The position numbers and the translations under genes were made by a program. The notes beneath the pieces are model-generated. The model worked only from the letters and a program-made list of their open reading frames with translations, was not told the origin of the DNA and made no database searches. 64,000 nt of DNA. It comes from an uncultured Acidimicrobiales bacterium. Lineage in GTDB: Bacteria > Actinomycetota > Acidimicrobiia > Acidimicrobiales > SHLQ01. The DNA is taken from assembly GCA_937922235.1 (NCBI GenBank), contig CAKZVC010000073.1:6355-70354 (forward strand). The letters are read 5' to 3'. Shown here piece after piece: positions 1 through 64,000 of this stretch. Each line of letters starts with the position of its first letter. Position 1 is the first letter of the stretch.

Positions 1-748
1 ACCTGCCAATCGTGTCGATCACCAAGGCCTCGCCGGTTTCGTGGCCGGCCGCATCATCCCAGCGATTCTCCGAGCTGACCCGACCATCCCGAATACGAAT
101 CACCCGATCGACGTAGCGTGCGAGCTCACCGTCGTGGCTCACAATGACCTGGGTAAGCCCGTCCTCTTGCTGGATCTCTCGCATCAGTTCGAACATCGCC
201 GCACTGCTCTCGGCATCGAGGGCACCGGTTGGTTCATCGGCCAACAGCAACCGCGGGCTATTGGCCAGCGCCATGGCGAGCGCGACGCGCTGTTGCTCGC
301 CGCCAGACAATTCGGTGGGCAGGTGAGTTCGGCGGTCGCCTAACCCCACCCGTTCGAGCAGCTCAACGGCTCGGTCGCCAGCCTCGTCGACGCCGAGCAG
401 GTCGAGGATGAGCTTGACGTTCATCTCAGCGGTCTGTTCCGGGAGCAGGTTCTCTGCATTCGACTGCCACACGAACCCAACATCGTCTCGCCGATACGTA
501 TCGAGCTCAGCCGGTGACGCAGACCCAAGTTCCACGTCATCGAAGCGCACCGATCCACCGCTGGGTTGGAGCAACCCAGAGAGCGCTCGAAGCAGCGTCG
601 ACTTGCCTGACCCGCTCGAACCGATCACGCCAACCATTTCACCGGGAGCCACGGCCAGGTCGAGGCCTTGCAACGCGATCACTTCAGAAGCGCCCACCCG
701 GTAAATCTGGGTGAGTTGGGTGCACTCGAGGAGCGGGGTAGCAGTCAC
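1..748 (-). CDS. ABC transporter ATP-binding protein (MacB/LolD type), 3' end cut by window edge
   Basis: Absent from the ORF track because it runs off the window. My reverse-strand translation from GTG at 748 gives Walker A GSSGSGKST, ABC signature LSGGEQQRVALAMAL and Walker B LLLADEPTGALD. GTGA start/stop overlap with the upstream permease gene. Confidence 0.85.
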   Translation of the reverse strand, partial: MTATPLLECTQLTQIYRVGASEVIALQGLDLAVAPGEMVGVIGSSGSGKSTLLRALSGLLQPSGGSVRFDDVELGSASPAELDTYRRDDVGFVWQSNAENLLPEQTAEMNVKLILDLLGVDEAGDRAVELLERVGLGDRRTHLPTELSGGEQQRVALAMALANSPRLLLADEPTGALDAESSAAMFELMREIQQEDGLTQVIVSHDGELARYVDRVIRIRDGRVSSENRWDDAAGHETGEALVIDTIGR

Positions 749-3555
749 TGTTCGCCGCCGATCTTGATGGCTTCAAACAGACGGATTCGACGCAGAGTGC
801 CAAGGAGCCCGATCGTCGCAAGAACAAAGACGAGCGCAAGCGCCAACGCAATAGACGTTGTTGCCAGCCAATCAACTTCGGGGAGCAGCCGTGGGGCTGA
901 ACCCACCGAAGTGCCAACCAGCTCTGGGAGCAGGAGCCTCGACATCGTGACCCCGATGGCAACAGCCGCAGCGATGCCGAAGAACGCAACGATCAGCAGA
1001 TCGAGTGCGACATACATCAACAAGCTTCTCTGTGGCAGACCCGACGCCCGAAGCATGCCGAGCTCCGTCATTTGCCGTCGCGACCCGGCAACTGCATAGA
1101 AGACAAACCCCGCGATCGTGAGAGCACTCGACAGGAGGAAGCTGACCGTGAGCAAACCAAAGACGCCCTGTCGTTCCGGCGCAAGCTGCGCACGTTCAAC
1201 GAGCTCAGCTGCGGTACGAACTTGACCAGCTCCGATGCCGAGACGCGAGAGGTCGGCTCGGGTCTGGCCGTCGTCGCGACCTGCGCCTGCAGCGGTGTAA
1301 ATGACCGAGCTCGGGAGAGACTGCCCGACCCGCTGCTCGAGGTCAGGCAGCGAGACCAATGCCGGGGATAGCGGTTCAGACGGTTGCCATGCAGGGAACT
1401 GGTCGTAGTGGCCAACAACGACCATCGAGAGGTCGATTCCAATGTCTCCGTTGCTCGCCCGAACCCTGACGGTGTCGCCGATGGAGACATCGCCGCGGAT
1501 CATATCGATGCGGCGAAGCACGATTCCGTCCCGATTGCCCGTCAGCCTCTCCATCAGGGTGGGCAGGGTTTGGGTGGCGTAGTCGTCCCGCCAAAACGAT
1601 GCCTCGACGAACGTCGATGGGTCGACGGCTCGAATTTCGATCGGGAGTTCGTCGCCTCCGGTCGAACCCTGGGCCCGACCCGCAAGCGTCGCGATCCGGC
1701 TCGCCGACTCAAGTCCCCAGATCCGTTCGAAACCGCTGGCGTCGATCGGCGGACCCTCGGGAATTGGGAAGCCGAAGTTTGACGGTGGACTGCTAGGAAC
1801 AGCCTCGATCCGATTGTTGCCGCCAACCACATGGTGAGCCTGATCGACGAGCTGCAGATCCATCGTCCGAGCAAGCGACGCGGTGTAGATCGAGAGAGCG
1901 CCGGTCAGCACCAACAACAGCAACGGAGCCGCGCTCGCCGCCGGCGTTCGAGCAGCTTTTCGGAAGGCGAGAAGCGCAGCGGTCGAGTTCGTTCGCTCAA
2001 GGCTCGCCGCGATCGCCGCTGCGATCGCGGGAACCAGCCGGAGAACGACGAGCCCCGCCGCCAGGGTCACTGCAGCTGGCAACAAGATCGCGACCGGATC
2101 GTCGAGCAGGTTGCCCGAGATCGATTGGCTACTGGCGACGAACCAAGCGAACGCGGCGATCGCAACGGCAAGTGCAAGATCCGCCCGACCCCGCTGCCAC
2201 CACGAACCATCGCGCTCGGCCGACGACACGGTCCGGCGTGCACGGCGCGTCCATCCTGCCAACGACAGAAACGGGAGGACTTGCGCGATCACCAGGAGAA
2301 TGCCAACGGAGATCGCACTCTGAACGGCACGCGAATTCGGAACGATCGCCAGCTCGACACCGGATCCGATTCGCAGGAACGTCTCGGTGCGTCCAATGAG
2401 TCGAGCGACAGCCCCTGAAGCGACGACGCCCAGCGGCAAGGCGATCGCGGCGAGCAGCAATGCTTCCACAACGCCTGCGACGACAAGCGGTCGGGCCCGG
2501 AGTCCGCGACTTCGGAGCATCCGGAGTTCGCCTCGCCGCGACTGCCAGCTCACCGCAACGGTGAGCCCGACAACCGCCAGCAGCATCGCCAAGGTTGGAA
2601 GACTGAATAGACGAAGCCCATCGTTCAGGCGAAGCACATCCGACTGGTAGCCCTCAAGTGACGCTCCGGGGTTGACGGACATGCGCACACCAGGAAGCAC
2701 CGCATCGACTTCGCGGCTCAGCCGGTCCGATCGATCGACGAGTGCATCGACGTTGTTCGTCGTCACCCGTGCAGGGTCGAGGAGCACGAGCCACTGCGCC
2801 ATGGCAATCGTGGGCGAGTCGAGCGGAGCAACGAATTGCTCGATGGTTGCCTCGGGTACGAGCAAGCTCTGACGCACCCCACCACTGCGAAAGAACCGAC
2901 TGTCTGCGCGTGCATCACCGATCGTTGCCGCCCATGTTCCCGAGACTCTGACCGGGCGCGACCAGTTCGACTCCTCCGGCGTTGCCCTCGGGTTCACAAT
3001 CACCAAGTCCTGACCAGCAGAGACTCCGATTGCATCGCTGAGCTCGTCGCTGATCAACACTTCGACCGGACCATCTTCAGAGAGATCACTGGGCAGCTGC
3101 CCGGAGGTCAGTGTGAATGCTGGGTCGTCGAACGTGTTGACGGCCGAGAACGACAGCCGTTCGAGACGAAGATCAACCCCGTCTACTTCGAGATCGCCAG
3201 CAGCGTAGAGATCGAACGGCAGGGTCTCAGACACTCTCCGTTGGCTGCGAACTGCCGACCCAAACGACGTCTCGCCATCGGCAAGAAAATCACTAAGTTC
3301 GTCGATCGCATCCCACGTCTGCGTCTCGCTGCTCAGCCGGTTGAACGTGAAAAGGTAGCCGAACGGCACGCTGTCCGCCGACGCGTCTCCTACCTGGGTG
3401 CTGAGCAGTCGGGACGACGCCGACTCGGCATACAGCGGCACCCCAACCCAGATAGCCACCAAGCTGGCCATTGCCAACACAACGCCAACGCTCAACGCAA
3501 GGCGCGAACGCAGTCGGCTGAACGACAGGTGGAGAGCGGCTCGTGTTGCTCTCAC
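745..3555 (-). CDS. FtsX-like ABC transporter permease (large, two FtsX modules)
   Basis: 936-aa ORF. Two FtsX-type segments (MLRSRGLRARPLVVAGVVEALLL... and MLRASGLPQRSLLMYVALDLLIV...), each followed by hydrophobic helices and separated by large soluble regions. GTGA overlap with the adaptor gene upstream and with the ATPase downstream. Confidence 0.8.
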   Translation of the reverse strand: MRATRAALHLSFSRLRSRLALSVGVVLAMASLVAIWVGVPLYAESASSRLLSTQVGDASADSVPFGYLFTFNRLSSETQTWDAIDELSDFLADGETSFGSAVRSQRRVSETLPFDLYAAGDLEVDGVDLRLERLSFSAVNTFDDPAFTLTSGQLPSDLSEDGPVEVLISDELSDAIGVSAGQDLVIVNPRATPEESNWSRPVRVSGTWAATIGDARADSRFFRSGGVRQSLLVPEATIEQFVAPLDSPTIAMAQWLVLLDPARVTTNNVDALVDRSDRLSREVDAVLPGVRMSVNPGASLEGYQSDVLRLNDGLRLFSLPTLAMLLAVVGLTVAVSWQSRRGELRMLRSRGLRARPLVVAGVVEALLLAAIALPLGVVASGAVARLIGRTETFLRIGSGVELAIVPNSRAVQSAISVGILLVIAQVLPFLSLAGWTRRARRTVSSAERDGSWWQRGRADLALAVAIAAFAWFVASSQSISGNLLDDPVAILLPAAVTLAAGLVVLRLVPAIAAAIAASLERTNSTAALLAFRKAARTPAASAAPLLLLVLTGALSIYTASLARTMDLQLVDQAHHVVGGNNRIEAVPSSPPSNFGFPIPEGPPIDASGFERIWGLESASRIATLAGRAQGSTGGDELPIEIRAVDPSTFVEASFWRDDYATQTLPTLMERLTGNRDGIVLRRIDMIRGDVSIGDTVRVRASNGDIGIDLSMVVVGHYDQFPAWQPSEPLSPALVSLPDLEQRVGQSLPSSVIYTAAGAGRDDGQTRADLSRLGIGAGQVRTAAELVERAQLAPERQGVFGLLTVSFLLSSALTIAGFVFYAVAGSRRQMTELGMLRASGLPQRSLLMYVALDLLIVAFFGIAAAVAIGVTMSRLLLPELVGTSVGSAPRLLPEVDWLATTSIALALALVFVLATIGLLGTLRRIRLFEAIKIGGEQ

Positions 3556-4595
3556 GGCAATACCAAGACCACGCCAGGGGCCAGGCTCTCGAACGTAGCG
3601 ACTTCTCGAACTTCAACGTGAGTGTCCGTTCGTCGACCAAATCGCACATCGAGGCGCTGAAGCTGCCCGGCTTCGTTCTCGATCAGGAGAAACGAATCAG
3701 CGTCGCGACGATGCACTGCTCGGCGATCGACCCACAGCACCTCGTCGTTCTCATCGGGAGGGGTGAGGTCGACATCGATTCGGATGGCTCGACCGAGGTC
3801 GGCGGGTGCCAGTGGCGTGTCAGGGACAATCGTGAGCTCCACCTGCTCGGAGTCATCTTCAGAATCGATTGCAGCGACGGTCGCTGGTACTCCGAGCGAC
3901 CCGAGTGCAGCTGAGCGTGCGACGACCACATCCCCAACGCCGACCCCTTCCACCCGCGTGATCGTGGTGTCGACGACCACGACGAGATCGTTCGACGTGG
4001 CGATAGCGAAGAGCTCGTCGCCGATATCGACGCTGCTCGTGAGTCCGTCGGTAACCCCGAGAACCACTCCGGCAACGGGTGCCGTGATGTCGGTCGCCCG
4101 ACCGAGCTCGGCCTGATCGAGTGCCGCGATCGACTGGTCAACTCGGGCAACACCGTCGTCATCGCCCTGCTCGATGGCGAGTTCACGTTGAAGGAGCAAT
4201 ACCTCACGTTCGAGCGCGCCGACTCGATCAACCTGTGGTTGAAATCGCACAACAGGCTCGCCAATGCGGATCCGATCGCCAGTTTGCACAGCGTTGTCAA
4301 CGATCCGACCAGCCTCAGTTGCCAGGACTGGTGTTGACGTAGCCGCTCGCACCACGCCGTCCAACCTCAGCTCGCCAATGTCTGGCGCCAGCTCCAAGAC
4401 AACCGTCTCTCGAGGGGAATCAAAGAGTCGTGCCTCGCCGTTAGTCGCCGAGTCCGCCCACCGGGGCTCCACAGGACGAGCACATCCCGCAGCGAACAGC
4501 GTGAGGACTACCAGGCAACCAGCGATCTGCCATCGAACCATCGGGCCGTTCGCCGTGGCTGGTCGACAAAGAGGTGTCGATCGGCGAAGCATCAT
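3552..4595 (-). CDS. Efflux periplasmic adaptor (HlyD/MacA-like) lipoprotein
   Basis: 347-aa ORF. N-terminal signal with lipobox LFAAGC, followed by a lipoyl-like and beta-barrel-like sequence (ITAPVAGVV..., GDRIRIGEPVV). Position is immediately upstream of the FtsX/ATPase genes. The exact start is uncertain. Confidence 0.6.
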   Translation of the reverse strand: MMLRRSTPLCRPATANGPMVRWQIAGCLVVLTLFAAGCARPVEPRWADSATNGEARLFDSPRETVVLELAPDIGELRLDGVVRAATSTPVLATEAGRIVDNAVQTGDRIRIGEPVVRFQPQVDRVGALEREVLLLQRELAIEQGDDDGVARVDQSIAALDQAELGRATDITAPVAGVVLGVTDGLTSSVDIGDELFAIATSNDLVVVVDTTITRVEGVGVGDVVVARSAALGSLGVPATVAAIDSEDDSEQVELTIVPDTPLAPADLGRAIRIDVDLTPPDENDEVLWVDRRAVHRRDADSFLLIENEAGQLQRLDVRFGRRTDTHVEVREVATFESLAPGVVLVLP

Positions 4596-4654
4596 GGCTT
4601 AGTTTGCTACATCGTCACGCCGGACGTAGGTCCGTCGACGAGTAAGCGAACGAC

Positions 4655-6277
4655 TTAGCGGATTGACGCGATAAACCCAGGGGTCGAACCCTCATCGAGG
4701 CGAACCTCACACGACAAGACACGGGCGCCGGTGTTTACGAACAAACAGCCATCGTTCCCGGCCCCACCGCGCACGAGATCGGCGTCTTGAACCTGAATGA
4801 AGTCTGCGCCGTTGCCTGCGTAGAGGTCGTCGATACCGCCGTTACCCCAGAGCACATCGTTGTCTGGTCCGCCGCGCATCCAATCTCGTCCCTTGTAGCC
4901 GCGAAGCACGTCGGTTCCAGGGCCGCCTTGCATGCGGTCCCATCGATCTGAGCCTTCGATCGTGTCGTTGCCAATGCCGCCGAACATTCGAGACCCGGCA
5001 ACGTCGACTTGGCCAGAACCTACGGCCTGCAACAGGTCATTCCCTTGCGCGCCGTACAGCACATCGAACCCCTGCCCGCCGCGGATGTGGTCGTTGCCCT
5101 TGCCGCCATAGACGGTGTCATCGCCTGAGCCAGCGCAGATCAGATCGTTTCCTTGAAGGCCGAAGATGGTGTCGTTGCCGCCAAAGCCGCTCATTACATC
5201 AGCGCCAGCCGTGCCATTGAGCGTGTCATTTCCACCTGTTCCAAGATGGGTGATGACCCGTCCCAAACAGGTAGCGCCCGGAGTTGGAGGAGCGACGAAC
5301 GGGCTCGTGGTATTGGTAACGCCGCAGTCGTTGTCAGTTCGAAGCCCATCGGCGGTCACGCGCACGGTGTAGTTGTAGCTGCCAGCTGCTGGTGCGTCGA
5401 CGAAGACCTTGTCGAGCGCTGACACTGCCTGCACAAACGAGCCGCTCCGGCGAACCGCGACGGTGCCACGTTGGAACGACCAGGAGACTCGAAGTCGACC
5501 GTTACCGTCGCTAGTCACGACGCAGTCGCCTACAGGAGCGCCTGCAGTGGGGATGGGTTGTCCGTCCACGCAGTCGGTACGGACGACATCGCCGTACTCG
5601 CTGGTCGATTGATACCAGCGAATTGGCCCGTGGGAACCGAAGTCCTGAGCGCCAGGTACTCGAATCGCAGCTCCTGTAGCGGGACAGACGAACTGATGCC
5701 CGGCCCGAAGCTCACGGAATTCCGACGACGCGATGTTCACGCGTCCGCTGTTTGCGTCCGAGAAGTAGGTGAGCGTGGTCGTCGAGAATCCGCGCTCGCG
5801 AAGGAGGTCGCGTAAACCTGTGAGGCGTCCTTCGGTGAAGCCTGCCGTGCAGCACGAACTTTGGTCGTAGACCAGCCCGGCGGTCGAGCCTTCACCTTCG
5901 AGCAGTGCAGCGAGGAAGTTCGGATGACGAGCAGCCTCGCGAGTGCGGGCGTCATTGTTTGGGACGCTGTCTTTCCACTCCGCCCAGTCATAGGGGGCCG
6001 GCAACGTGAACTTGAGCTGCGGACGATCAACCCACGTGCCTCCATGGGTGATGACGAGACGTTGGATGATCTCGGACCCGCCGCTCGGGCCGGTCGCGTC
6101 CCAAACGCCGTTGCTGTACGAGCCATCCGCCCACAGGTACCCGAGCAGGCGAGCAGTGTCGCCAACCGTCGGGCTCGTCTGCGCTTCGGCGCGTTCGGGG
6201 GTTATCCCGCCTGCAACCACCGAGCTGATGAGTGCGAGAACGACAAGGATCTGTAGCCGAAGCCGTCCGCGAGTCAC
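4655..6277 (-). CDS. Secreted protein: LAGLIDADG-like N-domain + one Ig/Fn3-like module + C-terminal RTX (GGxGxD) repeats
   Basis: ORF 4655..6373. GTG at 6277 gives the signal peptide VTRGRLRLQILVVLALISSVVAGG...AEA and avoids overlap with the upstream gene (ATG at 6322 is an alternative). Motifs LLGYLWADGS (6119-6148) and FLAALLEGEGS (5885-5917). Many GGNDT/GNDxL nonapeptide repeats at the C-terminus. Confidence 0.75.
   Translation of the reverse strand: MTRGRLRLQILVVLALISSVVAGGITPERAEAQTSPTVGDTARLLGYLWADGSYSNGVWDATGPSGGSEIIQRLVITHGGTWVDRPQLKFTLPAPYDWAEWKDSVPNNDARTREAARHPNFLAALLEGEGSTAGLVYDQSSCCTAGFTEGRLTGLRDLLRERGFSTTTLTYFSDANSGRVNIASSEFRELRAGHQFVCPATGAAIRVPGAQDFGSHGPIRWYQSTSEYGDVVRTDCVDGQPIPTAGAPVGDCVVTSDGNGRLRVSWSFQRGTVAVRRSGSFVQAVSALDKVFVDAPAAGSYNYTVRVTADGLRTDNDCGVTNTTSPFVAPPTPGATCLGRVITHLGTGGNDTLNGTAGADVMSGFGGNDTIFGLQGNDLICAGSGDDTVYGGKGNDHIRGGQGFDVLYGAQGNDLLQAVGSGQVDVAGSRMFGGIGNDTIEGSDRWDRMQGGPGTDVLRGYKGRDWMRGGPDNDVLWGNGGIDDLYAGNGADFIQVQDADLVRGGAGNDGCLFVNTGARVLSCEVRLDEGSTPGFIASIR
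4740..5242 (-). repeat. RTX / hemolysin-type calcium-binding nonapeptide repeat region (coding)
   Basis: Translated repeats include GTGGNDTLNGTAGADVMSGFGGNDTIFGLQGNDLICAGSGDDTVYGGKGNDHIRGGQGFDVLYGAQGNDLL and further GGxGxD units through AGNDG. Confidence 0.8.
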
Positions 6278-6290
6278 GAGGCTCGCGTTG

Positions 6291-7721
6291 CTACGCGCAG
6301 GAGATATCGGTTCGTGCACCATTTCGTCGGTATCGGATGGAATAGGTGTCAGCTGTAGAGCCTGACGGATCATCGAAACGGGTCGTATTCGTCACAGTCG
6401 CTCTCCAGGAACCGTTTTTGCGGACCTGATAGTCCGAAATTCCGGCGACTGCATCCCATTCAACACGAACGCCGTTGCCATTTGCCGTCACCCGACATGG
6501 CCCGTCATTCACTGGTGCTCCCCCGGTGCATGGAACGTCGACGCGGGTCCCTGCATCGAAGTAGCGAAGTTCCCAACTGTCGGCAGTCGAGCCGGCAAGC
6601 ACTGCGGTCTGCACTCCACCGTCGACCGTTGCGGCCCAGGATCCGTTTCGGCGAATCGAGTAACGATCCTTGCCGAAGTTGTCCCAGGAGACCGTCACGT
6701 TGTTTCCGTTTGCCTGCACGACGCATGGGCCAGCTGGTGGTGTTCCGTTGCCGGGAACCGTCACCGTTCCGCAATTGACAGTGCTCTTCACACCGAAGGC
6801 AATCGAGCGCACCTCGTAGCTGTACTGACCGTTGCCTCGATCCTGAGACCAGGCGCCGTCGAGAGCGGAGACGGTGGTGATGTACTTACCATCTCGTCGA
6901 ATGACTGCGTCGCCGCGGGTGAAGGTCCAGTCGACCGTGACGCGATTGCCATCGGCAACTGCGGTGCACGAACCGCTCTGGGATCCTGGCGCCGTGACCG
7001 CTGCTCCGATTGGGCAGTCGTCACGAGCAACGTCGCCCCAGCGTTGACCGGCCTGAATCCAGCGGAGATTTCCATAGCTGGCCAGATCGGTACCGCCAGG
7101 CACGCGGATGGCATCTTGGGTTGTTGGGCAAGCGAACTTGAGTGCAGAGCGAAGCTCGGCGAACTCCGAAGCGTCTATCGACACTCTGCCGCTGTCGACG
7201 TTGCCGAACTGGGTCAGCTGCGCAGTGGAGTATCCCTGGCGACGCATCAGGTCACGAAGCTCCGTAAGGCGACCTCGAGTGAAACCGTCAACGCAACAGC
7301 TGCTCTGGTCATAGATCTGACCGAAGACGCTCGCTTCAGTTTCGACGACCGCAGCAAGAAAGTTGGGGTTCTCAACTGCATCGCGAACCCACTGGGAGTT
7401 ATCGGGAAGTCCGTCCTTCCAATCCGCCCAGTTGTAGGGAGCGGGAAGCGTGAAGGTCAGACGTTGACGGTCGACCCACGTGCCTCCGTGGGCCACGACG
7501 AGCTCTTCGATAACACTCGATGTGCCGCTTGGTCCATTCACGTCCCACACGCCATTCGTGCGGCTTCCATCGCCCCACATGTACCCAAGAAGGCGAGCAG
7601 TTTCTTGCAGGTCTGGGTTCGGCGTGGCCGCAGCAGCTGGACCTGCACTCATGCCGAGACCGGCAGCAGCGATCGCTGCGATGAGCACAGCGACGAGCGC
7701 TGAACGTGAGAAAGAACGCAT
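6291..7721 (-). CDS. Secreted paralog: LAGLIDADG-like N-domain + three Cys-bracketed Ig/Fn3-like modules
   Basis: ORF 6291..7772. The internal ATG at 7721 gives the Sec-type signal MRSFSRSALVAVLIAAIAAAGLGMSAGPAAA. The N-domain is colinear with the downstream gene (ARLLGYMWGDGS ... FLAAVVETEAS ... QSSCCVDGFTRGRLTELRDLMRRQGYS). Confidence 0.75.
   Translation of the reverse strand: MRSFSRSALVAVLIAAIAAAGLGMSAGPAAAATPNPDLQETARLLGYMWGDGSRTNGVWDVNGPSGTSSVIEELVVAHGGTWVDRQRLTFTLPAPYNWADWKDGLPDNSQWVRDAVENPNFLAAVVETEASVFGQIYDQSSCCVDGFTRGRLTELRDLMRRQGYSTAQLTQFGNVDSGRVSIDASEFAELRSALKFACPTTQDAIRVPGGTDLASYGNLRWIQAGQRWGDVARDDCPIGAAVTAPGSQSGSCTAVADGNRVTVDWTFTRGDAVIRRDGKYITTVSALDGAWSQDRGNGQYSYEVRSIAFGVKSTVNCGTVTVPGNGTPPAGPCVVQANGNNVTVSWDNFGKDRYSIRRNGSWAATVDGGVQTAVLAGSTADSWELRYFDAGTRVDVPCTGGAPVNDGPCRVTANGNGVRVEWDAVAGISDYQVRKNGSWRATVTNTTRFDDPSGSTADTYSIRYRRNGARTDISCA
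6294..6968 (-). repeat. Three tandem ~70-80-aa protein modules (coding repeat)
   Basis: CTAVADGNRVTVDWTF...VNCG / CVVQANGNNVTVSWDNF...VPCTG / CRVTANGNGVRVEWDAV...DISCA. Each has the pattern (V/R)V(D/S/E)W ... (I/V)R(R/K)(D/N)G(K/S). One similar module occurs in the 4655..6277 protein. Confidence 0.7.
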
Positions 7722-7871
7722 ATCTATCAACTCTCCGAAGTAACCGCCGGACATGAGGTTATCCCACCTCACGAAAACCGACCAGGTTCGGCCGACCTAG
7801 GCACCACGCGTGCAAAAAAGACGAATGCGGACACGCCCTCGCGGACATGCCCCCACCACATCGAAATCCGT

Positions 7872-8858
7872 CTAAATCAGACCAAGTCCGGCAACGGTGT
7901 CTCGTTCGTTCGCAAGCTCGGCGGTGGACACGTCGATGCGGCCACGGCTGAAATCGTCGATCTCGAGGCCCTGAACAATGCTGTACTCGCCGTTTGCGCA
8001 GGTGACCGGGAAGGAGCTGATGATGCCCTCCGGCACGTCGTAGCTGCCATCGGATGGGATGCCCATCGATACCCAATCACCATCAGGGGTTCCGAGGGCC
8101 CAATCATGCATGTGATCGATTGCGGCGTTTGCAGCCGATGCTGCCGACGATGAACCGCGTGCCTTGATGATCGCCGCGCCACGCTTCTGGACGGTCGGGA
8201 TGAAGTCGTTCTCGAGCCAGTCCTGATCGTTGATGGTTTCGGCAGCGTTCGCGCCGTTGACCTTGGCCCGGAAAATGTCGGGGTACTGGGTGGCTGAGTG
8301 GTTGCCCCAGATCGTCATGTTCGTGACATCGTTGACGGTGGTGCCGGTCTTCTGGGCGACCTGCGTAAGCGCACGGTTGTGATCGAGGCGCATCATTGCC
8401 GTGAACTGCTTGGGATCGAGGTCCGGTGCAGCCGACTGTGCGATCAGCGCGTTGGTGTTGGCTGGGTTGCCAACAACGAGGATCTTGACGTCCTTGCTGG
8501 CGTTGTCGTTGATGGCCTTGCCCTGCGGGCCGAAGATGCCGCCATTCGCTTCAAGTAGGTCAGCGCGCTCCATGCCGTCCTTGCGTGGCATTGCCCCCAC
8601 GAGGAGGCCGTAGTCGGCGTCACCGAACGCAACGTTGGCATCGTCGGTCTTAACCATGCCGGCGAGCAGTGGGAAGGCGCAGTCGTCGAGTTCCATTGCA
8701 ACACCGTCAAGCGCACCGAGGGCTGGGGTGATCTCGAGCATCTGGAGGATGACTGGCTGGTCTGCACCAAGCATTTCGCCACTGGCGATGCGGAACAGAA
8801 GGCTGTAGCCAATCTGTCCGGCTGCTCCGGTTACGGCGACGCGTACGGGACTCTTCAC
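7872..8858 (-). CDS. mdh: Malate dehydrogenase
   Basis: 328-aa ORF. N-terminal Rossmann motif [25 protein letters not shown], plus [10 protein letters not shown] and IWGNHS motifs typical of the MDH (LDH-like, long) family. Confidence 0.95.
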
Positions 8859-8917
8859 GATTGCTCCTCAGAAATGGATTCTCTTCGACAAGCAGGTTAC
8901 CGCCGGGGAGACGCGAC

Positions 8918-8947
8918 GAAGCCGGACCTGCACGCAGGTCCGGCTTC
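8918..8947 (-). terminator. GC-rich hairpin downstream of the small membrane protein gene (candidate intrinsic terminator)
   Basis: Perfect inverted repeat GAAGCCGGACCTGC-AC-GCAGGTCCGGCTTC lies 23 nt after the stop at 8970. No clear U-tract follows on the minus strand. Confidence 0.45.
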
Positions 8948-8969
8948 GCAGAGAATCGTGTAGCGGCGG

Positions 8970-9218
8970 TTAGCTGGTGGAGCTAAGCCAACCCTGCTTG
9001 ATCGCTACCCAAAGAAGGCCAGCGGCGACGACGGACCCGAGGATGATCGACATGATGGTGCCAAGTCCGCTCGTGAGCATTCCGACAAGGAATGCCGAAA
9101 CGACGCCGAGACCGATGGTCTTTCCAAGGCCGATGTCCTGGCCGCCTGGGAGAATGGCGCGGCCACCGAACCCGATGATCGTTCCCATAATGAGTGTGCC
9201 AATAATCGAACCGATCAT
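8970..9218 (-). CDS. GlsB/YeaQ/YmgE-family small membrane protein
   Basis: The internal ATG at 9218 is preceded by AAGGAG. The 82-aa product MIGSIIGTLIMGTIIGFGGRAILPGGQ... is Gly-rich and forms 3 hydrophobic helices. Confidence 0.7.
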   Translation of the reverse strand: MIGSIIGTLIMGTIIGFGGRAILPGGQDIGLGKTIGLGVVSAFLVGMLTSGLGTIMSIILGSVVAAGLLWVAIKQGWLSSTS

Positions 9219-9344
9219 GTGGACTCCTTTTGTTGACCCCGAATTGGGGATTGTTCTAGTCGACTTGCTAGCAGCGAACCAAACATCGTTGCCACCTGGG
9301 CTGATGACGATTCGTTGACGACGTGACGACGAACACGTCAACGC

Positions 9345-11132
9345 CTATTTCGATCGGGTATTCCCGATCCAATCCGAATACAACGACGCATAAAGCCCGT
9401 CTTTTCTCATCAAATTGCTATGCGAGCCGTGCTCGATGATCCGGCCCGCATCCATGACGACAACCACGTCGGCCCGCTCCGCCGTCGACAATCGGTGGGC
9501 GATCGAGATGGTTGTACGACCGACACTCAGCCGCTCGAGAGCTTCGGCCATTCGCACCTCGGTCTCGGGGTCGACCGCGCTCGTGGCCTCGTCGAGGATC
9601 AATAGCCCGGCATCGGCGAGCTCGGCTCGAATAAGGGCGACAAGCTGACGCTCCCCAACCGAGATGCCCTCGCCGCGCTCACCGCCGGAGGTCTCGAGCC
9701 CATCGGGCAGACTGTCGAGCCAGTCGCCCAGCCCAAGCGAATCGACCGCAGCGTCGATGTCGGCGTCAGATGCGTTCGGTCGACCGAAACGGATGTTCTC
9801 GCGCAGCGTCGTGTCGAAGAGGAAGCCATCTTGGGGGACCATTCGGACGACCTGGTTGCGGCTCGATTGGTTGACCTCGCGAAGGTCGAGCCCGGAGACC
9901 GCAACCGTGCCTTCGGTCGGGTCAGCAAGGCGAGCCAGCAGCTTCGCCATCGTGGTCTTGCCGCTCCCGGTCTCGCCGACGATCGCCACCGACGTTCCCG
10001 GCTCGATTGTCAGCGACACATCGTGCAGAACCTGAGCTCCGGTGCGGTAACTGAAGTCGACGTTGCGAAGCTCAACGCCCGGAGGACCCGACGGCAGGTC
10101 GACACCGTCTTCGGTTTCAACAACATCGATCTCGACATCGAGCATCTGCAGGATCTTCCACCAGCCCGCCAGGGCTGTCTGAGTCTGATCGAGGACCTCG
10201 CCGAGCTGGCTGATCGGCTGGATCAACAACGTCACCAGGAACAGGAACGCTGTGGCCTGGCCGACCGTGAGGACATCGGGGCCGAGGAGCACGCCGACCA
10301 CCACGACAGCGCCGGTAGCCACCCCGCCGAACAAGTCCATCGTCGGACCGAGGATAGAGAAGAACTTGTGCGCGTTGACTTGGGAATCGACGAGAGACCA
10401 GTTGCCCTCCTCGAGCTGCTCGAAGACGGAATCCTGATAGCCGTACGCACGGATGGTTGCAGCACCTGCAACAGCTTCGGAGGTGAGGCCGATCGTGTCG
10501 GCCGTGCGCGACCGAACCGCGTTGTAGGCGGTCAGCTGTCGGCGTTGGATCGAGCGCAAGATCGGAAGCAGTGGTACGTAGATCGCAATCGTCAGCAGTG
10601 CGAGCTGCCAGCTGTAGACCGACATAACGATGAGCGTTCCAACGATGAGCGACGAGTTCACGATCCACGCGAGCGCTCCCCATTGTGCAAACTGCGCGAG
10701 CGTCTCCACGTCGCTTGTCACCCGGGCAGTGAGGACGCCCTTTTTGTTGGTCGTGTGTTCGGCAAGGCTGAGCTTTTGGATATGCGCAAACGTGCGGAGC
10801 CGGGTTGCGAGCAGCGTGTTCTCGGCAGTCTCGATAACCCGCCGATAGGTCAGCGTTGTGAGTACGTAAATGACGACCACGATGAGTCCGGCCGCGATCG
10901 ACGCGCGAACGATAAACCCAACATCGACTTCACCATCCGAGATGCCGCCGTCGATGGCCTGCTGGATGAGCACCGGAAGCACGAGGCGAGCAACCGCTGA
11001 CAGCAGCGCAAAGACCACCGTGACCCCAAGACCTCGGCGAAGCTCTGGGCTCTGACGAAGCCCGCGCCGCAGAATCTCCATCGCCGCAGGCTGATCTGCA
11101 TCCAACTGCTCCAACGACCCCAACCTGCTCAC
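9345..11132 (-). CDS. ABC exporter, fused permease/ATPase subunit (MsbA/MdlB-like)
   Basis: 595-aa ORF. N-terminal 6-TM domain, Walker A GETGSGKTT, signature ISVGERQLVALIRA, Walker B LLILDEATSAVD. GTGA overlap with the upstream partner. Confidence 0.9.
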   Translation of the reverse strand: MSRLGSLEQLDADQPAAMEILRRGLRQSPELRRGLGVTVVFALLSAVARLVLPVLIQQAIDGGISDGEVDVGFIVRASIAAGLIVVVIYVLTTLTYRRVIETAENTLLATRLRTFAHIQKLSLAEHTTNKKGVLTARVTSDVETLAQFAQWGALAWIVNSSLIVGTLIVMSVYSWQLALLTIAIYVPLLPILRSIQRRQLTAYNAVRSRTADTIGLTSEAVAGAATIRAYGYQDSVFEQLEEGNWSLVDSQVNAHKFFSILGPTMDLFGGVATGAVVVVGVLLGPDVLTVGQATAFLFLVTLLIQPISQLGEVLDQTQTALAGWWKILQMLDVEIDVVETEDGVDLPSGPPGVELRNVDFSYRTGAQVLHDVSLTIEPGTSVAIVGETGSGKTTMAKLLARLADPTEGTVAVSGLDLREVNQSSRNQVVRMVPQDGFLFDTTLRENIRFGRPNASDADIDAAVDSLGLGDWLDSLPDGLETSGGERGEGISVGERQLVALIRAELADAGLLILDEATSAVDPETEVRMAEALERLSVGRTTISIAHRLSTAERADVVVVMDAGRIIEHGSHSNLMRKDGLYASLYSDWIGNTRSK

Positions 11133-12778
11133 TGAGCGACCTCGTAGGCCTGGACGAGAGTTTTGTAGCCGTCTTGTGCAAGGAGTTCGTCATGGGTTCC
11201 GGTGGCGACGATCTTGCCGTCTTCGAGGAACGCCACGCGGTCGGCCAGGGTGATCGTCGACAGCCGGTGCGCCACCATCAGCACCGTGGTGTCGTGTCCG
11301 CCGAGCCCGCGGAGAATCTCGGCTTCGATCGTCGGGTCGACTGCACTGGTTGCGTCGTCAAGTAAGAGCAGCGACGGCGTACGGAACAATGCACGAGCGA
11401 GTGCAACCCGCTGGCGCTGGCCACCCGACAACGTCACGCCTCGCTCCCCCACAACCGTGAGGTAGCCCTCGTCGGTCTCGAGGATAAACTCGTGGGCTCG
11501 GCTTGCACGGGCCGCAGCCTCGACAGCTGCGTCGGTGGCATCCTCGCCCATCGTGATGTTCTCGCGAATTGGCTGCGCGAACAGGAAGCTCTCTTGGAAC
11601 ACCATGCCAAGACGCGATGCCCGAACCTGAGGTTGCAGGTTGTCGTAGCCCACTCCGCCAAGCGATACGAGCCCATCGTCTGCATCGACCAGCCCCGCAG
11701 CAATCTCGAGGAGCGTGGTCTTTCCCGAACCCGTAGCGCCCACTAGGGCCACCGTCTCGCCCGAGGCGACGGTGAGGTTCACGCCGTCGAGCACGACGTT
11801 CTCGTCGTGAGCGAACCGAACGTCGTCGAAGCGGAGATCGAGGGGACCATCAGGCAGCTCGGTGACCGTCCCGGAATGATCGGCCGGCTTGTCGAGGTCG
11901 ATGACCTTGTCGATCCGCTCCAACGCAACAACCGACGATGGCATCGACTGCAAGAAGAACCCAACGACACGGATCGGAAGACCCAACACGCTGAACAGCG
12001 ACATTGCACCGACCACATCACCAACGCTGACGTCACCCGACTGAATCAGGTTTGCGCCGATGAGCAACAGCACGATGATGCCGAGGTTGGGCAATACCTC
12101 GAGCAGCGGCTCGAAGACGGCGCGGAGGCGTCCTACCACCAGGCGCTTCTGTTTGAGATCCTCGGAGACCACCCGCATGCGTTCGACTTCGTCATCGGTA
12201 CGACCGAGGGTCTTGACCACCATGACGCCATCGAAGCTCTCGTGCGCGACGCCGGTAACTGCCGCAATTGCCTGCTGGACCTCGGCGGCGGGTCCGGCGA
12301 CCCGCGTCGAGTACCCCTGGTTCAATACGAACAAGATCGGCAAGACGACAACCGCTACGAGGCCGAACGCCCAGTGCACGAGCGACAAGCTGATGATCGC
12401 CAGAATCGCCAACACCACCGTTGCTACCGCAAAGGCCCACGGCCGCAACACCATGCCCGCCACAACCAGGTCGTTGTCGGCGTGGGCGATGAGCTCGCCG
12501 GTTGGCCGGGTTCGGTGGAACGACAACGGCTGGGCCAAGTACTGGCTGTAGATCTGAGAGCGCCACGTTCCCTTGGTCTTCGACTCGGCCATCGACAGGT
12601 AGTAGCGACGGATGATCGCGCCGCCGCCCCGAATCGACGCGATGCCAAGGATGATGAGGAACCCCCTAACAAGGGCATTGTTCGTCACCCCATCGCCTTC
12701 GAGACCAGGAGTGAGCAGTTCGTCGGTCACCCAACCAAGCGCGCGACTGAGCGCCACCATGGCGACCGCAAACATCAC
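11129..12778 (-). CDS. ABC exporter, fused permease/ATPase subunit (heterodimer partner)
   Basis: 549-aa ORF. Walker A GATGSGKTT, signature LSGGQRQRVALARAL, Walker B LLLLDDATSAVD. The reading frame stays open and ABC-like upstream of 12778, so the true start may lie further upstream (see findings). Confidence 0.85.
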   Translation of the reverse strand: MMFAVAMVALSRALGWVTDELLTPGLEGDGVTNNALVRGFLIILGIASIRGGGAIIRRYYLSMAESKTKGTWRSQIYSQYLAQPLSFHRTRPTGELIAHADNDLVVAGMVLRPWAFAVATVVLAILAIISLSLVHWAFGLVAVVVLPILFVLNQGYSTRVAGPAAEVQQAIAAVTGVAHESFDGVMVVKTLGRTDDEVERMRVVSEDLKQKRLVVGRLRAVFEPLLEVLPNLGIIVLLLIGANLIQSGDVSVGDVVGAMSLFSVLGLPIRVVGFFLQSMPSSVVALERIDKVIDLDKPADHSGTVTELPDGPLDLRFDDVRFAHDENVVLDGVNLTVASGETVALVGATGSGKTTLLEIAAGLVDADDGLVSLGGVGYDNLQPQVRASRLGMVFQESFLFAQPIRENITMGEDATDAAVEAAARASRAHEFILETDEGYLTVVGERGVTLSGGQRQRVALARALFRTPSLLLLDDATSAVDPTIEAEILRGLGGHDTTVLMVAHRLSTITLADRVAFLEDGKIVATGTHDELLAQDGYKTLVQAYEVAQ

Positions 12779-12885
12779 GGCGCCGAGGATGGCTATTGCA
12801 TGAGGAACTGGGTGCGCACGGAAGCTTCGGCCGATCAGCCGTAGTCCCCGCCGAAGAATCGACGCCTGAGAGGCGGTCGACTTAC

Positions 12886-13743
12886 TCAGGAGTGAGCTCG
12901 TTCTGCGGCATCAACCGTGTTCTTGAGCAGCATCGCAACGGTCAGCGGACCAACGCCACCAAGACGAGGCGTGATCCACGAGGCGACCTCGCCAACGTCT
13001 TCGTTCACATCGGGCAGGAGCTTCTTGCCTTCCCAGCTGATGCCGCCGCTGACGACGACCGCGCCAGGCTTGACCATGTCCTTGGTAATGGTGCCGGGGC
13101 GACCCACTGCGGCGATCACGATGTCGGCTTCTTTGGTGTACGCCGAGATGTCATTGACTCCGGTGTGCACAACCGTCGTTGCGGCGTTTGCGCCCTGGTT
13201 CTTCGTGGTCATGAGCAGCGCCATCGGACGGCCGAGCGTCGTGCCGCGTCCGACAACCACAACGTTCTTGCCCTTGACCTCAACGTCGTAGAACTTGAGC
13301 ATCTCGACAATGCCGGCTGGCGTGCACGGAAGCGGTCCGTCCTCCATGAGGACGAGCTTGCCGAGGTTCTCGGGGTGGAGACCGTCGGCGTCTTTGGATG
13401 GGTCGATGAGTGCAAGCGCTTCGGCAGCGTCGAACCCGTCCGGGAGCGGAAGCTGGAGAATGTAGCCGTGGACGGTGGGGTCGGCATTGAACTCGTTCAA
13501 CGCGTCGACCAGCGCCTGCTGGCCAGCCTCGGCCGGAATGGCCTTGTGATGCGAGGTGATACCGACAGCTTCGCAGGTCTCGTGCTTCTTCTTCACGTAC
13601 GACGCAGACGGGCCATCATCACCAACGAGAATCGTGCCCAACCCGACGGTGACGCCCTTCTCGGCAAGCGCCGCGGCGCGGGTTTGTACATCGGCGAGAA
13701 CGGCTTCGGCGACAGGGCCACCGGCAAGAAACTGTGCAGTCAT
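12886..13743 (-). CDS. folD: Bifunctional methylenetetrahydrofolate dehydrogenase/cyclohydrolase
   Basis: The ATG at 13743 gives MTAQFLAGGPVAEAVLADV.... Contains PSASYVKKKHETCEAVGI, LQLPLP and VVVVGRGTTLGRPMALLM motifs. Confidence 0.93.
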   Translation of the reverse strand: MTAQFLAGGPVAEAVLADVQTRAAALAEKGVTVGLGTILVGDDGPSASYVKKKHETCEAVGITSHHKAIPAEAGQQALVDALNEFNADPTVHGYILQLPLPDGFDAAEALALIDPSKDADGLHPENLGKLVLMEDGPLPCTPAGIVEMLKFYDVEVKGKNVVVVGRGTTLGRPMALLMTTKNQGANAATTVVHTGVNDISAYTKEADIVIAAVGRPGTITKDMVKPGAVVVSGGISWEGKKLLPDVNEDVGEVASWITPRLGGVGPLTVAMLLKNTVDAAERAHS

Positions 13744-13878
13744 GGGGGCGAATCTAGCGCCGGTCGCGAGCAGATCAATCGATCTGTCCACCACGGGTTC
13801 TGTCCCTGGGCACCGCGTTCGTGATCACGGCCGCACTGCCGTTTATCGCCCACCTCTGGCCACGAACTAACGTCGCTG

Positions 13879-14742
13879 GTGATGTTTCCCCTGAAAGACG
13901 AGAACCCAACGCTTCGGCTGCCGGTCGTCACCATTGCGTTGATGGTGATCAACGTGCTCGTCTACTTCTTGATTCAGCCCATCGACATCGATGCGGGAAC
14001 CGACTTCACCTTTGGCACCGCGGCGATCCCCGATGAGCTCACCAGCGGCGAGCCGCTCACCGAGCGAGAGTTCTGTGCAGTCCTCAACCCGAACTCAGAG
14101 GCCTTCACATCTATTGCGACCACAGAGACCGTCTGCAACGCTCCGACCGACGCACCCCGCTTCCCCGGAAAGAACGTCTACCTCGCCGTGCTCTACTCGA
14201 TGTTCCTGCACGGAGGCCTGATGCACCTCGGCGGCAACATGCTCTACCTGTGGGTGTTTGGAAACAACATCGAAGACCACCTTGGCCGCGCGAAGTACCT
14301 GATCTTCTACCTGATCGCTGGAGCGGTAGCGACGGCAGCCCACGTGATCCCCGATCCGGGCTCGGACATTCCCATGATCGGAGCGTCGGGAGCCGTTGCC
14401 GGCGTCATGGGCGCCTACGTGGTGTGGTTTCCATGGGCCAAGGTCAAGACGATTGCGTTCATTGCGTTGGTCGACCTGAAGGCTTGGATCGTGCTGGCCT
14501 TCTGGTTTGGCAGCCAGTTCTTCATTTCGCCGTCGTCGGGGGTTGCGTGGCTTGCCCATGTGGGCGGTTTTGTTTTCGGCGCTCTGATTGCGGCGCTAGC
14601 AAGAATGAGCGAAGGTTTCCGAACGCAGCTGTGGGAGCACAAGTACATGACCGAAAATCCTCAGGGTCAATGGGATGCTCGGTACGGCGGACGTGAGATC
14701 ATTCAGGACGGACAGACTCCAAGTTGGCACCCCGGACCATGA
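13879..14742 (+). CDS. Rhomboid-family intramembrane serine protease
   Basis: 287-aa multi-TM ORF with HGGLMHLGGNMLYLWVFG and catalytic GASGAVAGVMGAY motifs. Confidence 0.85.
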   Translation: MMFPLKDENPTLRLPVVTIALMVINVLVYFLIQPIDIDAGTDFTFGTAAIPDELTSGEPLTEREFCAVLNPNSEAFTSIATTETVCNAPTDAPRFPGKNVYLAVLYSMFLHGGLMHLGGNMLYLWVFGNNIEDHLGRAKYLIFYLIAGAVATAAHVIPDPGSDIPMIGASGAVAGVMGAYVVWFPWAKVKTIAFIALVDLKAWIVLAFWFGSQFFISPSSGVAWLAHVGGFVFGALIAALARMSEGFRTQLWEHKYMTENPQGQWDARYGGREIIQDGQTPSWHPGP

Positions 14743-15455
14743 AGCAGCAGCACACCCTCGTGAAGGCACTCCCGATCGCCGTGATCGTTTCGTTCGTCGC
14801 GACCCGGCGAGTCCGTGGCCGCTTCGAGGATGAGACGTTCGTCTGCGACACCGGCGCAGAGTGCGAGCTCGGCTCGAGCCTCGAATGGCTGCTCACCGGC
14901 ATCACGAGCATCGGGCCGTTCATTGCCGTTCTCGGCTTCATGTGGAGCCGGCGACTCCATCATCAGGATCGGCTTGGTCCTTTCAGCTACCGAGCGATTC
15001 CCGATGTCGAACAGATCCTCGAGGTGCTTGGTGTTCTCGCCGCAGCGGGCGCCACCTACTGGCTGATGCTGAACGGTCCGAGCATCGGCTTGGTGAGCAC
15101 CACCGGCGATCAGGCGATCGAATGGCTTCCTACCCGCGCCGCTGAATGGCTCAGAGAGTTCCGAGCTCCCGACGTGATGGACGCCGAGGCTCGCGAGAAG
15201 CTCACGCGAGTTCCGAGTCGGCGCACCTGGTTCTTCAGCGGCCTGCTCCTGGGCGCACCGTTCATGTTCAGCTTGGGTTCGATGCTTGGCCGTGAGTGGT
15301 ACGGCCGGAAGCGTCGCAAGGCCCAACGGGAGGCCGGTGACGCTGGTGACAACGCCGGCGACACGCTCGACCTGACGAACCCCGACGAGTCAAGCGCACG
15401 CACGTCACTGTCGGGCCGCAGCACGATCGATCTGACCAAGCTCAACCACACCTAG
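14739..15455 (+). CDS. Hypothetical membrane protein
   Basis: ATGA overlap with the rhomboid stop. Several hydrophobic helices and a charged C-terminal tail. No motif recognised. Confidence 0.5.
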   Translation: MKQQHTLVKALPIAVIVSFVATRRVRGRFEDETFVCDTGAECELGSSLEWLLTGITSIGPFIAVLGFMWSRRLHHQDRLGPFSYRAIPDVEQILEVLGVLAAAGATYWLMLNGPSIGLVSTTGDQAIEWLPTRAAEWLREFRAPDVMDAEAREKLTRVPSRRTWFFSGLLLGAPFMFSLGSMLGREWYGRKRRKAQREAGDAGDNAGDTLDLTNPDESSARTSLSGRSTIDLTKLNHT

Positions 15456-15470
15456 TCATGTTTTTGTGAA

Positions 15471-15502
15471 GGAAAAAGTACCTCACAGGTACCTTTTTCT
15501 CC
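15471..15502. terminator. Bidirectional intrinsic terminator between convergent genes
   Basis: Hairpin GGAAAAAGTACCT-CAC-AGGTACCTTTTTCTCC with an A-tract on one side and a T-tract on the other. It sits between the stop at 15455 (+) and the stop at 15511 (-). Confidence 0.55.
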
Positions 15503-15510
15503 ACAAATCT

Positions 15511-17817
<2,307 letters not shown>

Positions 17818-17955
17818 TCAATTGTCACCCTGAGGATATCGACCCCCGCAGTCAGTGGTCTGGATAGTTCGCGTAAACCCAAGAAACCTCCACCCAATAC
17901 TGGTAGTTCGCCGCCGTGGGCCTTTCGGCCTACACCCATCGGCCGACGGGGCAGC

Positions 17956-18567
17956 ATGGCAAATCGGCGACAACTTCTCGTGGGTGGTGCTGCGTTTGGC
18001 ACGACCGCGTGGGTCGCGCCGTCGGTGTTGTCGCTCGACCGGGTGGCTGCGGCAGTCGGTTCGGGGACACCTGAAGTCCCGCTCGTATCGAACGGAGCTG
18101 TCTTGATTAGTCCTCCGGCGACGAACCAGGAGGGAACGCTTCCTCTCGACAGCAACACGAACACGTTCGTCTGGCCCGAGATCGGCTGTGAGGTTCTCGA
18201 CAACGATCTCGTCGTAAACCGGTCGACTGCGGGTTCGTTCAATGGCGGCTCGAACCAGGGAACGATCATTCCAGCAGGCACAAAGATCGCGAGCTACTAC
18301 GCCCACGGCGACCGGCTCGACGACGGCGGAACCCTGACGGGACAGATGACGTTTCAGAACCAACAGATCCTCGGCCTCATCTATCGAACTGCTCAGCTCA
18401 ACGCCTCGTCGTATCTCGAGGCACCAGCAACGAACTACTTCAATGGCCCGATGGAAGGCAATGACACGATGGTGCTCAGCCTGGCGGCTGGAATGAACTC
18501 GGTGTCGTGGAATATGCGATTCGGCCCAGCGCTCGACGGAATCCGCGTCATCACTACCTGCGACTAG
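17956..18567 (+). CDS. Secreted hypothetical protein with Tat-like signal
   Basis: The internal ATG at 17956 gives MANRRQLLVGGAAFGTTAWVAPSVLSLDRVAAA (RRxLL twin-arginine-like motif). The rest shows no recognised motif. Confidence 0.55.
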   Translation: MANRRQLLVGGAAFGTTAWVAPSVLSLDRVAAAVGSGTPEVPLVSNGAVLISPPATNQEGTLPLDSNTNTFVWPEIGCEVLDNDLVVNRSTAGSFNGGSNQGTIIPAGTKIASYYAHGDRLDDGGTLTGQMTFQNQQILGLIYRTAQLNASSYLEAPATNYFNGPMEGNDTMVLSLAAGMNSVSWNMRFGPALDGIRVITTCD

Positions 18568-18970
18568 CGAGCACCTCTCGCAGCTGATCGAGGTTCTCGA
18601 CGATCACGTCGAGCGACTGTTCCATCATCAGGTTGACCTTCTCGTCGTTGGGAAAGCGCTGTCGCCAGTCCGAGAAGTAGCCGATCGAGTATTTGCCCCG
18701 GGCGTAGGCGTAGCCGAGCTCCCAGGCAGTTCCATCGTCGGTCGTGACGCCGTTGAGATTCGCGACGACCAATGTGCACTCGTCGATGCCGCGTTTGTCG
18801 TTGAGGAAGATCTCACCAGCGTTGTCGGCAGTCTTCGGTGGGTTGTCTCGATGCGGAAGGAACGTACGGAAGCCGGCGTTGCGGACCAGCTCTTCCATCG
18901 TCTCGATCCACCATCGCTCGCCCTCATCGAAGAGTGGGCCGGCCATGTACACAAGCGGCTGTTCAGACAT
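18554..18970 (-). CDS. Nucleoside 2-deoxyribosyltransferase-like protein
   Basis: 138 aa. VYMAGPLFDEGERWW ... DDGTAWELGYAYARGK pattern, as in the PF05014-type family (recognised from memory). Confidence 0.65.
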   Translation of the reverse strand: MSEQPLVYMAGPLFDEGERWWIETMEELVRNAGFRTFLPHRDNPPKTADNAGEIFLNDKRGIDECTLVVANLNGVTTDDGTAWELGYAYARGKYSIGYFSDWRQRFPNDEKVNLMMEQSLDVIVENLDQLREVLASRR

Positions 18971-18973
18971 CGA

Positions 18974-19441
18974 TCAGCTTTCCGCGCCATCGATGAGGGT
19001 GCTCTTTGCTGTCTCGAGATGTTCATCGATCGAGCTGCCATCGTGGGAGTGAACACGGTCGAACCAGTCGCCACTATCGATCAGCACAGCTTCGGAGAGC
19101 AACGCAACGGGAGCCCAGTAGGCCCAGGCCTCGTCGGTGGTTCCGTCATCGAGCGTGACCGTCTCAAGGCGACGTTCATAGAAGTCGGGATGTCCTTCGA
19201 CGAGGTCGGCGGCAGCTAGGGCGTCGTCGCTGATCTCGAACACTTCTCCGCGAACCGAGCCTGTGCTCGTTCCGTCCCGTCCGATCCCTGGGTAGGGGCC
19301 GAAGTCGTAGAGTTGCGCGTTGGGCAGCGTGGCCATCTCGGCCGAGATGATGTCGTGGACGATTCGATGGTGATAGTGCGTGTCGCCTGGAGGTCCACCA
19401 ACCGGCCGACGTAGCGTTCCATACACAAACAGATGGGGCAT
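18974..19441 (-). CDS. Gamma-glutamylcyclotransferase (AIG2/GGACT-like) family protein
   Basis: 155 aa. N-terminal LFVYGTLRR motif, and later YPGIG...VRGEVFEI...LDxxEG-like segment. Confidence 0.65.
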   Translation of the reverse strand: MPHLFVYGTLRRPVGGPPGDTHYHHRIVHDIISAEMATLPNAQLYDFGPYPGIGRDGTSTGSVRGEVFEISDDALAAADLVEGHPDFYERRLETVTLDDGTTDEAWAYWAPVALLSEAVLIDSGDWFDRVHSHDGSSIDEHLETAKSTLIDGAES

Positions 19442-19534
19442 GGGCTGACGCTACTGGAGTGTGTCGAGCTGCCAACAACACGACCGAACGCAACGGTCGT
19501 CGGTCGACGATGACGGCGACACTACATTGTCGCC

Positions 19535-20227
19535 ATGTCGAACAAGACCGTTGCCCTCGTTCCAATGCGACACTCCAGCGAGCGGGTGCCTGGCAAGAAC
19601 TATCGAATGTTTGGCGACGCGCCACTCTTTCATCACATTGTCCGAACGCTGCTCGACTGCCCGTCGATCGACGAGATCATCATCGATACCGACAGCCCGA
19701 CGATTCAGGAGCAGTGCGCCGAGACCTTTCCCTCCGTACGGGTGATCGAACGGCCTGCGGATCTTCGGGCAGGCGAGATCCCGATGAATCGAATCATCGA
19801 GCACGACCTCGGATTCACCGACGCCGACACGATTCTGCAAACCCACTCGACGAACCCACTTCTCGGCGCCGATGCGATCGAGGAAGCGATTCGCGTCTTT
19901 CGCGAGGAAGACTGCGATTCGGTCTTCACGGTCACCCGACTCCAGCAGCGGCTGTGGGACAGCGATGTCAGGCCGGTCAACCACAACCCTGCGGAGCTTC
20001 TGCGGACCCAGGACCTCCCGCCCCTCTTCATCGAGAACTCATGCGCCTTCGTGTTCAGCCGTGAGCTCATTATGACGACGGGCTCACGCATTGGGCCGAA
20101 CGCCAAGATGGTCGAGACCGACCCAACCGGATCGCTCGACATCGACGAAGAACCCGACTTCGTGCTGGCAGAGGCGATGTGGAAGGTGCGGGTTGCCTCC
20201 CGCCGAACGGAGGACGCGAGCTCATGA
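19535..20227 (+). CDS. Acylneuraminate/CMP-sugar cytidylyltransferase family protein
   Basis: 230 aa. VALVPMRHSSERVPGKNYRMFGDAPLFHHIVRTL and IIIDTDS motifs typical of NeuA/KdsB-like cytidylyltransferases. Confidence 0.8.
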   Translation: MSNKTVALVPMRHSSERVPGKNYRMFGDAPLFHHIVRTLLDCPSIDEIIIDTDSPTIQEQCAETFPSVRVIERPADLRAGEIPMNRIIEHDLGFTDADTILQTHSTNPLLGADAIEEAIRVFREEDCDSVFTVTRLQQRLWDSDVRPVNHNPAELLRTQDLPPLFIENSCAFVFSRELIMTTGSRIGPNAKMVETDPTGSLDIDEEPDFVLAEAMWKVRVASRRTEDASS

Positions 20228-21153
20228 CCAACGTTGCAGTTACCTGCACCCACCTCATCCGTGACATCGACGGCTATCGCCAAGTGTTCGCCGATGCTGG
20301 TCTGAACCTTGTACTTCCAGACGTGCCAGGCCAGGAGCTGGCCGGCGATGAGCTCGTTGTGGCGATGGATGGCATCACGGGCGTCGTTGCTGGTGACGAC
20401 CAGTTCACCGACGAGGTCATGGCGCAGCTTCCCGATCTCAGAGTTATTTCCAAATGGGGTATCGGTCTTGACGGCATCGACCTCCCCCGCGCCGCCGAAC
20501 GCGGCATTACCGTCACGAACACTCCAGGAATGTTCGGCAACGAGGTTGCCGAGCAGGGCCTCGGCTATTTGTTTGCACTCGTCCGAGGCATCGTCGACGT
20601 TGACCGTGAAGTCCGCGCTGGCGGCTGGCCGAAGCCGGTAGGACGCTCTATTGGTTCGCTGTCTGCAATGGTGCTTGGGCTTGGCGACATTGGTCGAACG
20701 CTCGCACTGAAGCTTCAGGCTCTCGGAGTTACCGTGAGCGGTTCGGACCCATCACCTGAGGCAACGGACTTTGCTCGGGCCAACGGCATCCAAATCGGCG
20801 ATGCAGCCGCGCTCGCTCGCGGCGTCGACGTTGTCATGATTACTGCGCCGCTTACTGCCACAACGCGAGGCATGGTCGACTCGGACTTCATCGGTGGCAT
20901 GCGGGCGGGTTCGTGGCTGATCAATGTGGGGCGTGGCCCGATCGTTGTCGGTAATGCCGTTGCCGATGCGATCGAGTCGGGCCACCTTGCGGGCGCCGCC
21001 CTCGACGTCTTTGAGATCGAGCCGCTGATCGACGAACGGATTCGACGCTTGCCAAACATGATTCTCGGCTCACACAACGCGTCGAACACCTTTGAGGCAT
21101 GCCATCGCACCCACGTGCGAGCGATCGAGAATCTCATTTCGCACCTGCCCTAA
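20224..21153 (+). CDS. D-isomer-specific 2-hydroxyacid dehydrogenase (PGDH/glyoxylate reductase-like)
   Basis: ATGA overlap with the upstream gene. NAD motif VLGLGDIGRTLALKLQALGVTV, then INVGRGPIV and the C-terminal ILGSHNAS catalytic His region. Confidence 0.85.
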   Translation: MTNVAVTCTHLIRDIDGYRQVFADAGLNLVLPDVPGQELAGDELVVAMDGITGVVAGDDQFTDEVMAQLPDLRVISKWGIGLDGIDLPRAAERGITVTNTPGMFGNEVAEQGLGYLFALVRGIVDVDREVRAGGWPKPVGRSIGSLSAMVLGLGDIGRTLALKLQALGVTVSGSDPSPEATDFARANGIQIGDAAALARGVDVVMITAPLTATTRGMVDSDFIGGMRAGSWLINVGRGPIVVGNAVADAIESGHLAGAALDVFEIEPLIDERIRRLPNMILGSHNASNTFEACHRTHVRAIENLISHLP

Positions 21154-21212
21154 TCTGTCGATTCAACTCACAGGAATCATTGGACTAGTCGTCGTGCTCG
21201 TAGTCGCCTACA

Positions 21213-21467
21213 TCAGTCCGGATACAGCAGGTTTGGTGCGTACTCGAGGTAGTACGCCCAGATGACTTCCTGGGTCGTATCAACTTGCATACGCTTTCGT
21301 CCAAGCTTCATGTAGCTCGCAACCGTGCTGACCGCTACCCCGATCTCTTTCGCCGTCTCGGCGTCGGTGAACCCTTGTGCCTTTCGAGCCACCGCGCTGA
21401 ATTCCGAGTCAGTGAGCGGGAGGAACTTTCCTCGCTTGACCGGAAGCGTTGGTTGGTTTTCGAGCAT
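21213..21467 (-). CDS. Small LuxR/GerE-type HTH protein
   Basis: 84 aa. LTDSEFSAVARKAQGFTDAETAKEIGVAVSTVASYMKLGRKRM resembles a stand-alone GerE HTH. Confidence 0.6.
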   Translation of the reverse strand: MLENQPTLPVKRGKFLPLTDSEFSAVARKAQGFTDAETAKEIGVAVSTVASYMKLGRKRMQVDTTQEVIWAYYLEYAPNLLYPD

Positions 21468-21688
21468 GTCAGGCCTCTGCTACGAGTTGCGAAATGCGCA
21501 CAGTAATTCTGACGGTAGGCGCAAACCGGATGGGTTTCGGACCCAGAGTCCGAATCAACCCCACATTTAGTAACGAGATCTCTTTCAAAGACACTCTTTG
21601 CCTAAAACGCAGCGAGCTCGATCTTCTTCGGTGACCAAAAGAGTGCGATGGCGCCGGGCAACGACTCGCGGCAATACAGTGTCCCCTC

Positions 21689-22858
21689 ATGTCGATCGAC
21701 ATCACCGCAGCGGTGAATCTGCATCGTGAGGGACGTGCCGCAACGCCGTCGCTCATTAGTGCCTGGCGCGCCATCAACGCCGTGGCAGCAGCTGGGTACA
21801 GCGGGCACCTCATGATCGTGCTCGATCGCCCTGACGACGAGACAGCACTGCTCGCAAAGACCTGGCACGAACGTGGAGCACAACTCGTGGCATGCGATGA
21901 AGGCGACCTCGGGTCGGCCCGCAACGCGGCTGTTGCGGCGTCAGATGCCGAGTGGGTCGCCTTTCTCGACGCGGATGACTTGTGGAGCGAAAACTGGCTT
22001 GTGAACGCGCTGAAGGTCGCTGGAGGAATTTCAACGAGCAACGGCCCCGATGTGCTTCACCCCGCGGTCAACGTCATTTTCGGTGACCACCACTCTTTGC
22101 TCCACCATCGATCGTCTGACGACCCTTCGTTCTCCTGGGCCCGCTTTCGACTTCACAACGCGTGGACTGCCTTGAGCTTTGCTCGCCGTCGTGACCTCGC
22201 TCAACTCCCGTTTCCGCGGAACACCCTCGACGAGGGGTTTGGCTACGAGGATTGGAGCTGGAACATGGCCGTGCTCGATCGAGGAGGTCGACACCATGTC
22301 GTGGCGGACACGTGCCACTTCATTCGTCGAATGGACGAGCCGTCACTGCTGAGCAACTCTCGAAACGCACTGCGCTCCCCGTACCTCCACGACGACGAAG
22401 TGTTGCCTCGCCCACAGGCGGCAGTCGTGAGCGATCTGACCGAGACCGACGACGGCCTACCGTCGACGCATCGTCAAGAACCCCACGGTCTGTCGGCCGA
22501 GCTGCTCGACCAAGTGAGGCTCGCCGTAGGGATTGAACCTGCGATTGCACAGACACTGACCGAAGCCGGGCGACCGCACTCGCTTCCACAGAACTTCAAC
22601 ACCCACGTCACGCCAGCACAGCGCGCGCTCGAATCAGTCGAGCTTGCATGCGCGGACTCGACCATCGCTTCGATCAGTGAGGCGATGGATGCGTCGAACG
22701 AGCTGCGTGAACTCGACCCGGACGACCAGCACCGGGTCGTGGCTGAGGTACTGCGTTCTGCCCACGCTGCCCGGTTGCCCCTTGGGACCTCGGCGATGAT
22801 CGATTCCACGTACCGCACCTACCCTCAACTCACGAGCCTCGCTCCTGTACGGGATTAG
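21689..22858 (+). CDS. Glycosyltransferase family 2-like protein with extra C-terminal domain
   Basis: 389 aa. GDLGSARNAAVAASDAEWVAFLDADDLW (GT-A DxD region). Confidence 0.6.
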   Translation: MSIDITAAVNLHREGRAATPSLISAWRAINAVAAAGYSGHLMIVLDRPDDETALLAKTWHERGAQLVACDEGDLGSARNAAVAASDAEWVAFLDADDLWSENWLVNALKVAGGISTSNGPDVLHPAVNVIFGDHHSLLHHRSSDDPSFSWARFRLHNAWTALSFARRRDLAQLPFPRNTLDEGFGYEDWSWNMAVLDRGGRHHVVADTCHFIRRMDEPSLLSNSRNALRSPYLHDDEVLPRPQAAVVSDLTETDDGLPSTHRQEPHGLSAELLDQVRLAVGIEPAIAQTLTEAGRPHSLPQNFNTHVTPAQRALESVELACADSTIASISEAMDASNELRELDPDDQHRVVAEVLRSAHAARLPLGTSAMIDSTYRTYPQLTSLAPVRD

Positions 22859-22880
22859 CGCCCGGGGTTAGGTTGTGCCG

Positions 22881-23630
22881 ATGAGCAATAGACAAGTCCT
22901 GATCACCGGCGTGTGCGGCGGGATCGGTAGGGCCACGGCCAAGGCGTTTTCTGCCAACGGCTGGTCGGTCATCGGGGCAGACCGCTCCGAGCCTGATGAC
23001 GACGTAGCGGTGGACCGTTTCGAACTCGTCGACGTGTCACAAAGCGAACAGGTCCACAGCCTTTTCGACCGGCTGCGAACCGACATCGACGGGCTGCACG
23101 CGCTCGTGAATAACGCCGCAACGCAGGTCAACAAACCGATCGTTGAAACCTCTGACGAGGACTGGGAACTCATCATCAACACGAACGTTCGCTCGGCGTT
23201 TCAGTGCATCAGAGAAGCCCACTCGCTTCTCAAACCAGTCCGCGGTGCAGTCGTGAACGTTGCCTCCGTCCACGCGATTGCGACGTCAATGAACGTTGCC
23301 GTGTACGCGATCTCCAAGGGCGCCCTCGTTGCGCTCACTCGGTCAGCGGCCCTCGAACTCGCTGACGACGGTATCAGATGCAATGCAGTCCTTCCGGGTG
23401 CAATCGACACCAAGATGCTTCGTGAGGGACTCGATCGCCGACCGAACCCAGATGGGGCCGAGGGCAACCTGCGAATTCTCGCGCAGCGAACTCCGCTCGG
23501 ATTCGTCGCCAGTGCCGCAGACATTGCGCCGAGCATCATCCACCTCGCCGACAATGACCAGTCGAAGTACACGACCGGACAGATGCTTGTGCTCGACGGC
23601 GGCGCCACCATTCGATTGTCAACGGAGTAG
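22881..23630 (+). CDS. SDR-family oxidoreductase
   Basis: VLITGVCGGIGRATA (TGxxxGxG), NNAA, and YAISKGAL (YxxxK). Confidence 0.88.
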   Translation: MSNRQVLITGVCGGIGRATAKAFSANGWSVIGADRSEPDDDVAVDRFELVDVSQSEQVHSLFDRLRTDIDGLHALVNNAATQVNKPIVETSDEDWELIINTNVRSAFQCIREAHSLLKPVRGAVVNVASVHAIATSMNVAVYAISKGALVALTRSAALELADDGIRCNAVLPGAIDTKMLREGLDRRPNPDGAEGNLRILAQRTPLGFVASAADIAPSIIHLADNDQSKYTTGQMLVLDGGATIRLSTE

Positions 23631-23633
23631 CAC

Positions 23634-24824
23634 GTGATCCCTACCGAAATTCTGCGTCGAGTTGGACGCAAGGCTCAGCAGATCCTGAAACCGACGGGCC
23701 CATCGGCACCTCCTCCAGCCAGCCCCTCTTCAAGCCCCACCCCAACGACCACCGGAGGAGCATCATCGACTCATGTGCCTCAGCACGCAGCGCCTCAGAC
23801 ACGACCGGCCATATTCGACTCGTACTCAGCACCTGGCGAGCTCACCTCTCTCGGTGTTCTACTCATGCCGCTTGCCGAGTACCACGGCCGCGAGCTCGGC
23901 GCCGTTGCTGACGCGCTTGTTTCTGCCGGCCATACGTGCACGTTTCTTGTTGAGGACACACTCGTTGAAGTTGTTGACAAACATCTCGGCGCTCACCCGC
24001 GGATTCTGGCCGACCGAAACTACGACCGCTTCGCCCTCGGCGAGTTCGACGCGTTCGTGGCCATGAACGACTGGGGTGATCCATCGCGAGCGATCTATCA
24101 CCTGGCGAGGGTCCGCGGTGTCCCGTCGTTTGCGAAGGTCGAAGGTGTGCAGGACTTCACCGACGTCGACACCGGCCGAATCCGCTTGCCGTATATGGCC
24201 GCAGATCACGTGCTCGTCCAGGGGTCGAACGACGTCGCGGCGCTCGACCGAAAGCGCCTGCATGTCGTTGGCAACGCAAACCTTGAGACCGCATGGACCG
24301 AAGGTCCTGCGTCGGTTGAGCGAAACGGCGAGGTCGTCATCAACTCAAACTTCACCTACGGCGTGCTCACCGACAAGCGAGACGCGTTCCTGGCTGAGTC
24401 GGTCGAGGCGATCCTGGCGGTCGGCCTCGAGCCGGTGATCTCCCAACATCCGGCCGACCGCGCCCTACCGGGCGAGTTCGTTCAGTACCGGACCGACCGA
24501 TCGATGTCATCGATGCTCCCCGCAGTGGAGGCACTGGTGACCCGGTTCAGTACCGTCCCGTTCGAGGCGATCGCTTACGGCACCCCGTTCGTCTACTTCA
24601 ACCCGCATCACGAGAAGGTTCCGACGTTTGCCGCCGCTGACCCGGCCTTCGATCACGTCCATACTGTCGAGGAACTGACGACCGCGTTGCAGTTCGCCGT
24701 TGAGAACCGGGCGTCCTACCGAACCGTCGCCGAGCCGTACTTTCGAGCGCAGATCGATATCGGAAATGAGCCGAGCGCGACTCGCTCGGCCAAGGCAATC
24801 GCCTCAGTTGTCTACCCCAGCTAG
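23634..24824 (+). CDS. Putative GT-B-like surface-polysaccharide glycosyltransferase with Pro/Ser/Thr-rich N-terminus
   Basis: 396-aa ORF starting 4 nt after the SDR stop. Low-complexity PSAPPPASPSSSPTPTTT region followed by an alpha/beta-looking domain containing ISQHPADR. Functional call is weak. Confidence 0.4.
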   Translation: MIPTEILRRVGRKAQQILKPTGPSAPPPASPSSSPTPTTTGGASSTHVPQHAAPQTRPAIFDSYSAPGELTSLGVLLMPLAEYHGRELGAVADALVSAGHTCTFLVEDTLVEVVDKHLGAHPRILADRNYDRFALGEFDAFVAMNDWGDPSRAIYHLARVRGVPSFAKVEGVQDFTDVDTGRIRLPYMAADHVLVQGSNDVAALDRKRLHVVGNANLETAWTEGPASVERNGEVVINSNFTYGVLTDKRDAFLAESVEAILAVGLEPVISQHPADRALPGEFVQYRTDRSMSSMLPAVEALVTRFSTVPFEAIAYGTPFVYFNPHHEKVPTFAAADPAFDHVHTVEELTTALQFAVENRASYRTVAEPYFRAQIDIGNEPSATRSAKAIASVVYPS

Positions 24825-24827
24825 TCG

Positions 24828-26408
24828 TTAGACGTCGCCGACGCTGCGGGCGATCGCATCGTCGAGTTCGGCTCTTGTACGAGGGTGATCACCGTCGACC
24901 GACGACGGAGCGAAGACCACGTGTGGGGCGAGCGCCTCGACCAAGCCGGCGTGTGATCCGACGGGCGACACGACGAGTGCCGACGCCCGAAGCGAATCAA
25001 CGCTCAACAATGTGCTTCGATACCCGCCGAGCTGAGAGCGCATAGTCGGGTCGCACATGAGCGTTGGTTCGTGGCCAGCTTCTGCCAGGGCATGCAGCGA
25101 TGTCGAGATCCACGCATCGAGTGCCGGATAGCCAGACAGCGATTCGGGCACGTAGACGATGGAACCGCGGCGAGCTGGTTGCTGCGGCCAGACGAGAGCG
25201 ACCCCTTTTTCGGTGAGGTCTGTCCGGGTTGCAAACCGTTGCTCAGTCGACGCCAGATCGATGATTGCCGTTCCGGGGAAGTCATCGAGCCGGAACGCCT
25301 GCACTCCTGCAAGTGCAAGCGGCCACGTCACGGTCCAGTCGAGCGGATCGACCGCAGCGATCGCGGCGGTCGACATCTCACGCGTGATGGCGAGGGCATC
25401 GAGACAGTCGCGAACGCTATGAACGAGAACGAGCGACGTCGGGGCATCGAAGGCCTGGTTCGTCCAGAACGTCGGCGACCGCTCCAGAGCGCCCGAATCG
25501 GGGTTCGTCATGAAGTCGTCGAGCCCCGCCAGCTGGTCCTGCGACTCGAGCTGTTCGGATGCATGCACGGCGTTCGCACCTGCTGCACCGCCAAAGCTCC
25601 CCAAGACCGACGGCACGTTCCACGACATCCGTCCGAACGAGTATGGCGTTCGCCCCTCTAACCATGCCTCCATCGCGCCACCGTCGGCCAACGGAACGTC
25701 GGCGTCCGTCATCCACCGATTGATAATGTCGACGTGCTCGGCCATGACCACCACGCCGTCGCCACGAAGCATCGAGTTCGGCCGCTGTCGATAGGTGGCC
25801 ACCACATGGTGCACCGGCACAAAGATGCCTCCAGCAGCGATGATCTTTGCCCACATCGCAAAGTCCTCGAGCATGGGCAATCCCTCGGGGAACCCGCCCG
25901 CTGCAATCACCGCATCCCGTCGCACGATCGGCGCAGAACAAATGAACGCGTTCTCACCGGTGTAGCTCTCGGCGTGCACAAGGGGCATCGCGGTTCGAGC
26001 AGCACGGACCTTTGGATAATCGACGAACTCCGACACGTGCTGCCAGTCGCCGTACACCCCAACCACATGCTCGCCATGTTCAGCGACCGCTGCTGGAAGC
26101 GCTTCGATGCGCGAGCTCAGCGACCGGTCGAGAAGGTAGTCATCGGAGTCGAGGAAGCAGAGGTACTCGCCGGTCGCCGCGGACACCCCGATGTTGCGAG
26201 CCGCGCCGAGGCCACCGTTGTGTTCGCATTCGATTACTTTCACCTGATCGTCGTCAAACGACAGAGCCACTCCAAGGGACGCATCACGTGATCGGTCCTC
26301 GACCACGATGACCTCGATGTCGGTGTGGTCTTGTTCGAGGCAGCTCTCGATTGCACGCCCGAGGAACTGGGGCTGCCGGTAGCTGGGAATGATGATGCTG
26401 ATCTTCAT
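24828..26408 (-). CDS. Glycosyltransferase family 2 with large C-terminal domain
   Basis: MKISIIIPSYRQPQFLGRAIESCLEQ..., VVEDRSRD, LGAARNIGV, CFLDSDDYLL. Confidence 0.8.
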   Translation of the reverse strand: MKISIIIPSYRQPQFLGRAIESCLEQDHTDIEVIVVEDRSRDASLGVALSFDDDQVKVIECEHNGGLGAARNIGVSAATGEYLCFLDSDDYLLDRSLSSRIEALPAAVAEHGEHVVGVYGDWQHVSEFVDYPKVRAARTAMPLVHAESYTGENAFICSAPIVRRDAVIAAGGFPEGLPMLEDFAMWAKIIAAGGIFVPVHHVVATYRQRPNSMLRGDGVVVMAEHVDIINRWMTDADVPLADGGAMEAWLEGRTPYSFGRMSWNVPSVLGSFGGAAGANAVHASEQLESQDQLAGLDDFMTNPDSGALERSPTFWTNQAFDAPTSLVLVHSVRDCLDALAITREMSTAAIAAVDPLDWTVTWPLALAGVQAFRLDDFPGTAIIDLASTEQRFATRTDLTEKGVALVWPQQPARRGSIVYVPESLSGYPALDAWISTSLHALAEAGHEPTLMCDPTMRSQLGGYRSTLLSVDSLRASALVVSPVGSHAGLVEALAPHVVFAPSSVDGDHPRTRAELDDAIARSVGDV

Positions 26409-27031
26409 TAGACGATCACCAACCGGGGGTAGCTTCTGACCCCGAGGTCATGCAGCCGACCGAGGGCGCGGGGCAATCGGTCGGTCGCACGTTCGTTGAA
26501 GTGCTCGTCTACGTATCGCTGACGATCGGCTCCCAACGTAAGCAACATTGCCGGGTCGATACAGAGTGAGAGGTCGATCGACCAGAGCAATGCCAAGTCG
26601 TCGTAGAGCTGTGCCGGGGCACCCCGATGAGACGAGACCTCCTCGAGTCCGATCTGCCGGATCAGAAATCGAGCCAGGACGTTCTCGTGACGAATTGTGT
26701 TTCGCCGCTCGATGAGGGCGTGGGGAAGCGAAACCATCGTGGACCCAACAGCAGAGATATCGGCACGCCCGACGGGCGCCAGAACTGCAGCGACCTCGCC
26801 ACCCAGGAGGCGATCAGCGAGCTCAACGTTGGCTATCTGTTCGCCATCGCGGTTTCTGGTAATGCTGGAATCTCCAAGAATCTGCTCGAGCGGCGACGCT
26901 ACCGAAACGAAGCAGAACCTTGGTGACTCGTCGACGTTGTTGAGGACGATCGCGCTTCGACACGCAACAACGTCACTCACCGCCTCGACCGACGTGGCGT
27001 GCTCCCATGATTGACAGATCGATTCGATCAT
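26408..27031 (-). CDS. Hypothetical protein (operon member)
   Basis: 207-aa ORF. ATGA overlap with the upstream GT4 gene and TAATG overlap with the downstream GT2 gene. No motif recognised. Confidence 0.45.
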   Translation of the reverse strand: MIESICQSWEHATSVEAVSDVVACRSAIVLNNVDESPRFCFVSVASPLEQILGDSSITRNRDGEQIANVELADRLLGGEVAAVLAPVGRADISAVGSTMVSLPHALIERRNTIRHENVLARFLIRQIGLEEVSSHRGAPAQLYDDLALLWSIDLSLCIDPAMLLTLGADRQRYVDEHFNERATDRLPRALGRLHDLGVRSYPRLVIV

Positions 27032-28323
27032 CGCTGACCCCCCGTCTGCACGTGTTGGAGAAGTTCAAGGAGTTTGGGCTGGTGCACTGAAACAGCGAAA
27101 CGCTCGAGTTGGCGGTTCCGTCGGTGCTGTCGGTCAGCCTCGGTCTCGGTGTGCACTTCGCCAAGCGCTTCGCTGATCCGGAGTCCGAGTTGTTCCGCTG
27201 GAAGGTCGAGCGCGAACAAGTCGCTCACGTCAGCAATCGTCTCCTCGGTACCCCCAACGTCAGACGCAAGACAACGAGTGCCACACAGGCCCGCCTCAAT
27301 CGGAACGGTCGGTAGATTGTCGATGCGCGACGGGTGAACGAGCAGGTCAGCTGCGCCATAAAGGGCAGGCATGAGGGATCGGTCGAGACCACTCAGGACG
27401 ATCCCATCGCCAGCAATATCAAGCTTGCCGATCGGTAAACTGTCAGGGGTGGCGAGCCGGTCTGCGACCGGTCCAGGCGCCAGTAGCGCAGCCGCCTGAC
27501 CCACTGCCACTGATCCTGATCCGCCAGCGACAAGGCGAAGCGGAGGCTCACCATCTGGACCAACACCGTGGCGCAGGGCCTGCTCAAAGGCGGCGAAGCC
27601 CTTCCGCTGCTGGGTTGGATTCCCGATGAACAGCACTATCGATCGATCGGTGGGCAGCCCCAAACGAGCTCGCGCTTCGGATCGGTCCTGCAGATCAAAC
27701 ATGGTCGTATCGACGGCGTTAGCAAGATGCGCAACCGGCAACGTTGGGAAAACTGATTTGGCCCGCTGTGCTAGCCACAAACTCGGGGCCACCAACGTCA
27801 GGTTCTTCGATCGACTCGGGACCTCAAAGAGATGGTCGTAGCGATGCTCAAGCACCGAGTCGGACCGACCTGGTTCGAACGTCCGCACGACAGGAGCCCC
27901 GAGCTCGGGCGCAAACGTGTAGTGCGCATCGGTGATGAACCACTCGTCGTGCATCGTGTGCACGACGGGAATGATTGCGCTCCAGTCAGCCAGGTCGAGC
28001 TGGCTGAGGACGCGGCCACAATTGTGCACGTACAACACGTCGGGAGCGAACGCCTCGACCTCGGCGGCAAGCCAGCGCCTGAAGGCAGCAACGAACGCCA
28101 CGTGATCGGTAGCGGTGACGCTTCCGTCGAGCGCCCGTTCGTCGTTTGTGAACGCCATTGCGGCGTGGTGCTTTCGACCGAGCTGTTCCGCTAGAGCCGA
28201 TTGCATTGCCCCAGCAAACACCCCAGCGTCGTGACCGGCGTTGGTCAACATGTCGGCAGCAAGCAGCGACATGATGCCAGCGCCGTTTGGACGCACCAGG
28301 TCGGAAAGAACAGCAACGCGCAT
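27028..28323 (-). CDS. Glycosyltransferase family 4 (GT-B)
   Basis: 431 aa. MRVAVLSD...NGAG N-domain and a C-domain with LLVHPSRIDNLPTVPIEAGLCGTRCLASDVGG (E(x7)E-like region). Confidence 0.8.
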   Translation of the reverse strand: MRVAVLSDLVRPNGAGIMSLLAADMLTNAGHDAGVFAGAMQSALAEQLGRKHHAAMAFTNDERALDGSVTATDHVAFVAAFRRWLAAEVEAFAPDVLYVHNCGRVLSQLDLADWSAIIPVVHTMHDEWFITDAHYTFAPELGAPVVRTFEPGRSDSVLEHRYDHLFEVPSRSKNLTLVAPSLWLAQRAKSVFPTLPVAHLANAVDTTMFDLQDRSEARARLGLPTDRSIVLFIGNPTQQRKGFAAFEQALRHGVGPDGEPPLRLVAGGSGSVAVGQAAALLAPGPVADRLATPDSLPIGKLDIAGDGIVLSGLDRSLMPALYGAADLLVHPSRIDNLPTVPIEAGLCGTRCLASDVGGTEETIADVSDLFALDLPAEQLGLRISEALGEVHTETEADRQHRRNRQLERFAVSVHQPKLLELLQHVQTGGQR

Positions 28324-28325
28324 TG

Positions 28326-29021
28326 CTAGGTCACCCGGTTACGAATCGAGCCCGCGACTCGCTTTGCGCCGCGAACGGCTCGACGAACTTGGTCGGCTGC
28401 TTCGGGAGCCCGGGCCGTATCGATCAACACGGGGATCGTTCGTCGACGGCCTCTTGCGCCGGTGACCTCGGTCGTTGGACCGCCAATGGTGACTAACGCC
28501 CGCGACAGGCTCGAGGGTTGAAGCTCGTGTGAGAGCGAATCCATTGTCTCTGCGTTCCTCGCCGAGATCACGAGGCGATGGGAGTCGTCGACCTTTGAGA
28601 TCTCGGCAACGACAACGATCGCTAACGAGGCACCGATCGGGCCGATGACTGGTTCGCGTTGCCCATCGTCGACAACCAGCTTTCCCTGTGGCGTTTCGCG
28701 AATGTCGACCCGCTGGCCGGCTTCGGCGAGATGCAGGGAGAACAGGGTCGAGTCGACCGATGATGGACGGGGGTCGCGTAGCACTTGGACTTGCAGTCGG
28801 GAGAGCGTTGCGAGGTTGAACCGGGTTGACGCTATCGGGATCGAGACGGGCGGACCGTTTTCGTACGGCCGGACGTTGCCCTGCTCAAGGTCAACCATTT
28901 GAGGGGTTGGCGTGTCGAGGATGACCAGTCGTTGGAGGCTTGGGGCGGGACGAAGCGACTCGACGGGGGCGAGCGGCCCAGCGGCCACTAGCGGGTCGAT
29001 TGCGCTCGGGCCGTCGATCAC
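28326..29021 (-). CDS. Hypothetical protein (operon member)
   Basis: ORF 28326..29054. GTG at 29021 forms a GTGA overlap with the sulfotransferase stop, so it is preferred as the start. No motif recognised. Confidence 0.45.
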   Translation of the reverse strand: MIDGPSAIDPLVAAGPLAPVESLRPAPSLQRLVILDTPTPQMVDLEQGNVRPYENGPPVSIPIASTRFNLATLSRLQVQVLRDPRPSSVDSTLFSLHLAEAGQRVDIRETPQGKLVVDDGQREPVIGPIGASLAIVVVAEISKVDDSHRLVISARNAETMDSLSHELQPSSLSRALVTIGGPTTEVTGARGRRRTIPVLIDTARAPEAADQVRRAVRGAKRVAGSIRNRVT

Positions 29022-29881
29022 GACAGACCGAGTGCGCCTGACAGGCGGGCGCACTCATCCCAGTCGACGTCGAGGCTTGCCAACAGCGCTTCGAGTTGGT
29101 CGCGGCCCGCACGCGCAGCTGAGTTGTGCCGATACGAACTTCCGGCGACGCTGCTGAGCACGGTATCGATCGCCTCTTGGCGCGCTGCTGGTTCGCCGAG
29201 CTCAGAGAAGAGTCGCTGTACCCGGTCAGATTCGGGCGTCAGGTCGCTGTACGCCACAATCGAGGAGCGGTCGGCGAACTCCGATTGCAGTGCAAGAAGG
29301 CCCTGGTAGCGAGCAATCCAACCGTTGCTGATGGTGGTGAGGCGCTTGTTTGCTTTCTCGCGGCCCTCGTCGGTAGAGAGATCGAAGTCGGTATTTCCAA
29401 AGGCGAAGAAGCGAGACATTGCGTAACCGGGCACATCACGGCCAAGCACGATGAGATGCGCCTGTGGGAAGAGCTGCATCAGGGCCCGGAGCTCGGTGTC
29501 GGTGTAACGGATTTCCTTGAAGCCCCACCGGATCGATTGGTTCAGCCCCTCGGTGAACAACCCGATCATCATCGACTGGATTGCGGAGGTGAGATGGTCG
29601 GGGCGAAAGGGTGAGACCCACGGCTTGAAGGTTTCCTTGTCCGATAGCTCGCCGATCACCATCTGACGATGCTCGTAGCCGTTGATGAGGTTCTGCGCTG
29701 CGTCCGGATGGTTCGCTGCGGTGTAACTCGCAAGGATTCCCGACAGGAACCCGGCGTGCTCACCCCAGATGGTGAGGTCCGGATGTACGTTCAGTACCCG
29801 CTGCAACAGTGTCGACCCCGATCGGCCCATGCTGGCGACGAAGATTGGGCGTTGCCACCGTTCAGAAACTTCAAGACTCAT
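29018..29881 (-). CDS. Sulfotransferase-family protein
   Basis: 287 aa. PAPS 5'-phosphosulfate-binding loop FVASMGRSGSTLLQRVL and a later VLGRDVPGYAMS (3'-phosphate-binding-like R...S). Confidence 0.8.
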   Translation of the reverse strand: MSLEVSERWQRPIFVASMGRSGSTLLQRVLNVHPDLTIWGEHAGFLSGILASYTAANHPDAAQNLINGYEHRQMVIGELSDKETFKPWVSPFRPDHLTSAIQSMMIGLFTEGLNQSIRWGFKEIRYTDTELRALMQLFPQAHLIVLGRDVPGYAMSRFFAFGNTDFDLSTDEGREKANKRLTTISNGWIARYQGLLALQSEFADRSSIVAYSDLTPESDRVQRLFSELGEPAARQEAIDTVLSSVAGSSYRHNSAARAGRDQLEALLASLDVDWDECARLSGALGLS

Positions 29882-29996
29882 GCGCCCGTCACACTAGCGC
29901 TTGCCTTTCCTACAGAGAGGTAGGATGAGGGTGCTCGTGTTTCGTGATTCTTGCCACTAGGCGTTCTTCATGGGGCCGACCTCACAGGAGGCCACC

Positions 29997-31463
29997 GTGT
30001 CATCTTCTTCTGCCAGCAACGGCAAAAAAACCTTCGCTTCTCTTGGCGTGCCCGACGATGTCGTCGAAGCGCTCGATGGGAACGGCATCACCGCGCCGTT
30101 CGATATTCAGGCAGCGACCATTCCCGACGCACTAGCGGGTCGGGACGTTTTGGGCCGTGCCCCCACGGGATCTGGCAAGACGCTCGCCTTCGGCATTCCG
30201 ATGGTTGTCCGGCTCAAGCGGGCGAAGCCGCACAAGCCAACCGGGCTGATCCTCTCCCCCACTCGCGAGCTCGCTGAGCAAATTCGCCGCGAGCTCGAAC
30301 CGCTCGCTGCGGTCCGGGGCCGAAGCGTGATGGCTGTCTACGGCGGCGTCGGATTCGGCAACCAGTTGAAGGGCCTGCGCAACGGCGTGGACATGTTGGT
30401 TGCGTGTCCGGGACGTTTGCTCGATCTGATCGAACAGGGCGAGGTGAAGCTGAGCGATGTCAGCTACGCCGTCATCGACGAAGCCGATCGCATGGCCGAC
30501 ATGGGGTTCCTTCCGGTCGTTAAGCGCATCCTCGACAAGACGAACACCGACCGTCAGACCGTGTTGTTCTCTGCGACCCTTGGCAAAGAGGTGAAGGTTC
30601 TCACCGACGCCTACCAGCACAAGCCAGTGACTCATGAGGTTGGTGAACGCGAACCCGACATGACCCGCATGACACATCGGTTCGTGCGTATCGAGCGTGC
30701 CGAGAAGGTTGCGCTTGCGGCGCACGAGATTCGGTCCCATGGCCAAACGATCGTCTTCTGTCGCACCCGTCATGGTTCTGATCGCGTTGCGAAGCAGCTA
30801 AAGCGCTATGGCGTGAAGACCGGCGTCATTCACGGCCGTCGCACGCAGAGCCAGCGAGACTCGGCACTCAAGGCCTTTGTCGAGGGCAAGACCCAGGCAC
30901 TTGTCGCAACCGATGTGGCCGCTCGCGGCATCCACGTTGACGGTGTCGATTGCGTTGTCCACTACGACCCACCTGAAGATGACAAGGCGTACACCCATCG
31001 TTCGGGTCGTACTGCTCGCGCTGGTGCATCCGGTGTGGTCGTCTCGCTCATTACGAACGAGGACCTGAAGGACACCAAGAAGCTGCAGCGTCAGATCAAG
31101 GTGAAGTGCGAGTTCGAAGATCCGACTCCCGCTGACAAGCTCGATCACGGCGACCCGATCATCCAGCCAAAGCAGGGCGGCGGCGGTGGCAAGAATGGTC
31201 AGCGCAGTGGTGGCCGCGGAAAGGGCCGGGGTAAGGGCAGCGGCCCGAAGAAGTCGACCGGCCGCAAGCGGTCAAGTCCGGGCGGCGGAGACGCCCGAAA
31301 GAACAGCGGCGGAGACGCCCGAAAGGGCGGAGGCGGCCGAAAGAAGTCCGGTGGCCAAAGCAGTGGAAAGTCTGGCGGAGGCCAGGGAGGCGGCCGCAGT
31401 CGCTCAGGCGGCGGCCGTTCCGGCGGCGGCAAGCAAGGCGGAGGCCAACGCCGCTCCCGCTAA
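29997..31463 (+). CDS. DEAD-box ATP-dependent RNA helicase with Gly/Arg/Lys-rich tail
   Basis: Q-motif FDIQ, APTGSGKTLAF, VIDEADRM, SAT, HRSGRTARAG. GTG at 29997 is preceded by AGGAGG (29986-29991). ATG at 29970 is an alternative start. Confidence 0.92.
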   Translation: MSSSSASNGKKTFASLGVPDDVVEALDGNGITAPFDIQAATIPDALAGRDVLGRAPTGSGKTLAFGIPMVVRLKRAKPHKPTGLILSPTRELAEQIRRELEPLAAVRGRSVMAVYGGVGFGNQLKGLRNGVDMLVACPGRLLDLIEQGEVKLSDVSYAVIDEADRMADMGFLPVVKRILDKTNTDRQTVLFSATLGKEVKVLTDAYQHKPVTHEVGEREPDMTRMTHRFVRIERAEKVALAAHEIRSHGQTIVFCRTRHGSDRVAKQLKRYGVKTGVIHGRRTQSQRDSALKAFVEGKTQALVATDVAARGIHVDGVDCVVHYDPPEDDKAYTHRSGRTARAGASGVVVSLITNEDLKDTKKLQRQIKVKCEFEDPTPADKLDHGDPIIQPKQGGGGGKNGQRSGGRGKGRGKGSGPKKSTGRKRSSPGGGDARKNSGGDARKGGGGRKKSGGQSSGKSGGGQGGGRSRSGGGRSGGGKQGGGQRRSR

Positions 31464-31477
31464 CCCGCCCAAAACGC

Positions 31478-39547: not shown

Positions 39548-41808
39548 GCATACACCACATAGATCGTCGCAGCTGGGATTGCCTTTGCGATTACTTCCAT
39601 ACAACTTAGCCCTCTCGCATGCGAGAGTTCTTGGGTCACAAGACGCGGGCGGCCAGCTGCCCGCTTCTTCGTAAACGTCCACCCGGGGAAGAGCTCATGA
39701 AGCTCTGGAAGGAGTTCGTCACGCTTCCATCCCACATCAATCGAGAGACGAACCATGTCGAGCTTTTGACCGAACGTTGTGGGTTCGGTCGGCGCAAACT
39801 CGTAGACGCGCACGTCGGTTGGACGGTCTGGCGACATCTTCCATGTCCGGGACAGTCCCCGACGAGCAAGGGAGCGCTGCACAACGAGACGGTGGTTAGC
39901 TCGCTGCAAGCCGTGCCTCGCACGCGAGGTACTGGTGCTGTGCCGTCGATATTCGTATAGCTGCTCCGGGATGTGAACGATCTCGGTTACTTCCGACAAC
40001 TTGAGAAACATGTCGAAATCGACGGCGTTTGCGATGTCGGAAGCAAAGCCATCAGTTCGATACCAATCTCGGGCCCGGAACATCCGGAAGTGATGCACGA
40101 TCATTCCGTACATCAGGTGCTGTCGGCTGAAGTATGGAAACTCATACGAGTCGCCCAGCGAGTCGCCGTTCTCGTCGATGAGTTCACTCGAGCTGTACAC
40201 CACCCCAATCCGGGGGTCTGAACGTAGAACGCCAAGAAGCCGCTCGACAGCGTTTGCTTTTAGAAGATCGTCTGAATCGAGTTGGCCGATGAACGGGGCT
40301 CGACACATGCGAACCGCAGCCTCCGACGCTGGTCCGATGCCCTGATTCGTCTGAGAGACGAACCGAACCCGAGGTTCGTTCGCGAAGTGCTCCTCGAGTA
40401 CCGACGCGGTGTTATCGGTCGAACCGTCGTCAACAATGCACACTTCAAGGTCGGGGAAGGTTTGGTTCAGCGCACTGTTCACAGCGCTCACGATGGTCGA
40501 CTCGGCGTTGTATGCCGGAATGTAGATCGACACCATCGGCACGGCGTGCAGTTCGGTGCTTTTCGGTTTGCGATATCGCGCCGGAACCCGGTCGATGAGC
40601 AACGGATGCGTTTCCTTCTGTCCTGCCTCTCGGTCGGTTTCGTTGCGACCGCCGGGTGGTTCCTGGTGAAGTCCACACGCGTCAACGATCGGAACGATGT
40701 GAGCGCCGGTGTTCCAAGCCCGATATCCCCATTCGAGGTCCTCTCCGCCCCAAGCAAGAAACTCCTCGTCGAACCCACCCGCCTTTTCGAATGTCTTCTT
40801 CGTAAAGCCAAGGTTGCCGCCAGCAACGACCCGGAACGGGTGTCGGTCATGTCGGAGGCTTGCGGTCTCGTGATAGATGGCGAGGCGCCAGTCGACGCTT
40901 GGACCAACCTCACCCTCGATCGTCAGCAGGGAGTTGTCGGGCCGAATGTCATGCAGCCCAAGCATCGATTCAATACTCTCGAGAACGCTCTCGGGGTCGA
41001 CATCGTTGGCGTCGACATACCGGCGATTGCCGACGTACACGGCGTCAGCGTGTGCTGCGAGATGCCGGGCGTGCAGTTCGACCAGACGAGGAGTCGGAGC
41101 CATGTCGCAATCGAGCGTGATGACCCTGTCGTGGGTAGCGGCTGCGATGGCAAGATTGCGGATTCGCGCAACCCGAAATCCTTCGTCGGCCTGGCTCACA
41201 CACTGGACGTTGTCGAAGTACTGACGAAACTCTGAAACCAACGTTTCAGGCTCGTCATGGCTGCCATCATCGGCAATGACTACTTCAATGAGATCGGTCG
41301 GGTAGGTCTGATGCACGAGGCAAGCAAGCGTTCGACGCAGCATTGTCTTGCGGTTGTAGACCGGGATGACCACCGATATCGGGTCATTGGGCATCGGCGC
41401 ATCGCGTGCCTTGCGGATAAGACTTCGGTAGTCGTTGCCAAGGGACGCCGACCTCGCGATATCAAGATCTGGGTCCATGCGCTGAGGCCATGGAGGTTCT
41501 GAGAGCGCCTGTGGTTCATCTGGAAATACCGACGGGGCAAGCCGAGCCTCGGTGACTCCAAAACCGTCGTCCTGAAGCAGCACTGGTGTTGTGCACGCAG
41601 CGGAAAGTGCAAGCGCGATCGCATGGCCATTCTCGGTCTGCGGTTCGGTGATTATGACATCATCAAATCGAATGAGCTCAGTGCCATTTCGAAAGGCGGA
41701 GTCGGGAGTCAGTGAGAGGTCCGCTCCATCGATCGTGAAGACGCCAGCCTCTTCGACGCCATAGTTGCTCCAGCAGAAACCTCGGCTGCCAACGAAGGAG
41801 TCAGACAC
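39544..41808 (-). CDS. Dual-domain GT2 glycosyltransferase (two GT-A modules; polymerase-like)
   Basis: 754 aa. Module 1: ISVVIPVYNRKTMLRRTLACLVHQTYP..., VIADDGSHD, TLDCDM. Module 2: VSIYIPAYNAESTIVSAVNSALNQTFP..., CIVDDGSTDNT, QLDSDDLL. Confidence 0.8.
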   Translation of the reverse strand: MSDSFVGSRGFCWSNYGVEEAGVFTIDGADLSLTPDSAFRNGTELIRFDDVIITEPQTENGHAIALALSAACTTPVLLQDDGFGVTEARLAPSVFPDEPQALSEPPWPQRMDPDLDIARSASLGNDYRSLIRKARDAPMPNDPISVVIPVYNRKTMLRRTLACLVHQTYPTDLIEVVIADDGSHDEPETLVSEFRQYFDNVQCVSQADEGFRVARIRNLAIAAATHDRVITLDCDMAPTPRLVELHARHLAAHADAVYVGNRRYVDANDVDPESVLESIESMLGLHDIRPDNSLLTIEGEVGPSVDWRLAIYHETASLRHDRHPFRVVAGGNLGFTKKTFEKAGGFDEEFLAWGGEDLEWGYRAWNTGAHIVPIVDACGLHQEPPGGRNETDREAGQKETHPLLIDRVPARYRKPKSTELHAVPMVSIYIPAYNAESTIVSAVNSALNQTFPDLEVCIVDDGSTDNTASVLEEHFANEPRVRFVSQTNQGIGPASEAAVRMCRAPFIGQLDSDDLLKANAVERLLGVLRSDPRIGVVYSSSELIDENGDSLGDSYEFPYFSRQHLMYGMIVHHFRMFRARDWYRTDGFASDIANAVDFDMFLKLSEVTEIVHIPEQLYEYRRHSTSTSRARHGLQRANHRLVVQRSLARRGLSRTWKMSPDRPTDVRVYEFAPTEPTTFGQKLDMVRLSIDVGWKRDELLPELHELFPGWTFTKKRAAGRPRLVTQELSHARGLSCMEVIAKAIPAATIYVVYA

Positions 41809-41888
41809 GCCATAACCCTAGACGACCTCTTTCCGGTCGTTCGGCCATTCTGGGAGCAGCTTCTGCAATCATGATCAGGCTCGGAGAC

Positions 41889-43532
41889 TTATCCGCCAGC
41901 GGTGTCGCCGACGAGCTCGCTGTCGCTTGTTGACACCTCAAAAAGAGCGACTCTCCGGCCAGCAGGCGAGCTGAGGATGAGCGAATTGTCCGGCTCCGCA
42001 CTGCTCCAAACGTCGTCCATCCGGGCCTGGCCGCTTGCGCCTTCCAGTATCAGGAAGCCAAGCGTTGCTCCGTCCCCGACGCCTCCACGGTTGGCCTGGG
42101 TCGAAATGAACTCATCCCATGGCAAGCCGTCGCCGACCGTTTCACCATCCGGCCGAAACGACCCGGCAAATCCGTAGGTGACACAATCTGAGTACCACGA
42201 CACCTGGGGCACCCGTGCGGTATACAGCCGACAGTTCGAACCGAGCATGTCGTCGGCGGCCATCGATGCCAGCCGAACTTGCTCGAATCCTGTCAGCCGT
42301 TCATGCATAGCCTCGACCCCTTGGAAGCTTCGGGCAGTAACGTACGACAAGACCAGGACACCACACAGGACTCCGGCACGAAGTAGACCCGAAAGCTCGA
42401 CCGGGTCTGCTTCTAGAACACCAGCCGGGTCGGCTTCAGCCTCTGAGTTTCGCGCCGGTAGCCACAGTGCCCAACCAAGCACGGCCGAAGCAATTGCAAA
42501 CTGCGGCGAAAGATAGTTCGTGACGAACTGTCCAACCGAGATCCCATACAGAACAACGGGAGACAACGCGATGAATGTGAACACCGCGAGCCAAAGAAAC
42601 TGGCCCCTAACGAGCAGTTTCGTAACGACGGCAACGACGAGGAGCACGAAGATCGAAGCATAGGACCACCCCCAGAATGGCCCGTTGAAGCCATAGTCAA
42701 CTGGGCCCGGGGTAAGAATCGTCTGCAGGTCGGTTAGCCACTTCGTCGAGGAATGACCAAGAGACTCAACCTGTGCATCAGTAGCGTCTAGCGGAGAGTC
42801 TTGGACCGTGAGAAAGGTTGAGCCAAGTAGGAACAACCCAATAGCACCCGTCATGACACCAGAGCCGATGTAGGGGACGAGCGAGCGAGCGTCGCGCTCA
42901 CGAAGCGCCTGTGCAATGACCGCGATCGCAATCACAACGAAGGCAGCAGCAACAAACATGCCCGACCCGAACCGAACCGTGGTCGCCATACCTATAGAGA
43001 GAGGCACCATCACTAAGCGCAATCCTGGGCCATGGACATACGAATGCAACAGGAAATACACACCGGCCACGGCAAAGAAGGCCCCAGGGTGATCGGCAAA
43101 GGCCAGCGTCGATGTCGCCAACACCCCCGGGCAGGCACCGGCGATAAGCACCGCAGTAGTTCCCGCACGCGGAGCTGCGACTAGGTCGAGGGTCTTTGCG
43201 AGTAACCACAGCAGACCAACAGAGAAGGCAACGGCAACGAGACGGGCAATAAAGTCTGAGGCACCGAACACCTCGAAGGCTGTGGCGAGGAAGCCGGGAA
43301 GGCCAGGCGCGCGAAGATCACTCCAGTAGCTGCCGGTGACCACGCCAAAATCAAAATTCGTTTCGGCCAGATCTTTCCCCCGCGCCGCATAGACGGCCTC
43401 GTCCCAGCTCAGCGGACTTCGAACCCGAAGCGGAATGACTGCGAGCACACCGAACGTAGCGAGCAATACGCCTCGGGCGATGGGCCGGTCGAGGAAACGA
43501 CCAACTAACTCGGAGATTTGCACGCCGCCCAC
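41889..43532 (-). CDS. GT-C fold glycosyltransferase (family 39/83, ArnT/PMT-like)
   Basis: 547 aa with more than 10 hydrophobic helices. First-loop motif SWDEAVYA (the DE motif of ArnT/PMT-type enzymes). C-terminal soluble domain. Confidence 0.7.
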   Translation of the reverse strand: MGGVQISELVGRFLDRPIARGVLLATFGVLAVIPLRVRSPLSWDEAVYAARGKDLAETNFDFGVVTGSYWSDLRAPGLPGFLATAFEVFGASDFIARLVAVAFSVGLLWLLAKTLDLVAAPRAGTTAVLIAGACPGVLATSTLAFADHPGAFFAVAGVYFLLHSYVHGPGLRLVMVPLSIGMATTVRFGSGMFVAAAFVVIAIAVIAQALRERDARSLVPYIGSGVMTGAIGLFLLGSTFLTVQDSPLDATDAQVESLGHSSTKWLTDLQTILTPGPVDYGFNGPFWGWSYASIFVLLVVAVVTKLLVRGQFLWLAVFTFIALSPVVLYGISVGQFVTNYLSPQFAIASAVLGWALWLPARNSEAEADPAGVLEADPVELSGLLRAGVLCGVLVLSYVTARSFQGVEAMHERLTGFEQVRLASMAADDMLGSNCRLYTARVPQVSWYSDCVTYGFAGSFRPDGETVGDGLPWDEFISTQANRGGVGDGATLGFLILEGASGQARMDDVWSSAEPDNSLILSSPAGRRVALFEVSTSDSELVGDTAGG

Positions 43533-43628
43533 CCTACTTCCGATCTTTGTGGCGCCTCAATCGACGTGGCTCGCAAAATGCCCCGACCCCCACACGTACA
43601 ACCAAGGCCGCGCAAGTTGAGCAGAGAT

Positions 43629-44786
43629 TCACACGGCAGTGACCGAATTGGCCTCCACAGCCTCGACAAGTGCGCTGACAACACGCTCCTGATCAGCAGC
43701 TTGCAGATCGTTGGACATCGGGAGGCGAAGTAGCCGGCTGCTCACATCATCGGTGACTGGGCACGGCTGAAGTCGATCAGACAACTCGATCGCCCCAGGA
43801 GCGGAATGTAGAGGTACGTAGTGAAAGGTGGGGTTGACGTCGTGGTGTCGCATCTCCGTGATGACATTGGCACGAATACCAGCGGACGGAAGAAGCACGT
43901 AGAACATGTGATCAGCTGGTGTGTCGCCTGGATGCTGATATGGAAGCCCCAGGTTGAGGTGCGAGGCGTGCGGTTCGAGAAGTTGCATGTATGTCTGATG
44001 TACGTTTCGACGCTTCGCCATAATCTCGGGAGCACTCTCCAACTGCGCGAGCAGAAACGCTGCCAGCAGGTCCGACAGGCCGAATGACGAACCGTGACCT
44101 TGCCACGTGTACTTGTCTGTCTGCCCCTCGAGGAACTGACGACGGTTCGTTCCCTTATCCAGCAAAATGTGGGCGCGACCACGATCACCCTCGTCGTTCA
44201 ACACGAGCGCACCACCCTCACCACAAATGAAGTTCTTCGTCTCGTGAAAACTGAGCGTTGACATCCGGCCAAAGCTGCCGAGCTGTTGCCCACCATGGTC
44301 TGCGAAGAGGCCATGGGCGTTGTCTTCGATGAGCGGCACCCCGTACCTATCCGCAATGGAACGCAACCGGCGAACGTCACTCGCTACACCCGCATAGTGG
44401 ACCGTGACGATGGCCTTGACCTTGTCGTCCATCGACGACTCGACGTGCTCTGGATCAAGGCCGAGGTCGGGCATACGAATGTCGCAGAAGCGGACCTTCG
44501 CCCCTTGTCGGGCGAACGCCGTCGCCGTCGAAGAAAAGGTGAACGATGGAACGATCACGACGTCGCCAGGCTCAAGGTCGATGAGCATGGCCGCCATCTC
44601 CAGCGCATCGGTGCACGAGGTCGTCAACAGCACGTCTTTTGCATTCAACTTCGAGCGAAGGAGGTCTTGCACCTGGGTTGTATACGGACCTTTTGCCGAG
44701 CTGTGACCATTTTCGACAGCCGCCCTCATGTACTCCATCTCACGACCGCTTAGACACGGACGGTTGAACGGAATCATCGCAGGCAT
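43629..44786 (-). CDS. DegT/DnrJ/EryC1/StrS aminotransferase (WecE-like sugar 4-aminotransferase), copy 1
   Basis: 385 aa. IPFNRPCLSGREMEYM, TSCTDALE, and SFHETKNFICGEGG (PLP Lys). Confidence 0.9.
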   Translation of the reverse strand: MPAMIPFNRPCLSGREMEYMRAAVENGHSSAKGPYTTQVQDLLRSKLNAKDVLLTTSCTDALEMAAMLIDLEPGDVVIVPSFTFSSTATAFARQGAKVRFCDIRMPDLGLDPEHVESSMDDKVKAIVTVHYAGVASDVRRLRSIADRYGVPLIEDNAHGLFADHGGQQLGSFGRMSTLSFHETKNFICGEGGALVLNDEGDRGRAHILLDKGTNRRQFLEGQTDKYTWQGHGSSFGLSDLLAAFLLAQLESAPEIMAKRRNVHQTYMQLLEPHASHLNLGLPYQHPGDTPADHMFYVLLPSAGIRANVITEMRHHDVNPTFHYVPLHSAPGAIELSDRLQPCPVTDDVSSRLLRLPMSNDLQAADQERVVSALVEAVEANSVTAV

Positions 44787-44914
44787 AGGTCACATCGTAG
44801 CGAACCTGCTGCAGCGACTTCAGCCATCGACCCGCTGGCCTGGTGTCTCCCTAGCCATCTCTACGACCCGCAACCCGGAGATTCTCAATTGAGGTGTGAG
44901 TCCTCGCCGATGGA

Positions 44915-45964
44915 TTAATCAAGCAACTGGTGAAGCTCGGGGTCGGTGCACCCTTCGAGCCCGCCTCCACCGCCCGATGACCGCAGACCAAAGCTGGGTT
45001 CGACAAATCCGACGCCCGGATCGTCGGTGGTAAACCACCGGACGATCGAGCGGGTGATGGCCTGTGCCGACGCCTCTTGAAGCTCGCCGCTTTCAAGGAG
45101 CGCAACCTCAGCGGGGTTGCCCATGAACGCCATCTCGGCAAGCACGGCGGGGGTCTCGGGGATGCGTACCATCCCGAAGAAGTCTTCCCCGGTGACAGCG
45201 TTGGGACGATAGGTCGCACCTGCGTCTACACCGGCGAACCATTCGATCGGGAACTGAGCGAACTCGGCTCGTGCCTCCTCGATGAGTAGTCCAGCGAAGC
45301 GCTTCGACTCAACGTTTGTCTGCTGGTAGTAGACCTCGGTTCCCGGGATCTCGGATCGCGGGATATTAGTTTCGGTCCCCTGGTGGTGGATCGAGACCAG
45401 GAGCGATGCTTCAAGGGAGTCCGCGATCTGCGCTCGGGTGCGGAGCGGGAGTCGAATGTCGGTGTAGCGCGTCAGGAGAACCTCGAAACCCAACTCGCTC
45501 AAGTACTTCTCGACGAGCACAGCCGTCTCAAGATTGACGTCCTTCTCTGCGAGACCGTCGTTGGTCACTGCCCCAGGCTCGAGTCCACCGTGCCCGGGGT
45601 CGAGCACGACATGCACACGATCGATCGTCTCACCATCGGCGATCACCACAGCGTTCTGGCACGGGGTCTGGACAATCAGCCCTGGAGGGATCTGATTCAC
45701 GACAGGCATGATCACGTTGGTGGTCGACCGAAGTACCCGGGGCACGCCGTCCAAGTCGAGGGGTGGAGCGAGCGTTGTCGTGGTCGTCGTAGTGGTTGAC
45801 GTGGTCGTCGTTGTTGTCGTGGTCGTGGTTGGCGCCGTCGTCGACGACGATGCTTCCGAAGCCAGAACGGGTGGCGCCGAGGAGGACGAGTCGCTGCTGC
45901 ACCCATTGAGGGCTACAACAGTCAACGCCGCCATGACGAACCATTTTCGTGCCCTCACGTCCAT
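44915..45964 (-). CDS. N-acetylmuramoyl-L-alanine amidase lipoprotein (Amidase_3)
   Basis: Lipobox VVALNGC, poly-Thr linker, VVLDPGHGGLEPGAV and LLVSIHHQG motifs. Confidence 0.85.
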   Translation of the reverse strand: MDVRARKWFVMAALTVVALNGCSSDSSSSAPPVLASEASSSTTAPTTTTTTTTTTSTTTTTTTTLAPPLDLDGVPRVLRSTTNVIMPVVNQIPPGLIVQTPCQNAVVIADGETIDRVHVVLDPGHGGLEPGAVTNDGLAEKDVNLETAVLVEKYLSELGFEVLLTRYTDIRLPLRTRAQIADSLEASLLVSIHHQGTETNIPRSEIPGTEVYYQQTNVESKRFAGLLIEEARAEFAQFPIEWFAGVDAGATYRPNAVTGEDFFGMVRIPETPAVLAEMAFMGNPAEVALLESGELQEASAQAITRSIVRWFTTDDPGVGFVEPSFGLRSSGGGGGLEGCTDPELHQLLD

Positions 45965-46012
45965 GAGTCTTACGGACCTATCGCCAAAGCGGTGGGATCT
46001 GTACAGTTAGGT

Positions 46013-46207
46013 ATGAACCTTTTGAAGAAACCGGGCGCTTCGCTGCTCGTTGTCGGCGCACTTCTGTTCTTTCTCGTACAACCGTTGGCGGGCAAAATCT
46101 GGGTCGTTGGCTCAGTACTCTCGCCAATGGCGTTCGTCGTTGGCCTACTTGGCATGATCGGCGGCGGCTACCTCTTGGCTCGCTCGACGCTCGGGCCAGG
46201 TAGCTGA
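46013..46207 (+). CDS. Small hypothetical membrane protein
   Basis: 64 aa from ATG 46013 with two hydrophobic helices. No homology recognised, so it may not be a real gene. Confidence 0.35.
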   Translation: MNLLKKPGASLLVVGALLFFLVQPLAGKIWVVGSVLSPMAFVVGLLGMIGGGYLLARSTLGPGS

Positions 46208-46209
46208 AC

Positions 46210-47214
46210 GTGGCCAAAAAGAAGAAGAGCGAACTCGAACTTCACCAATCAGGCCGAGTGATCTTTCCCGAGATCAGCCCACACGCCTGGGAACATCCAA
46301 CCGATCGAGCGGCGCTCACCTCGCTGCAGCAGATTCCCGGATTCGACGGGCTACTGCGAAAGTTCGTCGGTACGTTCGGCGAGAAGAACGTCAAGACGCT
46401 CTTCACAGCTGCTGCCGTCCGGGTTGGCCCGAAGCAGTACGCCTCGATTCACGACTCGCTCGTTCGTGTCTGCGAAGTTCTCGACACCGAGGTACCCCCG
46501 CTGTACATCTCGCAAACGCCGATCGTGAACGCTGGCGCCTACGGCATGGACCGACCGTTCATCGTCTTGAACTCGAGCCTTGTTGAGCTAGCAACGCCCG
46601 AGGAGCTCGAAGTCGTTCTCGGGCACGAGGTAGCCCACATCATGAGCGAGCACGCTCTCTATCGCACACTGCTGCACATGCTCCTCAACTACTCGCGCCT
46701 CGTGAACCCGATCACGATCATGCCGATCGTTTTGGCGCTGCTCGAATGGAGCCGTAAGGCCGAGATCAGCTGCGACCGCGCTGGCCTGCTCGCTACGCAG
46801 AATCTGCAGCATGCGCAAGGCATGCACTGTGTGCTCGCCGGTGGCGTCCGCGGACGTCGCGACGAACTCAGCGTTGAAGCGTTTGTCGAACAAGCTGAGG
46901 AATATCGTGGTGAGGGCGGCTTAGCGGCCTACTACCGATTCATGAACACGCTCGGCCGTTCGCACGACTTCCCGGTCATCCGCGTCGCCGAGCTCCAGAA
47001 CTGGGTCGACGGTGGAGAGTACGCGACGATCCTCGGCGGTGACTATCACAAGATCGGCGACCCACACTCGCCTTCGGACGATTGGAAGACCGCTGGCCGA
47101 AACTTCCAGGCCACAGCCGGCCAGGTGTTCGAAGACACAGACAAGTACGTGAACGAGGCACTGACCAACTTCATGTCAGCAGCGCGGAAGATCTTCGACG
47201 AGACGGGCGAATAG
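46210..47214 (+). CDS. M48-family zinc metallopeptidase
   Basis: 334 aa. HEXXH as VLGHEVAHIMSEH, plus a downstream SCDRAG (E/D ligand region). Confidence 0.8.
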   Translation: MAKKKKSELELHQSGRVIFPEISPHAWEHPTDRAALTSLQQIPGFDGLLRKFVGTFGEKNVKTLFTAAAVRVGPKQYASIHDSLVRVCEVLDTEVPPLYISQTPIVNAGAYGMDRPFIVLNSSLVELATPEELEVVLGHEVAHIMSEHALYRTLLHMLLNYSRLVNPITIMPIVLALLEWSRKAEISCDRAGLLATQNLQHAQGMHCVLAGGVRGRRDELSVEAFVEQAEEYRGEGGLAAYYRFMNTLGRSHDFPVIRVAELQNWVDGGEYATILGGDYHKIGDPHSPSDDWKTAGRNFQATAGQVFEDTDKYVNEALTNFMSAARKIFDETGE

Positions 47215-47242
47215 TTCGTCCTAATCGGCCGAGGAGAAGTAA

Positions 47243-47980
47243 CTACTTCGGCTCCCGGTCGTACCACTTGTGAAGGGTGTAGACGCTTCGCGTGTGAACG
47301 AAACCCAGACGCGACCACACGCGCTGGACGGCGTAGTTTTGAATCTGCGTCGAGACAACAATCCGCGTAGATCCACCATCTGAGGCGACTGCCAACGAGT
47401 GCTCGACGAGCAATGTGTAAATGCCGCGTCCTTGTTCATCCGGGTGCACGGCATTGAGCACGATCTCTGCCTGCGCATCGCCGACGTCCCGAAGTGAGAG
47501 AAACCCGATCACTTGGCCGCTGTCTGAACGGGCAACAACGACTGGTCGGGCTCTATCGGCTGTCTGCGCGCTGACCTCGGCCCATTGAACATAGGCGGCA
47601 TCGGCGTCGGCGTTGTCCAGTCGAGGGTCAGCGTGGAAGTGCCCCATGTAGTCGCGAAATGCCGATTCGGCGACAGCATGGACGCCAGCCACGTCCTCCG
47701 AGCCTGCGGCGCTCAACGTAATACCCGGTGCGACCTTCGGTGCCTGGACGTTCTTGAGTGAACGTCCGTAGTAGACGAGTGTGTCCATCAGTTGGAAGCC
47801 AGCGCGCTCGAATCGGTGTACGGCTGAAAGGTCGTGAGCATCTATCCGAACCGTCAACATGTCGATGCCAAGCTCATCAGCTTCCGCATCGATCGCATCG
47901 GTTGCAGATGCGTGACTCACAACGTGAGCAGCAACGATGCCGAACCTCTTGGACTCAAGCTCGTTTGGTTCAAGAAGCAC
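47243..47980 (-). CDS. GNAT-family N-acetyltransferase (WecD-like)
   Basis: GTG at 47980 is preceded by GGAAAGGAG. Acetyl-CoA motif VHPDEQGRGIYTLLVEHSL and C-terminal RLGFVHTRSVYTLHKW. The track ORF starts at TTG 48007. Confidence 0.7.
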   Translation of the reverse strand: MLLEPNELESKRFGIVAAHVVSHASATDAIDAEADELGIDMLTVRIDAHDLSAVHRFERAGFQLMDTLVYYGRSLKNVQAPKVAPGITLSAAGSEDVAGVHAVAESAFRDYMGHFHADPRLDNADADAAYVQWAEVSAQTADRARPVVVARSDSGQVIGFLSLRDVGDAQAEIVLNAVHPDEQGRGIYTLLVEHSLAVASDGGSTRIVVSTQIQNYAVQRVWSRLGFVHTRSVYTLHKWYDREPK

Positions 47981-48374
47981 CGATTTGCTCCTTTCCGCCG
48001 AAGCCAACGAGCCGCAGACTGATGTAGATCACGATTGGCGTCACTCCGAAGTTCGCCACCTGCGCGAGCGCCGGCGGTAGCCAACGCAACATAATCGACA
48101 CCGTCGCAAGCGTGCTCACAAACCCTGCAGCATAGGCAAATGCGAACTTTGGCAGGTCGCTCCGATGGCTCTCATTGCTTTCAAAGGTCCAGCGCCGATT
48201 GCCGAAGTAGCTGACAGCAATCCCGGGCACATAGCAAATGCCTGCTGCGCTAACTGGCGACACTCCTCCCCAGAGCAGCCCGAGGTAAGCGACATACAAC
48301 ACGACCGTTGTGATTGCTCCGAGCGCACCGTAGCGGGAGAATCGAAGAGCCTCCTGTCGAAGTCGTTCGATCAT
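47970..48374 (-). CDS. GtrA-family membrane protein
   Basis: ATG at 48374 gives MIERLRQEALRFSRYGALGAITTVV... . Four helices and a FGNRRWTF motif typical of GtrA. Confidence 0.75.
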   Translation of the reverse strand: MIERLRQEALRFSRYGALGAITTVVLYVAYLGLLWGGVSPVSAAGICYVPGIAVSYFGNRRWTFESNESHRSDLPKFAFAYAAGFVSTLATVSIMLRWLPPALAQVANFGVTPIVIYISLRLVGFGGKEQIGAS

Positions 48375-48399
48375 CCCGGGCCCGCTATGTGCCGAGATG

Positions 48400-49557
48400 T
48401 CACCCGGCGACGGCCGAATGTGCCTTGACCGAAGCGCAAAGAGATTCAACGACCTGTTCTTGTTCATCGAGCTTGATGTCGTTGAACATCGGCAGACGGA
48501 GAAGTCGGGCACTGATGTCGTCAGTGACCGGACAGTCTTGATATCGGTCAGCGAGGACAGAAGCGCCTGGTGCCGAATGCAACGGCACGTAATGGAACGT
48601 CGGGTTCACACCTTGCTTTCGCATCGACGAAATAACTTCGGATCGCATTCCCGCTGTCGGGAGGAGCACATAGAACATGTGGTCGGCGTGTGTATCTCCG
48701 GGGTGGTGAAACGGAAGGGTCAAGCCGAGTCGTTGGGCATGAGGCACGAGCATTGCTTGGTAGTTGGCATGAACCCTGCGGCGCTTTTTCATAATTTGCG
48801 GCGCCCGCTCAAGTTGAGCGAGAAGAAAGGCAGCGAGTAGGTCGGAGATCCCGAACGAGGAACCGTGTCCCTGCCACGTGTACTTGTCGATTTGGCCTTC
48901 GAGAAACTGCTTTCGATTCGTGCCCTTGTCCAGCAAAATGTGTGCCTGATCGATGTCTCGCTCTTCGTTCAGAACCAGAGCGCCACCCTCTCCGCAGATG
49001 AAATTCTTTGTCTCGTGGAAGCTCAGCGTGGACATGCGCCCAAACGTTCCGAGTTGCTCTCCATTGTGTTTAGCGAACAGTCCATGCGCATTGTCTTCGA
49101 TCAACGGAACGCCGTATCGGTCGGCAATCGAACGAAGTCGTTTCACGTCACTCGCGACTCCGGCATAGTGCACGGTGACGATCGCCTTCACGCGGTCGTC
49201 CATCGATGCTTCGACATGATCGGGGTCAAGCCCCAGGTCGGGAACACGAATGTCGCAGAAGCGCAGCTTTGCTCCTTGGCGAGCGAAGGCGGTTGCAGTC
49301 GAGGAGAAGGTGAACGATGGAACGATCACCACATCGCCGGGCTCGAGGTCGATGAGCATCGCCGACATCTCAAGAGCATCGGTGCACGACGTCGTCAACA
49401 GAACGTCTTTGGCGCCGAGTCGGTCCCGCAACAATTCTTGGGCGTCGGCCGTGAATGGACCCTTGGCCGAGCTGTGCCCGTTCATCACGGCAGCGCCCAT
49501 GTACTCGAGCTCGCGACCGCTTAGGCATGGGCGATTAAACGGGATCTGCACAACCAT
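48400..49557 (-). CDS. DegT/DnrJ/EryC1/StrS aminotransferase (WecE-like), copy 2
   Basis: 385 aa, gap-free colinear paralog of 43629..44786 with the same SFHETKNFICGEGG PLP-Lys motif. Confidence 0.9.
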   Translation of the reverse strand: MVVQIPFNRPCLSGRELEYMGAAVMNGHSSAKGPFTADAQELLRDRLGAKDVLLTTSCTDALEMSAMLIDLEPGDVVIVPSFTFSSTATAFARQGAKLRFCDIRVPDLGLDPDHVEASMDDRVKAIVTVHYAGVASDVKRLRSIADRYGVPLIEDNAHGLFAKHNGEQLGTFGRMSTLSFHETKNFICGEGGALVLNEERDIDQAHILLDKGTNRKQFLEGQIDKYTWQGHGSSFGISDLLAAFLLAQLERAPQIMKKRRRVHANYQAMLVPHAQRLGLTLPFHHPGDTHADHMFYVLLPTAGMRSEVISSMRKQGVNPTFHYVPLHSAPGASVLADRYQDCPVTDDISARLLRLPMFNDIKLDEQEQVVESLCASVKAHSAVAG

Positions 49558-49579
49558 GGGCTGTATAGTACCGATCCTG

Positions 49580-50575
49580 ATGGGTGCGCTTGAGGTTCAT
49601 GACGACCGTTCTGGGATCTCCGTCGTAATCCCCTGCTATCACACGCCGGGTTCTCTCGAGCGGGTGTGCCAAGAAATCACCGAACATGTCGCTCCGCTTG
49701 CTGATTCGATCGAGCTGATCCTGGTCGACGACGGCAGCACTGATGACACCTGGGGCCGGATCAGCGAGGTTTCCGAGCGCCACGATTGGGTGCGCGGAAT
49801 CCGATTGTCGCGAAACTACGGGCAACACAACGCGCTTCTCGCTGGGCTACGCCAAGCGATTCACCCGATCGTCGTCACGCTAGACGACGACCTCCAAACC
49901 CGTCCTTCCGAGGTCCCTAAACTGCTGGCCGAACTTGTCGATGGCGTCGATCTTGTCTACGGCTCACCGATTTCTGAGAGCCAGACACTTTTTCGCAACT
50001 TCGCCTCGGTCACAACAAAACGTCTTATGAGCAGGATGCTCGGGCCAGAAATCAACTCGCGTCTGAGCGCGTTCCGAGTGTTTCGCCGACGACTGCTCAG
50101 CGGCAGCACCATGGCAAACGACCCGTACATTTCGATCGATGTACTGCTGAGCTGGGCAACTCGGGGAATCACCGTCGTTGAGGTCGACTTCGACCAGCGA
50201 CAGGAGGGCACCAGCGGATACACGTTCTTCAAACTGGTTCGGCATGCGTTCAACATGATCACGGGGTACAGCACTCGACCGCTTCGCCTTGTCAGTGCGA
50301 TAGGGCTCGGAATCTCCCTGCTCGGGTTCTTCCTCTTGCTGTTCACCCTGGTTAGCTACGCAATCGACCCAACCGATGTCGAGGGTTTCACGTTCATCGC
50401 AACAGCGATCTCGCTTTTCTCGGGTGTTCAGCTGCTTAGCCTCGGGGTCGTCGGCGAGTATCTCGCACGGATGCACTTTCGAACCATGGGCCGACCCGCC
50501 TACACCATTCGGGCCGCCATTGGGCCGGAAACAGTGAGCTCCGACGTCACGGACAACGCCCACCGCGCACGTTGA
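49580..50575 (+). CDS. Polyprenyl-phosphate glycosyltransferase (GT2; ArnC/GtrB/DPM1-like)
   Basis: ISVVIPCYHTPGSL..., LILVDDGSTDDT, RLSRNYGQHNALLAG, TLDDDLQ, and two C-terminal TM helices. Start is ATG 49580 or 49556. The long 5' part of track ORF 49250.. is antisense to the aminotransferase gene. Confidence 0.8.
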   Translation: MGALEVHDDRSGISVVIPCYHTPGSLERVCQEITEHVAPLADSIELILVDDGSTDDTWGRISEVSERHDWVRGIRLSRNYGQHNALLAGLRQAIHPIVVTLDDDLQTRPSEVPKLLAELVDGVDLVYGSPISESQTLFRNFASVTTKRLMSRMLGPEINSRLSAFRVFRRRLLSGSTMANDPYISIDVLLSWATRGITVVEVDFDQRQEGTSGYTFFKLVRHAFNMITGYSTRPLRLVSAIGLGISLLGFFLLLFTLVSYAIDPTDVEGFTFIATAISLFSGVQLLSLGVVGEYLARMHFRTMGRPAYTIRAAIGPETVSSDVTDNAHRAR

Positions 50576-50576
50576 C

Positions 50577-51209
50577 TTAGGCGGCCCGAGCTTCGACGAG
50601 AACGTGGGAGTAGGGCACCCGAAGAAGATCGTGACGCACCGTCACGGTGACGTTCTCGAATACTCCACCGACAAGTTGCTCGATCTGATCGGGTGTTCGA
50701 ACGTGCTGTCCGCGGTCTCGCATTGCCAGGAACTTCCCGATCGGATGTTGACCGGGGGCGACCGTTGGGTCCACCGAGACAAAGCGTCCATCGACACCCA
50801 GGGCATCTTTCGCGGTTTGCAACGCCTCGCGCGCTTCGTCGTCATTGAGGTGATGAAGTACGCCTACTGACATTGCAAGGTCTCGGTCTCCGAACTGCGC
50901 GAGGTCGACGTCTCCAGCAGCCACATTGATGAAGCGTCCGCGGTCACCAAACCGCTCCTTGGCTGCGTGGACGTAGCTCTCGCTGTGATCGAAGCCGACA
51001 TAATCGACATTCGGGAGGTGTTCAAGAATGTCGGCGGTTCCGCAGCCAATATCCAGGATGCGGTCGCCAGCCTTTACCGAAAGGATGTTTCCGACGAGAG
51101 CGTCGCGAAACTTGTCGGCCCCGATTGTCCGTTGTGCAAATCGATAGACCGCAGGAATGGAGAAGATTCGCCTCAGCCCAGTGAGGATTTCTGAAGGTTC
51201 AGTAGCCAC
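50577..51209 (-). CDS. Class I SAM-dependent methyltransferase
   Basis: ILDIGCGTADIL (motif I), with later VGVLHHL. Confidence 0.8.
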   Translation of the reverse strand: MATEPSEILTGLRRIFSIPAVYRFAQRTIGADKFRDALVGNILSVKAGDRILDIGCGTADILEHLPNVDYVGFDHSESYVHAAKERFGDRGRFINVAAGDVDLAQFGDRDLAMSVGVLHHLNDDEAREALQTAKDALGVDGRFVSVDPTVAPGQHPIGKFLAMRDRGQHVRTPDQIEQLVGGVFENVTVTVRHDLLRVPYSHVLVEARAA

Positions 51210-51375
51210 GTATCAACCGTACCTGTCGGACAGTGCGCCGTGGAGAATGGCCCGCTCCGTATGACGAGGCGCGATCTTTTGAAAAACGAAATACGGAGCC
51301 CACTCACCGGGTTCTTACTTATGCTACGAACGACCATCTTCCCCCCAGGTGGCGTCTTCAGAAAGGCCCCGCAAC

Positions 51376-51798
51376 ATGAGCACTATTGACCTAACTACTG
51401 ACAAGTTCGAAGAGACCGTCCTCGGTGACGGGATTGTCATCGTCGACTTCTGGGCCGAATGGTGTGGCCCTTGTAAAGTCTTCGGTCCGATCTTCGAAGA
51501 CGCTGCCGAAGAGCGCCCTGAGGTCACCTTCGCCAAGGTGAACACCGAGGAAGAGCAGCAGCTGTCTGCCGAGCTCGGCATTCAGGGCATCCCGACCATC
51601 ATGGCATTCCGTGATGGCGTCCAGGTCTTCCGCCAGTCGGGGGCCCTCCCAGCAGAGGCGCTTGAGGATCTAGTCTCCCAGATCGAGAAGCTCGACATGG
51701 ACGCTGTTCATGCCGAGATCGCCAAGCACGAAGCTGAAGGTGGCCACACCCACGATGATCATCATGATCACGAGCACGGCCCTGGCTGCCAGCACTAA
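51376..51798 (+). CDS. trxA: Thioredoxin with His-rich C-terminal extension
   Basis: VDFWAEWCGPCKVFGP active site, GIPTIMAFRDG, and tail HEAEGGHTHDDHHDHEHGPGCQH. Confidence 0.9.
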   Translation: MSTIDLTTDKFEETVLGDGIVIVDFWAEWCGPCKVFGPIFEDAAEERPEVTFAKVNTEEEQQLSAELGIQGIPTIMAFRDGVQVFRQSGALPAEALEDLVSQIEKLDMDAVHAEIAKHEAEGGHTHDDHHDHEHGPGCQH

Positions 51799-51838
51799 CG
51801 AAACGCTAAACCACTAGCGCTCGGCACGAAGCGACTGC

Positions 51839-51877
51839 GAACCGGCACCTTCTCGGAGGTGCCGGTTCTGCGTTTTC
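51839..51877 (+). terminator. Rho-independent terminator after thioredoxin
   Basis: GAACCGGCACC-TTCTCGGA-GGTGCCGGTTC hairpin followed by TGCGTTTTC. Confidence 0.7.
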
Positions 51878-51937
51878 ATTCGAGAATCTGAGGTCAACGG
51901 TCAACAGATCTTGAATGGGGCTGCTTGACTGGAAACC

Positions 51938-52474
51938 ATGACGACATCTCCTCCGCCCGCTGAAGCCGACGACAAAGATTGGACGTGGGTCCTCGATCGC
52001 ACCTGCCCCGACTGCAACGCGTCAGTCGGCACGATGTCGATCGACGAGGTCGCTGAGCTCAATCGCAGCTGTGGCGAGTCGTGGGCCGAGGTATTGCGAA
52101 CCCACAAGGCCGTCGCTGAGCGTCCCGCTCCCGAGACATGGAGCCCACTCGAATACGGCTGCCATGTGCGCGACGTGTTTCGGCTGTTCCTCATGCGTCT
52201 CGAATTGATGCTGTCCGAGGACGACCCAATGTTCGCGAATTGGAATCCAAACGAAACCCAAGAAGCTGAGCGCTACGACCTGCAGGATCCCGAAACGGTT
52301 TCTGGCGAGATCGTCGAAGCGGCCAACGCAATCGCCGATCGGTTCGCCGAACTGACGCCCGACCAACTCGCCCGCACGGGCCGTCGCAGCGATGGAGCTA
52401 GCTTCACGGTTGAGTCATTCGCCCGCTACGAGATTCACGACCCGGTACATCATCTCTGGGACGTCACCCGGTAG
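51938..52474 (+). CDS. DinB-family (mycothiol maleylpyruvate isomerase N-domain-like) protein
   Basis: 178 aa. WSPLEYGCHVRDV...and C-terminal HDPVHHLWD His pattern. Recognised only at family level. Confidence 0.55.
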   Translation: MTTSPPPAEADDKDWTWVLDRTCPDCNASVGTMSIDEVAELNRSCGESWAEVLRTHKAVAERPAPETWSPLEYGCHVRDVFRLFLMRLELMLSEDDPMFANWNPNETQEAERYDLQDPETVSGEIVEAANAIADRFAELTPDQLARTGRRSDGASFTVESFARYEIHDPVHHLWDVTR

Positions 52475-52504
52475 CTCTCGAACAAAGTGGCTTGTAGAGA
52501 TCTC

Positions 52505-53332
52505 TTAGCGCCGAAGCTCGAAGATCATCGGGGTTGACCAAGTGGCAGGAAGCTTGCTGACAGCTCGTGTGATTCCGATGGACGTAAGCGCCGAGGCAAT
52601 CTTCCCGATCTGTTCGTGACGGCTTCGAAAGACCTCGTCGTGATGTAGGCGCTCAATAGAGCGCGCAAGAAGAGATGGCTCGAACGAGACTTCGAGGTCG
52701 AGCTCGGCAGCGGTCGCGAGAACTTGCGACGCCGTGATGAAGTTCAGCGACTTCCAGAGCGAACTATCAGTGATCGAGCTCGACAGCATGACCGTCGACC
52801 GAGCCGGGGCGAACGGCACGAGAGGCCGACCAAAATGCGGTTCGAATGGAACCGCATAGTTCGGGCATTCGTGCACCATGCGTCCATTGGGTGCAAGCAC
52901 GTTAGCCATCGAAGACAAGGCGACTGTTGGGTCTTGGACATGTTCGAGCACATTGATCGAGTAGATGAGGTCGAAGGGTCCGTCGGTGCCGGCGTCGAGA
53001 TCTTCCACACCGCTCGTGCGAAAGGTAACCGCTTCCCAGCCCCCTTCACCACGATCAAGTTCCCTGCGGTGCTCGAACCCAAGACCTCCCGGTTCGAGCG
53101 CCATCACCGAGTGCCCAAGACTGGCAACGAAGCCGCTGAGTACTCCGAGCCCAGCTCCAACTTCGAGCACGGTCTTTGTACCTTCGAGGTACTTTCCAAT
53201 GATCGTTGTGCCGTGCCGGGCTTCGCCTATGGCCGTTTCAACCTGGGCGGCACCGAGCACCCCCTCGAGTAGAGCCAGTTCAGTGCGAGAAGCACCGATA
53301 AAGGCGTCGAAGCGCTCGAGGAGGTCCTCCAT
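52505..53332 (-). CDS. Class I SAM-dependent methyltransferase
   Basis: VLEVGAGLGVLSGFVA (motif I), and FDLIYSINVLEHVQDP. Confidence 0.75.
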   Translation of the reverse strand: MEDLLERFDAFIGASRTELALLEGVLGAAQVETAIGEARHGTTIIGKYLEGTKTVLEVGAGLGVLSGFVASLGHSVMALEPGGLGFEHRRELDRGEGGWEAVTFRTSGVEDLDAGTDGPFDLIYSINVLEHVQDPTVALSSMANVLAPNGRMVHECPNYAVPFEPHFGRPLVPFAPARSTVMLSSSITDSSLWKSLNFITASQVLATAAELDLEVSFEPSLLARSIERLHHDEVFRSRHEQIGKIASALTSIGITRAVSKLPATWSTPMIFELRR

Positions 53333-53361
53333 GTTTTTGCGGGCTGCTACGTGGCGTAGCG

Positions 53362-54246
53362 CTAGAGGGTCTTTACGATTTCGGCCATGAGGTCGCCAGC
53401 TTCGGTTGGGTTGAGCCCGACCTTCACGCCTGCGTCTTCGAGCGCTTCCATCTTGGCCTTCGCGGTGCCCTTGCCTCCGGAGACGATCGCGCCTGCGTGA
53501 CCCATCTTCTTGCCGGGAGGTGCCGTAACGCCGGCGATGTAGCTGACGACTGGCTTCGTGACGTTGGCCTTGATGTACTCAGCAGCTTCTTCTTCAGCTG
53601 AGCCACCGATCTCACCAATCATCATGATCGCTTCGGTTTCGGGATCAGCTTCGAACGCCGCAAGACAGTCGATGAAGTTGGTGCCAGGCACAGGGTCTCC
53701 ACCGATACCAACCGACGTGGTGACGCCGATGTCCTTTTCCTTCAGCTCGTACACGGCCTGGTACGTGAGCGTTCCCGAGCGACTCACGACGCCAACCGGA
53801 CCGCCAGCCTTTGCGATGTGACCGGCGGTGATACCGATGTTCGCTTTTCCGGGGCCGATGATGCCTGGGCAGTTCGGGCCGAGCAGGCGAGTGCCCGGGT
53901 AGTCGGTGATCAGCTTGTTGTAGAACCACGCTTCGTCATGGGCAGGGACGCCTTCGGTGATGACGACGACGAGTTCCATGCCTGCCTCGGCAGCTTCCAT
54001 GACTGCGCCTTTCACCGCTGGCGGGGGCACGAAGACGCAGCTTGCATTGCATCCAGTCTCTGCCTTTGCGTCGGCTACCGATGCGAAGATCGGCATGCCG
54101 TCTACGTCGGTTCCGGCCTTCTTGGGGTGCGTGCCGCCGACGATGTTCGTGCCGTACTCACGGTTGAGGTTGCCGTAGTAGCGACCGGTGCTTCCGGTGA
54201 GGCCTTGGTAGACGACCTTGGTGGTTTCATCGAGAAAAATTGCCAT
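53362..54246 (-). CDS. sucD: Succinyl-CoA synthetase alpha subunit
   Basis: [14 protein letters not shown]..., [16 protein letters not shown], and phospho-His region [13 protein letters not shown]. Confidence 0.95.
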
Positions 54247-54276
54247 TGTTCTTCAGTCCTATTCAGTCGTTCGGGT

Positions 54277-55419
54277 TCAGCCAGCGACGAGCGATACGGC
54301 CTTTTCGGCGGCGCTCAGCATCGTGGGTTCCATCATGAGTGCATCGCCCAGGTGCGGTTCGAGCATGTCTCGTCCCTGCTGCGCGTTGGTTCCGTCGAGG
54401 CGGATGACGATCGGGCTATCGATCTTCACTCGCTTCATTGCTTCGATGATTCCCTCAGCGACTTCTTCGCCGCGGGTGATGCCGCCGAAGATGTTGATGA
54501 AGATCGACTTGACGTTCGGGTCGTTGTTGATGACCTCAAGCGCACCGGCCATCACGTCGGCGTTCGCGCCGCCACCGATGTCGAGGAAGTTCGCCGGCTT
54601 GCCGCCGACCTGGTTGACGACGTCGAGGGTGCTCATCGCAAGACCAGCGCCGTTCGCAATGACGCCGACCGAACCGTCGAGACCAACGTATTGCAGTCCC
54701 TTTGCATGGGCAGCAGCTTCGCGCTCGTCGCGGGTTTGGGTGGCGTCGTATTGCTCGTAGTCGGGGTGGCGGAACTCGGAGTTGCCGTCGAGGGTGACCT
54801 TGGCGTCGAGCACGTGCACGACGCCTTCGGGGGTAAGGATCAGTGGGTTGATCTCGACCATGTCGGCGTCGCCTTCGACGTACGCGGTGTAGAGCTTCTG
54901 CAGAATGTCGACCGAACCTTCGACTGCGGCTTCGGGGAGGTTTGCTGCGGCGATCCAACCACGAACATCGGCTTCGCTGAGGCCAACGACTGGGTCAACC
55001 CAGATCTTGGCGATCGCATCGGGGTTCTCTTCAGCGACGGTTTCGATCTCGACGCCGCCTTCCTTAGACAGCATGCCGAGGTGCTTCTTGGCTGAGCGGT
55101 CGAGGGTGAAGCTGGCGTAGTACTCCTCGGCAATGTCAGAGGCCTTTTCGATCCACACCCGCTTGACGATGTGTCCCTTGATGTCGAGTCCGAGGATGTT
55201 GTTGGCGTGCTCGCGAACGTCGTCGACAGTGGCGGCGAACTTCACGCCGCCGGCCTTGCCACGTCCACCGGTGTGGACCTGTGCCTTCACCATCACCGGG
55301 GTTCCGAGCTCTTCGGCGGCAGCAACTGCCTCGTCGACCGAGAAGGCGATCTTTCCTGGCGACACGGGCATGCCATATTCGGCAAAGAACTGTTTGCCTT
55401 GGTACTCGAACAGATCCAC
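54277..55419 (-). CDS. sucC: Succinyl-CoA synthetase beta subunit
   Basis: MDLFEYQGKQFFAEYGMPV..., VMVKAQVHTGGRGKAGGVKFA, and NFLDIGGGA. Confidence 0.95.
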   Translation of the reverse strand: MDLFEYQGKQFFAEYGMPVSPGKIAFSVDEAVAAAEELGTPVMVKAQVHTGGRGKAGGVKFAATVDDVREHANNILGLDIKGHIVKRVWIEKASDIAEEYYASFTLDRSAKKHLGMLSKEGGVEIETVAEENPDAIAKIWVDPVVGLSEADVRGWIAAANLPEAAVEGSVDILQKLYTAYVEGDADMVEINPLILTPEGVVHVLDAKVTLDGNSEFRHPDYEQYDATQTRDEREAAAHAKGLQYVGLDGSVGVIANGAGLAMSTLDVVNQVGGKPANFLDIGGGANADVMAGALEVINNDPNVKSIFINIFGGITRGEEVAEGIIEAMKRVKIDSPIVIRLDGTNAQQGRDMLEPHLGDALMMEPTMLSAAEKAVSLVAG

Positions 55420-55520
55420 TGGTTCCTCTTTCGTCGGGCTTGGTCTGACGTCGTGATCGGCAGACTCTCCAGCGATACTAAAGGACTACGCCAGCGTTCC
55501 AGGTGGTTGGAGAGAGCTTT

Positions 55521-56012
55521 ATGCCCGTTGCTAAGGGTCCGAAATTCAACATCCGTAGTGGTCTCATCTTTGGCGGCCTCGCGGTGGTCGCCGCCATCGT
55601 GCTGGGGTTCGTCGCAATCACCCTCGGCAGCCGGTCGAACCGGTTGGTTTTGGGAGACACCAACTTCAGTTCGATCAGCGCCGCAAACATGTCGGCAGAG
55701 ATTGCGGAGAACGGTCCGATCCTCTGGCCAGATATCGCAAACGGCACGCGTGACATCTGGTTGCAGCACACCGGTGACGACCCGGGCGAGGGATGGTTCG
55801 CATTCGACGCCCGACGTGCCGGCGAGGGCCGAGAGTGCAACGTGCAGTGGAGTATTACCGACCGCACGTTCACCGGCGCGTGCTCCGACGAGGTGTTTCC
55901 GGAAACCGGCGATGGACTGCCGCAGATTCCGGTGTACATCGATGAGTTCACCCTCGTGATTGACATCAACGGAATCCATGAGGCCAGTGATTTCGCTGGC
56001 TACGCCGGCTGA
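55521..56012 (+). CDS. Hypothetical membrane-anchored protein
   Basis: ATG 55521 is preceded by GGAGAGAG. Single N-terminal helix GLIFGGLAVVAAIVLGFVAI followed by a soluble domain. No motif recognised. Confidence 0.5.
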   Translation: MPVAKGPKFNIRSGLIFGGLAVVAAIVLGFVAITLGSRSNRLVLGDTNFSSISAANMSAEIAENGPILWPDIANGTRDIWLQHTGDDPGEGWFAFDARRAGEGRECNVQWSITDRTFTGACSDEVFPETGDGLPQIPVYIDEFTLVIDINGIHEASDFAGYAG

Positions 56013-56235
56013 GACTCCACTTTGGGTAACTGAATTTGTTAGCGGTACCTCTCATTTCGGGGGCCCGGATGCCGAAATGGGATGTACGGGAGAAGCCGTG
56101 TGTTTTTGCACAGCGTGGCGGATTCTTTCGAGGTGAACCTGCAGGCGGGCTCGTTCACCAGAGTGAAGTGGCTCAAGAACGGCGGGTTCTCGGGCCACTT
56201 TCCTCGTTTTGGCAACAAACGCGAGTTAGTGGCGT

Positions 56236-58503
56236 TTACAGCTTCTCGAGTGGGGCCCAGCTCAACAGCAGTTGCTTCTCGCCGGCATCGGGAAAGCGAA
56301 CCCGCGCCTCGGCCTTATCGCCGCTTCCCGTGATGTCGATGATGATGCCCTCGCCGAACTTGGCGTGGCGAACATCGTCGCCGATCTTTAAGCCCAATTC
56401 GTCGGCGCCAGACGGCGTTGGGCCGGTGCGACGCATTGCCGTTTCGACCATCTCATCGCGGTTCTGCGCCCGACGAGCTTCTCGGTCGCGCGAGGTATAG
56501 CCCGACCCTCCCCCGTAACTCGACGAGCCAAAGCTCGAACCGTAACTCGACGACGACCCACCGAAGCTCGACGACTTGCGACGAGCTCGGCTGCCTTCTG
56601 CATCAGTGATCAGCTCGGCCGGGATCTCATCGAGGAAACGACTCGGCGGGTTGTACTGCGTCGTGCCGTGCAACATTCGGCTCCACGCGTGCGACAAGAA
56701 CAGGCGCTCTCGAGCGCGGGTGATGCCCACGTACGCCAAGCGGCGTTCTTCTTCGAGTTCCCGAGGCTCGCCAAGTGACCGCATGTGCGGAAAGACCCCG
56801 TCTTCGAGACCGATGAGAAAGACGACCGGGTACTCGAGCCCTTTGGCCGAGTGCAGGGTCATCAAGACCACCTGCGATTCGTCGTCGTCGAGCTTGTCGG
56901 TGTCGGCCACGAGGCTGACCTGTTCGAGGAACTCCTCGACCGACTCAAAGTCTTCGGCACCGCCGACGAGCTCGGCCAGGTTCTCGATGCGACCCTCGGC
57001 CTCGATGGATCGTTCTTCTTCGAGGTCGGCCATGTAGCCCGAGGCATCGAGAAGGTAGCGGAGCATTTCCGCCGGTCCGGTGTCGGTGAGCTTCTCCGCC
57101 GCATCGTCGATGAGAACCAAGAACTCGTCGATGCCCTTCGGAGCTCGGCCAGTCACGCCGGCCTCGTCGTAGTGGCGGAGCGCATCGATAAACGGCACTC
57201 CATTCATCTGTGCCCACTGATCGAGCTTTGCAACGGTCGAATCGCCCACGCCACGCTTGGGCGTGTTGAGAATCCGCTTGATGCTGACCTCGTCGACCGG
57301 GTTCACCACGGCCTTTAAGTACGCCAGCGTGTCTTTGACCTCGCGGCGGTCGTAGAAGCGGGTGCCGCCAACGACCTTGTACGGGATATTGACCCGAACG
57401 AGGTATTCCTCGAGCGCACGGCTCTGCGCGTTCGTGCGGTAGAAGACCGCCATGTCGCCCCAACGATGCTGACCGCCCTCGTGGATGCGGGCGAGCTCGT
57501 GAGCCACCCACTGCGCCTCGTCGGTCTCGTCGTCGGCGAAGTAGCGGAGGATCTTCTCGCCGTGGCCCTGTTCGGTCCACAGCTCCTTCGGCTTGCGACC
57601 CTCGTTGTTTTCGATGACAGCGTTGGCTGCGTCGAGAACCGTTTGGGTGCTTCGGTAGTTCTGCTCGAGGAGCACCACCCGCGCATCGGGGAATGTGGTT
57701 TCGAATTCAAGAATGTTGCGAATGTCAGCGCCGCGGAATCGATAGATCGACTGGTCGCCGTCGCCCACCACGCACACCTGACGGTGCGCCTCGCCGAGCA
57801 TCGTAACGATGGCGTTCTGCACCATGTTCGTGTCCTGGTACTCATCGACCAACACATGGCGGAACCGGCGCTGGTAGTGGTCGAGCACGTCAGGATGCTT
57901 CTTGAACAGCTCGACGGTGTTGAACAGCAGGTCGTCGAAGTCCATCGCGCCGGCCTTCAGCAGGCGAGCCTGATATTCGGCGTAGACGTCGGCGATCTTG
58001 CGCTCGAAGATCGTCTGCGCGGCTTCGGTGTATTCGATGACGGTCTTGTAGTCGTTCTTCGCCGAGCTGATCGCTCCGTGCACCGTTCGGGGAGGGAACT
58101 TCTTGGTGTCGAGGTTGAGGTCACGCAGCACGTAGCCGGTGAGGCGCACCGCGTCGGACTGGTCGTAGATCGTGAACGACGACGGGAACCCCAACCGGTC
58201 GGCATTGCTACGCAGAATGCGAACGCATGCCGAGTGGAACGTGCTGACCCACATCTTCTCGGCGACCGGCCCAACCAGCGCGCCGACACGTGTCTTCATC
58301 TCGTCGGCGGCCTTGTTCGTGAACGTGATCGCTAAGATTTCGAACGGTGACGCTCCGCGTTCTTGGATTAGATGTGCGATCCGGTGCGTGAGTACCCGAG
58401 TTTTGCCCGACCCCGCTCCAGCGATGATCAGAAGCGGCCCTGCATCGTGCAGCACTGCATCTTCTTGGGCGGGATTGAGTCCTTCAATGAGTGCGCTCGA
58501 CAT
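56236..58503 (-). CDS. pcrA: ATP-dependent DNA helicase PcrA/UvrD
   Basis: ATG 58503 gives MSSALIEGLNPAQEDAV.... AGAGSGKTRVLTHRIAHLI, VDEYQDTN, and C-terminal Tudor-like HAKFGEGII. Confidence 0.93.
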   Translation of the reverse strand: MSSALIEGLNPAQEDAVLHDAGPLLIIAGAGSGKTRVLTHRIAHLIQERGASPFEILAITFTNKAADEMKTRVGALVGPVAEKMWVSTFHSACVRILRSNADRLGFPSSFTIYDQSDAVRLTGYVLRDLNLDTKKFPPRTVHGAISSAKNDYKTVIEYTEAAQTIFERKIADVYAEYQARLLKAGAMDFDDLLFNTVELFKKHPDVLDHYQRRFRHVLVDEYQDTNMVQNAIVTMLGEAHRQVCVVGDGDQSIYRFRGADIRNILEFETTFPDARVVLLEQNYRSTQTVLDAANAVIENNEGRKPKELWTEQGHGEKILRYFADDETDEAQWVAHELARIHEGGQHRWGDMAVFYRTNAQSRALEEYLVRVNIPYKVVGGTRFYDRREVKDTLAYLKAVVNPVDEVSIKRILNTPKRGVGDSTVAKLDQWAQMNGVPFIDALRHYDEAGVTGRAPKGIDEFLVLIDDAAEKLTDTGPAEMLRYLLDASGYMADLEEERSIEAEGRIENLAELVGGAEDFESVEEFLEQVSLVADTDKLDDDESQVVLMTLHSAKGLEYPVVFLIGLEDGVFPHMRSLGEPRELEEERRLAYVGITRARERLFLSHAWSRMLHGTTQYNPPSRFLDEIPAELITDAEGSRARRKSSSFGGSSSSYGSSFGSSSYGGGSGYTSRDREARRAQNRDEMVETAMRRTGPTPSGADELGLKIGDDVRHAKFGEGIIIDITGSGDKAEARVRFPDAGEKQLLLSWAPLEKL

Positions 58504-58580
58504 TGCTTCAACCATACACACGTTCGCCCACTGATCGGGCCGACGACGAAGGACAGTCGGTGCTCTATTGGCAGCTACAC

Positions 58581-58637
58581 GCAGCTAACGCTGTAGCTCG
58601 CAGCTAACGCTGTAGCTCGCAACTAGCGCTGTGCCAC
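58581..58637. repeat. 19-bp tandem repeat (2 perfect + 1 degenerate copy)
   Basis: GCAGCTAACGCTGTAGCTC at 58581-58599 and 58600-58618. The degenerate copy GCAACTAGCGCTGTGCCAC overlaps the stop of the 58623..60059 gene. Each unit contains AGCTA...TAGCT. Confidence 0.8.
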
Positions 58638-60059
58638 GATCCAGGTTGTTCCGCCCGACTCGGTGGTCTGCACCATGACGATCTCGTTGTTGCCTGCAGC
58701 AACAAGGGCCAACCGATCCGGCGCCGCAACATCGAGAGCGGCACTCGAGAACGTTTCTTCATCGGCAACCGCAACGACCGCACCAGAGGCATCACCGCCG
58801 AGGAAGCCCATCGTCGAGTTACTCACCGTGACGCCACGGCTCGTCGAAGCGGGAAGTGCGCTCCACGTTGCACCGGCATCGTTGGAGATCAGCGTCGATG
58901 AGTCGTCGAGGCTGCGCATCATGACCGTGCCATCGTTGGCCGACAGCACCGGACCTGCGCCTTCGCCCAATCCAATCGTCACCCATGCCGTGGCATCGGA
59001 CGACGTAAACAGGGCCGAACCGGTGGACGAACGACCGGCGACAACGAACTGGCCATCAACGGTGGTGACGCCGCTCAACGCACGAGCGTCGAGCCGGCCG
59101 GTGCGGGTGTAAGGCCCACCGAGGGGGCCAGCCCACACGTCGGGCGACTGATTGTCACCAATGACGATCACGCCACCAGAACCCACAGCCATGTCAGTTG
59201 CGAACACTTCGCCACCGGGAAGCGGTGCCGACACATCCCACGTGACCGTGTCAGCCGAGGTGCCGATGAGGAACTGCTTCACACCAGCGTTTGCGTCAAA
59301 CCGCTCGAACAGCGCAACGTAGGTACCGTTGTATTCGCGCAGCACTGAGGCGGACGCTCCGTTGGGAACTCCGACGAGGTCGGCGCTCGTCCAATCGAGG
59401 CCGTTCGGTGAGCTCAGCGACAGTGGCGTGGTCGAGTCGCCGAAGGCAACCGCCAAACCGACGTAGCCGCCGGCACCATCATTCTCGACGAGCACACCAG
59501 ACGCACTCGCCAGCTCAACAGCCGACTCGCGCTTCTGTACGTTCAATTCGCCTTCGGCCTGCAACTGTGCAGCACCTTGTGCCAGTGGGCTTTCGACCGC
59601 GGCTGGCGCCTCGACCGCTTCTGCGGACTGGGTCGAAGGGTCATCAGCTTCCTCGAGGGTCTGAAGGGTCTCAACGTCCTCAGCAGGTGCGGTTCCCACC
59701 TTCTCCTCGACAGCAGCATCGACGTCCACATCCGCAACGTCTGCAGACACTGCAGCGTCAGCCGAAGCTGGGGAAACACCAACGTCAGCGAGAGCCTCTT
59801 CGGCTGCGGCAGCATCGACAGCAACGGGGGCGTCAGCAGCAACGTCGACGATCGACGGGTCGTTGTTGACCGTCGACAGCAACGCACCAAAGATCACGGC
59901 GCCACCGAGCACTACGGTGCCACCAGCACCAAGGCGTCGGTTGCGTTGACGTCGACCATCGGCGACGGAGGCGAGCTCATCAATGCCGGGGGCGACGCCC
60001 ACCTTGGTGGAACGGCCCGAGCGGTCGAGCTCGGCGCGGAGGCGGTCTTCGAGGTTCAT
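58623..60059 (-). CDS. Anti-sigma-like single-pass membrane protein with extracytoplasmic BNR/Asp-box beta-propeller-like domain
   Basis: ATG 60059 (TAATG overlap with the sigma gene stop) gives MNLEDRLRAELDRS.... TM helix GGTVVLGGAVIFGALL, acidic Ala/Val-rich linker, and Asp-box-like SNDAGATWS, SSDATAWV, SPNGLDWT, TESGGTTW. Confidence 0.7.
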   Translation of the reverse strand: MNLEDRLRAELDRSGRSTKVGVAPGIDELASVADGRRQRNRRLGAGGTVVLGGAVIFGALLSTVNNDPSIVDVAADAPVAVDAAAAEEALADVGVSPASADAAVSADVADVDVDAAVEEKVGTAPAEDVETLQTLEEADDPSTQSAEAVEAPAAVESPLAQGAAQLQAEGELNVQKRESAVELASASGVLVENDGAGGYVGLAVAFGDSTTPLSLSSPNGLDWTSADLVGVPNGASASVLREYNGTYVALFERFDANAGVKQFLIGTSADTVTWDVSAPLPGGEVFATDMAVGSGGVIVIGDNQSPDVWAGPLGGPYTRTGRLDARALSGVTTVDGQFVVAGRSSTGSALFTSSDATAWVTIGLGEGAGPVLSANDGTVMMRSLDDSSTLISNDAGATWSALPASTSRGVTVSNSTMGFLGGDASGAVVAVADEETFSSAALDVAAPDRLALVAAGNNEIVMVQTTESGGTTWIVAQR

Positions 60060-60610
60060 TATCGTTCTCCGAGAAGTCGGTTGAGTTCGTTCAGGGCCCG
60101 GTTGGTTCGGCTCTTGACCGTGCCGGGCGAGATGTCGAGGGCATCGGCGATCGCGTTGATCGTCCAATCGAGGTAGTAGCGAAGGACCAGCACGTTGCGC
60201 TGGTCGGCAGGAAGCGATCGAAGCGCTTCGGCGAGTTGTGGGTCGGGGGTAACTGGGTCGACAGTTTCGGACCGTGCGATCTTCGGCGCAAAACGACGAT
60301 CTCGGCTGCGACGGCGAAAACGGCTCGTCGCCCAGTTGCGAGCCGTTCGATAGATCCACGCAGCGGGTTCTTCGAACGAGCCAACAGCGTTCCAGCGATG
60401 CAACGCCCGAGTGAAGGCTTCGTCGACCGCTTCGGTGGCGAGGGCATCGTCGCCGAGCGAGATCGACAGTGCTCGAATGAGCCGATCGCGGTCGTTTCGG
60501 TAGACCGTCTCAAAGTCAGCGTGGGTCACCGAGGTCGCCAGACGTCGCGCCACGAGCGGTTCTCGAGGAACCGGCCGGCGTGCAGCCACCGAGGTTGAAA
60601 TTGTCTCCAC
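60059..60610 (-). CDS. ECF-type RNA polymerase sigma factor (copy 1)
   Basis: 183 aa. Region 2 DEAFTRALHRW...AWIYRTARNWATSRFRRR and region 4 LPADQRNVLVLRYYLDWTINAIADALDISPGTVKSRTNRAL. Confidence 0.88.
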   Translation of the reverse strand: METISTSVAARRPVPREPLVARRLATSVTHADFETVYRNDRDRLIRALSISLGDDALATEAVDEAFTRALHRWNAVGSFEEPAAWIYRTARNWATSRFRRRSRDRRFAPKIARSETVDPVTPDPQLAEALRSLPADQRNVLVLRYYLDWTINAIADALDISPGTVKSRTNRALNELNRLLGER

Positions 60611-60618
60611 GCCTGCTC

Positions 60619-60645
60619 TACGCCCATCTCATAGGAAAGGTTCCC
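60619..60645 (-). promoter_or_regulatory. ECF-type promoter GGGAAC-N17-CGTA, 8 nt upstream of the GTG start (leaderless-like)
   Basis: On the minus strand the sequence reads GGGAAC (60645-60640), a 17-nt spacer, CGTA (60622-60619), 8 nt, then GTG (60610). The same geometry precedes the second ECF gene. Confidence 0.5.
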
Positions 60646-60678
60646 AGAAATTTCCCCAACCACCCATTCGCGCACACC

Positions 60679-60914
60679 GGGGTCGAGCCTCAACAACTAA
60701 CAAGTTGACCCAGGGGTCAGGCCTCAACAACTAACAAGTTGGCGAAAATCGTTGAAACATCAACACTTCGCTTCAGCAGACATCACGGAAATTTCGCCCA
60801 AAGTCGCCATTCGTGATCGCGTCAAACCCTGAAAATTCAACGACTAGTGAGGTACCTGTTAGTTGTTGAGGCCTGACCCCAACCGGTACTTGTTAGTTGT
60901 TGAGGCCTGACCCC
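60679..60914. repeat. Symmetric element: 2 direct + 2 inverted copies of a 27-29-bp unit around a 112-bp AT-richer core
   Basis: GGGGTC(GA/AG)GCCTCAACAACTAACAAGTTG at 60679-60707 and 60713-60741. Reverse complements at 60854-60880 and 60888-60914. Spacing is 34 bp within each pair. Confidence 0.85.
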
Positions 60915-60934
60915 AACGGCTGACCGGCGGCGTG

Positions 60935-62272
60935 CTACTTGAGGGGGACGGAGATGTAGCTGGGACCGGAAGCGGCACTCTCGCCGTTATTGTCGCCGTC
61001 GGCAACTCCGGATGAGCTGGCCAGTGTTGGGTCGTCCGATGGCGTGCCGAAGAACTCGAACACGGCTTCCTCATCGCTCGTTGCAACGAGCATCGAGTTC
61101 TCGATTTGCTCAGTTGTCATGTGTGCCGTGAGGTCGAGTTCGATGAAGTCTCCGCCAGTCGAGACGATCACCGACCGCTTCGACCTGTCGCCGTCAGGTC
61201 CATCAAGGACGACGACCGCGGTGTCGCCTGTGGTCTTGGCGTTGAAGGACCACCAGCCGGCGTTGGCCACCGCTTCGGGCAATGTGATCGACTCCCACGA
61301 TTCTCCGTCTTTGCTCGCCCTCGCCTCGAGCGGCGGCACGGCATCTCGGACGCCACCTGGCGAACCGAACCAGATGATCTTGTCGTCTGCGGAAGTGAGC
61401 CCAACGGTGAGGGAGCTACTTGGGGTCGACTCAAACCATGTTTGGCCAGAATCGTTCGACATCGCGACTGCAGAAGAGTCGTCGAGCGGCGCTATAGCGA
61501 CATTCTCGTCGGCGCTTGCAACTCCGAGAATCCCGCCGGTCAAGCTCGCCACTTCGACTCGTTCATATGGCCCCTCGAGCGGCCCGCGGAACACGACGTC
61601 AAGGGGCGCCTGAAAGCTGCTGTCCTCTTCGTCGCTTGAGATCGCCGGGAGAATGGTGGCTCCAATAACCACGTCATCATCTGAGAGGGCGAGCCCGTTC
61701 ACGAAGACATCGTTGGTGCCTTCTTCGAGGTACACGATGGTCCACGACGTGAGGTCACGTGACGTTGCGATGCCGAACTGCAATGACTGAACGACCGCAA
61801 CGTAGACGCCATCGTCCGCAATGAGTTGCGAGACGTTGAGATCGTTCGGGAGGTCGGTTGCTCGCTCGTCCCACACCAGGCCATCGTCGGACGTGATCGC
61901 CGTCAACACACCGTTGGTGTTGCGCAGACCGACGAAGTCGTTGTCGATGCCAGCGATGACATCGAATGGCGGTGGGACGAAGCCCTCCGGAGCGGGGCCA
62001 ATTTCGCCGGGATCTGCCGCCTCGGCAGCCATGAGCTCGGAACCTGGAAGCTCGTCAGTTGCGAGCTGTTGCGAATCGCCAAAGCGGCTCAACGAGCTCG
62101 CGCCAAACACGAGCGATAGCACAGCAATACCAGCGACAGCGCCGACGGCGATTTGGTTGCGTCGGGTCCTGCGAGCGCCTGCGACGGTGATGTCATCGGC
62201 CGAGGTGGCCGGTTCGACGAACTGGTCTTCGCCGGAGTGCATGTGTGATCGGAGGCGATCTTCGAGGTTCAT
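60935..62272 (-). CDS. Anti-sigma-like single-pass membrane protein with BNR/Asp-box propeller-like domain (copy 2)
   Basis: 445 aa. MNLEDRLRSHMHSG..., TM helix VGAVAGIAVLSLVFGA, Asp-box-like SNDSGQTWF, TSDDGLVWD, SKDGESWES. 4-nt overlap with the upstream sigma gene. Confidence 0.7.
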   Translation of the reverse strand: MNLEDRLRSHMHSGEDQFVEPATSADDITVAGARRTRRNQIAVGAVAGIAVLSLVFGASSLSRFGDSQQLATDELPGSELMAAEAADPGEIGPAPEGFVPPPFDVIAGIDNDFVGLRNTNGVLTAITSDDGLVWDERATDLPNDLNVSQLIADDGVYVAVVQSLQFGIATSRDLTSWTIVYLEEGTNDVFVNGLALSDDDVVIGATILPAISSDEEDSSFQAPLDVVFRGPLEGPYERVEVASLTGGILGVASADENVAIAPLDDSSAVAMSNDSGQTWFESTPSSSLTVGLTSADDKIIWFGSPGGVRDAVPPLEARASKDGESWESITLPEAVANAGWWSFNAKTTGDTAVVVLDGPDGDRSKRSVIVSTGGDFIELDLTAHMTTEQIENSMLVATSDEEAVFEFFGTPSDDPTLASSSGVADGDNNGESAASGPSYISVPLK

Positions 62273-62835
62273 AAGGGGGTTCCGTTCGGGGAGGGTTCGC
62301 CAAGTTCGCGGGCCATGGCGTCAAGGGCTCGACTGGTGCGGCTCTTCACCGTTCCCGGAGAGATCTCGAGGGCGTCAGCGGTGGCCTGCACATCCCAGTC
62401 GTAGAAGTAACGGAGGACGAGCACCGAGCGATGTTCGTCGCTCAAGGTAGCGAGTGCTTCCTCGATCGTCGGATCAAACTCGGGGTCGACGCTCGCGTCA
62501 GGGCGAGCAATACGTGGGGCGTAGTCACGATCGCGTTTGCGTCGACGGAATCGGCTGGTCGCCCAGTTGTAGGCAACTCGATACACCCAGGCTTCGGGCT
62601 TGCTGTACTGCCCCACCTTCGCCCATCGCTGGACCGCTCGGGTCATGGCCTCGTCGACCGCCTCGGCCGCCAGCGAGCTATCGCCGATGGTCATCGAAAG
62701 CGCACGGACAAGGTTGTTCCGGTTCGCCGAGAAGAACGCCGCGAACGTCTGACCGCCGTTGGAGGCAGAGCCCGAGAATTCAGTTGCGTTGGCGGCGGAG
62801 CCACTATCGGCCATAGCCACAGTTGTAATGCGCAC
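62269..62835 (-). CDS. ECF-type RNA polymerase sigma factor (copy 2)
   Basis: DEAMTRAVQRW...AWVYRVAYNWATSRFRRR and LSDEHRSVLVLRYFYDWDVQATADALEISPGTVKSRTSRAL. The GTG 62835 start was chosen from the promoter geometry (ATG 62814 is an alternative). The long track ORF to 63438 overlaps the DUF1501 gene and is rejected. Confidence 0.85.
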   Translation of the reverse strand: MRITTVAMADSGSAANATEFSGSASNGGQTFAAFFSANRNNLVRALSMTIGDSSLAAEAVDEAMTRAVQRWAKVGQYSKPEAWVYRVAYNWATSRFRRRKRDRDYAPRIARPDASVDPEFDPTIEEALATLSDEHRSVLVLRYFYDWDVQATADALEISPGTVKSRTSRALDAMARELGEPSPNGTPL

Positions 62836-62843
62836 GATGACTA

Positions 62844-62869
62844 CACGCTGTGAACCCTGGGTCGGTTCC
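62844..62869 (-). promoter_or_regulatory. ECF-type promoter GGAAC-N17-CGTG, 8 nt upstream of GTG 62835
   Basis: On the minus strand the sequence reads GGAAC (62869-62865), a 17-nt spacer, CGTG (62847-62844), 8 nt, then GTG (62835). Confidence 0.5.
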
Positions 62870-62945
62870 ATGCAACGCGACGTTTTTCTGAGCGTCAACC
62901 ACGCCTGGCGTGCATCATGCTCAGAAAAAACGGAGGGAGAGTCCC

Positions 62946-62974
62946 GCGCTGTTCGGTCGACGGGTGAACAGCGC
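62946..62974 (-). terminator. Hairpin after the DUF1501 gene (candidate terminator)
   Basis: GCGCTGTTC-N11-GAACAGCGC lies 14 nt downstream of the stop at 62988. On the minus strand it is followed by a T-run (CCGTTTTTTCTGAGC) that belongs to a second long inverted repeat at 62881-62932. Confidence 0.45.
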
Positions 62975-62987
62975 AGGACACTCCGAT

Positions 62988-64000
62988 CTAGGCCGCCATG
63001 AACCCGAGGTCTCGGGTGTCGAACTGGCGGAGGTCGGGGAAGATGCCATCGAGCTGGGAGTCTTCGACGCCGGCCCAACGGGCAAGGGTCGCTCCGTACT
63101 GCCCGACCGAAATCTGTGGCACGAGACGCCCGCCGAACTGGCGGCCGGTGCCGACGTCGTCGGGGTTGTTCCGGGCCGAGAAGTTCGGGATGTCCCCGTA
63201 GTGCTGGCCGCCGTTGACTGACCCACCCATCACGAAGGCATGGTTGCCCCAGCCATGGTCGGTGCCGTCGCCGTTGCTCGTGAGGGTTCGCCCGAAGTCG
63301 CTGGTCGTGAACGTGGTGACCGAATCGGCCACGTCCAAGCCGCTCGGGCCAATGGCCTGGTCGAACGCTTCGACGGCGTCGTTGAGATCGCGTAGGAGAA
63401 CCGGCAAGCGCGTGTTCTGATCGCCGTGGGTGTCCCAACCGGCAACGGTCACGAAGAACACCTGGCGACTCATGCCCAGACGCTCGCGGTTGTTGATGAG
63501 CTGCGCCACCAGCCGAAGCTGCGCTCGGAGTGGATTGCCCGACACGTTGCCCATGTCGAGCTCGCTCGACGTGACGTCTTCAAGCTCAGCATTGGTGACG
63601 ATGGCGCGGCGGGTCGTTCGAGTGACCAGCTGTTCGAGCTCGTTGCTGCTCATGTCGGATGCGTCGAGGATCGAGTCGAGCGCGTTGGCGATCCGCTCTC
63701 GCTGGGCGGCCGGATGCCACGTCGCCTGCGTCTGGTCGTAGCCACCCATCCGACGCAGCGTCTGGTTCGGGGTCAACCGCAGGTACCCGCCCGATGCCGT
63801 ACTGAGGAAGACCGAAGAGCCAAGCGCACTGATCGCGGCATTCACGACGCCGTTCGGGTCGCAGCCGCCAACGATGTCAGCGATCTGGCCGCCCCATCCC
63901 TCGGCCGAACCGCCAACGGTCGAGGTGGCGGTCGCCCACAGTCGGGCCTGAGCATCGTGAGCGAAGAGGCTCTGAGGCAATCGGCGACCGGCCTGAACAT
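62988..64000 (-). CDS. DUF1501-family (sulfatase/phosphatase-fold) protein, 5' end beyond window
   Basis: VTVAGWDTHGDQ and GRTLTSNGDGTDHGWGNHAFVMGG motifs. The frame is still open at 64000 upstream of the TTG listed in the track. Confidence 0.8.
   Translation of the reverse strand, partial: VQAGRRLPQSLFAHDAQARLWATATSTVGGSAEGWGGQIADIVGGCDPNGVVNAAISALGSSVFLSTASGGYLRLTPNQTLRRMGGYDQTQATWHPAAQRERIANALDSILDASDMSSNELEQLVTRTTRRAIVTNAELEDVTSSELDMGNVSGNPLRAQLRLVAQLINNRERLGMSRQVFFVTVAGWDTHGDQNTRLPVLLRDLNDAVEAFDQAIGPSGLDVADSVTTFTTSDFGRTLTSNGDGTDHGWGNHAFVMGGSVNGGQHYGDIPNFSARNNPDDVGTGRQFGGRLVPQISVGQYGATLARWAGVEDSQLDGIFPDLRQFDTRDLGFMAA

What the first reader, a model, noticed from the sequence alone, without database searches (positions are those of the whole stretch)
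24828..44786. Glycan locus combining a dual-GT-A polymerase-like enzyme with two sulfotransferase-like proteins: possible sulfated polysaccharide
The 754-aa protein at 39544..41808 has two complete GT2 modules, each with its own DxD-type motif (TLDCDM and QLDSDD). This is the arrangement of alternating-sugar polymerases such as chondroitin, hyaluronan and heparosan synthases. The same region encodes a clear sulfotransferase (29018..29881, PSB loop GRSGSTLL) and a second sulfotransferase-like domain (35450..36841, GTGRSGTV). It also encodes GT4 and GT2 enzymes and two motif-less proteins (26408..27031, 28326..29021), all locked into the 29881->24828 operon by GTGA, ATGA and TAATG overlaps. Sulfated glycans are uncommon in bacteria. 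The locus is split by the purHN genes, a helicase and the IS element.
Basis: partly seen in the sequence, partly recalled or inferred. Interest (0 to 1): 0.6.

Follow-up and report, generated by a model that had tools for sequence, protein, structure and literature searches.

The report
Chondroitin-synthase-like glycan island with tethered sulfotransferase
An uncultured marine actinobacterium (Acidimicrobiales) carries a close relative of the E. coli chondroitin polymerase next to a membrane-tethered sulfotransferase, and separately a conserved sugar-building operon with a second sulfotransferase, so it may naturally make sulfated animal-like sugar polymers, which no bacterium has yet been shown to do with a known enzyme.

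Summary
The interpretation as one locus is only partly right.

- **Polymerase.** The 754-aa protein is a collinear homolog of E. coli K4 chondroitin polymerase KfoC (PDB 2Z86, E 1e-140, 46.5% identity). The DCD, DSD and WGGED motifs are identical.
- **Sulfotransferases.** Both proteins belong to Pfam Sulfotransfer_3. ST287 scores 64 bits. The C-terminal domain of the 463-aa protein scores 32.5 bits. Its AlphaFold model (pLDDT 92.5) matches only sulfotransferases among the top Foldseek hits. Both keep the PAPS-binding motifs: the 5'-PSB loop and an R-x7-S 3'-PB motif.
- **Two units, not one split locus.**
  - A ten-gene core (19535-29881, including ST287) lies beside helicase-purH-purN. It is syntenic in at least 10 Acidimicrobiales MAG species. 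Only the IS110 element is new.
  - A hypervariable slot lies between purN and amidase/M48. In five of the relatives examined it holds KfoC-like plus an MT-like protein. In three of those five it also holds the tethered sulfotransferase.
- **Tethered enzymes.** The sulfotransferase, the MT-like protein and a GT2 each have a transmembrane anchor and a coiled-coil stalk. The sulfotransferase and MT-like anchors are homologous.
- **Missing genes.** The window has no PAPS-synthesis, UDP-GlcA dehydrogenase or exporter gene.

Sulfation of a GAG-like polymer is plausible but unproven. I rate this a new variant of a known kind.

The parts
19535..20227 (+). CMP-type (CTP_transf_3) cytidylyltransferase. 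First gene of the conserved core's divergent arm.
   Evidence: Pfam PF02348, 93.9 bits. The best NCBIfam hits, PseF and KdsB, are far below their cutoffs. It is 78-86% identical in relatives.
20179..21153 (+). D-isomer 2-hydroxyacid dehydrogenase (core).
   Evidence: Pfam 2-Hacid_dh_C, 144.6 bits. It is 73-86% identical in relatives.
21689..22858 (+). GT2 glycosyltransferase, 389 aa (core).
   Evidence: Pfam PF00535, 42 bits. It is syntenic in relatives.
22875..23630 (+). Short-chain dehydrogenase/reductase (core).
   Evidence: Pfam adh_short_C2, 178.6 bits. It is 76-90% identical in relatives.
23634..24824 (+). u396: a GT-B fold glycosyltransferase-like enzyme that Pfam does not cover (core).
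   Evidence: No Pfam, NCBIfam or PDB-sequence hit. The AlphaFold model has pLDDT 87.9. The top Foldseek PDB hits are GT-B enzymes: UrdGT2, LanGT2, GtfB, TagF (E 5.5e-10). It has 697 representative homologs, often fused behind a GT2 domain.
24828..26408 (-). GT2 with a ~290-aa C-terminal domain of unknown function. Last gene of the ST287 operon.
   Evidence: Pfam PF00535, 102 bits at residues 4-104. A TAATG junction joins it to the upstream gene. The C-terminal part resembles u396 only weakly (hhalign probability 11%).
26408..27031 (-). u207: conserved orphan protein.
   Evidence: No Pfam, NCBIfam or PDB hit. Orthologs in 11 related loci are 52-69% identical. An ATGA overlap joins it to GT4.
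27028..28323 (-). GT4 (GT-B) glycosyltransferase.
   Evidence: Pfam Glycos_transf_1, 44.1 bits, plus weaker Glyco_trans_4_4 and Glyco_transf_4 hits.
28326..29021 (-). u231: orphan protein whose start overlaps the ST287 stop codon.
   Evidence: No family hit. GTGA start/stop overlap. Orthologs in 12 related loci are 39-65% identical.
29018..29881 (-). ST287: Sulfotransfer_3 sulfotransferase. First gene of the five-gene operon.
   Evidence: PF13469, 64.3 bits. The invariant residues are the PSB loop RSGSTLL, W39-G40-E41-H42, and R148...S156 (R-x7-S). About 80 metagenomic orthologs share more than 50% identity.
29970..31463 (+). DEAD-box helicase. A housekeeping neighbour, not part of the glycan pathway.
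   Evidence: Pfam DEAD, 162 bits. It lies beside the ST287 operon in most relatives.
31801..32910 (-). IS110-family transposase, a strain-specific insertion.
   Evidence: Pfam DEDD_Tnp_IS110 and Transposase_20. It is absent between the helicase and purH in all relatives.
33226..35369 (-). purH (33226-34737) and purN (34755-35369), housekeeping genes. They mark the boundary between the conserved core and the variable slot.
   Evidence: Pfam AICARFT_IMPCHas, 369.8 bits, and Formyl_trans_N, 116.4 bits. Synteny is conserved.
35450..36841 (+). ccST463: transmembrane hairpin, then a ~180-aa heptad-rich stalk, then a compact C-terminal sulfotransferase domain (residues ~260-463).
   Evidence: The domain scores 32.5 bits on PF13469. 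In the 22-sequence family, the PSB arginine (R19), E40, R97 and S105 are invariant. AlphaFold pLDDT is 92.5. The top 34 Foldseek PDB hits are all sulfotransferases. hhalign against the ST287 family gives probability 92%. TM segments lie at 34-52 and 57-75, heptad regions at 154-256. Orthologs lie in the KfoC islands of L090 and L092.
36850..38379 (-). ccGT2_509: transmembrane anchor, coiled-coil-like stretch, then a GT2 domain.
   Evidence: PF00535, 94.9 bits at residues 161-285. TM at 17-35, heptad region at 56-113. In relatives the orthologs form the N-terminal half of ~920-aa GT2+MptE-like proteins.
38417..39547 (-). ccMT376: transmembrane anchor, coiled coil, then a methyltransferase-like domain with a degenerate SAM motif I. 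Its start overlaps the KfoC-like stop codon.
   Evidence: ATGA overlap. No Pfam hit here, but the L005 and L006 orthologs hit Methyltransf_24. Motif I reads VVVGNTSST here against ETGSGSST in L005/L006. The N-terminal anchor is homologous to that of ccST463 (30% over 94 aa, E 2e-6).
39544..41808 (-). KfoC754: bifunctional two-GT-A glycosaminoglycan-type polymerase, a homolog of K4 chondroitin polymerase.
   Evidence: PDB 2Z86/2Z87: E 1e-140, 473 bits, query residues 139-660 against chain residues 89-610. Identity is 46.5% overall, 41% in A1 and 53% in A2. DCD, DSD and WGGED are conserved. No TM segment.
41889..43532 (-). GT-C (PMT_2/ArnT-like) membrane glycosyltransferase.
   Evidence: Pfam PMT_2, 35.2 bits. 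Eight hydrophobic segments. It lies beside the KfoC-like gene in L090 and also occurs in L092.
43629..44786 (-). DegT-family sugar aminotransferase.
   Evidence: Pfam DegT_DnrJ_EryC1, 269.9 bits. It is 73% identical in L090, in the same module.
47243..50575 (.). GNAT acetyltransferase (47243-48007, -), GtrA-like protein (47970-48512, -) and a GT2 resembling polyprenyl-phosphate sugar synthases (49250-50575, +). These are the likely partners of the GT-C/DegT module.
   Evidence: Pfam hits. The same five genes are contiguous with the KfoC-like gene in L090.

Best explanation
The region holds two cell-surface glycan modules of an uncultured marine Acidimicrobiales bacterium. They flank the housekeeping genes for the DEAD helicase, purH and purN.

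**Module 1, conserved core (19535-29881).** This is a lineage-wide pathway. It has a CMP-type sugar-acid activating enzyme, two dehydrogenases, four glycosyltransferases (two GT2, one GT4, one previously unrecognised GT-B), two orphan proteins and the soluble sulfotransferase ST287. ST287 most likely O-sulfates the product of this operon in the cytoplasm, using PAPS.

**Module 2, strain-variable slot (35450-44786, with accessory genes to about 50575).**
- A soluble KfoC-type enzyme with two active sites alternately adds a hexosamine and, most likely, glucuronic acid from UDP-sugars. This would give a chondroitin- or GAG-like chain.
- Three enzymes (GT2, MT-like, sulfotransferase) are each fixed to the cytoplasmic face of the membrane by a transmembrane anchor and held off it by a coiled-coil stalk. 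They would recruit the polymerase and modify the chain.
- In this strain the MT-like head looks degenerate. A sulfotransferase head sits on a homologous anchor. Sulfation therefore appears to replace methylation, either along the chain or as a terminal cap. The arrangement recalls the coiled-coil terminator WbdD of O-antigen assembly.
- A GT-C, DegT, GNAT, GtrA and GT2 set would add an N-acetylated amino sugar outside the membrane.

**Shown:** homologies, motifs, folds, synteny and co-variation.

**Inferred:** sugar identities, the sulfate acceptor, topology, any ruler or terminator role, and the export route.
For: - **Polymerase.** KfoC754 aligns over 522 residues with K4 chondroitin polymerase, with both DXD motifs and WGGED conserved.
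- **Uronic acid supply.** UDP-glucose dehydrogenase sits in KfoC-like islands of a bacterial relative (L005) and of a Marine Group II archaeon. The archaeal island also carries Wzm/Wzt (L091).
- **ST287.** PF13469 at 64 bits, with invariant PSB and R-x7-S motifs.
- **ccST domain.** It passes the Pfam cutoff. The model is confident. All top fold hits are sulfotransferases. It is a remote homolog of ST287.
- **PAPS link.** One family member sits next to an APS kinase in a glycan cluster.
- **Core synteny.** The core is syntenic in L004 and L010-L019 whatever the slot contains.
- **Co-variation.** ccST occurs in 3 of 5 KfoC islands (window, L090, L092). It occurs in none of 11 related loci without a KfoC-like gene.
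- **Polymerase-methyltransferase link.** The KfoC-like stop overlaps the ccMT start. KfoC-methyltransferase fusion proteins exist (P0125, P0126, P0129).
- **Tethering.** TM plus heptad regions occur only in the three tethered enzymes. The ccST and ccMT anchors are homologous.
- **MT motif.** MT motif I is intact only where ccST is absent.
- **u396.** It has a GT-B fold.
Against: - The window has no APS kinase or sulfate adenylyltransferase, no UDP-glucose dehydrogenase, no UDP-GlcNAc 4-epimerase, no Wzm/Wzt or KpsMT exporter, and no initiating phosphoglycosyl transferase.
- 46% identity does not fix donor specificity.
- The closest solved structures to both sulfotransferases are protein tyrosine sulfotransferases, not carbohydrate sulfotransferases.
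- The wider compact-sulfotransferase family is rarely near a KfoC-like gene: 1 of 80 metagenome loci.
- The co-variation counts are small and phylogenetically non-independent (3/5 against 0/11; 3 against 2 for the MT motif).
- Several related islands are only partly visible within the 10-kb flanks.
- The coiled-coil calls come from a home-made heptad score, not a validated predictor.
Confidence: 0.5

Rival explanations
1. One reading: one locus makes one sulfated polysaccharide. Both sulfotransferases and all the glycosyltransferases act on the KfoC-made polymer, and the locus has merely been interrupted by purHN, a helicase and an IS.
For: All the parts lie within about 25 kb. The same neighbourhood (KfoC island, purN-purH, ST287 operon) recurs in L006 and L090.
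Against: The ST287 core is retained at 51-67% identity in at least 10 species whose slot has no KfoC-like gene. The purHN/helicase arrangement is ancestral, not an interruption. The two halves evolve as separate units.
Confidence: 0.12
2. The polymerase is KfoC-like in fold but makes a polymer that is not a glycosaminoglycan. It could be neutral or teichuronic-acid-like, with other sugar pairs. The neighbouring enzymes would decorate that polymer, and 'chondroitin-like' would be a misnomer.
For: Identity to K4CP is only 41% in the hexosaminyl-transferase half. There is no UDP-glucose dehydrogenase or 4-epimerase in the window. Family members occur with very varied partners and fusions, such as TPR, GT4 and DUF6395. 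NCBIfam gives no equivalog assignment.
Against: Both catalytic motifs and their surroundings are conserved with K4CP. Ugd co-localises with family members in L005 and L091. The glucuronyl-transferase half is 53% identical.
Confidence: 0.25
3. One or both sulfotransferases act on something other than a glycan: a protein tyrosine (as RaxST and the TPSTs do), a lipid or a small molecule. Their position near glycan genes would then be incidental.
For: The nearest solved structures by sequence and by fold are tyrosylprotein sulfotransferases. Some compact-family members lie in non-glycan contexts (L008). Only 6 of 38 longer metagenome loci showed a glycan marker in a crude screen.
Against: ST287 begins an operon joined by GTGA, ATGA and TAATG overlaps and one 2-nt gap, with GT4 and GT2 genes. 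ccST co-varies with the KfoC island and shares its anchor with the protein that follows KfoC. More distant ST287 relatives lie near Wzm/Wzt transporters. A family member lies with GT4/GT2 genes and an APS kinase. TM-scores to TPST are only about 0.6 at 15% identity.
Confidence: 0.15
4. The tethered sulfotransferase-like and MT-like proteins are non-catalytic scaffolds or chain-length regulators, and no sulfation occurs.
For: The MT-like head has a degenerate motif I. The full-length ccST falls below the Pfam cutoff. The window has no PAPS genes.
Against: In the ccST family the PSB arginine, the candidate catalytic Glu and the R-x7-S pair are invariant across 22 sequences down to 28% identity. 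That pattern indicates selection on catalysis.
Confidence: 0.08

Closest known systems
E. coli K4 chondroitin polymerase KfoC/K4CP (PDB 2Z86/2Z87) and the Pasteurella class II GAG synthases (PmCS, PmHAS)
   Same: A single soluble polypeptide with two GT-A (GT2) catalytic domains. The alignment is collinear over 522 residues at 46.5% identity. The DCD and DSD metal-binding motifs and WGGED are identical.
   Different: - The host is a Gram-positive-type actinobacterium.
- There is no kps-type (KpsMT/CS/FU) export or kfoA/kfoF precursor gene nearby.
- The protein has about 138 extra N-terminal and about 94 extra C-terminal residues.
- Its stop codon overlaps the start of a membrane-tethered MT-like gene, and it lies near a tethered sulfotransferase. 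K4 chondroitin is unsulfated (PMC2889854).
WbdD and WbbB: coiled-coil chain terminators and molecular rulers of ABC-transporter-dependent O-antigen assembly (PMC3482155, PMC11231755)
   Same: A modifying enzyme head (a methyltransferase/kinase in WbdD) sits on a long coiled coil at the cytoplasmic membrane face and works with a soluble polymerase. The gene here immediately follows the polymerase gene.
   Different: There is no sequence homology. The anchor here is an N-terminal TM hairpin, not a C-terminal amphipathic helix. The head is a sulfotransferase or a degenerate MT-like domain. No Wzm/Wzt transporter is in the window. The ruler or terminator function is inferred, not tested.
Bacterial carbohydrate sulfotransferases of Pfam Sulfotransfer_3 (NodH, and the Mesorhizobium loti KpsS named in PMC11625862)
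   Same: The same Pfam family, the R-x-G type PSB loop and dependence on PAPS-binding motifs. The genes sit in glycan-gene contexts.
   Different: Similarity is below equivalog level. ccST is a compact ~200-aa head fused to a TM and coiled-coil stalk, an architecture I did not find described in the papers read. The acceptor is unknown.
Animal chondroitin sulfotransferases (CHST11/12/3/15; Pfam Sulfotransfer_2 and Sulfotransfer_1)
   Same: If the hypothesis holds, the chemistry would be the same: PAPS-dependent O-sulfation of a GalNAc-GlcA polymer.
   Different: They are not homologous at family level. Neither protein here hits PF03567. The animal enzymes are Golgi-lumenal type II membrane proteins, whereas these would be cytoplasmic. 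Any such activity here would be convergent.
Putative sulfated GAG-like EPS cluster of Pontiella sulfatireligans F21 (PMC7356697)
   Same: A marine bacterium with a PF13469 sulfotransferase among GT2 and GT4 genes, an aminotransferase, a GtrA-like protein and a methyltransferase. Sulfated GAG-like exopolymer was detected chemically in that organism.
   Different: The paper does not mention a KfoC-type two-domain polymerase in that cluster. The phylum differs (Kiritimatiellae). No tethered coiled-coil enzymes are described.

Membership tests
KfoC/K4CP-type bifunctional glycosaminoglycan polymerase (GT2, class II synthase) | Two GT-A catalytic domains in one polypeptide, collinear with K4CP A1 and A2 | tested here: met
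   Two PF00535 stretches. A single HMMER alignment covers query residues 139-660 against K4CP 89-610, E 1e-140.
KfoC/K4CP-type bifunctional glycosaminoglycan polymerase (GT2, class II synthase) | A DXD metal-binding motif in each domain (DCD in A1, DSD in A2), plus the WGGED loop | tested here: met
   LDCDMAP, GQLDSDD and WGGED are identical in the alignment.
KfoC/K4CP-type bifunctional glycosaminoglycan polymerase (GT2, class II synthase) | Alternating transfer of GalNAc and GlcA from UDP-sugars to give chondroitin | not testable with these tools
   This needs an enzyme assay. Identity is 41% in A1 and 53% in A2, which does not fix donor specificity.
KfoC/K4CP-type bifunctional glycosaminoglycan polymerase (GT2, class II synthase) | Linked precursor genes (UDP-glucose dehydrogenase, UDP-GlcNAc 4-epimerase) and an ABC capsule exporter | tested here: not met
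   None is in the 64-kb window. Ugd is present in the islands of L005 and L091, and Wzm/Wzt in L091.
PAPS-dependent sulfotransferase, Pfam Sulfotransfer_3 (ST287) | Profile score above the gathering cutoff | tested here: met
   64.3 bits against a cutoff of 27.
PAPS-dependent sulfotransferase, Pfam Sulfotransfer_3 (ST287) | 5'-PSB loop and 3'-PB motif (Arg...Ser) conserved | tested here: met
   R20-S21-G22-S23-T24 and R148/S156 (R-x7-S) are invariant in 19 sequences.
PAPS-dependent sulfotransferase, Pfam Sulfotransfer_3 (ccST463 head) | Profile score above the gathering cutoff | tested here: met
   The domain alone scores 32.5 bits against 27. The full-length protein scores only 19.5. 19 of 22 homologs hit PF13469.
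PAPS-dependent sulfotransferase, Pfam Sulfotransfer_3 (ccST463 head) | Sulfotransferase fold with PSB and PB motifs in place | tested here: met
   AlphaFold pLDDT 92.5. The 34 best Foldseek PDB hits are all sulfotransferases. R19, E40, R97 and S105 are invariant. The PSB and PB motifs align with those of TPST.
PAPS-dependent sulfotransferases (both proteins) | The host can make PAPS (APS kinase plus ATP sulfurylase) | tested here: inconclusive
   Neither gene is in the window or in the related Acidimicrobiales flanks. The rest of the genome could not be searched.
PAPS-dependent sulfotransferases (both proteins) | Sulfate transfer to a carbohydrate acceptor | not testable with these tools
   The evidence is context only.
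WbdD-like coiled-coil chain terminator / molecular ruler | Sequence homology to the WbdD kinase and methyltransferase domains | tested here: not met
   No Pfam or NCBIfam kinase or WbdD-type hit for ccST463 or ccMT376. Only the working analogy is proposed.
WbdD-like coiled-coil chain terminator / molecular ruler | A membrane-associated coiled coil carrying a chain-modifying head, genetically coupled to the polymerase | tested here: inconclusive
   TM and heptad-rich segments were found with a simple script. An ATGA overlap joins the gene to the polymerase gene. No validated coiled-coil predictor or structure was used.
Class I SAM methyltransferase, Pfam Methyltransf_24 (ccMT376 head) | Profile hit and an intact glycine-rich motif I | tested here: not met
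   The window copy has no Pfam hit. Motif I reads VVVGNTSST against ETGSGSST in the L005/L006 orthologs, which do hit PF13578.

The most novel reading that the evidence does not exclude
This lineage naturally makes a sulfated chondroitin-like glycosaminoglycan. The sulfate would be installed by a new class of prokaryotic GAG sulfotransferase: a compact Sulfotransfer_3 head on a transmembrane and coiled-coil stalk. That head would have replaced a methyltransferase head on the same anchor. It would act either along the chain or as a chain-length-setting terminal cap, as a sulfate-based counterpart of WbdD.
Probability: 0.2. Interest if true: 0.8.

Novelty: new variant of a known kind. Interest (0 to 1): 0.55.

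Why it matters
- **An open enzyme question.** Bacterial chondroitin (the K4 capsule) is described as unsulfated (PMC2889854). A 2020 paper states that prokaryotic sulfotransferases acting on glycosaminoglycans are not known (PMC7356697).
- **Practical value.** Microbial chondroitin sulfate production currently relies on engineered animal enzymes (PMC8858990, PMC13109340). A natural operon pairing a KfoC-type polymerase with its own cytoplasmic sulfotransferase would give directly testable candidate enzymes for animal-free production of sulfated GAGs.
- **Ecology.** It would point to an abundant marine actinobacterial lineage as a possible source of sulfated GAG-like polymers.
- **Mechanism.** The shared anchor-and-stalk design with interchangeable MT-like and sulfotransferase heads is a tractable model for how glycan-modifying modules are swapped.
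- **Limit.** Even without sulfation of the KfoC product, the locus is a clear case of a conserved glycan core next to a hypervariable serotype-like slot in Acidimicrobiales.

Tried and rejected
- **Orphan proteins.** Profile searches of u396, u231 and u207 against PDB sequences gave nothing meaningful. NCBIfam gave no hit above cutoff for any core or island protein.
- **Profile comparisons.** hhalign of u207 and u231 against the sulfotransferase family was negative (probability below 1%). hhalign of the C-terminus of the 526-aa GT2 (24828-26408) against u396 was weak (probability 11%), so I make no claim from it.
- **Structure prediction.** u396 was therefore modelled with homologs from the representative search. 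u231 and u207 remain unfolded.
- **Context look-up.** The Ilumatobacter coccineus homolog (P0134) was not on record.
- **Metagenome scan.** The scan with the compact sulfotransferase family returned only relatives of 44% identity or less. It gave no further KfoC+ccST islands.
- **Literature.** Searches for KfoC or chondroitin synthase together with Acidimicrobiia, Ilumatobacter, Poseidoniales or metagenomes found nothing relevant.
- **Interpretations rejected.**
  - 'Other P-loop family' for the sulfotransferase-like proteins. Kinases appear only below 34 sulfotransferase hits and at TM-scores below 0.4.
  - 'The locus was split by purHN and the helicase'.
  - ccGT2_509 sharing the ccST anchor by homology. 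There is no detectable similarity.

Full report
**1. What is in the sequence**

- **The ST287 operon.** On the minus strand, 29881 to 24828 encodes five genes:
  - a Sulfotransfer_3 protein (ST287, 64.3 bits);
  - an orphan of 231 aa;
  - a GT4;
  - an orphan of 207 aa;
  - a 526-aa GT2.

  The junctions are GTGA, a 2-nt gap, ATGA and TAATG.
- **Intervening genes.** A DEAD helicase, an IS110 transposase, purH and purN follow.
- **Right-hand half.**
  - A 463-aa protein lies on the plus strand.
  - A 509-aa GT2, a 376-aa protein and the 754-aa double GT2 lie on the minus strand.
  - A PMT_2-type GT-C and a DegT aminotransferase follow.
  - To the left lie a CTP_transf_3 cytidylyltransferase, a 2-hydroxyacid dehydrogenase, a GT2, an SDR and a 396-aa orphan, on the opposite strand to the ST287 operon.
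  - To the right lie a GNAT, a GtrA-like protein and another GT2.

**2. The double GT2 is a true chondroitin-polymerase homolog**

- A search of PDB sequences returns E. coli K4 chondroitin polymerase (2Z86/2Z87). The E-value is 1e-140 and the score 473 bits, in one alignment of query residues 139-660 against chain residues 89-610.
- Identity is 46.5% over 518 aligned positions: 41% in the A1 half and 53% in the A2 half.
- LDCDMAP, WGGED and GQLDSDD are identical to the K4 enzyme.
- The protein has no hydrophobic segment.
- The family is large, with 860 proteins at E ≤ 1e-20.
  - Some members are named 'chondroitin synthase' by JGI.
  - The Ilumatobacter coccineus member is named 'putative glycosaminoglycan synthase'.
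  - Others come from Marine Group II archaea and cyanobacteria.

The enzyme class is therefore known. This protein is a new member.

**3. Both sulfotransferase assignments hold**

*ST287*
- It has the invariant PSB loop R20-S21-G22-S23-T24-L25-L26.
- It has invariant W39-G40-E41-H42.
- It has an invariant R148...S156 pair with the R-x7-S spacing of the 3'-PB motif. All three hold across 19 homologs.

*The 463-aa protein (ccST463)*
- **Pfam.**
  - As a whole protein it scores below the Pfam cutoff.
  - The C-terminal 214 residues alone score 32.5 bits on Sulfotransfer_3, against a cutoff of 27.
  - 19 of 22 homologs hit that family.
- **Motifs.** The family keeps an invariant PSB arginine (GLGTGRSGT), an invariant H39-E40, and invariant R97/S105, again R-x7-S.
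- **Fold.**
  - An AlphaFold model built with this alignment has pLDDT 92.5.
  - Its 34 best Foldseek matches in the PDB are all sulfotransferases: TPST1/2, schistosome SULT, SgdX2, HS 3-OST-3 and Cpz8.
  - Kinases appear only lower in the list, with TM-scores below 0.4.
- **Relation to ST287.** Profile-profile comparison of the two sulfotransferase families gives probability 92% and E 5.5e-7, with the PSB and PB motifs aligned.

**4. The region is two units, not one split locus**

*Taxonomy.* A scan of one genome per GTDB species with the ST287 family returned only Acidimicrobiia/Acidimicrobiales MAGs among the close hits (51-67% identity).

*The conserved core.*
- tblastn of all window proteins against these loci and against metagenome contigs shows one conserved block:
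  - CTP3, 2-HADH, GT2, SDR and u396 on one strand;
  - the 526-aa GT2, u207, GT4, u231 and ST287 on the other.
- The block lies directly beside the DEAD helicase (missing in some relatives), purH and purN.
- It is syntenic in L004 and L010-L019.
- The IS110 gene is found only in this strain.

*The variable slot.*
- The content between purN and the amidase_3/M48 genes differs from genome to genome:

| Locus or loci | Slot content |
|---|---|
| L015, L016, L018 | a single GT2+MptE-like gene |
| L004 | Methyltransf_21, Stealth and GT2 |
| window, L005, L006, L090, L092 | a KfoC-like island |

- ST287 is therefore kept whether or not a KfoC-like gene is present. This argues that it serves the core product and not the KfoC polymer.

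**5. Anatomy of the KfoC island**

*Shared features.*
- In all five islands the gene after the KfoC-like gene encodes a homologous protein. It has an N-terminal hydrophobic hairpin, a heptad-rich stretch and a C-terminal methyltransferase-like domain.
- In the window its start overlaps the polymerase stop codon (ATGA).
- In other metagenomic homologs a methyltransferase is fused directly to the KfoC-like protein (P0125, P0126, P0129).

*The tethered sulfotransferase.*
- It is present in three of the five islands: the window, L090 (452 aa, 44% identity over the full length) and L092 (65% over the head domain).
- It is absent from the 11 related loci without a KfoC-like gene.
- By my own calculation a Fisher exact test gives about 0.02. 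The samples are not phylogenetically independent, and some islands are only partly visible.

*The MT-like head.*
- L005 and L006, the two islands without ccST, have a canonical motif I (VETGSGSST) and hit Methyltransf_24.
- The three islands with ccST have VVVGNTSST, VILGTGVST or VLIGAGEAA, and altered downstream acidic motifs.

*The anchors.*
- The N-terminal anchors of ccST463 and ccMT376 are homologous. They share 30% identity over 94 residues, pairwise E 2e-6, with a common WY-x-(S/T)P-x-G ... VP-x-K-x-MR pattern.
- The anchor of ccGT2_509 has the same architecture but no detectable similarity.
- A simple hydropathy and heptad script finds TM plus heptad segments only in these three proteins.
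- After the second TM of ccST463 the sequence is strongly basic (KFMRHQNELRR).
  - By the positive-inside rule, which is established knowledge, this places the stalk and head in the cytoplasm.
  - PAPS and UDP-sugars are cytoplasmic. This step is inferred.

**6. Supporting context from elsewhere**

- UDP-glucose dehydrogenase lies inside the KfoC island of L005.
- It also lies beside the KfoC-like gene of a Thalassarchaeaceae MAG, together with Wzm/Wzt, a GT4 and a DegT (L091). This fits a uronic-acid polymer exported by an ABC transporter in those organisms.
- A 43%-identical member of the compact sulfotransferase family lies in a TARA contig among GT4 and GT2 genes, DegT, an epimerase, PEP mutase and an APS kinase.
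- More distant ST287 relatives are often near Wzm/Wzt genes.
- The PMT_2, DegT, GtrA, GNAT and GT2 set is contiguous with the KfoC-like gene in L090 and partly so in L092.
  - This suggests an extracytoplasmic amino-sugar decoration through a polyprenyl-phosphate sugar.
  - That reading rests on the Gtr/Arn paradigm, which is established knowledge.

**7. What is missing**

- The 64-kb window has no APS kinase, ATP sulfurylase, UDP-glucose dehydrogenase, 4-epimerase, Wzm/Wzt or KpsMT, Wzx/Wzy, or initiating phosphoglycosyl transferase.
- The two ABC exporters at 9345-12778 are of the ABC_membrane type. An FtsX/HlyD system lies next to an RTX protein. Nothing links either to glycan export.
- The rest of the genome could not be searched.

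**8. The orphans**

- **u396.**
  - It has no family hit.
  - It has 697 homologs among 50%-identity representatives, many forming the C-terminal domain behind a GT2.
  - Its model (pLDDT 87.9) is a two-Rossmann GT-B fold. It matches UrdGT2, LanGT2, GtfB, PglA and TagF at E about 1e-9.
  - It is a GT-B glycosyltransferase-like family that Pfam does not yet cover.
- **u231 and u207.** Both remain uncharacterised.

**9. Mechanism proposed, with confidence**

| Claim | Probability |
|---|---|
| KfoC754 is an alternating two-site polymerase | about 0.85 |
| Its product is a HexNAc/uronic-acid (GAG-like) chain | about 0.6 |
| Its product is specifically chondroitin-like | about 0.4 |
| ST287 is an active sulfotransferase | about 0.85 |
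| ST287 acts on the core operon's glycan | about 0.65 |
| The ccST head is an active sulfotransferase | about 0.75 |
| The ccST head acts on the KfoC polymer | about 0.45 |

- The three stalked enzymes may form a membrane platform that recruits the polymerase. The sulfate may then replace a methyl group as a chain modification or terminal cap.
- This idea is an analogy to WbdD and WbbB (PMC3482155, PMC11231755). It rests only on architecture and co-variation.

**10. Comparison with what is known, and novelty**

- The literature searches found no paper linking KfoC-type synthases to sulfotransferases in prokaryotes or to Acidimicrobiia.
- Van Vliet et al. 2020 state that prokaryotic GAG sulfotransferases are not known. 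They describe a Pontiella cluster with a PF13469 gene, and the paper does not mention a KfoC-type polymerase (PMC7356697).
- A 2024 review lists only a few bacterial carbohydrate sulfotransferases, such as NodH and M. loti KpsS (PMC11625862).
- The parts are known kinds. The new elements are the combination, the tethered architecture and the apparent head swap. I therefore class this as a new variant of a known kind, of moderate interest, resting wholly on in-silico evidence.

Noticed in passing
window 31801-32910 (-): An IS110-family transposase sits between the DEAD helicase and purH. These two genes are directly adjacent in every related locus examined, so this is a recent strain-specific insertion.
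   Followed up: partly
window 23634-24824 (+): The 396-aa orphan belongs to a widespread GT-B fold family with no Pfam or NCBIfam model. It has 697 homologs among 50%-identity cluster representatives. In many of them the domain follows a GT2 domain in proteins of 700-1200 aa.
   Followed up: yes
window 19535-23630 (+): A CTP_transf_3 cytidylyltransferase, a D-2-hydroxyacid dehydrogenase and an SDR are the most conserved genes of the core (73-90% identity across species). What they activate is unknown. The best matches, PseF and KdsB, are far below cutoff, and no (non)ulosonic acid synthase gene is nearby.
   Followed up: partly
window 36850-38379 (-); L006 13549-16332, L011 3073-5862, L013, L015, L016, L018: In most relatives the ortholog of the 509-aa tethered GT2 is the N-terminal half of a ~920-aa protein. 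The L006 ortholog carries a C-terminal MptE-like (PF01973, Maf-type) domain. That half is missing in the window and in L090.
   Followed up: partly
L091 4686-12898 (Thalassarchaeaceae MAG JBJLBM010000003.1): Marine Group II archaea carry KfoC-like double GT2 proteins (46% identity). In L091 the gene lies next to Wzm/Wzt, a GT4, a split UDP-glucose dehydrogenase, a DUF6395 protein and a DegT. This suggests GAG-like polymers are widespread in marine plankton.
   Followed up: partly
P0125, P0126, P0129: Some close KfoC-like homologs (57-60% identity) are ~1030-aa fusions with a class I methyltransferase domain. This supports a functional link between the polymerase and a methyltransferase.
   Followed up: no
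L009 7189-16874 (TARA scaffold): A stand-alone member of the compact sulfotransferase family lies in a cluster with two GT4 genes, a GT2, DegT, an epimerase, PEP mutase with phosphonopyruvate decarboxylase, and an APS kinase. The product may be both sulfated and phosphonylated.
   Followed up: no
window 36841-36850: The stop codons of the convergent ccST463 and ccGT2_509 genes are only 8 nt apart. This leaves no room for separate terminators, so their transcripts must overlap or share a bidirectional terminator.
   Followed up: no
window 47-6373 (-): An ABC ATPase, a 936-aa FtsX-type permease, a HlyD-like adaptor and a 572-aa RTX-repeat protein lie together. This looks like a MacB-type secretion system with an RTX substrate, which is unusual for an actinobacterium.
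   Followed up: no
window 38000-52000: G+C falls to 0.576-0.60 across the variable island and its right flank, against 0.60-0.63 in the conserved core and left flank. This fits, weakly, a different history for the island.
   Followed up: no
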